A program made the translations under genes and the position numbers. Below, one piece after another: positions 1-64,000 of a DNA stretch of 64,000 nt. The stretch spans positions 247,442,001-247,506,000 of the forward strand of contig NW_027362767.1 of NCBI RefSeq assembly GCF_046119375.1, given 5' to 3'. The notes beneath the pieces were generated by a model. The model did no database searches. It was not told the origin of the DNA and saw only the letters and a program-made list of their open reading frames with translations. This DNA comes from Phyllobates terribilis. Lineage: Eukaryota. Each line of letters begins with the position of its first letter. Within the stretch, counting starts at the first letter, position 1.

Positions 1-2581
1 AAAACCCTTTGTTGGCAATGACTGCCTGAAGTCTTGAACTCATGGACATCACCAGACGCTGTGTTTCCTCCTTTTTGATGGTCTGCCAGGCCTTCACTGC
101 GGTGCTTTTCAGTTGCTGTTTGTTTGTGGGCCTTTCTGTCTGAAGTTTAGTCTTTAACAAGTGAAATGCATCCTCAATTGGGTTGAGATCAAGTGACTGA
201 CTTGGCCATTCAAGAATATTCCACTTCTTTGCTTTAATAAACTCCTGGGTTGCTTTGGCTTTATGTTTTGGGTCATTGTCCATCTGTAGTATGACACGAC
301 GACCAATCAGTTTGGCTGCATTTGGCTGGATCTGAGCACACAGTATGGCTCTGAATACATCAGAATTCATTTGGCTGCTTCCGTCCTGTGTCACATCATC
401 AATAAACACTAGTGACCCACTAGTCACCCTCCGCCGTGTTTTACAGATGATGTGGTATGCTTTGGATCATGAGCTGTACCACGCCTTTGCCATACTTTTC
501 TCTTTCCATCATTCTGTTGGAGGTTGATCTTGGTTTCAATCTCTCCAAAGAATGTTCTTCCAGAACTGTGCTGGCTTTTTTAGATGTTTTTAGCAAAGTC
601 CAGTCTAGCCTTTTTATTCTTGATGCTTATGAGTGGCTTGCACCGTGCAGTTGTAGCACCCCGAGGGCTCGGTTGCTACAGAGGTATTGCACCTTATCCT
701 GAGGTGTGATATCTCACTCTCAGGTAAGGGTGGAGTGTGGATCAGGACCCCGACACCTGCATGCATTACACCACATTTCCGGGGGGCAGGGCGACCGATA
801 TGCTCCAAGTAGAGCACGACAGTCCCTGTCCCTGGCTGGAGTGGGGGGAGGGAACACCGAGGAAGGGGGAACTCTGTAGTGCATAGGAGGGAGAGGGCAG
901 TTCCTGGGTGCACCTAGAGGGAGGTATAAAAGGTGGGCACCATCTTAGTTCGAAGAGAAGTCAGTGGGAAGTCAGTCAGCTCAGTAGCTGGGAGCAGAGG
1001 CTCTGCATGGGCTCTGCTCCGCAGGCAGGCCTGAGAGTAGGCCGGGGCCTGGAGGAGGAAGAAGGAAGAAAGAGGAGCGGAGGAGGCTCCAGGAACAAGG
1101 AACGAAGGGACCCCAGGGGTGCAGACCGGCGAGTCGCCACCGCACGCCCAAATCTACCTGCGTAGAAGGGTCAGGCCAAAGGGGGAGACAGGTGCCCGAA
1201 ACTAGTGGAGGCGGGGAACTACCCTCAGCTAGAAACCGGAGGCTGTGACATTTCATGTGGCGCAGCCCCTCTCTATACCCGTGAGGAAGGCACCATATAG
1301 AGTCAGGGAAACTGGCGCCAAAGTTTACCAGAGAAGGCCCGAGGCAGCCGGACAGAAGCGAGGTCACTGGCGGGGTATGACAGGCCAGAGAAAGGACACT
1401 TAACGGGGGTCATGTGAAACGCTCCAAAGTTATCTGGGAGTAGGCCGAGCCCCTCACCTGGTGAATACAGTGCGACGAGGGACGTTATGACCAGCTGTAG
1501 TAACGTGGATAAAGAACTGTGAGTAAATACTCTGGACTGCATTACAGGACTCTGTGTCATTACTGCTGCTCCCGCGCACCATCACCCCCAACATCTCCAC
1601 TTGCTGCCCTGAAGCTATACTCCTCCCGTGGGGAGTTATACTATTTCCTGCTGCCCTCACAACATCAGCCTCAGTGGTCTGCCCTGCAGCGGCGGTTCAC
1701 TCTGACCGCAATCCACGGGTGGTGTAGTCGGACATTTAATATCACAAAACCCTATAAGTAGACTGCCATTTGAGTTGACCACCCTGAGCCACGGGACCGG
1801 GTCCCCGCCACGCAAGGACTACAACCCCCAGCATCCGCAACGGGTCCGGTTCCGGGTATCCCCACACACGCGCGGCCCAGGGGGCGCGTCACAGTGAACC
1901 CTCTGTATTTATTTTCATGCAGTCTTCTCTTTATGGTAGATTTGGATATTGATACGTCTACCTCCTGGAGAGTGTTGTTCACTTGGTTGGCTGTTGTGAA
2001 GGGGTTTCTCTTCACCATGGAGATTATTCTGCGATCATACACCACTGTTGTCTTCCGTGGGCGCCCAGGTCTTTTTGCATTGATGAGTTCACCAGTACTT
2101 TCTTTCTTTCTCAGGATATACCAAACTGTAGATTTTGCCGCTCCTAATATTGTAGCAATTTCTCGGATGGGTTTTTCTGTTTTTGCAGCTTAAGGATGGC
2201 TTGTTTCACCTGCATGGAGAGCTCCTTTGACCACATGTTTACTTTTCAGCAAAACCTTCCAAATGCAAGCACCACACCTCAAATCAACTCCAGGCCTTTT
2301 ATCTGCTTAACTGAGAATGACATAACGAAGGGATTGCCCACACCTGTCCATGAAATAGCCTCGGAGTCAATTGTCCAACTACTTTTGGTCCCTTTAAAAA
2401 CAGGGTGGCACATGTTAAGGAGCTGAAACTCCTAAATTTTAATGTGGATACCCTCAAATGAAAGCTGAAAGTCTGAACTTCAACTGCATCTGAATTGTTT
2501 TGTTCAAAATTCATTGTGGTAATGTCTAGAACCAAAATTAGAGAAATGTTGTCTCTGTCCAAATATATATGGACCTAACTG
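1..2581 (-). mobile_element. Degenerate Tc1-family (DD34E) DNA transposon, cut by the left window edge and interrupted by a solo LTR at 652-1891
   Basis: Minus-strand remnants read ...QMDNDPKHKAKATQEFIKAKKWNILEWPSQSLDLNPIE... (bases 1-330) and MVKRNPFTTANQVNNTLQEVDVSISKSTIKRRLHE (ORF 1752..2045). Terminal sequence CAGTTAGGTCCATATATATTTGGAC starts at 2581 next to TA. Multiple frameshifts and stops. Confidence 0.88.
652..1891 (+). mobile_element. Solo LTR (family B, copy 1), 1240 bp
   Basis: TG...CA termini, 4-bp target-site duplication CAGT (648-651 and 1892-1895), TATAAAA near 925, no coding capacity. Homologous to 5885-7088 in inverted orientation. Confidence 0.8.
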
Positions 2582-2587
2582 TATATA

Positions 2588-4225
<1,638 letters not shown>

Positions 4226-4479
4226 TATATATATATTATATACTCATATTTTATCTATTCATCCTTATATTTTATATATTTCTGTTTTATATATATCTAT
4301 ATATATTTAATGTATTTGTACCCATATTTTATATACTTAAATCTTATATACACTTAATCTTTATATACACAATCTTTATCCTTATTTTTTACCCCATATT
4401 TTATCTATTTATTCTTATGTTTTATATATTTATCCCCATATTTTATTAATATATCTACATATTTCATACATTTATCCTA

Positions 4480-4556
<77 letters not shown>
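4226..4556. repeat. AT-rich low-complexity tract ending in a (TA)n microsatellite (about 4483-4555, about 36 units)
   Basis: Degenerate TATATTTTATATATTT... repeats followed by a pure TA run. Confidence 0.95.
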
Positions 4557-4561
<5 letters not shown>

Positions 4562-4899
4562 ATTTCCCCAACTACAATCAACTACACTAATGGAGATCAA
4601 AAAATGGACTCTGTGCTTTATTTTCTTGTGTAATTGCACTCTATGGCTCATTTAAATCCCCCCCAAAAAACTCCGTCAGAGTCGTAGACGCCCTGTATAA
4701 GTGCAATTTGGCTTAGTGGCTTGTTGGTGCCAGGAATCCAGTATCTAATGCAATGCACTTGCCCCATATGCTCCCCCAATTCCCTGGAAGGGGTGCGGAG
4801 GCATAAATATATCCTTCAACATTGAAATTGCAGCACCCAGAAGGAAAAGTCATGGAGTTATGGAAATCACAGGACTGATAGACAGGTTACTGATCTGTG

Positions 4900-5510
4900 A
4901 ATGATGAAAAAATGGAAACAACATTTTCAAAACATCTCAATTTACTCAGTATGAGCCACGTGCAGAAATCTATGCATTTACAGCCTCGGCAGCTATCAGT
5001 GAAGGGTGTTCATGGTCATCTGTGGAAGTTTCTGCCTCGGAATGCACTTGAGCATGAAAATCATCAAGATCCACTGCTGGCAGCTCCTGTGTAATCACCG
5101 ACCAATGATGTCCCAGATGTGCAGGGTCGGAGACAAGTCTGGAGATGCTGCAGCCATGGTAGCACGTTTAGGCCATGCAGGTTGCTCAAAATAGCAAGAG
5201 AAACATGCGGCCTGGCATTGTCGTACAGAAAAATGGGTCCTTGCACACTTTGGAAAAATGGCCGCAACACTGGTCCTACAACCAAATCAATGTAACGCCT
5301 CTGTTAGTGCATGTGGAATGGACTAGAGGAGTCCGGCTATTGTATATTATACCACCCCACACCATAGACCCAGGAGTGAGACCAGTGTGACGTTCCCTCT
5401 TGAAGGTCTCTTCATGCCATTGTCCACATGGTCTCCAGGTATACCATGCACTTCAATAGGGTCTGAGCGGTAGTACCTGAGAATGGCCACTCCTTAGTAT
5501 GTGGAGCTGT
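4900..5510 (-). mobile_element. Old Tc1-like transposase remnant
   Basis: Minus strand gives FLYDNARPH...NVLPW followed, after a frameshift, by AASPDLSP...HIWD. Boundaries approximate. Confidence 0.7.
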
Positions 5511-5515
5511 GGTGT

Positions 5516-7306
5516 TGTCATGCAAGGTGTGGGAAAGACTAAGTGCAACATGAAGGGAAGAGGGGGAGGAAGCCCAAACACTAGGGAAAGGGGGAGAGCA
5601 TACCCCTAGGCAGATCTAATATCACCCTGCCTACCCTACCATCACTATATAGGTTCCACACCAATCGCCGAGCAGGACCCTAAACCCTGTATGTCCCTAG
5701 AGCTTGGCCCTAGATAGAGAGGTGGAGGGGTGAGCACTGGTCAAGCCCCACTACAAACTAAAGACAACAAGGTAGACAAACAAAAGAGATAAACTTAGCT
5801 TGAGCAGACACCAGAGGGGAAACGCCAACTGTCCTCCAAGGGCACCAGAGAAGAAGTCAGCCAACAGCTAATGCTCCAAGCATGTGATGCGCCCCGTGGG
5901 CCGTGGGGTACCCGGAGCCGGGCCGGTTAGACGCTGGGGGATTGTAGTCACTGTGGCGATGACCCGGTCCGTGACCCAGGCGGTCAATCCAAGGGTAGTC
6001 TATGTGTATAGGTTGTTTATATAATGTCCGACTACGCCACCTGTGGAGTGCGGCTAATGAGGCCGCCGCTGCGGAACAGTCCTCTGAAGCTGGTGGTATA
6101 GCAGCAAAGGTGGTATAACTCCCCACAGGAAGAGTGTAGCTCCAGGGCAGCGTGTGTAGATGATGGTGGTTATGGTGCAGGTAGTCAGTAATAACACGGA
6201 GTCAGATAGTGCAGTCCCAGGGTCTTTACTCACGATTATAGCAGTTCCAGTTACAGGCGCCAGTGCAAGGCCCACGGCGTCCTGTGTTCACGCAGTGAGG
6301 GGTTCAGCCAACCCTCAGGTAACTCCGGAGCATTTAGCAGGACCCCCTTCTGTGTGTCCTCTCTCTGGCCTTCTTCCTGCACCTCACACCTAGTGACACT
6401 TCTATCTGGTATCCTCGGGCCTTTGTGGGCGACGTGTGTTCCGTCCCCTGGGTCCTATGTGGCTACCTTCCTAGTGGACTGGTGTGGACTTATGGCCTGC
6501 GGTACTTAAAGTGCTGCAGCCTCTGGTTTCCTAGTTGAACCTTGTAGTTCTTGCTAGTTGAGGAACCGGTTCCCTCTATCTGGCCTGACCCCTCTACCTC
6601 CTGGTAGCAGCGGGCGTACGGGTGGCTTGCTGCACGGCCCGTGCCCCTAGGGTCCCTTCGGTTCCTGGAGCCTTCCTGCTCCCACTCCTTTCTTCTCCTC
6701 CCAGGCTCAGGCCTCCTGACTAGGCCCGCCTCTGGAGCAGAGCTCATGCAGAGCCTCTGCTCCTGTCACTTCTCCTCCTCTGACTGAACACTGATCTAAG
6801 ATGGTTCCTCCCTTATATATGCTCCTACTCCAGTGCTCCCAGGATCTACGTCCTCCACCCCATCCACTACATAGTTCCCCCTCTCTAGGTGGTTCCCTCC
6901 ACTCCAGCCAGGGACCAGGGACTGTGCTCTCCCGTAGGAGCAATCTTGCCCTGTCCCCCGGAAATGTGGTGTAGTGAATGCAGGTGTTAGGGTCCTGAGC
7001 TGTACTCCTTCCTTACCTGAGAGTGAGAAACCACACCTCTGGGTGAGATGCAGTACCCCTGTGGCGACCGAACCCCAGTGGCGCCACACATGAACAAAGG
7101 TAAATAGAAGTATCACCGGTGGTTCCCTGCAGCAAACTGAGAGTTTTTAACTCCCCTACAAGGGTGTGTCAATTAACAGCAGGAGGGAGGTTGCCTCTGG
7201 GTCTTAAAGGAAGAAGGATTAAGAAGCCGTCTCCAATGCCAAGCGCAGTGACCTTCTACAGCCAGATCCAGAGCGAGTGTCTATTACACCTGACACACCC
7301 GTGACA
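5516..7306. mobile_element. Solo LTR (family A, about 583 bp net) interrupted by solo LTR B2
   Basis: Termini TGTCA...TGACA, 5-bp TSD GGTGT (5511-5515 and 7307-7311). Confidence 0.75.
5885..7088 (-). mobile_element. Solo LTR (family B, copy 2), 1204 bp
   Basis: TG...CA termini, 4-bp TSD CATG (5881-5884 and 7089-7092). Both ends align with the reverse complement of 652-1891. Confidence 0.8.
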
Positions 7307-8595
7307 GGTGTACACTGTGTACATCTGTCCGATGCTGCAGCTGCAAACAGCTGATTATGGGGGTGGTTGTCAACCCCCTACCACTGATTGGATATTGAGG
7401 ACCTACGTTGCAAAACACTCCTTTAATAAATGGAGATCCACATTGCTATACACTTCCCGAGTGGCGCTATTCTATGCAAGTAAGTGTCATAACTCTTCTC
7501 AGGATCATTTTTATCAGAGTGTAGATGTCTGGATATGGGGGCCTGGGCTTGGTTGCAGTTGCGCCCCGTGCAACCTTGATCGCTCTGCTCCTGTGTAGGG
7601 AACCTAGATAGTATTGGGATTCTTAGAGAATAATATCTACTAATGACCTCAATCAGACAATCAATGTGAAGTACAAGGGATATTAAAAGCGAAAACCTGT
7701 GAACGATTCTAAGCCTACGGTGTCAGAATCATGCCTCACAACCAACCCGCCCGGATTTGGGAAGCTGGCCCCAGAGTTTGGTGCTGTGTCCCGTAAGGTT
7801 GGCACTGTGACCCAAGAGAGGTTGGTGTTGTGTCCTGAGAAGTTAACGTGTGTCAACTATATCGGCATCTTTAGGACGCAGATACAGATGAAAAAAATGG
7901 TGGAACAGGGAGCAGTTAGCTCTATGCTCAACTTCCCAACCTGTTCATGATGCTTGAAGCTCGACACAGGAGGCGTAATGAAGTCACTATAAGATGCCGG
8001 CTATGCGAAACCTCCAATGGTGTAGGTAGGGGGTCCTGGCATTGTGCTTGTGCTGTAGTGTATGATCTTATCCTTGGGGTACTTTGATTAAATGAATTTA
8101 TGTGGGGGCATTTGGCTCAGGAATGCAAAGAAGTGAAATGCTTCTGTTTTCTGAGCTAAGAGTAAAGGCTACATATGGCCATCTGGTCATCCGAGGACAG
8201 CAGATGGTGGATCCTGGGCCGAGGAGCTTTGTACTGATCTCATACCGGCACTGACCACGGATCTGCAGTCACCCAGCTCCGATAATCGCATAGCCGTCTC
8301 TGCTCGGAGTCATTATTATCCACTGTCACAAAGGAACAGCACTACATGTTATATATCACATACACCCTACACCACAGGGATGTTTCCAGATACCCCCTTC
8401 ACTGCCAGTGGCATAATTAAAAGCTTCTGGACCCCCTTGTCATGGAAATGTCAAATATGTTTATTGTTTTATTTTCTTATTTTTTTTTTTGCTCTTAGAC
8501 CCTGAGAACACTTTAACCTGACATGATTTGATCAATTGAGATTGACTGCAGCATTTAGGTGGTTAAAAAGCAGCAATAGGAGCCAATTCCTTAAT

Positions 8596-11500
8596 TCAGG
8601 CACATAATACATGGGGAGAGGGGGTAGCCGCTGCCGGCCCCCTCATCTAGGAGGATAATACAAGGGGGGGTTGGGAAGGTCACTTCCGCTGGCCCCCGCA
8701 TCTGGTCAGAGAATACATGGGGGTGAATGCCGCTGTCTCCCACATCTGGGAGGAGAATACATGGAAGGTGAATGCTGCTGGCCCCCACATCTGGGCGTAG
8801 AATATATGGAGGATGGATGCCGCTGGCCCCCACATCTGGGCAGAGAATACATAGAGGGGTGGCTGCCGCTGGCCCCCACATCTGGGCAGAGAATACATGG
8901 AGGGTGGCTTCCGCTGGCCCCTGCATCTACGAGGAGAATACATAGAGGGTGGATGCCGCTGGCCCCCACATCTGAGCAGAGAATACTTTGAGTGTGGATG
9001 CCACTGGCCCCCACATCTGGGTGGAGAATACATGGGGGGGTGGTGGCCGCTGGCCCCCACAACTGGGCAGAGAATACATGGAAGGTGGCCGCCACTGGCC
9101 CCCACATCTGGGCAGAGAATATATGGAGGGTGGATGCCACTGGTGCCCACATCTGGGCAGAGAATACATGGAGGGTGGCTAGCGCTGGCCCCTACATCTA
9201 GGAGAATACATGGAGGGTGGATGCCACTGACCCCCACATCTAGGAGAATACATGGAGGGTGGATGCCGCTGGCCCCCACATTTGGACAGAGAATACGGAG
9301 GGTGGATGTCACTGGCCCCCACATCTGGGCGAATAATACATGGGGGGGTGCTGGCTGCTGGCCCCCACATAAGGGCGGAGAATACATGGGGGTGGATAAC
9401 GCTGACTTCCACATCTGGGAGGAGAATACATGGAGGGTGGCTGACGCAGGCCCCCAAATCCGGGCAGAGAATAAATGGGGGGTTGCTTCTGCTGGCCCCA
9501 CCATCTGGGCAGAGAATAGATGGAGGGTGGTTGCCGCAGGCCCCCACATGTGGGCAGAGAATATATGGAGGGTGGATGCTGCTGGCCCCCACATCTGGGC
9601 AGAGAATACATGGGGGGGGTGGCTGCCACTGGCCCTCATATCTGGGAGGAGAATACATGGAGGGTGGCTACCACTGGCCCCCACATCTCGGTGGAGAATA
9701 CATGGAGAATGGCTGCTCTTGGCCTCCACATCTGGGCGGGGAATACATGAAGGGTGGTCGCCGTTGGCCCCCACATGTGGGCGGAGAATACATGGAGGGT
9801 GGACGCTCCTGGAGCCCAAATATGGGTGGAGAATACATGGAGGGTGGCTGTTGCTGCCCCTACATCTGGGCGGAGAATACATGGAGGGTGGCTGCCACTG
9901 GCCCCGACATCTGGGCGGAGAATACATGGAGGGTGGCTGCCGCTGGCTCCCCCATCTGGGCAAAGAATACATGGAGGGTGGCTGCTGCTGGCCCTCACAT
10001 CTGGGCGGAGAATAAATGGGGGGTTGCTTCCGCTGGCCCCACCATCTGGGCGGAGAATAGATGGAGGATGGTTGCCACAGGCCCCCACATGTGGGCAGAG
10101 AATATATGGAGGGTGGATGCTGCTGGCCCCCACATCTGGGCAGAGAATACATGGGGGGTGGCTGCCACTGGCCCCCATATCTGGGCAGAGAATACATGGG
10201 GGGGCTGCCATTGGTCCTTACATCTGGGCGGAGAATACATTTAGGGTGGCTGCAACTGACCCCTACATCTGGGCAGATAAAACATGGAGGGTGGCTGCCG
10301 CTGGCCCCCACATCTGGGCAGAGAATACATGGGGGTTGAATGCCACTGGCCCCCACATCTGGGCCGAGAATACATGGGGGGTAGCTGCCGCTGGCCCCCA
10401 CATCTGGAAGGAGAATACATGGAGGGTGGCTACCACTGGCCCCCACATCTCGGTGGAGAATACATGGAGGATGGCTGCTCTTGGCCTCCACATCTGGGCA
10501 GAGAATACATGGAGGGTGGACGCTGCTGGAGCCCAAATATGGGTGGAGAATACATGGAGGGTGGCTGTTGCTGCCCCTACATCTGGGTGGAGAATACATG
10601 GAGGGTGGCTGCCACTGGCCCCCACATCTGGGAGGAGAATACATGGAGGATGGCTGCTCTTGGCCTCCACATCTGGGCGGGGAATACATGAAGGGTGGCC
10701 GCCGCTGGCCCCCACATGTGGGCGGAGAATACATTTAGGGTGGCTGCAACTGACCCCTACATCTGGGCGGATAATACATGGAGGGTGGCTGCCGCTGGCC
10801 CCCACATCTTGGCAGAGAATACATGGAGGGTGGATGCCGCTGGCCCCCACATTTGGGCAGAGAATACATGGAGGGTGGCTGCCCCTGGCCTCCACATAAC
10901 GGCAGAGAATAGTTGGGGGATGGATGCCGCTGGCTCCCACATCTGGGAGAATACATGGAGGGTGGATGCCGCTGGCCTACACATCGGGGCAGAGAATACA
11001 TGGGGGGTGGATACCAATGGACCCCACATCTGGGCAGAGAATAAATGGGGTGGCTTCCGCTGGCCCCCACATCTGGGCAGAGAATACATTGGGGGGTGGC
11101 TGCCATTGGCCCTTACATCTGGGCGGAGAATACATGGAGGGTGGCCGCCACTGGCCTCCACATCTGGGTGAACACATGGAGGGTGGCCGCCACATCTGGG
11201 TGGTGAATACATGGGGTGTGGATGCCACTGGCCCCCACATCCAGGCCGAGAACACATGGGGTGGGGTGGCTGCCGCTGGCCCCCACATCTGGGCGAATAC
11301 ATGGAAGGAGGATGCCGCTGTCCCCCAAATCTGGGCAGAGAATACATGGAGGGTGGATGCCACTGACCACCACATCTGGGCAGAGAATACATTGGGTGGC
11401 TTCCGCTGGCCCCCACATCTGGGCAGAGAATACATTGGGGGGTGGCTGCCATTGGCCCTTACATCTGGGCGGAGAATACATGGAGGGTAGCCACCACTGG

Positions 11501-13173
11501 CCCCCACATCTGGGTGAACACATGGAGGGTGGCCGCCACATCTGGGTGGAGAATACATGAAGGGTGACTGCCGCTGGCCCCCACATCTGAGCAGAGAATA
11601 TATGGGGGGTGGATGCAGATAGTCCAAATATCTGGGCAGAGAATACACGGGGGTGGCTGCCGCTGGCTCCCACATCTGGGCAGAGAATACATGGAGGGTG
11701 GATGCCACTGGCTCCCACATCTGGGAAAATACATGGAGGGTGGATGCCGCTGGCTGCCACATCTGGGCAGAGAATACATGGAGGGTGAATGCCACAGGCC
11801 GCTACATCTGGGCAGAGAATACATGGGGGGTGGCTGCCGTTGGCTCTTACGTCTGGGCGGAGAATACATGGAGGGTGGCCGCCACTGGCCCCAACATCTA
11901 GACGGAGAATACATGGAGAGTGGCTACCACTAGCCCCCACATCTCGGTGGAGAATACATGGAGGGCGGCTGCTCTTGGCCCCCATATCTGGGTGGAGAAT
12001 ACATGGAGGGTGGCCGCCGCTGACCCCCACATCTGGGCGGAGAATACATGCAGGGTGGCCACTGCTTGAGCCCAAATCTGGGCAGAGAATACATGGAGGG
12101 TGCTTGTTGCTCTTGGCCCCCACATCTGGGTGGAGAATACATGGAGGGTGGCCGCCGCTGACCCCCACATCTGGGCGGAGAATACATGCAGGGTGGCCAC
12201 TGCTTGAGCCCAAATCTGGGCAGAGAATACATGGAGGGTGCTTGCTGCTCTTGGCCCCCACATCTGGGCGGAGAATACATGCAGGGTGGACACTGCTTGA
12301 GTCCACATCTGGGCAGAGAATACATGGAGGGTGGATGCAGCTGGCTCCCACATTTGGGAGAAGAATACATGGAGGGTGCTTGCTGCTGGAGCCCACATCT
12401 GGGAGGATACATGGAGGGTGGCTGCCACTGGCCACTCATCTAGGCAGAGAATACATGGGGGGTGGCTGCCGTTGGCCCTTATATCTGGGAGGAGAATACA
12501 TGGAGGGTGGCCACCACTGGCCCCAACGTCTAGACGGAGAATACATGGAGGGTGGCTGCTCTTGGCTCCCACATCTGGGCGGAGAATACATGCAGGGGGG
12601 CCACTGCTTGAGCCCAAATCTGGGCAGAGAATACATGGAGGGTGGCTGTTGCTGCCCCCACATCTGGGCAGAGAATACATGGAGGGTAGCTGCTACTGGC
12701 CCCCACATCTGGGCGTAGAATACATGGAGGGTGGCTGTCACTGGCCCCCACATCTGGGCGTCGCTGCCACTGGCCCCACATCTGGGCAGAGAATTCATGG
12801 GGAGTGGCCACCGCTGACCCCCACATCTGGGAGACTACAGAGGGTGTAGCCGCCATTGGCCCTCACATCTGGGCAGAGAATACATGGAGGGTGGCTGCTA
12901 CTGCCCCTCATGTCTGGATGGAGAATAGATGGAGGGTGGCTGCTGCATGTCCCAATATCTGGGAGGAGAAGTCATGGAGGGTGGCTGCCGCTGAACCCCA
13001 CATCTGGGTGGTGAATACATGGAAGGTGGTTGCCGCTGGAGCCCACATCTGGGAGAATACATGGAGGGTGGCTGCCGCTGGCCCCCACATCTGGGAGGAG
13101 AATACATGGAGGGTGCTTGCTGCTGGAGCCCACATATGGGAGGATACATGGAGGATGGCTGCCGCTGGAGCCC
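8596..13173. repeat. 45-bp tandem repeat array 1 (about 100 units, more diverged)
   Basis: Consensus GCTGGCCCCCACATCTGGGCAGAGAATACATGGAGGGTGGCTGCC with frequent substitutions and 1-3 bp indels. Confidence 0.97.
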
Positions 13174-13640
13174 ATTTTGTGAGGGGTACAGGGTGGTAGT
13201 AGTGGCGAGGGACTGCAGTTGTTGTGCATTTGCATTCTCATCCTGACCGCCCACAAATAAAAGATAATGTCTGGTTTGTCCTGTGCTTTCCATGTCATGT
13301 AAAACACTTACAGTTTTCTGTTGCTTCTCCATCTTCTTCAGGAGTCCAGAAGTTGAATGCAAATAATCACTTGCACACTCTGTTCTTTTTATATAAAAAA
13401 ACAACTTTACTCAACTTCTTTTGTTCAGTTCTGGTCACAGATACAGCAGTCACAGTTTCAGTAGCAGATACAGTACAGCACATGTTATGTTGCTCATCCT
13501 GAGCTCTCCCTGCATTCCCTGTTACCTCAGCCTCTGCAATGCCTTCTTCTTCCAATACAGTTTTCATGATTCCTGAGCCACTATTCTGCTGTTTCAGCAT
13601 CCCACTGAACAAAGTGGCGAAGGTCCGCATACTGTATATA

Positions 13641-15202
13641 CACTGTGTGCCGAATTATTAGGCAAATGAGTATTTTGATCACATGATACTTTTTATACAT
13701 GTCGTCCTACTCCAAGCTGCATAGGCTTGAGAGCCAACTACCAATTAAGTAAATCTGAGGATGTGCATCTCTGTAATGAGGAGGGGTGTTGACTAATGAC
13801 ATCAACATCCTATATAAGGTGTGCTTAATTATTAGGCAACTTCCCTTTCCTTTGGCAAAATGGGTCAGAAGACAGATTTGACTGGCTCTGAAAAGTCCAA
13901 AATTGTGAGATGTCTTGCAGAGGGATGCAGCAGTCTTGAAAATTCCAAACTTTTGAAGCGTGATCACAGAACAATCAAGCGTTTCATGGCAAATAGCCAA
14001 CAGGGTCGCAAGAAGCATGTTGGCCAAAAAAGGTGCAAAATAACTGCCCATGAATTGAGGAAAATCAAGCGTGAAGCTGCCAAGATGCCATTCACCACCA
14101 GTTTTGCCATATTTCAGAGCTGCAACGTTACTGGAGTATCAAAAACCACAAGGTGTGCGATACTCAGGAACATGGCCAAGGTAAGGAAGGCTGAAAAACG
14201 ACCACCTTTGAACAAGAAACATAAGATAAAACGTCAAGAATGGTCCAAGAAATATCTTAAGACTGATTTTTCAAAGGTTTTATGGACTGATGAAATGAGT
14301 GACTCTTGATGGGCCAGATGGATGGGCCAGAGGCTGGATCAGTAAAGGGCAGAGAGCTCCACTCCGACTCAGACGCCAGTAAGGTGGAGGTGGGGTACTG
14401 GTATGGGCTGGTATCATCAAAGATGAACTTGTGGGACCTTTTTGGGTTGAGGATGGAGTGAAGCTCAACTCCCAGACCTACTGCCAGTTTCTGGAAGACA
14501 ACTTCTTCAAGCAGTGGTACAGGAAGAAGTTGGTATCGTTCAAGAAAAACATGATTTTCATGCAGGACAATGCTCCATCACATGCATCCAACTACTCCAC
14601 AGCGTGGCTGGCCAGTAAAGGTCTAAAAGAAGAAAAAATAATGGCATGGCCCCCTTGTTCACCTGATCTGAACCCCATAGAGAACCTGTGGTCCATCATA
14701 AAATGTGAGATCTACAGGGAGGGAAAACAGTACACCTCTCGGAACAGTGTCTGGGAGGCTGTGGTGGCTGCTGCACGCAATGTTGATGGAAAACAGATCA
14801 AGCAACTGACAGAATCTATGGATGGAAGGCTGTTGAGTGTCATCATAAAGAAAGGTGGCTATATTGATCACAAATTTTTTTGGTTTTTGGTTTTGCATGT
14901 CAGAAATGTTTATTTCTAAATTTTGTGCACTGATATTGGTTTACCTGGTGAAAATAAACAAGTGAGATGGGATTATATTTGGTTTTTATTAAGTTGCCTA
15001 ATAATTGGGCACAGTAATAGTTACCTGCACAAACAGATATCCTCCTAAGATAGCCAAATCTAAAAAAAAAAACACTCCAACTTCCAAAAATATTAAGCTT
15101 GAATATTTATGAGTCTTTTGGGTTGATTGAGAACATAGTTGTTGATCAATAATAAAAATAATCCTCTAAAATACAACTTGCCTAATAATTCTGCACACAG
15201 TG
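13641..15202 (+). mobile_element. Full-length Tc1-like DD37E (TRT-type) transposon, 1562 bp
   Basis: Ends CACTGTGTGC(C/A)GAATTATTAGGCAA (24/25 match) flanked by TA. Inner direct repeats AATTATTAGGCAAC near 13830 and 14995. Confidence 0.93.
13860..14870 (+). pseudogene. Disrupted DD37E transposase
   Basis: MGQKTDLTGSEKSKIV...VLWTDEM, frameshift near 14298, in-frame TAA in RRQ*GGGG, then MQDNAPSH...SPDLNPIENLW with 37 residues between the second D and E. Confidence 0.88.
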
Positions 15203-15367
15203 TACTACCCTTTAGTGTGCTCCTCGTACTTCCTAAGGCTCCACGCTTAGTCTGCTTCTCCTGTGTCCTCTCTTCTCACTGCATGTTTCCTGACCTTCAG
15301 CCCACTGGCCCTGAACGTCTCCTCAGTCTTCCTCCAGCACATACTTTAAAGTTACCATTAACTACGA

Positions 15368-16156
15368 TGTTACGGATCCGGGTGGTGGAACCTCTGTGCT
15401 GCGGTGCAAGGAGGGACCAGAGGGGCATAACTAGGTATCAACTCGGACTGACCAAGGTCGCACGGCGGCTCAATCGACTCCGTGAACCAGGGAAGGACCG
15501 AGCAGAGGGACCAGGTGCTACTCTGGACCAGTCCTTGTATGAGAGCAGGTGACTCCTATGGGACAGAAGGCAGGGACTGACCGGTACAGCAGAAGAGCAC
15601 AGCAGGCAGGCTAAAGGGGGATCCGGGTAGACGGACTGGCAGACTCCACGGGTAACTGGCAGGAGCCTCCAGGTAGGCTGGCTGGTAGGCACGACAGGTA
15701 ACTGGTATGTTCTCCGGGTAGACAGGCAAGATTGGCCCATAGACAGACTGGCGGGTTTGGACCGTAGGCAGACCGTCGGGCTGGAGAGTGTACTTGTTGG
15801 CGGAGACAGGTAGTCAGGCTGGCGGACTGGACTAGTAGTCAGGCTGGCGGACTGGACTGGTAGTCAGGCTGGCGGACTGGACTGGTAGTCAGGCTGGCGG
15901 ACTGGACTGGTAGGCTGGCGGACTGGACTGGTAGGCTGGCGGACTGGACTGGTAGTCAGACTAGCAGCGGGACCTTAGGGCTGAAGCAGAGTTTAGAACA
16001 CAAAGCTACAACCTTGCACGGGTACCTCCATTTTGGAGGAGATGCCTTTTATATGAGAAGTCCTCCGGCCATTGGCTGGGGACTCCTTATGACGGCGCGC
16101 GGTGGTAAGGGGAACGGCGTCTCTGCCTGTCAGGGGGCAGAGACGCCGATACTACA
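15368..16156 (-). repeat. 3' LTR of the Gypsy element (789 bp, 113-bp U3 deletion, internal 25-bp tandem repeats)
   Basis: Near-identical to 19808-20689 (about 9 differences in the first 250 bp compared). Contains GGACTGGACTGGTAGTCAGGCTGGC repeats. Confidence 0.95.
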
Positions 16157-19100
16157 GTACCCCCCACCCTTTACACCCCCTCTTTTTTAGGTCTGAAAGA
16201 ATTTTTTTAAGGAGAAGAGGGGCGTGGATGTTCTCCCTGGGTTCCCAAGTTCTCTCCTCTGGGCCAAACCCCTTCCAATCCACCAGAAAAAAAGGTTTTT
16301 CCTCTTACTCTCTTGGTGGCCAGAATGTTCTCTACCTCATAGACGTCCTCAGCGGAGACCGGAGCTGGGGAGGCACCTGGATCGTCGGAAAAATAATTAA
16401 GAACAACTGGTTTGAGGAGAGATACGTGGAAGGAGTTGGGAATCCGTAAGGTGGCCGGGAGTTTTAACTTGTAGGCCACTGGATTGATTTGCTTGAGGAC
16501 TTCAAATGGACCGATGAACCGTGGACCCAGCTCATAGGAGGGTATTTTGAGACGAACATGTTTGGAGGAGAGCCAAACCTTGTCTCCCGGACGGAATTGA
16601 GGTGGGTCCAGACGTCTCTTGTGGGCATGTCTCTTCATCCGCTCAGAGGATTGAAGAAGTGCGGATCTAGTGTCCTCCCAAATGGTGGAAAATTTGATGA
16701 CCAGAGACTCCGCAGCAGGGTTGTCCACTGAAGCGGAGACGGCAAACCGAATCCAGGGATCTTGACCGTAGACCACAAAGAACGGGGACTTGGAAGAAAA
16801 TTCGCTCTCATGGTTGTTATAGGAGAACTCGGCCCATGGTAAGAGCTCTGCCCAATCGGTATGGTGAGCGTTGACGAAGTGTCCGGAGGAAGCTGGTAAG
16901 GATCTGGTTGATACGTTCCACTTGGCCATTGGACTGTGGATGGTAAGCAGAGGAGAAATCCAGGGTGACATCCAGCAGCTTACGCATAGCTCTCCAGAAG
17001 AGCGAAGTAAACTGGACCCCGCGATCAGACACAATGTGGAGGGGTAGGCCGTGAAGACGGAAGATGTGATGGATGAAGTCCTTAGCCAGCACAGATGCAG
17101 ACGGGAGACCAGGCTGAGGGATAAAGTGGGCCATTTTAGAAAAGCGGTCAGCGACCACCCAAATGACAGTACAACCGGCAGAAACAGGGATATCAGTCAT
17201 AAAGTCCATAGCAATGTGTTGCCACGGGGCAGCAGGTACGGGAAGAGGCAGGAGATGGCCGGCTGGAAGATGTCTGGGAACCCTGTTGCGAGCACAGGAC
17301 GAACAGGCCGTGATGAAGTCTACCACATCCTTGAGCAGGGTAGGCCACCAGTAATGCCGGGTAATGAGCAGGAAGGTCTTCTTCTGGCCAGCATGGCCGG
17401 CTAGTTTAGACGAATGACCCCAGTGAAGAACCTTCTTACGATCCGGAACTGCCACAAATGTCTTACCAGGTGGGAGACGAGACAGGTCCAAGGGAGCCAC
17501 ATTCATCACTTTGGAGGGATCGATGACATGCATAGGCTCCTCCTCTAGATCGGAAGACAGGAAGGATCGGGACAAGGCGTCGGCTTTAACGTTCTTGTCC
17601 GCAGGGCGGTAAAGTAGGGGAAAGTTGAAGCGGGCGAAGAACAAAGACCACCGGGCCTGACGCGGATTGAGTCTTTGGGCATTCTGTAGATATGCAAGGC
17701 TTTTGTGGTCAGTGTAGATGACCACCGGATGCAGAGCCCCCTCTAAAGCAGGTAACGCCACTCCTCCAGCGCCAATTTGATGGCTAGAAATTCTCGTTCT
17801 CCTATGGAATAGTTGCGCACGTACGAAGAGAAGAGCTTGGAGAAGAAGCCGCAGGTTACCATTCTCCCGAACGGAGATTTCTGGGTGAGCACCACTCCGG
17901 CTACGGAAGAGGAAGCATCAACCTCCAGAAAAAACTGTTTGTTGCAATCCGGATGGTGCAGCACCGGGGCAGAAGAGAAGGCTTGTTTTAAGGAAAGGAA
18001 GGCCTCCTCCGCTTCAGACGTCCATTCCTTAGGATTTACTCCCTTACTGGTGAGCGCAGAGATGGGTGCAATCCAGGAAGAGAAATGTGGGATGAAGAGA
18101 TGGTAATAGTTAGTGAAGCCCAGGAATCGCTGAATCGCCTTCAACCCCTCCGGACGGGGCCACTTTAAGACGGCAGAGACCTTCTCGGGGTCCATCCGTA
18201 GAGCTGTCTTAGCGATAATATAGCCCAGGAACGGAAGAGAGGACTGCTCGAAGAGTCATTTCTCAAATTTTGCATATAGGTGATTCTGCCTGAGCCTAAG
18301 CAGGACCTGACGAACATCCCTCCGGTGTGTGGGAAGATCCGGAGAGAAGACCAAGATGTCATCCAGGTACACCACCATGCAAGAATATAAGAGGTCACGG
18401 AAGATGTCGTTAACTAGATCTTGGAAGACGGCTGGAGCATTACAGAGGCCGAAGGACATCACACGGTATTCATAGTGGCTGTCCCGGGTATTGAAAGCCG
18501 TCTTCCACTCGTCTCCTTGGCGGATCCGGACCAAGTTATACGCCCCACGAAGATCGAGCTTGGTAAAGATTTTTGCGCCATTAAGGCGGTCGAACAGCTC
18601 AGAGATGAGCGGCAGGGGGTATTTATTTTTGATAGTAATCAGGTTGAGTCCTCTATAATCAATGCAGGTGCGTAGTGAACCGTCTTTCTTTTTTACGAAG
18701 AAGAATCCAGCTCCAGCCGGGGAGGTAGATTTCTGGATGAATCCTCTAGCCAGATTTTCTTCGATGTACTCCGACATGGCCCGGGTTTTGGCCAACGACA
18801 AAGGGTAGATACGCCCACGAGGTGGAGTGGCACCGGGTACCAGGTCGATAGGGCAATCATATGGCCTATGAGGTGGCAATGTCTCTGCTTCCTTCTTGTC
18901 GAAGACATCTGCATAGGACCAGTAAGGTGCCAGTAGACCAGGTAAATTAGCCGGAGAAGACGGATGATGAACCGGGCGAACCGGAACCAGGCAGGTCTCA
19001 TGGCAATCCTGCCCCCAACAGAGCACCTCACCGGATTGCCAATTCAGAACGGGTTCATGTCTCTGTAGCCAGGGTAGACCTAGCAAAAGGGAGTGAGAGA

Positions 19101-19794
19101 GTCCGGATAGCACATGGAAGGAGATCCTCTCCGAGTGCAGCATTCCCACCTGAAGGGTTACGGGCTCAGTGACAAGCAAGATAGTCACTGGAAGGAGTCA
19201 TCCATCCACGGAAGCGACTGTCAATGGTTCAGCCAGAAGCAAGGGTACGGAACGGTATGGCATATTGGCCCACGATGAGACTCCCTTGGCGGAGACGGAG
19301 CAATGAGGAGGCAGTAGAAGTCCTTCGTCCGGGCTCATCGAAGACCCTCCGGAAGGCAGAGAGGAAAGCCGGATGGTCGGACACCAGGGAATCCCCTCTC
19401 TCCCATAGAGGGTTTAGCCATGCCAATGCTTCCCCGGTGAGGTGAGACATGATGAACGCCACCTTGGCCCGGTCGGAGGGAAACTGATGTGCCAGTAGTT
19501 CAAAGTGCAGAATGCACTGGTTCAGAAAACCCCGAAATAAGATGGGGTAACCCCAAAAAGAGGAGGCGCAGAGAGCCGGGGTCCTGAGCTGGATGCCGTG
19601 GTACTGGTAGGCAGAGGCGCTGACGGAGTGGGTGTCGCTCGACTCGAGGTGGGCACTGGTGGGACAGACAGAGTGTCCAGGCGAGAGTTGACAGACCGCA
19701 GGTAGGTCAGTATGGTTTCCTGTTGGGATCTCTGATGAGAAACCTCCTGGTACAGGTCAGCAAGCGAAGGAGCCTGGGGGCCACCGGGTTCCAT
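16157..19794 (-). pseudogene. Frameshifted gag-pol: partial Gag, C-terminal half of protease, RT (YLDD), RNase H, integrase (HHCC, DDE, GPF), chromodomain
   Basis: ORFs 19522..19794 and 19229..19462 (gag), 18256..19188 (PR end plus RT), 17743..18195 (RH, LEVDAS), 16817..17761 and 16207..17034 (IN). YEVENILATKRVRG..LVDWKGFGPEERTWEP chromodomain with a homopolymer frameshift near 16290. Confidence 0.93.
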
Positions 19795-19807
19795 GGCCCG
19801 TGCAAAC

Positions 19808-20689
19808 TGTTACAGATCCGGGTGGTGGAACCTCTGTGCTGCGGTGCAAGTAGGGACCAGAGGGGCATAACTAGGTATCAACTCGGACTGACCAAGGTCG
19901 CACGGCGGCTCAATCGACTCCGTGAACCAGGGAAGGACCGAGCAGAGGGACCAGGTGCTACTCCGGACCAGTCCTTGTATGAGAGCAGGTGACTCCCACG
20001 GGACAGAAGGCAGGGACTGATCGGTACAGCAGAAGAGCACGGCAGGCAGGCTAACGGGTGATCCGGGTAGACGGACTGGCAGACTCCACGGGTAACTGGC
20101 AGGAGCCTCCAGGTAGGCTGACTGGTAGGCATGGCAGGTAACTGGTATGTTCTCCGGGTAGACAGGCAAGACTGGCCCATAGACAGACTGGTGGGTTTAG
20201 ACCGTAGGCAGACCATCGGGCTGGAGAGTGCACTTGCTGGTGGAGACAGATAGTCAGGCTGACGGACTGGACTAGTAGTCAGGCTGGTGGACTGGATTGG
20301 TAGTCAGGCTGGCGGACTGGACAGGTAGTCAGGCTGGCGGACTGGTAGTCAGGCTGGCGTACTGGACTGGTAGTCAGACTAGCAGCGGGACCTGAGGGCT
20401 GAAGCAGAGTTTAGAACACAAAGCTACAACCTTGCACGGGCACCTCTATTTTGGAGGAGGTGCCTTTTATATGAGAAGTCCTCCGGCCATTGGCCGGGGA
20501 CTCCTTAGATCGGCGCGCGCGGCCCCTTTAAGAGGGAGGGAGCGCAAGCGTGCCCTATGCACGGTGCCTGGGAAGCTGCGAGCGCCGGCAGCAGTAGCAG
20601 CAGGAGAGCCAGAAGACGCCGGGCGGGGATCGCGGCGGTAAGAGGGACGGCATCTCTGCCTGTCAGGGGGCAGAGACGCCGATACTACA
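19808..20689 (-). repeat. 5' LTR of the Gypsy element (882 bp)
   Basis: On the minus strand: CCAAT near 20490, TATAAAA at 20471-20465 and a predicted TSS near 20441. Confidence 0.95.
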
Positions 20690-21109
20690 TACGACATCTC
20701 TGACAGAACTGATTCCTGACAGGAAAAACTGTTGCTCCCCTCTGGCCCAAACTCCTCCCCCTTTTTTAACTGGACCAATCAGCAACCGACTCCACTGGTC
20801 GCTGGGCAAACTTCTTCCTTCAACAATGAACTGCCATATTCACCCACTTATAACGTGCACTAAACTTCCTATACTCTAAACTCTGCCTTATCTTCTATAT
20901 ACTAGTAGGCCACCGCTGCCTATCAGCCCCAATATTCCTATCAATTCATAACTAAACACTAGGCAATATGCTATGCTTTCCCTATATACTATATATAAAT
21001 AACATTATACATTTCATTACACTACTGTCACAAGAAGACAAGAGACCCACAAACAACAAAAACTGTTTAGTAAGGGAGAGGAGCATGACAGCGTCTGTCA
21101 CCCCCTTAC

Positions 21110-24100
21110 ACCCACATCTGGGTGGACAATACATGGAGGGTGGCTACCGCTGGCCCCCGCATCTGGGTGGAGAATAGATGGAGCGTGGCTACTGCATGGC
21201 CCCATATCAGGGCGGAGAGTACATGGAAGGTGGCTGCCGCAGGCCCTCACATCTTGGCAGATGCCGCAGGCCCTCACACACATCTCGGGGGTGAATAGAT
21301 GGAGGGTGGCCGCCGCATGCCCCAATATCTGGGCAAACAATTCATGGAGATTGTCTGCCACTGGTCCCTATATCTGCGTGGAGGGTGGCCGCCGCTAGAC
21401 CCCACATCTGGGAGGAGAATACATGGAGGATGGCTGCCGCTGGAGCTCACATCTGGGAGAATACATGAAGGGTGGCTGCAGCTGGCCCCCACATTTGGCG
21501 GAGTTACATGGAGGATGGCTGCCGCTGGCCCCCACATCTGAGTGAAGAATACATGGAGGGTGGCTGCAGCTGGCCCTCACGTCTGGCGGAGAATACATGG
21601 AGGGTGGCCACCGCATGCCCCAATATCTGGGCAGAGATTACATGGAGGGTGGCTGCCACTGGAGCCCACATCTGAGGGGAGGATACATGGAGGGTGGCTG
21701 CCGCTGGAGCCCAAATCTGGGCGGAGAATACATGGAGGATGACTGCCCCTGTACCCCGCATCTGGGAGAATACATGGAGGATGGCTGCCACTGGCCCCCA
21801 CATCTGGGTGTAGAATACATGGAGGGTGACTGCCGCTGGCTTTCACATCTGGCGGAGAATACATGGAGGGTGGATGCCGCTGGCCCTCACATCTGGCGGA
21901 GGATACATGGAGGGTGGCTGCCCCTGGCCCCCACATCTGGGGGAGAATACATGGAGGGTGGATGCCGCTGGCCCCCACATCTGGGGAGAGAATACATGGA
22001 GGGTGGCTGCCGCTGGCCCTCACATCTGGGTGGTGAATACATGGAGGGTGGATGCCGCTGGCCCCCACACCTGGGGGGAGAATACATGGAGGGTGGATGC
22101 CGCTGGCCCCCCCATATCTGGTTGGAGAATACATGGGGGGTGGCTGCCGCTGGCCCCCACATCTGGTGGAGAATACATGGAGGGTGGATGCCGCTGGCCC
22201 CCACATCTGGGGGGAGAATACATGGAGGGTGGACGCCGCTGGCCCCCACATCTGGGGAGAGAATACATGGATGGTGGATGCCGCTGGCTCCCACATCTGG
22301 GGAGAGAATACATGGAGGGTGGCTGCTGCTGGCCCCCACATCTGGGTGCTGAATACATGGAGGGTGGATGCCGCTGGTCCCCACACCTGGGGGGAGAATA
22401 CATGGAGGGTAGCTGCCGCTGGCCCCCACATCTGAGTGGTGAATACATGGAGGGTGGATGCCGCTGGCCCCCACACCTGGGGAGAGAATACATGGAGGAT
22501 GGCTGCCGCTGGCCCCCACATCTAGTGGAGAATACAAGGAGGGTGGATGCCGCTGGCCTCCACATCTGGGGGGAGAATACATGGAGGGTGGATGCCGCTG
22601 GCCCCCACATCTGGGGAGAGAATACATGGAGGGTGGCTGCCGCTGGCCCTCACATCTGGGTGGTGAATACATGGAGGGTGGATGCCGCTGGCCCCCACAC
22701 CTGGGGGGAGAATACATGGAGGGTGGATGCCGCTGGCCCCCACATCTGGTTGGAGAATACATGGGGGGTGGCTGCTGCTGGCCCCCACATCTGGTGGAGA
22801 ATACATGGAGGGTGGACGCCGCTGGCCCCCACATCTGGGGAGAGAATACATGGATGGTGGATGCCGCTGGCTCCCACATCTGGGGAGAGAATACATGGAG
22901 GGTGGCTGCTGCTGGCCCCCACATCTGGGTGGTGAATACATGGAGGGTGGATGCCGCTGGTCCCCACACCTGGGGGGAGAATACATGCAGGGTGGCTGCC
23001 GCTGGCCCCCACATCTGAGTGGTGAATACATGGAGGGTGGATGCCGCTGGCCCCCACACCTGGGGAGAGAATACATGGAGGATTGCTGTCGCTGGCCCCC
23101 ACATCTAGTGGAGAATACATGGAGGGTGGAAGCCGCTGGCCTCCACATCTAGCATCTAGTGGAGAATACATGGAGGATGGCTGCCGCTGGCCCCCACATC
23201 TGGGGGGAGAATACATGGAGGGTGGATGCCGCTGGCCCCCACATCTGGGGAGAGAATACATGGAGGGTGGCTGCCGCTGGCTCCCACATCTGGGTGGTGA
23301 ATACATGGAGGGTGGATGCCGCTGGCCCCCACATCTGGGGGGAGAATACATGGAGGGTGGATGCCGCTGGCCCCCACATCTGGTTAGAGAATACATGGGG
23401 GGTGGCTGCCGCTGGCCCCCACATCTGGTGGAGAATACATGGAGGGTGAATGCCGCTGGCCCCCACATCTGGGGGGAGAATACATGGAGGGTGGACGCCG
23501 CTGGCCCCCACATCTGGGGAGAGAATACATGGATGGTGGATGCCGCTGGCTCCCACATCTGGGGAGAGAATACATGGAGGGTGGCTGCCGCTGGCCCCCA
23601 CATCTGGGTGGTGAATACATGGAGGGTGGATGCCGCTGGTCCCCACACCTGGGGGGAGAATACATGGAGGGTGGCTGCCGCTGGCCCCCACATCTGAGTG
23701 GTGAATACATGGAGGGTGGATGCCGCTGGCCCCCACACCTGGCGAGAGAATACATGGAGGATGGCTGCCGCTGGCCCCCACATCTAGTGGAGAATACATG
23801 GAGGATGGCTGCCGCTGGCCCCCACTTCTAGCATCTAGTGGAGAATACATGGAGGGTGGCTGCCGCTGGCCCCCACATCTGGGGGGAGAATACATGGAGG
23901 GTGGATGCCGCTGGCCCCCTCATCTGGGGAGAGAATACATGGAGGGTGGTTGCCGCTGGCCCCCACATCTGGTGGAGAATACATGGAGGGTGGCTGTCGC
24001 TGGCCCCCACATCTGGGGGGAGAATACATGGAGGGTGGCTGCCGCTGTACCCCGCATCTGGGAGAATACATGAAGGGTGGCTGCAGCTGGCCCCCACATC

Positions 24101-27100
24101 TGGCGGAGATTACATGGAGGATGGCTGCCGCTGGCCCCCACATCTGGGTGAAGAATACATGGAGGGTGGCTGCCGCTGGTCCTCACGTCTGGCGGAGAAT
24201 ACATGGAGGGTGGTCACCGCATGTCCAAATATTTGGGCAGAGATTACATGGAGGGTGGCTGCCGCTGGAGCCCACATCTGGGCGGAGAATACATGGAGGA
24301 TGACTGCCCCTGTACCCCGCATCTGGGAGAATAAATGGAGGATGGCAGCCACAGGCCCACACATCTGGCGGAGAATAAATGGAGGGTGGATGCCGCTGGC
24401 CCTCACATATGGCGGAGGATACATGGAGGGTGGCTGTCACTGGCCCCCACATCTGGGGGTAGAATACATGGAGGGTGGATGCCGCTGGCCCCCATGTATG
24501 GGGGGAGAATACATGGAGGGTGGATGCCGCTGGCCCCTACATCTGGGGGGAGAATACATGGAGGGTGGCTGCCGCTGGCCCCCACATCTGTGGGGAGAAT
24601 ACATGGAGGATGGCTGCCGCTGGCCCCCACATCTGGGGAGAGAATACATGGATGATGGCTGCCGCTGGCCCCCACATCTAGTGGAGAATACATGGAGGGT
24701 GGCTGCCGCTGGCCCCCACATCTGGGGGGAGAATACATGGAGGGTGGATGCCGCTGGCCCCCACATCTCGGGGGAAAATACATGGAGGGTGGATGCCGCT
24801 GACCCCCACATCTGGGGGGAGAATATACGGAGGGTGGACGCCGCTGGCCCCCACATCTGGGGAGAGAATACATGGATGGTGGATGCCGCTGGCTCCCACA
24901 TCTGGGGAGAGAATACATGGAGGGTGGCTGCCGCTGGTCCCCACACCTGGGGGGAGAATACATGGAGGGTGGCTGCCGCTGGCCCCCACATCTGAGTGGT
25001 GAATACATGGAGGGTGGATGCCGCTGGCCCCCACACCTGGGGAGAGAATACATGGAGGATGGCTGCCGCTGGCCCCCACATCTAGTGGAGAATACATGGA
25101 GGATAGCTGCCGCTGGCCCCCACTTCTAGCATCTAGTGGAGAATACATGGAGGATGGCTGCCGCTGGCCCCCACATCTGGGGGGAGAATACATGGAGGGT
25201 GGATGCCGCTGGCCCCCTCATCTGGGGAGAGAATACATGGAGGGTGGTTGCCGCTGGCCCCCACATCTGGTGGAGAATACATGGAGGGTGGCTGCCGCTG
25301 CCCCGCATCTGGGAGAATACATGAAGGGTGGCTGCAGCTGATTCCCACATCTGGCGGAGATTACATGGAGGATGGCTGCCGCTGGCCCCCACATCTGGGT
25401 GAAGAATACATGGAGGGTGGCTGCCGCTGGTCCTCACGTCTGGCGGAGAATACATGGAGGGTGGTCACCGCATGTCCAAATATTTGGGCAGAGATTACAT
25501 GGAGGGTGGCTGCCGCTGGAGCCCACATCTGGGCGGAGAATACATGGAGGATGACTGCCCCTGTACCCCGCATCTGGGAGAATAAATGGAGGATGGCAGC
25601 CACAGGCCCACACATCTGGCGGAGAATAAATGGAGGGTGGATGCCGCTGGCCCTCACATATGGCGGAGGATACATGGAGGGTGGCTGTCACTGGCCCCCA
25701 CATCTGGGGGTAGAATACATGGAGGGTGGATGCCGCTGGCCCCCATGTATGGGGGGAGAATACATGGAGGGTGGATGCCGCTGGCCCCTACATCTGGGGG
25801 GAGAATACATGGAGGGTGGCTGCCGCTGGCCCCCACATCTGTGGGGAGAATACATGGAGGATGGCTGCCGCTGGCCCCCACATCTGGGGAGAGAATACAT
25901 GGATGATGGCTGCCGCTGGCCCCCACATCTAGTGGAGAATACATGGAGGGTGGCTGCCGCTGGCCCCCACATCTGGGGGGAGAATACATGGAGGGTGGAT
26001 GCCGCTGGCCCCCACATCTCGGGGGAAAATACATGGAGGGTGGATGCCGCTGACCCCCACATCTGGGGGGAGAATATACGGAGGGTGGACGCCGCTGGCC
26101 CTCACATCTGGGGAGAGAATACATGGATGGTGGATGCCGCTGGCTCCCACATCTGGGGAGAGAATACATGGAGGGTGGCTGCCGCTGGTCCCCACACCTG
26201 GGGGGAGAATACATGGAGGGTGGCTGCCGCTGGCCCCCACATCTGAGTGGTGAATACATGGAGGGTGGATGCCGCTGGCCCCCACACCTGGGGAGAGAAT
26301 ACATGGAGGATGGCTGCCGCTGGCCCCCACATCTAGTGGAGAATACATGGAGGATGGCTGCCGCTGGCCCCCACTTCTAGCATCTAGTGGAGAATACATG
26401 GAGGATGGCTGCCGCTGGCCCCCACATCTGGGGGGAGAATACATGGAGGGTGGATGCCGCTGGCCCCCTCATCTGGGGAGAGAATACATGGAGGGTGGTT
26501 GCCGCTGGCCCCCACATCTGGTGGAGAATACATGGAGGGTGGCTGCCGCTGCCCCGCATCTGGGAGAATACATGAAGGGTGGCTGCAGCTGATTCCCACA
26601 TCTGGCGGAGATTAAATGGAGGATGGCTGCCGCTGGCCCCCACATCTGGGTGAAGAATACATGGAGGGTGGCTGCCGCTGGTCCTCACGTCTGGCGGAGA
26701 ATACATGGAGGGTGGCCACCGCATGCCCCAATATTTGGGCAGAGATTACATGGAGGGTGGCTGCCGCTGGAGCCCACATCTGGGCGGAGAATAAATGGAG
26801 GATGACTGCCCCTGTACCCCGCATCTGGGAGAATAAATGGAGGATGGCAGCCACAGGCCCTCACATATGGCGGAGGATACATGGAGGGTGGCTGTCGCTG
26901 GCCCCCACATCTGGGGGTAGAATACATGGAGGGTGGATGCCGCTGGCCCCTACATCTGGGGGGAGAATACATGGAGGGTGGCTGCCGCTGGCCCCCACAT
27001 CTGTGGGGAGAATACATGGAGGATGGCTGCCGCTGGCCCCCACATCTGGGGAGAGAATACATGGATGATGGCTGCCGCTGGCCCCCACATCTAGTGGAGA

Positions 27101-30100
27101 ATACATGGAGGGTGGCTGCCGCTGGCCCCCACATCTGGGGGGAGAATACATGGAGGGTGGATGCCGCTGACCCCCACATCTGGGGGGAGAATACTAGGAG
27201 GGTGGCTGCTGCTGGCCCCCACATCTGGGTGGTGAATACATGGAGGATGGATGCCGCTGGCCCCCACACCTGGGGGGAGAATACATGGAGGGTGGCTGCC
27301 GCTGGCCCCCACATCTTGGTGGTGAATACATGGAGGGTGGATGCCACTGGCCCCCACACCTGGAGAGAGAATACATGGAGGGTGGCTGCCGCTGGCCCCC
27401 ACATATGGGGGGAGAATACATGGAGGATGGCTGCCACTGGCCCCCACATCTGGGGGCAGAATACATGGAGGATGGCTGCCGCTGGCCCCCACATCTGGGG
27501 AGAGAATACATGGAGGATGGCTGCCGCTGGCCTCCACATCTAGTGGAGAATACATGGAGGGTGGCTGCCGCTGGCCTCCACATCTGGGGGGAGAATACAT
27601 GGAGGGTGGATGCCGCTCGCCCCCACATCTGGGGGGAAAATACATGGAGGGTGGATGCCGCTGGCCCCCACATCTGGGGGGAGAATACATGGAGGGTGGA
27701 TGCTGCTGTCCCCCACATCTGGTGGAGAATACATGGAGGGTGGCTGCCGCTGGCCCCCACATCTAGTAGAGAATATATGGAGGGTGGATGCCACTGGCCC
27801 CCACATCTGGGGGGAGAATACATGGAGGGTGGATGTCGCTGGCCCCCACATCTGGGGGGAGAATACATGGAGGGTGGATGCCGCTGGCCCCCACATCTGG
27901 GGAGAGAATACATGGAGGGTGGCTGCCGCTGGCCCCCACATCGGGTGGTGAATACATGGAGGGTGGATGCCGCTGGCCCTCACACCTGGGGAGAGAATAC
28001 AAGGAGGATGGCTGCCGCTGGCCCCCACATCTAGTGGAGAATACATGGAGGATGGCTGCCGCTGGCCCCCACTTCTAGCATCTAGTGGAGAATACATGGA
28101 GGATGGCTGCCGCTGGCCCCCACTTCTAGCATCTAGTGGAGAATACATGGAGGATGGCTGCCGCTGGCCCCCACATCTGGGTGGTGTATACATGGAGGGT
28201 GGATGCCGCTGTCACCCCCCACACACCTGGGGGGAGAATACATAGAGGGTGGCTGCCGCTGGCCCCCACATCTGGGTGGTGAATACATGGAGGATGGCTG
28301 CCGCTGGCCCCCACATCTAGTAGAGAATACATGGAGGGTGACTGCCGCTGGCCTTCACACGTGGGGGGTGAATACATGGAGGGTGGTTGCCGCTGGCCCC
28401 CATATCTGGGTGGTGAATACATGGAGGGTGGATGCCGCTGGCCCCCACATCTGGGTGGTGAATACACGGAGGATGGCTGCCGCTGGCCCCCACATCTAGT
28501 GGAGTATACATGGAGGATGACTGCCGCAGGCCCCCACATCTGGGGGGAGAATACATGGAGGGTGGTTGCCACTGGCCCCCACATCTGGGTGGTGAATACA
28601 TGGAGGGTGGATGACGCTGGCCCCCACATCTGGGTGGTGAATACACGGAGGATGGCTGCCGCTGGCCCCTACATCTAGTGGAGAATACATGGAGGGTGGA
28701 TGCCGCTGGCCCCTACATCTGGGGGGAGAATACATGGAGGGTGGCTGCTGCTGGCCCCCACATCTGGGTGGTGAATACATGTTGGATGGCTGCCGCTGGC
28801 CCCCACACCTGGGGGGAGAATACATGGAGGGTGGCTGCCGCAGGCCCCCACAACTAGTGGAGAATACATGGAGGGTGGATGCAGCTGGCCCCCACATCTG
28901 GGGGGAGAATACATGGAGGGTGGCTGCCACTGGCCCCCACATCTGGGTGGTGAATACATGTTGGATGGCTGCCGCTGGCCCCCACACCTGGGGGGAGAAT
29001 ACATGGAGGGTGGCTGCCGCTGGCCCCCACATCTGGGTGGTGAATACATGTTGGATGGCTGCCGCTGGCCCCCACATCTGGGGGGAGACTACATGGAGGG
29101 TGGCTGCCGCTGGCCCCCACATCTGGGTGGTTAATACATGTTGGATGGCTGCCGCTGGCCCCCACATCTGGGTGGTGAATACATGGAGGGTGGTTGCCGC
29201 TGGCCCCCACATCTGGGTGGTGAATACATGCAGGGTGGATGCTGCTGGCCCCAACACCTGGGGGGAGAATACATGGAGGGTGGCTGCCGCTGGCCCTCAC
29301 ATCTGGGTGGTGAATACACGGAAGATGGCTGCCGCTGGCCCCCACATCTGGTGGAGAATACATGGAGGGTGGATGCCGCTGGCCCCCACATCTGGGGGGA
29401 GAATACATGGTGGGTGGATGCCGCTGGCCCCCACATCTGGTGAGAGAATACATGGAGGGTGGTTGCCGCTGGCCCCCAAACCTGGGTGGTGAATACACGG
29501 AGGGTGGCTGCCGCTGGCCCCCACATCTAGTGGAGTATACATGGAGGATGACTGCCGCTGGCCCCCACATCTGGGGGGAGAATACATGGAGGGTGGTTGC
29601 CACTGGCCCCCACATCTGGGTGGTGAATACATGGAGGGTGGATGACGCTGGCCCCCACATCTGGGTGTTAAATACACGGAGGATGGCTGCCGCTGGCCCC
29701 CACATCTAGTGGAGAATACATGGAGTGTGGATGCCGCTGGCCCCTACATCTGGGGGGAGAATACATGGAGGGTGGCTGCTGCTGGCCCCCACATCTGGGT
29801 GGTGAATACATGGAGGGTGGCTGCCGCTGGCCCCCACATCTGGGTGGTGAATACATGTTGGATGGCTGCCGCTGGCCCCCACACCTGGGGGGAGAATACA
29901 TGGAGGGTGGCTGCCGCTGGCCCCCACAACTAGTGGAGAATACATGGAGGGTGGATGCAGCTGGCCCCCACATCTGGGGGGAGAATACATGGAGGGTGGC
30001 TGCCGCTGGCCCCCACATCTGGGTGGTGAATACATGTTGGATGGCTGCAGCTGGCCCTCACACCTGGGGGGAGAATACATGGAGGGTGGCTGCCGCTGGC

Positions 30101-33100
30101 CCCCACATCTGGGTGGTGAATACATGTTGGATGGCTGCCGCTGGCCCCCACACCTGGGGGGAGAATACATGGAGGGTGGCTGCCGCTGGCCCCCACATCT
30201 GGGTGGTTAATACATGTTGGATGGCTGCCGCTGGCCCCCACATCTGGGTGGTGAATACATGGAGGGTGGTTGCCGCTGGCCCCCACATCTGGGTGTTGAA
30301 TACATGCAGGGTGGATGCCGCTGGCCCCAACACCTGGGGGGAGAATACATGGAGGGTGGCTGCCGCTGGCCCTCACATCTGGGTGGTGAATACACGGAAG
30401 ATGGCTGCCGCTGGCCCCCACATCTGGTGGAGAATACATGGAGGGTGGATGCCGCTGGCCCCCACATCTGGGGGGAGAATACATGGTGGGTGGATGCCGC
30501 TGGCCCCCACATCTGGTGAGAGAATACATGGAGGGTGGTTGCCGCTGGCCCCCACACCTGGGTGGTGAATACACGGAGGGTGGCTGCCGCTGGTCCCCAC
30601 ATCTAGTGGAGAATACATGGAGGGTGACTGCCACTGGCCTTCACTTCTGGGGGGAGAATACATGGAGGGTGGTTGCCGCTGGCCCCCACATCTGGGTGGT
30701 GAATACATGGAGGGTGGATGCCGCTGGCCCCCACACCTGGGGGGAGAATACATGGAGGGTGGCTGCCGCTGGCCCCCACATCTGGGTGGTGAATACATGG
30801 AGGGTGGTTGCCACTGGCCCCCACACCTGGGGGGAGAATACATGCAGGGTGGCTGCCGCTGGCCCCCACATCTGGGTGGTGAATACATGTTGGATGGCTG
30901 CCGCTGGCCCCCACATCTGGGTGGTGAATACACGGAGGATGGCTGCCGCTGGCCCCCACATCTAGTGGAGAACACATGGAGGGTGACTGCCGCTGGCCTT
31001 CACATCTGGGGGGAGAATACATGGAGGGTGGTTGCCGCTGGCCCCCACATCTGGGTGGTGAATACATGGAGGGTGGATGCCGCTGGCCCCCACACCTAGG
31101 GGGACAATACATGGAGGGTGGCTGCCGCTGGCCCCCACATCTGGGGGGAGAATATATGGAGGGTGGTTGCCGCTGGCCCCCACATCTGGGTGGTGAATAC
31201 ATGGAGGGTGGATGCCGCTGGCCCCAACACCTGGGAGGAGAATACATGGAGGGTGGCTGCTGCTGGCCCTCACATCTGGGTGGTGTATACACGGAGGATG
31301 GCGGCCGCTGGTCCCCACATCTGGTGGAGAATACATGGAGGGTGGATGCCGCTGGCCCCCACATCTGGGGGGGAGAATACATGGAGGGTGGCTGCCGCTG
31401 GCCCCCACATCTGGTGAGAGAATACATGGAGGGTGGTTGCCGCTGGCCCCCACACCTGGGTGAATACACGGAGGATGGCTGCCGCTGGCCCCCCTCATCT
31501 AGTGGAGAATACATGGAGGGTGACTGCCGCTTGCCTTCACATCTGGGGGGAGAATACATGGAGGGTGATTGCCGCTGGCCCCCACATCTGGGTGGTGAAT
31601 ACATGGAGGGTGGATGCCGCTGGCCCCCACACCTGGGGGGAGAATACATGGAGGGTGGCTGCCGCTGGCCCCCACATCTGGGTGGTGAATACATGGAGGG
31701 TGGTTGCCGCTGGCCCCCACATCTGGGGGGAGAATACATGGAGGGTGGCTGCCGCTGGCCCCCACATCTGGGTGGTGAATACATGTTGGATGGCTGCCGC
31801 TGGCCCCCACATCTGGGTGGTGAATACACGGAGGATGGCTGCCGCTGGCCCCCACATCTAGTGGAGAATACATGGAGGGTGGATGCCGCCGGCCCCCACA
31901 TCTGGGGGGAGAATACATGGAGGGTGGCTGCCGCTGGCCCCCACATCTGGGTGGTGAATACATGTTGGATGGCTGCCGCTGGCCCCCACACCTGGGGGGA
32001 GAATACATGGAGGGTGGCTGCCGCTGGCCCCCACATCTGGGTGGTGAATACATGTTGGATGGCTGCCGCTGGCCCCCACGCCTGGGGGGAGAATACATGG
32101 AGGGTGGCTGCCGCTGGCCCCCACATCTGGGTGGTGAATACATGTTGGATGGCTGCCGCTGGCCCCCACATCTGGGTGGTGAATACATGGAGGGTGGCTG
32201 CCACTGACCCCCACATCTGGGTGGTGAATACATGTTGGATGGCTGCCGCTGGCCCCCACACCTGGGGGGAGAATACATGGAGGGTGGATGCCGCTGGCCC
32301 CCACATCTGGGTGGTGAATACATGTTGGATGGCAGCCGCTGGCCCCCACATCTGGGTGGTGAATACATGGAGGGTGGCTGCCGCTGGCCCCCACATCTGG
32401 GTGGTGAATACATGTTGGATGGCTGCCGCTGGCCCCCACATCTGGGTGGTGAATACATGGAGGGTGGCTGCCGCTGGCCTTCACATCTGGGGGGAGAATA
32501 CATGGAGGGTGGCTGCCGCTGGCCCCCACATCTAGTGGAGAATACATGGAGGGTGGCTGCCGCTGGCCCCCACATCTGGGGGGAGAATACATGGAGGGTG
32601 GATGCCGCTGGCCCCCACATCTCGGGGGAAAATACATGGAGGGTGGATGCCGCTGACCCCCACATCTGGGGGGAGAATACACGGAGGGTGGACGCCGCTG
32701 GCCCCCACATCTGGGGAGAGAATACATGGATGGTGGATGCCGCTGGCTCCCACATCTGGGGAGAGAATACATGGAGGGTGGCTGCCGCTGGCCCCCACAT
32801 CTGGGTGGTGAATACATGGAGGGTGGATGCCGCTGGCCCCCACACCTGGGGAGAGAATACATGGAGGATGGCTGCCGCTGGCCCCCACATCTAGTGGAGA
32901 ATACATGGAGGATGGCTGCCGCTGGCCCCCACTTCTAGCATCTAGTGGAGAATACATGGAGGATGGCTGCCGCTGGCCCCCACATCTGGGGGGAGAATAC
33001 ATGGAGGGTGGATGCCGCTGGCCCCCTCATCTGGGGAGAGAATACATGGAGGGTGGTTGCCGCTGGCCCCCACATCTGGTGGAGAATACATGGAGGGTGG

Positions 33101-35803
33101 CTGTCGCTGGCCCCCACATCTGGGGGGAGAATACATGGAGGGTGGCTGCCGCTGGCCCCCACATCTAGTGGAGAATACATGGAGGGTGACTGCCACTGGC
33201 CTTCACTTCTGGGGGGAGAATACATGGAGGGTGGTTGCCGCTGGCCCCCACATCTGGGTGGTGAATACATGGAGGGTGGATGCCGCTGGCCCCCACACCT
33301 GGGGGGAGAATACATGGAGGGTGGCTGCCGCTGGCCCCCACATCTGGGTGGTGAATACATGGAGGGTGGTTGCCACTGGCCCCCACACCTGGGGGGAGAA
33401 TACATGGAGGGTGGCTGCCGCTGGCCCCCACATCTGGGTGGTGAATACATGTTGGATGGCTGCCGCTGGCCCCCACATCTGGGTGGTGAATACACGGAGG
33501 ATGGCTGCCGCTGGCCCCCACATCTAGTGGAGAACACATGGAGGGTGACTGCCGCTGGCCTTCACATCTGGGGGGAGAATACATGGAGGGTGGTTGCCGC
33601 TGGCCCCCACATCTGGGTGGTGAATACATGGAGGGTGGATGCCGCTGGCCCCCACACCTAGGGGGACAATACATGGAGGGTGGCTGCCGCTGGCCCCCAC
33701 ATCTGGGGGGAGAATATATGGAGGGTGGTTGCCGCTGGCCCCCACATCTGGGTGGTGAATACATGGAGGGTGGATGCCGCTGGCCCCAACACCTGGGAGG
33801 AGAATACATGGAGGGTGGCTGCTGCTGGCCCTCACATCTGGGTGGTGTATACACGGAGGATGGCGGCCGCTGGTCCCCACATCTGGTGGAGAATACATGG
33901 AGGGTGGATGCCGCTGGCCCCCACATCTGGGGGGGAGAATACATGGAGGGTGGCTGCCGCTGGCCCCCACATCTGGTGAGAGAATACATGGAGGGTGGTT
34001 GCCGCTGGCCCCCACACCTGGGTGAATACACGGAGGATGGCTGCCGCTGGCCCCCCTCATCTAGTGGAGAATACATGCGAGGGTGACTGCCGCTTGCTTC
34101 ACATCTGGGGGGAGAATACATGGAGGGTGATTGCCGCTGGCCCCCACATCTGGGTGGTGAATACATGGAGGGTGGATGCCGCTGGCCCCCACACCTGGGG
34201 GGAGAATACATGGAGGGTGGCTGCCGCTGGCCCCCACATCTGGGTGGCGAATACATGGAGGGTGGTTGCCGCTGGCCCCCACATCTGGGGGGAGAATACA
34301 TGGAGGGTGGCTGCCGCTGGCCCCCACATCTGGGTGGTGAATACATGTTGGATGGCTGCCGCTGGCCCCCACATCTGGGTGGTGAATACACGGAGGATGG
34401 CTGCCGCTGGCCCCCACATCTAGTGGAGAATACATGGAGGGTGGATGCCGCCGGCCCCCACATCTGGGGGGAGAATACATGGAGGGTGGCTGCCGCTGGC
34501 CCCCACATCTGGGTGGTGAATACATGTTGGATGGCTGCCGCTGGCCCCCACACCTGGGGGGAGAATACATGGAGGGTGGCTGCCGCTGGCCCCCACATCT
34601 GGGTGGTGAATACATGTTGGATGGCTGCCGCTGGCCCCCACGCCTGGGGGGAGAATACATGGAGGGTGGCTGCCGCTGGCCCCCACATCTGGGTGGTGAA
34701 TACATGTTGGATGGCTGCCGCTGGCCCCCACATCTGGGTGGTGAATACATGGAGGGTGGCTGCCACTGACCCCCACATCTGGGTGGTGAATACATGTTGG
34801 ATGGCTGCCGCTGGCCCCCACACCTGGGGGGAGAATACATGGAGGGTGGATGCCGCTGGCCCCCACATCTGGGTGGTGAATACATGTTGGATGGCAGCCG
34901 CTGGCCCCCACATCTGGGTGGTGAATACATGGAGGGTGGCTGCCGCTGGCCCCCACATCTGGGTGGTGAATACATGTTGGATGGCTGCCGCTGGCCCCCA
35001 CATCTGGGTGGTGAATACATGGAGGGTGGCTGCCGCTGGCCTTCACATCTGGGGGGAGAATACATGGAGGGTGGCTGCCGCTGGCCCCCACATCTGGGGG
35101 GAGAATACATGGAGGGTGGATGCAGCTGGCCCCCACATCTGGGTGGTGAATACATGGAGGGTGGCTGCCGCTGGCCCCCACATCTGGGTGGTGAATACAT
35201 GTTGGATGGCTGCCGCTGGCCCCCACATCTGGGTGGTGAATACATGGAGGGTGGCTGCCGCTGGCCTTCACATCTGGGGGGAGAATACATGGAGGGTGGC
35301 TGCCGCTGGCCCCCACATCTGGGGGGAGAATACATGGAGGGTGGATGCCGCTGGCCCCCACATCTGGGTGGTGAATACATGTTGGATGGCTGCCGCTGGC
35401 CTCCACATCTGGGTGGTGAATACATGGAGGGTGACTGCCGCTGGCCTTCACATCTGGGGGGAGAATACATGGAGGGTGGCTGCCGCTGGCCCCCACATCT
35501 GGGTGGTGAATACATGTTGGATGGCTGCCGCTGGCCCCCACATCTGGGTGGTGAATACATGGAGGGTGGCTGCCGCTGGCCCCCACATCTGGGTGGTGAA
35601 TACATGTTGGATGGCTGCCGCTGGCCTCCACATCTGGGTGGTGAATACATGGAGGGTGGCTGCCGCTGGCCTTCACATCTGGGGGGAGAATACATGGAGG
35701 GTGGCTGCCGCTGGCCCCCACATCTGGGTGGTGAATACACGGAGGATGGCGGCCGCTGGCCCCCACATCTGGGGGGAGAATACATGGAGGGTGGCTGCCA
35801 CTG
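21110..35803. repeat. 45-bp tandem repeat array 2 (about 325 units, with kilobase higher-order duplications)
   Basis: Consensus GCTGGCCCCCACATCTGGG(G/T)GG(A/T)GAATACATGGAGGGTGG(C/A)TGCC, same family and orientation as array 1. Identical ORFs recur in the track at offsets 1251, about 1076 and 2562 bp. Confidence 0.98.
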
Positions 35804-36199
35804 GTCGTGCGTTTTCCCATCAAAAGTGATGACAACAGCACAGACCCCCATTCTGCGGAGGGTGAGGGCCTCTGGGGACACCCTTTTTAACCCTTCAATA
35901 GCTGGTCTTTATAGAGGGTGGAGCTGCACATTTTAGACCTTGCAGCAATGCCATAGAGCGGCGATCTGGTTGCAGGACACTGTTCCCAGGGGGCTGTAGT
36001 TTTGCAGTATTATCTGACCTGGGCACTGGCAGGGCTTGCTGGGAGTTGGTGTTTGGCACGTTGGGGGCTCATAGCCACAGACTATAGTAGAGGAGGGGTC
36101 ATCATCACCTAGACCGCATCATTAACACTTTCTCTTCATGCGACGCCATTTGTTTTAACCCATTTGTGTCCTTGTGCTAAAATCCTAAATAAACAAGTG

Positions 36200-36374
36200 T
36201 GAGCTGCGCACGTCCGACCTCCGGCCGGCAGAGGGCGCGCTGTACAGTGCGCGATGGTCCGCGCCATTGTCTGCGCTGTGGTGCAGGAGAGGAGGAGGCC
36301 TGGGGGCTGCGGGGAGGACCGGCTGTCCGGGGGAAGCGGAGCACTGCACGGGGATTAACGCTCAGCATTAGCCG
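36200..36374 (+). promoter_or_regulatory. CIZ1: CpG-rich promoter and putative non-coding exon 1 of CIZ1
   Basis: Only CpG-dense unique segment upstream of the first coding exon. Ends at a donor CCG|GTGAGA (36375). TSS is not determinable from sequence. Confidence 0.6.
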
Positions 36375-36809
36375 GTGAGATGGGGCTGCAGCACACAGGG
36401 TGGCATAATGGCAGGATATGATTGGTGGCATGTTACGTGTGGTGGGCACTGAGGTTGGCACATGCTTGTTACATAAGGACAGGTGGCTATTCAGGGGGGC
36501 ACATGCATCCACCCCTCACCATGCCACATGTATGTGCCACCCTCAGTGCCCCCCTCGTGTGACATACTGCGTAATGAGGGGGTGGGGGCATGAGATGTCA
36601 GATGGGCACTGAGGGTGGCAAACAATGCCAGTGGTTACATAATGATAGGTGTATGCTGCATGAGATGGACACTAGGGGTGGCACGTACAGCCATCTCTCA
36701 CAATGTGTGTGCCACCCTAAATGCCCACACCTGTAATGTTACATACACAGAGTAGATTGCTTAAGTCCTGCAATGGATGGGCACAGAATGGCAAAAGGTG
36801 GATGTATGT

Positions 36810-37260
36810 GCCGCCCTCAGTGCCCATCTAATGTATAATGACTGGCCCATCTAATGTATAATGACTGGTGGACGTGGTAATATTGTATATGCTGCCCTCA
36901 GTGCCCATCTAATGTATAATGACTGGTGGACGTGGTAATATTGTATGTGCTGACCCTCAGTGCCCATCTAATGTATAATGACTGGTGGATGTGGTAATAT
37001 TGTATGTGCTGACCCTCAGTGCCCATCTAATGTATAATGACTGGTGGACGTGGTAATATTGTATGTGCCGCACTCAGTGCCCATCTAATGTATAATGACT
37101 GGTGGACGTGGTAATATTGTATGTGCTGACCCTCAGTGCCCATCTAATGTATAATGACTGGTGGATGTGGTAATATTGTATGTGCCGCCCTCAGTGCCCA
37201 TCTAATGTATAATGTCTGGTGGATGTGGTAATGTTGTATGTGCCGCCCTCGGTGCCAATC
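36810..37260. repeat. 58/59-bp minisatellite (about 7 copies) in CIZ1 intron 1
   Basis: Unit CCCTCAGTGCCCATCTAATGTATAATGACTGGTGGAYGTGGTAATATTGTATGTGC.., with GTGCCC anchors at 36901, 36960, 37019, 37077, 37136 and 37194. Confidence 0.92.
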
Positions 37261-38018
37261 TCTCACAACTTATCACATAATGAGGGTTGGATGAAGTGGC
37301 AGGTAACATGAGAAGGGCACTATCCTTTTTCATGGTGAGTAGTGTTTTTGTGCCGCCCTCAGTGCCCATCTCATGTAACATATCGCCACACCCAGCTCTT
37401 ATGTGACGTTACATGAGATGGTCATTGGGGGTGGCACACAGATATGAGATAAAGGGCATTGTGGGTGGCACATACATAAGATGTCATATTAGTCACCCCA
37501 TGTGCTGCCCATGAGCAGTGGCACCGCTCTGCCATGTCTCCGGCAATCTATGTATTACAGGGAAGAGGTCGGCAGCTGATGGCTGGCATGTAATAAGAGC
37601 TGGACGTGCATAATTCATGCCAGGCTGCCGCTCTAGAGGTAGGTGGCTTACATGGAAGTGATCGGCATCTATGTTGCTGGAGAGTAAGTGGGCACTTCTG
37701 TAAGTATTAGGGTACTCTTCCCCCTCCATGTGAAGCCTTATACAGAGAATGACTGGGGGGCTCCATCATGTGCATCACTATCTCCCCCCCCCCCCCACAG
37801 TATTAATCTGATTTTCTTCCCCAACACGTTATGGGGTCCTTGCTATGTCGTATTAATGCCCCCCATAGTCTGCCGGCAAACATACATTTCATCCTTCCCG
37901 ATGAATAATTTACCTGCAGTTTCCTTGACATGCTTAACATGTCACTCTCCGCAAGGAGAAATGTTACCCCTTAGATACCGGTCTGACGCCTCTCACCCAC
38001 TCAAACCAGATCTCACAC

Positions 38019-38063
38019 TTTGCACTGACGAGGGGTAGTACTCCGAAACACAGTGTGTGCAAA
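38019..38063 (+). ncRNA. Minimal type I hammerhead ribozyme motif (Penelope/retrozyme-like), with G at the cleavage position
   Basis: TTTGCA-CTGACGA-GGGG(TAGTA)CTCC-GAAA-CAC(A)GTG-T-G-TGCAAA: stem I, CUGANGA, stem II, GAAA and a short palindromic stem III. Confidence 0.75.
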
Positions 38064-38144
38064 TTGAGTTTCTGGTTCTGGCTTATATCCTAAGTTGTGA
38101 TAAGACTCGTTAAAGGGTCACTATTGATTTTAGGATTGCTACTT

Positions 38145-38160
38145 CCTGTAGGTGGCACTA
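38145..38160 (+). promoter_or_regulatory. CTCF-consensus motif
   Basis: CCTGTAGGTGGCACTA, motif match only. Confidence 0.4.
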
Positions 38161-38723
38161 GAGTTCTAGGTCTCTTCCTCTCTGAAGAGGCAATCTCCTT
38201 ATAGAAGGGATTCACCGCAGCGTCTTCCCGTGGGGACCACTTAGCGGCAGGTGTGGGCCGAACTGTCAGCTTCTTACTTTTCTGTCTCTGAGGAGCAGTT
38301 TAAGACCCCAAATGACCCCATTACTTTATAAGGGCCGGTACCTGACTTTTCCAGAACCCTGAATGGCAATGCTGCCTTATGTAGCAATTAATTTCCTTAT
38401 AGGGGTTCTTCCATCTTAAAGTGATGGCATAATGTAGACTTAATGATCATAAGGAGCCAATTTTTGGGCTGCAGCACCAGTGTGTCTACAGTACAGCGTC
38501 CCCCATGCTATGTAGGGGAATTACAACATATCCTGGTTGTTGTTCCTCCTACAGCTGGGTGGTCGGGTTTCCGCTGTGCAGGAGAATCTGAGTAGGAGGC
38601 TGCAGGACTGTGTCTATTTTATTCTGGGGATCAGAGGGGGTCTGACCTCCAAGACTTTTGATCTCCCCACTGATGTGAAGGATCAGCTCTTCTCTGTTGT
38701 CCTAGGTCCTTTGCTTGTTTAAG

Positions 38724-38863
38724 ATGTTTAACAACCAGCAGCAGTTGCAGCAGCTCATTCAGCTCCAGCACCTCCTGCAGCAGCAGCAGCACACGGTGCA
38801 GCAGCCAGCGCACCATCCGCAGAGCGCACAGCACCCACTGCCCGCCCAGCATGCAGCGCCCAG
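38724..38863 (+). CDS. CIZ1: CIZ1 coding exon 1 (polyQ)
   Basis: [23 protein letters not shown]..., donor CAG|GTAAG. Confidence 0.92.
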
Positions 38864-41800
38864 GTAAGCATAGCCTGCTGCCAGTCACTGCCTGCCATAT
38901 AATGCTTCTCCATACTAATACAGTCTTTGAACAGGCCAATGCCAAACCCAGTGCAGCACCAGCAACCGCAGCAGATGCTGAACCTGCGGGCTGCCAATCC
39001 TGCCCGGCTTCTCAATACTCATCCCATGATACAGCGCGCTCTGCTGATGCAGCAGATGCAAGGTAAGCTTCCTATTCATGCCCATTGCTAAGGGGCGACA
39101 TGCGCCCTTTCTCAATTCTTTCCATGTCTGCATGTAGATTGCATCATTTTCGGGTTATTTGTAATGGTCTGATCCCCTCTATGTTAAGCATTCCTATAAT
39201 TAGGACAGTGACCTACCTATGAGAACACAAGGAGAGTGTAAGCCATCGCCTAGATTATAATCGCCCATTAAATCTAGATGGTGTTTATTTCTTCATATGG
39301 TTTTAATTTTCTTTGCATGATTATGAACTGCTATTAAAAGGTATTCCAGAGGTAAGATGGGGGGGGTAACTAGCTGATCGTGGGGACCCCACAGGATTGG
39401 GGCACTGTAGAGCCCGGTCTTGAGTGGGGAGGTGGTGTGCATGCAGAGCACATATCACTGTAATCCTGCCTGTGATGATAATGGGAGAATTCCTGCAATA
39501 CAGCAATTATTATATATGAAGATTTGTGAATTGTTTTGTAGGTAACCTTCGTGGTCTTAGCATGGTGGCCCCTCCGCCGATGCCTCCATTTTTTACCGCA
39601 GCTGCAAGACACTCCATCCTGGGTATTCCTCCAATGGGTGTAACGGTGAAAGCTCAGAGCATGACGTTCCCGCACATGCCTTTCCAGCAGCCGCGTGTGT
39701 ATCACAAGGTACGCCTAGCCTCCTATCTGCAGCCAAGTAGACTTGTGTTATGTCAGGCCCATGATGATTTGCAGTAAAAGTCTAAACACCAAAGCATAGT
39801 ACATATGTTCATCTGATGGCTATTCCTAAGACCCCCCCCATCCCCACCATTCACATGCACACCCCGTTCAGTCAATCAAGCATGTGTTTCAGAGAGAAGG
39901 GACTGATGGACACCGCTATGGGTGCCTTATCTCCTGCTGCACCCGAAAGAACAAGTGGTGAAACGCAACATTCCCACTGTTTTTTTTTTTACATAATCTG
40001 TTGGGAGAGCGTCTTTTGACCCCAATATACATTAGATGGTCAGCAAATCATTCCAAATTCAGCCGTCATTAGTATAATTTCTAAGACGACCTGAAGCTAA
40101 ATCCTCTATGTAGTGTTAGGCTGCGTGCCCACTATGCATTTTTCAAGTGTTTTTGCCGCGGAATTTCAGCAGCGAAAACGCTTAAAAAACGCTTGCTAAT
40201 ACGTGCCCCATGGTCCCCAATGATAATCCGCATGTGCTGTGCACATGCTGCGGAAATTTCCGCTGCGGATTATCATTGCGGAAAAATACGCAGCATGTCC
40301 ATTAATTTTGTGGACACGCAGCATAATTGCCACCATTGACTTGCATTGAAACGCATAATATCCGTGTCAGCACATTTACACACACGGATAATATGCGTTT
40401 CTATGTGCGGATGGTACCCGGGTTTGGAGAAGAGGAGACTCTCATCCACACCCGGGTACCATAGAACCGTTAAAAAAAAAAAGAATTTAAAATAAAAAAT
40501 AAAGATTATACTCACCTTCTGATGTCCCCCGGTCTCCATAGCGATGCGTCCGGTCTGTTGTATGGGTCGCGGTGGTGTGAAGGACCTGCCATGACGTCAT
40601 TGAGTCATGTGACAGGTCACGCGACAGCTGTCGTCGGCGGTCGAATGACCTGTCACATGACTCAATGACGTCACCGCAGGTCCTTCACACCACCGTGACC
40701 CATACAACAGACCAGACGGAGCGGAGAAAATACCGGGGGCCATCGGAAGGTAAGAATAATCTTTTATTTTTTACCATTCTTATTCTTTTCTTTTAACTAT
40801 TACTTGGTTACACTATATAAATCCATGCCGGTTACATGGATTTATATAGTGTGAACAATTTGTCAAGCACTTTTCCAAGTGATGCTAAAATCGCTTGGAA
40901 AAGCGCTTGATAACCCACATGCAGGAATGCATGTGAAGAACGCTTGGCAAACCCTTCTACCTGGCAGGAAAAATGGATGTAAAATTCGCATGTGTTTTTC
41001 CTGCCAGGGAGAAGCGGAAAAAATATGCAGCATTTCTGCATCGTGGGCACATAGCCTTAAAACACAAGATTTTGGATGCCGGCAGATGCTTTGATGACCC
41101 ATCCATAAGATCAGGTTAATGAGATCCAGGGGGTCTGACATAATCACGGATCGGTCCTTATTTGCAGTGGACAGATGTAAACACATGGAGCAGAGTGTAG
41201 ATGCATTCAGTGTGTAGTGGCCTCTGCTGGGTGCTGCAGAAAAGCTCAGTACCATGTGATTGCATCCAGCCCATGCCAGAGCTGGTTTCAGCTGATCTGT
41301 AGGAGTGCTGGCTGTCAGATCCCATAATGATTACCCATCTTATGGAGAAGTCATCAATATGGTATCACAAGACAATCCCTTTGAGCCTTGCAATAAAACT
41401 GTACACAGTAAGCGCCCCCTAGTGGTGGCTGCAAGTAGCCAGAATTTTTTGTAATTAAGTCGGTGTAGTCAGGGGATTTGGCACAACGTAGCAGAAAAAC
41501 TAAATGACTTCACACAGAACTTCGGACCTGTTTAGAAAAATAAGTTTGACTTGAGATGACTGCCCATATGTTCTGCGGGACAGATGAATTTGACACCTAG
41601 TAAACTTTAACCTTTTATATTCTATCATGTAAAAAGATGCAAATCGTTCTTATTGTAGGATCACTACAAGAATACTGATGCCAAGAGGGGTGGTGACCAC
41701 GGCTCGTCTGCGCCAGGGAAATACACCAAAGATCCGAACGCTGAGAGGGGCAGCACGGAACTCCCACCAACTGCGTCAGAAGCGGATGAAAGTCTGAACT

Positions 41801-43249
41801 CAGGTCAGTGAGTAGGCACAATACTGCCGCCTCTGAGAAAGAGACTGGTGTGTCCATGGATCCTGGGAGTCATTTAATTCAGGTGTAGTAGAGAGATATT
41901 ACTTCTGAGATCTGAGATTTTCCAAGCCGTCCAACATGTTCTCCATAAGGTATAGCAAACAAAGGGCTAGTAACAATAGGTCAGGGCGTCTGTCGGGGTC
42001 CCTAAGATTTACCCACCATGACACCGTCCCTGGTACTACAGATGTGCCCTGCTCACGTGATGAAGTATCATTTTTTTTAAGTATGGGTTCACACTATCTT
42101 GTTTCATGGTTTCTATATGGACCACAATGCTCGGACTGACCGCGGGTCTCTTAACCCCTTATATGCAGCCTCATATATGTCTTTGAGGCTGCAAATTGGG
42201 TCAGGAGACCTGCAGTTGGTTCTGGTATTGTTGTCTATATACAACCGTCTAAACCCGGACTTACTGGAAGTGCATTGAGGTGAAGGGTGCATTGCTGGAA
42301 AAGGGAAAAAACAAACAAAACTCTTTAAATCTCTTAGTTTGCGAGTGTGAACGAGCGGAGTGTGTCCGGAGCGTACGTGCGAACGAAAGTAAGTGTGTGA
42401 CTTGTTTTTCAGTGACTTTGGATTCAGGGAGTTTGGAAGGGAGGACTTTGGACTGAATTGCTGTCTGTATTTCATTAATTCTTTACTTTTCTTTTTACTT
42501 AGCATTCTGTCTATTGCAATCCCCATTAGGAAATTAGCTCCATTATTGACAATGCTATCCAGTGTACATCTTGCCACATGTATGCATTCCTTGAACAGTC
42601 GGTCGGGGTTGCTTACTGCTGCGCGAGATGTGTGCACGTTGTGCGTTTGGAAGCCCAGATACTGGATCTAAATGAGCAGCTGGCAACACTGAGATCCATT
42701 GACAACATGGAAAGGAGTCTGCTGCTCACTGAGGTAGATGTGGGGGAGGGTGGTAGTCGGTAGCTGCAGGACAGTGAGGTCGCTAGTTGGGTGACAGTTA
42801 GAAGGGATGGTAGAGGGAAGAGTGCCAGAGAGGCTAGTCCTGATCTGGCACACCCCAATAAGTTTGCAAAGTTGGCAGATGAGGGGAGTGACGGAACAGG
42901 GGTAGCACTGCTGCAGCAAGGCATGTGCCCTGAAAGCCGGAGGAGTGTCAGCTCCAGTAAGGAGGGAAATAGGAGAGCAGGGCAGGCCAGGCAGGTGCTG
43001 GTAGTGGGGGACTCAATTATTAGGGGAACAGATAGGGCAATCTGTCACAAAGACAGTGATCGTAGAACAGTGTGCTGCCTACCTGGCGCTCGAGTCCGGC
43101 ACATCGCTGATCGGGTTGTCAGATTACTGGGAGGGGCTGGTGAGGACCCAGTGGTCATGGTGCACATTGGCACACATGACAAAGTTAGAGGTAGGTGGAA
43201 GGTCCTTTAAAGATGATTTCAGGGAATTAGGCTGCAAGCTGAAAGCAAG

Positions 43250-43282
<33 letters not shown>

Positions 43283-46200
43283 GGTACTACGTGCCACGCC
43301 AGAGAGGCAATGGGAGATTAGGGAGATAAATAAGTGGCTCAAGAACTGGTGTAGGAAGGAGGGATTTGGGTTCCTGGAGAACTGGGCCGACTTCTCAGTT
43401 GGCTACAGACTCTACGCTAGGGACCGGCTGCACCTCAGTGGGGAGGGTACAGCTGTGCTGGGGGAGAAAATGGCTAGAAGGTTGGAGGAATGTTTTAAAC
43501 TAGGGATTGGGGGGAGGGTATTCATTTTATAGGTGGGGAAGATAGTGCAGATAGTGACCTGGGCACAAATAAAGAAATTGGGGGTGGGGTTAGAACAGTC
43601 AATAAAGTAAGACGGAATAGAGGTACAGAAAGATACATAAAATGCATGTACACTAATGCCAGAAGTCTCACCAACAAAATGGAGGAATTAGAATTAATTT
43701 TGTTGGAAAATAATTATGATATGGTGGGGATATCTGAGACATGGCTGGATGAGAGCCATGACTGGGCAGTTAATTTACAGGGCTATAGTCTGTTCAGAAA
43801 TGACCGTACAAACAAGCGAGGGGGGGGGGGGGGTGTTTATATGTAAAATCATCCTTAAAACCTGTCTTGCGGGAGGATATATGTGAATCTAATGAAAATG
43901 TAGAGTCCCTGTGGGTGGAGATAAGGGGAGGGGGGAAAATAATAAATTACTGATAGGGGTTTGTTATAAGTCTCCAAAAATAATGGAAGTAGCGGAGAAT
44001 ATTCTCGTAAAGCAAATAGATGAAGCAGCGACTCAAGGAGAAGTCATTATTATGGGGGACTTCAACTACCCTGAAATACATTGGGGGACAGAAACATGTA
44101 GTTCAAGCAAAGGTAATAGGTTTTTGACAACTATGAGAGACAATTACCTTTCACAACTGGTTCAGGACCCAACAAGAAGGGGGGCACTGCTAGACCTAAT
44201 ATTAACCAATAGACCAGACCGCATATCAAATATACGAGTTGGGGGTCACTTGGGTAATAGTGATCACAAAATAATACGTTTTCATGTAACCTTTAATAAG
44301 ATGTGTAGTAGAGGAGTTACAAGGACACTAAACTTCAGGAAGGCAAATTTCCAACGGTTAAGAGATGATCTTAGTGCAATAAACTGGGACGATATCCTGA
44401 GACATAAAGCTACACAAAGCAAATGGGAGACATTTATTAACATTCTGAATAGGACCTGTGCACAATATATACCCTTTGGGAATAAACATGCTAGAAATAG
44501 AAGGAAACCACTATGGCTAAATAGAGCTGTAAGGGGCGCAATAAGTGACAAAAAGAAAGCATTTAGAGAACTAAAGCAAGTAGGTAGTGATGAGACATTA
44601 AATAAATATAGAAAATTAAATAAATTCTGGAAAAAAAACAAATCAAGGCAGCAAAGATTGAGGCAGAGAGAATCATTGCCAGAGAAAGTAAAAATAACCC
44701 CAAAATATTCTTTAACTACATAAATAGTAATATACTAAAAAATGATAGTGTTGGCCCCCTTATAAATAGTCGGGGTGAAATGGTGGATGAGGATGAGGAA
44801 AAAGCCAATATGCTAAATGATTTTTTTTCAACCGTATTTACACAAGAAAATTGCATGACAGAAGACATGATTAGTGATAACTAAAATTCTCCATTAAATG
44901 TCACTTGCTTAACCCAGCAGGAAGTACGGCGGCGTCTAAAAATCACTAAAGTTGACAAATCCCTGGGCCCGGATGGGATACACCCGCGAGTACTGCAGGA
45001 ATTAAGGAACGCCATAGATAGACCATTATTTTTAATCTTTAAAGATTCCATAATAACAGGGTCTGTACCACAGGACTGGCGTATAGCAAATGTGGTGCCA
45101 ATATTCAAAAAGGGGACAAAAACCGAACTTGGAAATTATAGGCCGGTAAGCTTAACCTCTAGTGTGGGTAAAATCCTGGAGGGTTTCCTAAGAGATGCTA
45201 TACTAGAGTATCTGAAGAAGAATAGCCTCATGACCCAATATCAACATGGGTTTACGAGGGACCGTTCCTGTCAAACTAATCTGATCAGCTTTTATGAGGA
45301 GGCAAGTTCCGGACTGGACCAAGGAAATGCAGTGGATGTTGTGTATATGGACTTTTCAAAAGCTTTTGATACGGTTCCACACAAAAGGTTGATACATAAA
45401 ATGAGAACAATGGGGATATATGTATGTGGGTTAAGAATTGGCTGAGTGATAGGAAACAAAGGGTGGTTATTAATGGAAAACACTCAGACTGGGTCTCCGT
45501 TAACAGTGGGGTACCACAGGGGTCAGTATTGGGCCCCCTTCTTTTTAACATATTTATTAATGACCTTGTAGGGGGCATACAGAGTAATATTTCAATATTT
45601 GCAGATGACACTAAACTCTGCAGTGTAATCAATACAGAGGAGGACAATTTTATATTACAGGAGGATCTATGTAAACTAGAAGCTTGGGCTGATAAATGGC
45701 AAATGAGCTTTAATGGGGATAAATGTAAGGTAATGCACTTGGGCAGAGGAAATAAATGTATAATTATATGCTTAATTATAAAACACTGGGCAAAACTGTA
45801 ACTGAAAAAGACCTGGGTGTATTGGTGGACGACAAGCTCACGTCTGGTGGCCAGTGTCAGGCTGCTCCTGCAAAGGCAGATAAAATAATGGGATGCATTA
45901 AAAGAGGCATAGATGCTCATGAGGAGAACATCATTTTACCTCTATACAAGTCACTAGTGTGACCACACTTAGAATACTGTGTACAGTTCTGGTCTCCGGT
46001 GTATAAGAAAGACATAGCTGAACTAGGGCGGGTGCAGAGAAGAGCGACCAAGGTTATTAGAGGACTGGGGGGTCTGCAATACCAAGACAGGTTATTACAC
46101 TTGGGGTTATTTACTGTGGAAAAACGAAGGCTTAGGGGTGATCTTATTACTATGTACAAGTATATGGTGGGACAGTACAAAGACCTTTCTACTGAGGCCA

Positions 46201-49200
46201 GAGACAGGGACAAGGGGGCATCTTCTACGTCTGGAGGAAAGAAGGTTTAATCATAATCACAGACGGGGATTCTTTACTGTAAGAGCAGTGAGACTATGGA
46301 GCTCTCTGCCGCATGATGTTGTAATGACTGATTCACTACTAAAATTTAAGAAGGGCATGGATGCCTTTCTTGAAAAGTATAATATTACAGGTTATATATA
46401 CTAGATTCCTTGATAGGGCGTTGATCCAGGGAACTAGTCTGATTGTCGTATGGAGTAGGGAATGTGGAGCTTAGTGTTTGCCACAGTTTTTTTTTTGCCT
46501 TCCTCTGGATCAACATGTTAGGCTATGGGGTGAACTAGGTGGACTTAGTCTTCCTTCAACCTTAAAAACTATGTTATTATGTTACTGTATAACCTTAATA
46601 TGTAATAGTTTATGCTCTTTATCATACAAAGAGGATGCGTACCAGCTTGGCATACCTTGCCTGAATGGGGGCTATAAATATGTTCAGTATATACAAGGTA
46701 TCTGGAGCTTTCCCATTGCATATGCCAAACATTAGGCCTGACCTAGTTTGGGTCCTATCACTCATCTAACATTCGTGTCCACAGTCCTGCTCCTGCTTTA
46801 AAGGTATTTAACAGGTTACTTTTACAAAAGTTAATTGAGACAAGATAGTGCTCATACTTGGTCCTGCGTGTTGGGGGTCCAGGGGTTATGCACACATAGT
46901 ACTCCCTTGCAGGTATCGTTGGTGCGGGACCTTATAAAGTTTGTGCTCATCATACTAAACCTTTAGACAAATCCTTAGACCCCAATTATTGTATAGGTAC
47001 GTGGCGTTACTGGTCCTTTAGGCTGAAAAACAGTGACTGTACACTATTTCTTTTCCCACGGTCTCTTTAGGGGGCTAACATTCTTCTTTTGGCTTGTCAT
47101 TGCAGACAACGAAAATCTAACAGAATGCAGCAATACCGACCCACTTGAACCTTCAGCCAAGAGAGCAAGGAGGTAATGCCAAAGGAGCTGACAACCTGCT
47201 GTAACACCCTCCTCCTCATTGTCCCATCTCCTCTGGGGTTCCGGTATATGTGTCCATATATATTCTGTGCCCTGGTCTTAACAGCTGCTCATGCATATCA
47301 TATTAGATCACAAAGCTTTTGGCTCTCCCACCCTCTAAAGATTACCCTGGTGCCTCTTATCGGTGGGACATGTTTAAGGCATATTTCTATCTCTGTAAGT
47401 GATGCCGTGTTTCTCGGATGCATCCCCGATCCTGAGAATGAGGGCGGTGTAGCCTTGTTTGTGTGCCGCGTCCCCTACAGTTTTACAGCTGAATGTGCCA
47501 GGAAATAATGACTGTAAAAGACAAACTGTGCAAAAGTACTAATGAAACCGAATTGCAAAAAAATTGTTTTTAGCTCAAAATACATACTTTTATCTCCAGA
47601 GGTGGACAACTCTTTAACGTCCTGTATGAATAAAGTAATTCTAGGTGCAGATATGTGCTGCAATCCAGAGCAGGGTTGTGAAAGTGTTGAAATGGGAAAC
47701 TTGGGGAAATCACAGATGGCAGTCGTTTAAAAGGGAAGGTCCGCTCTTGTGCACTTGACATGAGCCGCATGTACTGCAGCATAAAGAGCCCTGCGGGGCC
47801 ATAGCCATATTGTGTGCTGTCCTATGGGGTTTCTGTATGGCAGGATGTTGCAGAATTGAAAGCCTATTGAGGCTTAACAAATAGAGCCATATTACGGTAG
47901 AGTACATGAGACCTAACCGTTCAGTAAGTCATCCAGAGATGGAGACCAATTCTGATTGCGTATATAAGGTGGAATAGACAGATCCTACAGAACAATGCCC
48001 ATCTTTCATAAAATGTGTGATTCTGTATTTATTCAATGTACAGTGGTGTCCTTCTATAGTATGATTTCTGATCACTGTGTCTGTTCTGACAGCTCCGAGA
48101 CTGGTACAGATGAGGCGGGCTTCGCTGCAGAAGGTAACGTGACACGATCTGCACATCATAGGGGGGGGGGGGATTTCTACTGGGTTACTGGTTCCCATGT
48201 TTGATTAGTCTCTGACAGATTCACATTGGGGTTGTCTTGTTACAGGGACGACAGCAGATGCAGATGATGTTGCTGAAGAGCGCAGTGTGCAGTCACAGTC
48301 TGCAGAGGTCGGTGCAGCGGACAATTAAAGGTGTCACATGTGCGTCTTTCATGTCTTATGCGCAATTTCCTCCTGACCAGGGTATAAGCGGTGGCCGTGC
48401 TTTGAAAGTCACCATCCAGGTTCGCAGTGAGAGTCGTACCACAGCTCTGCAGCCGGCATGTGGCGAAAAGGGCCGTACATCTGGCAGCTCGATGCCCAGC
48501 GGACCGAGGTTCTGCTGCTATATTTGCAAAACAAGCTACCACAGCCTGCAGGTAGGAGCCCATCCTGGTGATGTGACACTGCAGGTTATGTCATGGTCAC
48601 TAATCTTCACTGGTAAACTTTATATCCATTTCAGAATTTCCAGTCTCATCTGGTGACCGCACAACATCACAAAAAGATCCAGGATATCCAGCATGTCAGC
48701 AATGCCTGCCTGGTCACACTACTCCCCACTGCAAAGGATGGTCAGGGCGATGTGGGCAGCAGAGATGTGTGAGTGGTGCCGGGTTATTCTGCCAGTCTTA
48801 CATGGCCTATCATATCTGTCAAGTGTGTGGTGGGGTGCACCCTGTCTTTTGGGATAAGACCCTCACAGTCTGGCTGCCGCACACGGCCCAGACCTTAGTC
48901 ACTGGTGGGGGACCCATGGTTGCAAAATGGTGGGCACCGCAGTGTGGTCCTCGGGTGATTGCCGGATCAAGTTTTAGTTCGGAGAGCCATTGGACAACAG
49001 GTAATGACATGTTTCCCCTGCAGATTTCCACAGTGATGGCTTCTGATTACTGAGGATTTCAGCTGGACCTACTTTGGCCATCACCTAGCTGTAGGGCCAG
49101 ACTGTGTGGCGTCCGATTCTCTGTCTACCCACAGCTGGCCAATGGTCGCACGGCTGTGTAATCATCCAGCAATTCGCCAAAACCGTGGCACCTTCTGGCC

Positions 49201-52200
49201 CTACCCTAATCATTAGAAAGCCTGTTAAGGGGAACCTGTCAGCAGGTTTTAGTACTTCCCAAGTGATCTAATCTCTCAAGTGGGTGTAATGAGTTGCAAG
49301 TGAAGTGGGCTTGGCCTTGCACTTGCAGCTCTCCGGTCAAGTCCTGATGAGGCTTGGAGTCGAACTACCGATCTGCGCATGGCCGCCCTGGGGAATGAAG
49401 TGAGGGAGGTAGATCTCAAAGAAAAGAGTGGAGAAAGTGGGGGAGAGCCCAGAGAGCTGTAGGTGCGGGGCCAGCCCCCTGCACGTGTGGCTCATTCTAC
49501 ATAATAAGAATGAGAAAAGTGATTACTCGGGAATGGAATTAACTATTGAAAAAATAGAGGTACGGATTTAATCCGCTTTATAGTGACCTAACACCGATTA
49601 GGGAAGGTGTTGTGTGCGTGGGAAAATCGGCCCTATTAATCCCAACATCCATCTTTCATGGCTTAAACGTAATGATTGTAGAGACGACTGTGCCAACATC
49701 GAAGACACAATGAGTGCGGAGTGATGCAAGGGTCTGATTCCATTAAAAATAATCATTGACTTTCTCTTCCAGTAAGAAGAAGCAGATGAGGTGGTGCAAC
49801 GTCTGCCAGGTTCACTTCAGCTGTGACCTCATCAAACATCGCCGGACGCAGGAACACAAGGTATTCATTTAGGTCTGTGGGGTTCATCCTACAGTGAACA
49901 TCGATCACCAGTCACTAGAACGAAGGCCCCCAAAGGGGTCTGAGTGCTCCTAAATGGTCCATTTACAACATGGAGGACTGATGGGTTACAGTACAGATAT
50001 CTCAGAGTATTGCTGAATGTAATGACGTAAAGGGGTCCCCTTCATGAAGACGACCCAAAGATTCGCTGATCACTGGGGAAAGTAGCCTCTGGCCATGTTT
50101 CATCTGCAGGGGCAAACACAGGGGGACTGTATTATGAAATACGTGGGTGGGTTCGGACCCCCATAGTGGAAGCTACTGATGTGTAGCTGTTCTTCATTCT
50201 GGCTCATAGAATAGGGTCTATAAGACGTTTATCTGACCTACTAGGGCCTATAGAAAGAAGTGGTGCAGAGGCTGTTCGGACAGCCATGAAAACTATGCAG
50301 CCACGTGGTCGTGGTTGGCCAAGACTGAAGAGAGCGTAACCCTTCTGCAGCTCCTCTAATGGGACCTGGGAAAGGCGGTGTCCTCTGAATGCTGCTATCA
50401 GTCATACTGTGTGTTGGTACACGAATCCATATTGAACAGGATTTCTCTTCTTTTAGATGGCTAAACGGTCCTTGAGGCCATTCTGCAGCGTCTGCAGTCG
50501 CCACTTCAAGACTCCTCGCAAGTTTGTGGAGCACATGAAGTCTCCCGAGCACAAGCAGAAGTCTCAAGAGGTAAAATGCCACGTGTGCAGCATTTTTTTC
50601 TCCCTACATTATATTGTTTACTAATTTCTTACTTGCGATCTTTTACATGTGAAGCTTCGTGAAAAAGAAACATGGAGTCCAGAGGAGTCGGAGGAGCTGA
50701 TCACAGTGGACGCCGTAGGTTGTTTTGAGGAGGATGAGGATGATGGCGATGATGATGAAGAGGGCATCAGCGCTGATGACATTTCTGAGGACACAGAATG
50801 TCTCCTGGTAAAAAGAATAGAAATCTCCTCTTTAACAGACATGTGTCCTTGTGTGGGACTCGCCAGCACAACCTTAAGGTTATATTCCTTACTGTCGATC
50901 TCTGGTTTGTCTAGTTTCCCACCTATTAAACTCTCAGCTTGCACCTGTTTTGGCATGATGGGAGTTGTAGTATCTAGACAAGAAAGTGAGCCATAGATTG
51001 TAAACCACTGCTGTGGATTTAGCATCACTTAAGAAGCCTATACACAATAGATGAACTGGATGAATGACCATTTTATGAAAGGGGATCCCAACTCTCCCTG
51101 CAGACATCAGGGTCAAAGAAGGACCCGACTTGTCAAATCTGAACGTGCCGATTTTTTTTGTTGTTGTTGTTATTGAGGGTGGTCAGCCAGTGGCAGGGGT
51201 GTCTGGCAGCAGCTTGTTAAGCTGAGGGGTTGGGAAGATTAGTTGTCGGCCGAACCAGAGTCGGTGATGCAGGTACAACAGTGTCCGTCCTTTTTACTAG
51301 CATTCAGTATACTGACAATGGATGACAAAAAGAATTCTGGAATATTTCTCTCTGAGGTTATGTCACTTAATAATTTCCTGGGCAAACCCTCCACTATTAC
51401 ATCAAATGAGTCTCTGATCATAGAATCATAGAATGGTAGAGTTGGAAGGGACCTCCTGGGTCATCTGGTCCAACCCCCTGCTCAAAGCAGGATTCACTAA
51501 ATCATCTCAGACAGATGTCTGTCCAGCCTCTGTTTGAAGACGTCCATTGAAGGGGAACTCACCACCTCTCGTGGCAGCCTGTTCCACTCATTAATCACCC
51601 TAACTGTCAAAAAGTTTTTTCTAATATCTAATCTGTGTCTCCTCCCATTTAGTTTCATCCCGTTGCTTCTAGTCTTTCCTTGTGCAAATGAGAATAAAGA
51701 TGATCCTTCTACAATGTGACAGCCCTTGACATATTTGTAGACAGTTATTAAGTCTCCTCTCAGTCTTCTTTTTTGCAAGCTAAACATTCCCAAATCCTGC
51801 AACCGTTCCTCATAGGACATGGTTTGCAGACCAGTCACCATTCTGGTCGCTCTTCTCTGAACTTGTTCCAGTTTGTCGATGTCTTTTTTAAAATGTGGTG
51901 CCCAAAACTGTACACAGTATTCCAGATGAGGTCTGACCAAAGAGGAGTAAAGACCGAAGAGGATCATGTTATCCACGGTGGCATGAATCCCATCTGATGT
52001 CCCTGTGACCTAATGGGGTTTGGCTAAATACTAAAGGGTCGTTTAAAACATTTTTGTTTTAGTCACATCCATATTGTATTGCTATTAACCAATTTGAATA
52101 AGCGCATAGCTGAGCAAGCTGTTTTCTTACAGGAAAAGGTAGAGGACAATATTTCCGATCACGAAGAAGAAGAATACAAGGCAGATACGGCCTATGGTGA

Positions 52201-54365
52201 GTCGCAGACCTATTCCTGGGTGTAAGCATCCCGGGATTGGAGGTTCAGAGCGAGCTTTATCCAGGGAAGCGTTCCATTATCCACATGGCTTCCTTCCCTA
52301 CGCTTCCAGACAACGTCCTCCTATCGTCTGCTCGTTTCCCGCTGGAACTATCCTCTACCACTGTTCTCTACCACCAGCTCTTAATTCTGTGCATTTGTTG
52401 TCTGTGACGCCTCCATCCATCCTGTCATACCCCTGCTCCGGTTCCCTCCATCATGCTCTCTGCTCTGTTCTCTATTTTGTGTTTCCCCCTTTTGATATCC
52501 ATTCTGTGATTTGCCCTCCCGTTTCGCAGGCCTGGATTATATGGTCCCCGTCGCGGGTCATCTCTGCAGGCTGTGTCACAAATTCTATCCTAGTGACTCT
52601 GCTGCTCGGCTCACACACTGCAAGTCCCTGGTGCATTTTCAGAACGTCCAGGTTAGACCCTTCTCCTGTTGCATGGCCTGGCTTCTGTTGTTTTGTTCCA
52701 CCCGCTCTCTTGTCTCTGCTGTCACATGAACACCCTATTGAGTGTCCTTAGCTGTTGTTCTAGATCACTGTGTGTCGTATGTCATCACATGGCTTTTCGG
52801 ATCATCTTTCCTCTTGCTTACGTCCCTCCCACCGTACGGCGCTCTACATCTGCTTCCTGAATTAATAGCTTTTGCGCAGTCGTTAGAGCGTACTGGTAAC
52901 GCAGAATACTTCCTCCATTGCACATAGCACTTGATAATCCTAACTACAGATTATTAGTCTTTTTAGTCTTCTATTTCCAGTTTAGGAAGGATTCACACAT
53001 CCATGTGTCGTGATGCATGGACCGACCGCGGTCTCCTGACCTTGACCGTCTCATATATGCTTATGAGGCTGTTTGGATTGGGAGACTCATGGCCGGTTTG
53101 TTACTCCAGGACTGTGACACAAGGATGTGTGAACGCAGCATTCGACTCGGCACTGTTGCTTCTGTATATAAATAAATCTACAGCAATGTGCCGGTTCTGT
53201 CACATGATTGACAAGTGGAGCCGGATGGGCCCTGATGATTTGTAATGGGATCCATTGGATTCTGCCAAGCTCTGTATTGCTTTGATGGAGAGAAAATATA
53301 ACTATTTCATCAGATTTGATGAACAGCCTCATTTTACTTTTCCATGAATCCTGCCAGAGAACGTACCTACACAGAGTTATCTGCTGAGATGGGGAATCCT
53401 GACCTGAAAATTGGCATAAATGTAAGCAATTCTGCTGAAAGAATGGTAAACCATGAAGGCATAGGAGAAGCATTTTTATAAAGGGCTTGTGAGCGCTGCT
53501 CTGAAGCCTCTGCTTGTAGCATAGTACAGTGCTGTTTGGGCCGCTGGACCGAACTGTCAAACAGGAAACCGGGAGCAGTCTGCTCCTACACAAGATACAA
53601 CCGTCCCTTTCAGGGAACACTTTGGGCATTATACAGTGTCCATTTTCACCAATGCAAGACTAAGGGGGTGGAGGATGACACATGGACTTAAAAAGTGCCA
53701 AAAAGAGGATCCTTCTTTTAGATTAAGTGCTGGTGGTCTAGTCATACAAACCACCTGCAGTTTCTTTGGGTGACCATGCCAGACACGCCATAATTGGGTA
53801 CTTTTGGCATTGCCAACCGGCCTTTTAAGGACTTGCTTTGGCTCGGCCAAGCAAATAGAGAATTGTACATTGGGGAATCTAAATTAATCCACTTTGTGTG
53901 GATATTTTTCTGGGTCTTTCCCACAAGTCTAGTTTGGACTCTCCCCATGTTAATACCTTACTAATTCATGCACCACTTTGTTTCTAGAGATCCAAAGCGG
54001 AGAAAAAGAGCTGCATGGCATTACAAGACACACTATCTGTCCAGGAGGATGAAAGTGGAAATCTGGGTGAGGCAACCATTGCTGATCAGACAGATGAAGG
54101 CTCAGACCCTCTACTGCAAGGTGGTGGCATCAAAGCAGCAAGTGCGCCTGACGCCAGAGGAGGGACCTCCGTAAATAGCAAGTGTGGCGACTCGGAATCC
54201 GCCTTTGATGCGGTCATCGGTACGAGCGAGGAAGATTCCAGCTTTTTGCTGGATCAAGAAATGTTTCTAGACCAGAAGGAAGACGAAGCTGAAGATGAGG
54301 AAACTCTCTATAGCGATGAAACGTCATCGACCTGCAGACCGACCTCGCTCCGCAGAGTCAGATAA
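38724..54365 (+). CDS. CIZ1: Cip1-interacting zinc finger protein 1, 15 coding exons, 657 aa as reconstructed
   Basis: join(38724-38863,38935-39062,39542-39708,41659-41803,47106-47172,48093-48133,48246-48307,48381-48551,48635-48768,49773-49860,50457-50570,50655-50807,52133-52196,52530-52651,53988-54365) = 1974 nt, all GT-AG and phase-consistent. Q-rich N-terminus, three C2H2 fingers, [10 protein letters not shown] acidic/MH3 region and a matrin-type finger match CIZ1. Confidence 0.93.
38935..39062 (+). CDS. CIZ1: CIZ1 coding exon 2
   Basis: [33 protein letters not shown] resembles human QPLLNLQGTNSASLLNGSMLQRALLLQQLQ. Confidence 0.93.
39542..39708 (+). CDS. CIZ1: CIZ1 coding exon 3
   Basis: GNLRGLSM...[18 protein letters not shown] resembles human GNLRGYGM...FFPQATRQSLLGPPPVGV. 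Confidence 0.92.
40119..41056. mobile_element. PIF/Harbinger-type non-autonomous element with an internal long palindrome
   Basis: TTA TSD (40116-40118 and 41057-41059), TIRs GGCTGCGTGCCCAC / GTGGGCACATAGCC, internal inverted repeat 40547-40718. Confidence 0.75.
41411..41428 (-). promoter_or_regulatory. CTCF-consensus motif
   Basis: AGCGCCCCCTAGTGGTGG, near-perfect consensus, motif match only. Confidence 0.5.
41659..41803 (+). CDS. CIZ1: CIZ1 coding exon 4
   Basis: Open and phase-compatible (0 to 1), [12 protein letters not shown]...ESLNS, canonical splice sites, low conservation. Confidence 0.75.
42310..46590 (+). mobile_element. Near-full-length CR1 LINE (disrupted ORF1 and ORF2) in the CIZ1 intron 41804-47105
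   Basis: ORF1: CxxC..CxxC plus leucine zipper (QCTSCHMY...CARC...LEAQILDL) and an SGNH esterase block (VVGDSIIRG...HIGTHD). ORF2: APE (YTNARSL, GDFNYP, SDH) and RT ([17 protein letters not shown]). 3' tail of AACTATGTTA-like repeats. 5' boundary approximate. Confidence 0.93.
47106..47172 (+). CDS. CIZ1: CIZ1 coding exon 5
   Basis: [22 protein letters not shown] resembles human ELPAKRLRS. Confidence 0.85.
48093..48133 (+). CDS. CIZ1: CIZ1 coding exon 6
   Basis: [14 protein letters not shown], phase-compatible, canonical sites. Confidence 0.75.
48246..48307 (+). CDS. CIZ1: CIZ1 coding exon 7
   Basis: [21 protein letters not shown], phase 1 to 0, donor GAG|GTCGGT. Confidence 0.7.
48381..48551 (+). 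CDS. CIZ1: CIZ1 coding exon 8 (start of zinc finger 1)
   Basis: [10 protein letters not shown]...[15 protein letters not shown] resembles human GGSLKVTILQ...FFCYICKASCSSQQ. Confidence 0.92.
48635..48768 (+). CDS. CIZ1: CIZ1 coding exon 9
   Basis: [31 protein letters not shown]. Confidence 0.92.
49773..49860 (+). CDS. CIZ1: CIZ1 coding exon 10 (zinc finger 2)
   Basis: [24 protein letters not shown]. Confidence 0.95.
50457..50570 (+). CDS. CIZ1: CIZ1 coding exon 11 (zinc finger 3)
   Basis: [33 protein letters not shown]. Confidence 0.96.
50655..50807 (+). CDS. CIZ1: CIZ1 coding exon 12 (acidic domain)
   Basis: [23 protein letters not shown]. The acceptor is a weak GAAG, so the 5' boundary is slightly uncertain. 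Confidence 0.88.
51417..51952 (-). mobile_element. 5'-truncated CR1 fragment with an (ATTCTATG)n tail
   Basis: ORF 51497..51976 [15 protein letters not shown]...[12 protein letters not shown]...RRLRGDL. The reverse complement of the tail (ATCATAGAATCATAGAAT) is at 51417-51434. Confidence 0.93.
52133..52196 (+). CDS. CIZ1: CIZ1 coding exon 13
   Basis: [22 protein letters not shown] resembles human ETYSPNTAYG. Confidence 0.9.
52530..52651 (+). CDS. CIZ1: CIZ1 coding exon 14 (matrin-type zinc finger)
   Basis: [40 protein letters not shown]. Confidence 0.96.
53988..54365 (+). CDS. CIZ1: CIZ1 last coding exon
   Basis: [14 protein letters not shown]...RPTSLRRVR*, acceptor TTTCTAG, in frame with ORF 54015..54365. 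Divergent from the mammalian tail. Confidence 0.78.
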   Translation, partial: RSKAEKKSCMALQDTLSVQEDESGNLGEATIADQTDEGSDPLLQGGGIKAASAPDARGGTSVNSKCGDSESAFDAVIGTSEEDSSFLLDQEMFLDQKEDEAEDEETLYSDETSSTCRPTSLRRVR

Positions 54366-54685
54366 TCAACTGCTGAAGTTCCTGTGCGATGCAACACTTT
54401 AGTTAAAGGACAGCTTAACCCCAAACCTTACATTTTTATATATGATGATAGGATGCACTGTATTGTTTTTTTTCCCACTACAGCTTTGGTAAAAAGTCAA
54501 ATTTGATAGCATTTTTTTTTCTCCAGCAGCACATCCCATTTCTCTAAGTCCAGACTGGTGTGGCCATAGGTCAAAAGTATTGATTGCATGTCAACTAATG
54601 TCTCTCTGGTTTCTGCTCCTGTGAGTCCACAACGGAGGATACACAGCACAACGTAGGATATTGCAAGCGCTTGAGAACCTTAGGC

Positions 54686-55405
54686 TTCTGCGCTGCCCTA
54701 GGCTGAGGCTAGGCGCTTCTGCGCTGCCCTAGGCTGAGGCTAGGCGCTTCTGCGCTGCCCTAGGCTGAGGCTAGGCGCTTCTGCGCTGCCCTAGGCTGAG
54801 GCTAGGCGCTTCTGCGCTGCCCTAGGCTGAGGCTAGGCGCTGCTGCGCTGCCCTAGGCTGAGGCTAGGCGCTGCTGCGCTGCCCTAGGCTGAGGCTAGGC
54901 GCTGCTGCGCTGCCCTAGGCTGAGGCTAGGCGCTGCTGCGCTGCCCTAGGCTGAGGCTAGGCGCTGCTGCGCTGCCCTAGGCTGAGGCTAGGCGCTGCTG
55001 CGCTGCCCTAGGCTGAGGCTAGGCGCTGCTGCGCTGCCCTAGGCTGAGGCTAGGCGCTGCTGCGCTGCCCTAGGCTGAGGCTAGGCGCTGCTGCGCTGCC
55101 CTAGGCTGAGGCTAGGCGCTGCTGCGCTGCCCTAGGCTGAGGCTAGGCGCTGCTGCGCTGCCCTAGGCTGAGGCTAGGCGCTGCTGCGCTGCCCTAGGCT
55201 GAGGCTAGGCGCTGCTGCGCTGCCCTAGGCTGAGGCTAGGCGCTGCTGCGCTGCCCTAGGCTGAGGCTAGGCGCTGCTGCGCTGCCCTAGGCTGAGGCTA
55301 GGCGCTGCTGCGCTGCCCTAGGCTGAGGCTAGGCGCTGCTGCGCTGCCCTAGGCTGAGGCTAGGCGCTGCTGCGCTGCCCTAGGCTGAGGCTAGGCGCTG
55401 CTGCG
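54686..55405. repeat. 31-bp GC-rich tandem repeat, about 23 copies
   Basis: Unit T(T/G)CTGCGCTGCCCTAGGCTGAGGCTAGGCGC. The first 5 copies carry TT and the rest TG, otherwise invariant. Confidence 0.98.
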
Positions 55406-58400
55406 TGCAGCCAGGATAGGACAGAGCTCCCATCTATCAGCCGTCTAGTGATTGTGCTCCATAGTAATGACCGGGTGTACGTGTTCTCTACAGGAAGAAC
55501 GTCACTCCTATATCGAGCCTGAGTAGCTAGGATCACAGAAGTATAGTACACCATATAGTCATGTAGTCATCCTGGTTCTTTTACTATGTAAGCGGCAGCA
55601 TCTGCATCTGGCAAGCAGTCAATGACTCCTTTAAAACCTATAGATTCATGTTTGACTATTAGGGATACGCATAAACAGCAATTACTTAACCCCCTTCCTG
55701 CAACAGGATGTAACTGTGTCCATTGTGGCAGGGCATTGCTGAAAATGGACGCGCAGTGGCTGGCGGGTTTCAGCTGTGATTAGAGATGAGCAGATCGCTT
55801 GGCTCAACCCCAGGTCCAGGTCCGTGCTCTCTGCCCCTGGCCAGGAGCTGTGTGAAGGTTCTTGCAGATTGGCTTATGATTCGCCAGGCTGGCACGTCGT
55901 TACCTGTGCACCTCACAGATATCACGCCAGGCCATTAAATTTAAACACAGCCCCGGGGAACCCGAAAGGTAATGCATATAGCGCAGATCCTGACCTGGAT
56001 CAAGGCCTGGGGCTGCAGGAAGCGATTAGCTCATCTGTTGTTGTGATGTATAGATGACATCTCACTGAAGCGGCTGAGATCAGAAGTGACTCTGATCCCA
56101 ACTGTCTAACCCCATACGATGCCGTGACCAGAGCATCTAGGTAGTTTGAGGAAGGATTGCGTCAGAGAGCGCAAATGAGTGGCCTTGGTTATCTGAAAGG
56201 GAAAGTTTCTACGGTTCAAAATGTCAAAACTATATTCACCCCTTACAGGCAGAATCTGATTGATACAGCTTATTTTACAAGTGGGAGTAATTAAAAAAGA
56301 ACCATAAAGTCCTGCTATTTTGTGCACTCAGCTCTGGTGCAGACTGATGTGTCTCCATGGTGACAAGAGTTGATGTATGGTCAAAATTGGGAGGCAGGGA
56401 GTGAAGAAACACACGACTGACTGACCGGACTACACAAGGTTGCTTTGTCGTCTTACCACACAGACAAACAAGTCGGTCTGCACAGGTGCACTACGCTCAA
56501 AATGGTTGGATTTTTTATTTATTTTTAAATCTGGGATTTTTGCAGAGATGCCGATGGGCTTTGAATAATTGTATTTTATTTTTTTTTTTTATTTCTGATT
56601 CTTTGGTGCGGTATAAGATTGGCTTCAGAAATGCACAGTGCATAATAATCCGCTGTGAATCCTGAGGAATATTGCTTGCTGTTTAGAGCACCCTGTACTT
56701 TATAGAGTAGTGGGGACAAGCGGCTGTAAAAGCTGTGTATTATCAGTCTACAGATTATGTAATAGCTAGTTAGGCAATTCCCTGACATACAGGCGGCCTT
56801 TAAGGCACTAAAACAAATCCGAGTGCTCCTGATCTGGCACAATAGACTCTGCAGAGGCCGTCACTGCTGCATCTGTTCACATGGTCCTGACTGTCATTGT
56901 ATACTAGAGTAGGGTCAGGAATATAAAGGCCATAGCTGGAAGCCCGAGTTGGACAATTCCACTTCCACCATGATCTCATTTGTTACGATTATGACTTAGA
57001 TTTCAATTAAAAGTGTGATGTTAACTTCTACCCCCTGTCTTATGTGGTTAATTCTCTTCCTAATATTTCTTACTGCTATTTTTTTTTAAACTTGTTTGGG
57101 ACCTACAAGAATAACTACATATCACAACCACCATCCATTATCCATCAAGGAGGGCAGATATATATATATAATATATATATATATCTGTCCCTCTCCCGTT
57201 ATGATACTGCAATGGAACTGATCTTGTATCAGCTGTCTTATAGGGTTAGGGTCCCAGTGACAGTCGCTATAATCACAGGACCCTTTAACAAAGAGACCAT
57301 CCCATCAAGAAAACAGCTGTATGTGCCATTAGAGTGTCTCCTAATGTGAATTGTGCTGGACAATTCAGCCACACATGGTTGGGCTACTTTCAGCTTTTCC
57401 CAGTGATGACCTGATAGCGAAGCCCAACCCTTGGCCTAATTGCTGCATTGTTGGGTTGAGTCAACACTTTCATGCTATATGAGATGCATTTCTTGTCTGT
57501 ACCATTGGGAGAATACCTTTGGGTTACAGCTGCTGCCACTAGGAGGGGGAAACCAGATAAGTATTTGCTCATCCTGCAGGCTGTGAAATTTGTTTTAGCT
57601 TGGAGTCCGTAGGAGACTGATATAACTGCTTTAAAGTGGGTCTTAAGGGGATCATGTTTCTTCATGTGCAGAGCACCAAGTTGGTGTAAGGAGACTTATA
57701 GGCCACGCAATGCTCCTCTGGGAATTTAAATATGCAAATATCCTCTTCAAAGACTAGGAGAACAAGAACTCTAGTGCAACCTATTGGGTGTAGTAATCCC
57801 AAAAAGTCAATAGTGACCTTGTACCAAGCTTTGCCATATGAGTTTGGATAACAAGCAAAACCAGGCACTCCATTTACAGATATCGGGTGTTATTTGGGGT
57901 GTTTGCCCCTCATCAGTGCAAAGCGGAACACTTTATGTGGCCAAGTAAGAGGCCTCTTTGGTTTGGATTCAACCTTGACCTCCTTCACCAAAGGGTGTTT
58001 TTTTTGTTTTTTTTTTTTCTTCCTCTATCCCCAACTACCGCTGCTCCAAGTCTTTACTTCCCCCTGCAGTGCTGTCCATCAGGCAAATGATTGGTTAAGT
58101 AGTTAGTTTCTGTGGGCTGGGGAAGTAAGGATCATAGGGCTTACCCAAAATGCACCAGTGCTGGAGAGGAGGCTGATCATTCAGGTTACCACTTTTTTTT
58201 TTTATGTCAAGTTGGACAACCCCTTATACAGTTGTGTTCAAAAGTTTACATAACGTGGCAGAATTTTTCCTTTCTTGGCCTTGTTTCAGAGAATATGAAT
58301 CTCTCTGTATGATGCTCCTCTGGCCTACTGAAGTAGACGTATGCATGGCCTCTCATCCTGAATCCTGTTATGCATGGCCCCCTCATCCTCAGTCCTGGTA

Positions 58401-59426
58401 TGTATGGCACACATGAAAAAAAATAAACACTTATACTCCCCTTCCTTCCTCACATCTGCTGCGTCCTGTATATCAGCAGCTGATGCCAGCATCTGAGCAA
58501 CGCATGACATCACTGCCATGCGCCTTCAGACGCCGAGGTGAGCTGAGGGGATATTCACTCCTCTCCCCGCCGGGACTATGTGCGTGGAGAGGGGTGAATA
58601 TGCATTTTCTTTAATAGCGGGCACTGTCAATCACAGCTCAGTGCTCCTCTGTGCCTGCTGTTAAAGAAAATGCATATTCACTTTTCTCCACTCCCATGGG
58701 CGTGGAGAAGAGTGAATATTCATTTACCTTTAGCAGCGGACACGCGTATCTATAGCAGGGGCTACCCCCCCACTGGAATGTATATACTGAGTATAAGCCG
58801 AGGGAGGGGGGGGCTTTTTCAGGACAAAATGTGCTGAAAAAGTCGGCTTATTCTCTAGTATATACGGTACAACGTCAGCTGATGTTTTTCTCTGACTCAC
58901 CTCAACATTAAGCTCTTTATGTAGTAAGATTCTTCTTACCTTTCTCTGTTCCCCCGCCGTGCAGCATCCACTGCTAAAGCCTGTGCAGAAGCCAGTAGCT
59001 GACTTGGCACTGATGTCATGTGCTTGCCATGACTGCCACACCTATGAGCCGCCCGTGATGGGCATGCAGAAGTCAGCTGCCGGCCTCTGATTGGTTAGCA
59101 GTGTGTATCGCAGTGCAAGGAACTGGTAGGTCCCTGCACCATAATATATTTCAGCAGAATGTGTGTCTTCTGACGCACATCCAATAGAAAGATGTGCTGG
59201 TGTCAGCTAGCCCCCCCCCCCCCCCCCCCCCCCCCCCCTGCTGCATGGGCCCAGTTGCATCCACTGCGACTGATCGTAACACCCCATGATCTGAATCCAC
59301 AGCTTCACTTTAAAAAAAAAAAAAAAAAAAAAGCCTAAATGAAACCGGCCATATGTTAAAATGCTTTAAGAATAGTAAGGGCCCCCCCTTCACAGATAAC
59401 AGTATTACAACATTGTACTACCATAT

Positions 59427-59444
59427 AGCGCCCCCTAGAGGCAG
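59427..59444 (-). promoter_or_regulatory. CTCF-consensus motif just 3' of BBLN
   Basis: AGCGCCCCCTAGAGGCAG, motif match only. Confidence 0.45.
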
Positions 59445-59569
59445 CCCTAAGAAAAACATGTTCAGAAAATTTTCTACATTATATGTAATAAATTAGGGTC
59501 TTCAGTCTATTCGGGCAAGAAACTGCCATGTTGTAGAAATACAGGACGCTCGCTGGTATTGTATGGAGG

Positions 59570-59760
59570 TTATACCCCTTCACTCTGCTGCGACGGCCCA
59601 CTCGGTCCATTCCGATGTAGCTGTTCTTGGAAGTCACGTCGGGCCTGACGGTTGGATTCTAGAAGATCCTGAAGCTGAGCGTGCAGGAGATCATTTTTCT
59701 CCTCCAAGTGATCCAAGCAGAAGTTGATCTGGTCCAACATAAAGTCCAAGGCGGCGTAGT
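59570..59760 (-). CDS. BBLN: Bublin coiled-coil protein (C9orf16 ortholog), coding exon 2
   Basis: (D)YAALDFMLDQINFCLDHLEEKNDLLHAQLQDLLESNRQARRDFQEQL...*, acceptor TTTTCAG. Resembles human EYAAINSMLDQINSCLDHLEEKNDHLHARLQELLESNRQTRLEF. Confidence 0.95.
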
Positions 59761-59997
59761 CTGAAAAATAAGCAAGAGAAGATGTTTAAAAAAAAAAAAA
59801 AACAACACAACCCCCCCCCCCCCCCCCCAACCAGTGTGTGCCAGCCTGGAACCAGACCTGCAGCCTGCATTACAGGAGGGTGTTTATGGGTAAACAGGAC
59901 ATGGCCAGGCTGCCAGTGGCACGTATAAGCAGGCATTGTACAACTACAACTCCCAGCAGGAGACGAGCAGCGGGTTACTAAGCAGGTACAGGCTCAC

Positions 59998-60055
59998 CTT
60001 CCTCCGCGGACACTTCGCCCAGAGGAACCTGCGGATCCCCGTTAGGTCCCGACAT
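59998..60055 (-). CDS. BBLN: Bublin coiled-coil protein, coding exon 1
   Basis: MSGPNGDPQVPLGEVSAEE, donor AAG|GTGAG. Human begins MSGPNGD. Total CDS 249 nt (82 aa). Confidence 0.95.
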
Positions 60056-60206
60056 GATCACAGCCACCTCGTCATGTGACTGCTAGTCATGTGACTACAT
60101 CCTTATATACCGCTGCCGGCTGTGACGTATGGTGCGTTCCGCATTCTGATTGGTTCGCTTTTTTTCTTCTACTGAGGAAGGGGTGGGGTTCTTTGAAGTG
60201 GGCAAG
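60056..60206. promoter_or_regulatory. Bidirectional promoter shared by BBLN and PTGES2 (151 bp ATG to ATG)
   Basis: Two GTCATGTGAC E-boxes (60071-60080, 60086-60095), TATATAA on the minus strand near 60103-60109, TGACGT (60123-60128), ATTGG (60149-60153), and YY1 consensus CAAGATGGCGGC overlapping the PTGES2 ATG. Confidence 0.8.
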
Positions 60207-60557
60207 ATGGCGGCGCACAGGGTCCGGGAGTTGGGCAGGCTGTCATGGCGACTAGCGGGGCAGATGGGGGTTGGGGCGGTAGTTAGAGGCAGTGGAGCCG
60301 GGGTCAGGAGCTTTAGCCGGTTTTCTTACCCAGTGAGCCATATAAAGGGGGGTTTTGTGCCCCTGACCGCACAGCAGAGCTGGGTCTGTTTCCAGTACAG
60401 CTCCTGGCGCGGGTACAGGGCTGCTGGGATATGGCAGGAGGCAGGGAGAGGGGGCAGGAAGATGTGGGGGCTGCTGTTTGCCTTCGGGGGTGCAGTTGGG
60501 GTGATACAGACCCTAAAATATTCCTTAGAGGAGGAGAGAGCGGAGGACGAGGCGCAG
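60207..60557 (+). CDS. PTGES2: Prostaglandin E synthase 2, exon 1
   Basis: MAAHRVRELGRLSWRL...WGLLFAFGGAVGVIQTLKY: Arg-rich leader plus hydrophobic anchor, donor CAG|GTATGA. Confidence 0.88.
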
Positions 60558-61225
60558 GTATGAGAAGATGTTATAGGAAAGTCATAGAAATCCTCCATAC
60601 AGTGCTGGGGAATTGCTTTTCTAGCTATTGCCTGGTACATTATACCCCCATCCCGGCTCCTGACGTTTCCTGGTCCCGGGTGTGGGCGCTGGTGGTACTC
60701 ATGTATGCTCCGCTCTGCCGGGTGTGCATGTGCTGTGTATGGGAACCTGAATAAGACACTGATTGCCCCACAGGACCGTCCCATCCTACTGCTATGGGGG
60801 GAGAATCAGACCTCATACACACTACATGAACTGATATATTCTCTGTATTTATAAAGGTCAGGTTGAGGTCATTCAATGAAGAATCATTCCCATCCCAAAA
60901 TTGAAAGCTGTGCCCTGATCGCTAGAGGTCCGACCATCAGGACCCCCAGGAATACTGAGAACAGCGATGCTGCACATCCCCGACGTCTGCTCCATTCATC
61001 GTCTACGGGAGCGCTGCGCTCAGCATTCCCCAGCAGTCCCATGTATAGTGAATGGACCACAGGTCGGGCATGTGCACCATCGCTGTTCTGAGGACGAGGC
61101 TCCGTGTTCAGTATCTCTGGGGGTCCCAATGGTCGGAGCTCCAGCGATCAGGGCACAGCTAGCAGTTTTGGGAATAACCCTTTAAGGATGATCTGTGCTA
61201 CCCATGCAGTATGTGCAACTGTTAA

Positions 61226-61495
<270 letters not shown>

Positions 61496-61802
61496 TGACT
61501 CTGTATGAAATATGAAGCTCAATGAAGGCTACAACAGCCCCTCGTGGACTCCCATCCGGTGTTTGAGAAGCCATGGATTTGATGTACATATGCTGGCGCA
61601 TGTGCCAAACATATAATGTAAGGCTGCATTTATATGTTCCTGCATGAAACTTATTTTCCAGACTGTCTGCAAACTCACATGCCTCATTGGCTTATATAAA
61701 GCTGTTGAGTTTGGGTTAGGAGACCCACAGCCAGTCCGGACACCACGGTTTGTACACAGGATGCATTAATATGTCGTCTTTCACAGTCCAAGTTCAGCCT
61801 AA

Positions 61803-62446
61803 GGGTGTGTGCACACAGCGTCTTTTTCAGGCAGATTTTGCATGAAAAAGCTCCCCTTAAAATGGACATGGTGCACAGTAATGTCAAAACAATGTCGCTG
61901 TGCACAAGTTCAGTTTTATGTCACTTCTTTTAGCCACTTCAGAGTTTGTCAACCGCGAAGCTGTTAAAAGAAGTGACATGCTGACTCTTTGGGCGGCTTT
62001 CCCTGGGAAGCTGCACACTATCTATAATGAGAGTATAGAGTTAGGGTATGTGCCCACGATCTAGAGCTGCTGTGGCCCTGACGCTACGGAACAGTCGAGC
62101 AGCTTCCGCCCTCATTATGCAAATGAGCGGCTGCAATTTTTTTTTCTCACAAGCAAGGGAAATTGACATGTTGCGGGTCTGAAAGACGCACTGCATGTCA
62201 GTTTCTGCGGGTGTACGGAGATGCATAGTGGACATGGGATTTCTGGAAATCCCATCCACTGTGCTGTAACATCTGGCCGCTGCGGGTTTGACGCTGCATA
62301 AACACTCAGCATCAAACCCACAGCGGCTCCTCATCGTGGGCATATAGCCTTAAAGCCACTACAAGAATGAAGATGCAGCCAATTTAAGAAAATGCAGCTT
62401 CGCCTTGGAAAACTCAGTGTCTAAATGATGCCGTGTGAACTTGCCC
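61803..62446. mobile_element. Nested PIF/Harbinger-type MITEs in PTGES2 intron 2 (inner element 62044-62349)
   Basis: Outer element: TAA TSD, GGG...CACAC termini. Inner element: TTA TSD, TIR GGGTATGTGCCCACGAT / ATCGTGGGCATATAGCC. Confidence 0.7.
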
Positions 62447-62668
62447 TAAGAGGATTTTTCCCATTACATGTTTTTAAAAAAATAAATTGCCATTTTCGTA
62501 AGGCAGCGCCATTGGTAGGAGCATTGCAGGGGCGTTCTGCCCTTTGAGTGCCGGCCATATTCTTTTGGTCTGTGTAGTGTACAAGGCACCATATCTTATG
62601 ACTGTCAGTGGTCACTTTGGGAGGGGGGCAGCACGTTTTCATCACTTATTCATTCGTTTTTCCATCAG

Positions 62669-62724
62669 CAATTAAACGACTCCTCAGTGATCATCAGCGC
62701 AGTGAAAACTTTCCTCGTGTCTGG
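62669..62724 (+). CDS. PTGES2: PTGES2 exon 3
   Basis: QLNDSSVIISAVKTFLVSG. Confidence 0.95.
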
Positions 62725-62845
62725 GTAAGAACAGAGGGACTAATAGTTCCCAGTTGCAAAACGTCATGTCAGCTTTGTGTTTTCTTCATGAATTTTTCTT
62801 TTCTTTTTTTTTTTTTTTTACTTGTCAGTATTTTTATCTTAATGA

Positions 62846-62998
<153 letters not shown>

Positions 62999-63115
62999 TG
63001 AGTGTTAGAAATTGTCAGAGCAAACACAACCTGGCTGTGTGTAATCAGCGGCCATGAGACTGTGTTGGTTATATAGCAGTGCCCATATGTGCCAGGCATG
63101 GGGCCCCTAGAGTAA

Positions 63116-63547
<432 letters not shown>

Positions 63548-64000
63548 TGAGATACAATGCAGTTCAAGATCGCCAGAACAGGAGCATCTCAGTTCTGTTT
63601 TATAGGAGGACTTCCCCCCTTCTTTGATATCCTTATGCCCCATTAGGTCTTCAGGAAACAACCCCTTTAATAAGGAATAACATCTGCCTCCACTGCTGCA
63701 CCCTTATTTGCAGAGGTGAGGTGGTTATACACTGTATATATTACATTTAAGCCTATCATTGGACTTCAAGTGTGCAATACAGGCCATACCGTGGCTTCCT
63801 TCACTCATCGAGACCCACTGTGAAAAGGTTGTATACGGCTTTTTTTTTGTGCTTCCTAGTACAGAAGGAACCCACTATGTACTTCACTTTCCTGTGCAGT
63901 TAAATGATATGCCGCTGGTTACCCATCAGATTGAGGCCAAAAGGATTCTCTATGGCCTCATCCGGTCAATTGGGGCTTACACATTTTTGCTGGGAGCACA

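Follow-up and report, generated by a model that had tools for sequence, protein, structure and literature searches.

A decayed chromodomain retrotransposon in the window

The window, a 64,000-nt stretch of the Phyllobates terribilis assembly, carries a dead copy of a chromodomain Ty3/gypsy element on the minus strand (20689-15368), flanked by a 5-bp TSD (Table 1). Its Pfam matches run in the order DUF4939/Retrotrans_gag, RT, RNase H, integrase, Tf2-like SH3 and chromodomain (PF00385). This domain order with a C-terminal chromodomain, the TG...CA LTRs, the polypurine tract and the 5-bp TSD are those of a chromovirus, with the protease partly deleted; relative to a Xenopus relative, approximately 200 codons from the end of gag and the start of the protease are absent from the window copy. 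A PDB search with the gag piece of the window gave no match. Aligned over 767 columns, the two LTRs show 41 differences. Both also contain a 25-bp tandem repeat (20201-20384 and 15761-15969) that differs in copy number, and LTR length is highly variable between copies.

The closest named proteins are from dendrobatid frogs (identity up to 91%), followed by those of other frogs and fish, which supports the anuran host assumed in the original prediction for this locus. In a quick tree of 71 rows, built from RT only, with five rows omitted for short or missing RT and with no named Tf1, sushi-ichi or Amn-san element among them, the window falls among frog and fish proteins and is separated from plant proteins (SH-aLRT 95-98). 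Both this placement and the domain order agree with the group in which self-priming is reported, and the element is probably a member of the vertebrate Tf1/sushi group. The family to which it belongs, designated family A, is abundant: its junction has 19,827 exact 24-mer matches across the 10.6-Gb host assembly.

Arrays of a 45-bp tandem repeat lie on both sides of the element (8686-13174, ca. 91 copies; 21379-35804, ca. 321 copies) and account for many spurious ORFs in the window. Inverted repeats of 27 bp near the 3' LTR (13639-13672 and 14987-15204) possibly mark a small DNA transposon, and near-perfect 58-bp and 31-bp minisatellites are found at 36845-37261 and 54688-55405.

Table 1. Features of the element, with window coordinates
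Feature	Coordinates	Strand	Basis
Left TSD copy, TCGTA, 5 bp	20690..20694	-	sequence
What we take to be a CCAAT box	20489..20493	-	sequence; label assumed
5' LTR, TG...CA, 882 nt	19808..20689	-	repeat pair, TSD
TATA box, TATAAAA; first T 30 nt upstream of first paired G	20465..20471	-	sequence
9-bp inverted repeat from past the TATA box to R +3, straddling the predicted start	20439..20464	-	shuffle p 0.003, 3/3 family-A copies
Predicted self-primer, R nt 1-10, GCCCGTGCAA; predicted TSS 20441	20432..20441	-	covariation; start inferred
R nt 12-19, weak partner of LTR end and spacer (candidate second pretzel duplex)	20423..20430	-	p<0.05 in 4/13 representatives, not in the window
U5 arm of the U5-leader stem, GGTTCCA	19826..19832	-	complementarity
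2-nt spacer GT between the LTR-terminal CA and the PBS; putative integrase-trimmed dinucleotide	19806..19807	-	2 nt in all eight PBS types; role inferred
PBS, 10 nt, TTGCACGGGC, complement of R 1-10	19796..19805	-	sequence, covariation
Leader arm of the U5-leader stem, TGGAACC, overlapping the gag ATG (19794-19792)	19787..19793	-	complementarity
gag remnant (DUF4939, Retrotrans_gag, Ty3_capsid), frameshifted and cut by a deletion	19232..19794	-	Pfam
pol remnant (partial protease, RT, RNase H, integrase, Tf2-like SH3, chromodomain), with stops and frameshifts	16200..19227	-	Pfam
Polypurine tract, ending ...TAC, upstream of the 3' LTR	16157..16181	-	sequence
3' LTR, 789 nt, U3 shorter, R +1 = A not G (16023)	15368..16156	-	LTR comparison
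Right TSD copy, 5 bp	15363..15367	-	sequence

The primer-binding site is complementary to the predicted start of the element's own RNA

The 5' LTR ends in CTGTAACA at 19808, and its terminal CA is followed by GT (19807-19806), TTGCACGGGC (19805-19796), a single C and the gag ATG (19794-19792). The letters and coordinates of the original prediction are each present in the sequence; its rendering of the junction as GT-TTTGCACGGGC counted T19806 twice, the actual order being G and then TTTGCACGGGC. The PBS comprises bases 3-12 beyond the LTR. Its exact 10-nt complement starts 30 nt past the first T of TATAAAA, with GCCCGTGCAAG beginning at 20441, and occurs once in the 882-nt LTR. Of 20,000 base-shuffled LTRs, 27 contained a perfect 10-mer at any position, a count that does not require it to lie at TATA+30. 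The duplex had been put at 11 bp: in this copy there are indeed 10 Watson-Crick pairs followed by a G:U eleventh, whereas the family-wide duplex is 10 bp behind a 2-nt spacer, and the eleventh position is U-U in the dominant subfamily (15/15 in one set and 29/29 in another). The G-to-A change at +1 of the 3' LTR was also read correctly. Because +1 is G in the 5' LTR of 8 of 9 other close copies, the A is likely a private decay.

The distance from the best TATA-like word to the first paired G is 30-32 nt in 13 of 13 representatives (the word matching 5-8 of 8 letters), and all 13 have a pyrimidine-purine step at -1/+1. This spacing agrees with mouse CAGE data, in which functional TATA boxes are reported at -32 to -29 (PMC1779604). 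As judged from sequence, the best indirect sign of where the RNA would begin is that pairing stops at the same G in every family. Four sets of assembled contigs of presumed type, aligned to 20380-20700, gave no peaks of starts or ends, in material where such peaks would not be visible.

The inverted repeat at the predicted start is weak in family B and absent from most other families. Only in the U3-R copy, at the RNA's 3' end, could it form a hairpin, and R nt 1-3 would then be covered. Families A and B also share a motif just upstream of +1 (window 20442-20454, minus strand) that is absent in families C-G and, we presume, resembles a YY1 site. A double role of TATAAA as poly(A) signal was considered and rejected, as the hexamer is missing in most family-A copies; a search of the window LTR for AATAAA found none.

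R and the primer-binding site covary across families

We retrieved 100 loci by three Pfam domains, hand-picked for score variety and long frames, and excluded one locus without a gag/pol match and 13 small-contig, plant-like loci, which left 87 including the window. The repeat pair together with an exact 5-bp TSD was the sole criterion for the LTR ends, and 37 of the 87 passed. In register 3-12, a perfect 10/10 complement was found within the element's own 5' LTR in 32 of these 37; four of the remaining five score 9/10 and one scores 7/10 (10/10 against its 3' LTR). Other registers fare differently: 2-11 is perfect in 7/37, and those starting at 1, 4, 5 or 6 are perfect in 0/37. Among the 36 copies that score 9 or 10, each of positions 3-12 is Watson-Crick paired in 35 or 36, position 2 opposite R11 forms a Watson-Crick pair in 8 copies, a G:U pair in 13 and no pair in 15, and position 13 pairs with R -1 in none.

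The 32 perfect copies represent eight PBS sequences, all with a 2-nt spacer. Seven of the 10 columns vary, with at least 14 changes, every one of which is mirrored in R. As members of one subfamily are not independent of each other, the number of independent observations comes to approximately 14 changes among eight types. An additional 20 loci, obtained via a distant frog protein, were all family A where readable and added no new families; four failed the filter, and the 16 that passed comprised 14 at 10/10, one at 9/10 and one false LTR pair. A further candidate regularity, a mirroring between the spacer and the dinucleotide ahead of the 3' LTR, was rejected: it is true in family A (GT/AC) and fails in families B-G.

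The excluded small-contig elements are chromoviruses with large LTRs. In the tree, where five were placed, their RT clusters with that of sunflower and Tanacetum, and they likely represent plant contamination of the assembly. Three of them have a TGG-type PBS and, taken as a control, no comparable match in the LTR.

Covariation within families

The within-family test was anchored on the promoter rather than on R. In family A, an A at the variable PBS site is accompanied by T in R in 11/11 copies (10 of the 11, the window included, having been chosen by likeness to the window), and a T in the PBS by A in R in 29/29. In family B, 18/18 and 16/17 readable copies matched, the anchor being missing in 5/40. 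Two within-family A/T swaps are mirrored in R, and each is counted as one event because the copies of a subfamily share descent. The covariation between the R 5' end and the PBS that the original prediction proposed to look for is therefore found both across and within families.

Rare variants with C or G at the variable PBS site number 18 genome-wide. The change is uncompensated in 14 of the 14 readable copies; of the others, one has a deletion in R and three are without the promoter anchor. We read the uncompensated variants as post-insertion changes that speak neither for nor against self-priming.

Flanking stems and folding of the leader

Two further pairings had been proposed around the primer helix. 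The 7-bp duplex between R nt 12-18 and CUGUAAC at the U5 end is present in the letters of this copy, but it needs a T that is private to this 5' LTR; the 3' LTR and 9/9 other close copies carry C there. The stem between R and the LTR end is strong in families C and D, whereas in the window its shuffle p is 0.35. The pairing of U5 GGTTCCA with TGGAACC over the gag AUG is present, and in most families its two arms change together, reading GGTTCCA/TGGAACC in A, GACTCCT/AGGAGTC in C and GACTCCA/TGGAGTC in G. A broad-window test of the U5-leader stem gave p<0.05 in 2/13 representatives, and a tighter test, devised after inspection of the data, gave p<0.05 in 9/14, family B not among them.

Folding of the leader, also proposed with the original prediction, did not recover the primer helix in a global fold by a program without a pseudoknot model. 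The minimum-energy fold of the window leader excludes the helix (z 0.59), which has a mean pair probability of 0.19 and a forcing cost of 1.0 kcal/mol. Among 15 representatives, the helix probability exceeds 0.85 in four, and nested folding gives the cis helix no preference in 11. Because the U5-leader stem crosses the primer helix, the proposed structure as a whole is a pseudoknot and hence invisible to nested folding. In families C, D, F and G, a stretch of U5 within the U5-leader stem can alternatively base-pair with the PBS (p<0.05 in 5/13), and the resulting hairpin may hide the PBS.

Proposed self-priming and its alternatives

By analogy with Tf1, we consider it very probable that this family primes reverse transcription with the predicted first 10 nt of its own RNA. 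The inference of self-priming in the original prediction is supported by the R/PBS covariation together with the fixed TATA spacing. Each step of the scheme is modelled on Tf1. Pol II would start at the G 30 nt past the TATA box, and R nt 1-10 would anneal to bases 3-12 past the LTR. The flanking stems, R with the LTR end and U5 with the gag start, would complete a pseudoknotted 'pretzel' of the Tf1 type. The RNase H of RT would then cut after nt 10 (or 11), RT would extend over the 2-nt spacer into U5, and integrase would later remove the two spacer bases. If the primer is copied into plus-strand DNA, it would carry changes in R to the PBS, which could explain the tight coupling of the two.

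Could the primer be a fragment of a host tRNA or some other small RNA of the host, the match to R being secondary? Priming by half-tRNAs is known in copia lineages (PMC6317226), and the PBS of family B is similar to the TGG-type site in the plant-like elements. Nevertheless, the eight PBS sequences each track their own R, which one host RNA could not do, and this reading is highly improbable. A PBS for the 3' end of a mature tRNA requires TGG, and a search of the first 8 nt after the LTR found TGG in 0/37 TSD-confirmed elements. The absence of a tRNA-type TGG site noted in the original prediction thus holds in the window and beyond it. The comparison of the PBS with host tRNAs that it called for covered four sequences (two initiator-type Met, Ala and Asn), and the longest Watson-Crick run was 4-6 nt. 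One host tRNA cluster contains initiator-type Met, Ala and Asn genes plus a Tyr/Thr-like gene; an Rfam search of the host, covering 7 of 30 loci, returned tRNA-Lys arrays only.

The R/PBS pairing might instead be structural, acting in packaging, dimerisation or translation control at the gag AUG, with priming achieved otherwise. The U5-leader stem does cover the gag AUG, and in families C, D, F and G the PBS can be hidden by the alternative U5 hairpin. Against this, all types place the helix where a primer is required, at a distance of 2 nt from the end of the LTR, and its far end coincides exactly with the predicted 5' end of the RNA; no alternative primer site was found, and in Tf1 this layout has been tested as the priming mechanism (PMC7175516). 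We give a purely structural role very little credence. A lesser departure from the scheme is a primer other than a cis-cut 10-mer, either because the RNA starts a few bases upstream or because priming occurs in trans from a second packaged RNA. The 5' end is a predicted one, the cis helix gains no preference from nested folding in most representatives, and base 2 pairs with R11 in 21/36 copies, so that an 11-mer is possible in some families. The pyrimidine-purine step and canonical TATA spacing in 13/13 representatives argue for the start at the paired G, however, and base 2 is unpaired in 15/36 copies and throughout the dominant subfamily. A longer or uncut 5' end is thus unlikely, and it would alter details while leaving the conclusion of self-priming intact.

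Origin and significance of the primer-binding site

The family-B junction, GTATCAGAGC-GC-CAGG, equals the plant-like PBS after its TG, plus a GC insertion, and has 628 exact 21-mer matches. From the letters, this likeness may be a relic or chance. A broader proposal can be framed, in which vertebrate chromoviruses use a capped, TATA-placed 10-nt self-primer of fixed geometry and the U3-R hairpin of family A hides the primer's 3' copy. In this proposal the PBS descends from a site for initiator tRNA, family B and the plant-like PBS sharing 14 bases with one 2-nt insertion, and thereby records a switch from tRNA priming to self-priming. We regard this proposal as speculative and rather doubtful.

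The mechanism itself is already known: the Tf1/sushi 'pretzel' rests on experiments in fission yeast and was proposed for vertebrates from pairing potential. Our data do not reveal a new one, and the covariation is what they add. Compensatory changes among eight PBS types in one frog genome provide comparative evidence for self-priming in vertebrates, and the comparison fixes the geometry as a 10-mer (predicted to be capped), a 2-nt spacer and a predicted start at TATA+30. A family with approximately 20,000 intact junctions in a 10.6-Gb genome has likely spread without a host tRNA. Tools for finding LTR elements that filter on a tRNA-based PBS would overlook such elements.

Comparison with known and proposed self-priming elements

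The vertebrate Tf1/sushi group was reportedly studied by Butler et al. in 2001. It corresponds to the GyDB V-clade (sushi-ichi, Amn-ichi/ni/san), vertebrate chromoviruses like the elements described here. Self-priming, with a 'pretzel' of three duplexes, is said to be common to the Tf1/sushi group (10.1101/2022.12.06.519325), and both have been proposed for its vertebrate members (10.1101/2022.12.06.519325, PMC6317226, PMC4600332). Yeast and vertebrate members are described as self-priming, and moss Tcn1 is predicted to be so (PMC6317226, PMC4600332). Amn-san chromoviruses are reported to be the commonest LTR elements of frogs, and the terms 'PBS' and 'primer binding' do not occur in that paper (PMC4131045). 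Judged by titles and the openings of abstracts, in a literature containing few subscription papers, we found no report of R/PBS covariation in amphibian elements.

Tf1 and Tf2 of Schizosaccharomyces pombe are, like the frog family, chromodomain Ty3/gypsy elements with a PBS complementary to the RNA 5' end, which in the frog is a predicted one. The Tf1 primer is reported to be the first 11 bases, cut between 11 and 12 (PMC7175516), and the Tf1/Tf2 'pretzel' has three duplexes with stems adjacent to the PBS (10.1101/2022.12.06.519325, PMC7175516), whereas the flanking stems of the frog elements vary by family. Many frog copies have a single open frame of approximately 1,500 codons, whereas members of the group outside fission yeast are said mostly to use -1 frameshifting (10.1101/2022.12.06.519325). 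For Tcn1 of mosses and club mosses, self-priming has been predicted in 83% of 1,500 elements, with a 5-bp TSD as here (PMC6317226). Tcn1 differs from the frog family in having plant hosts and mostly separate gag and pol frames.
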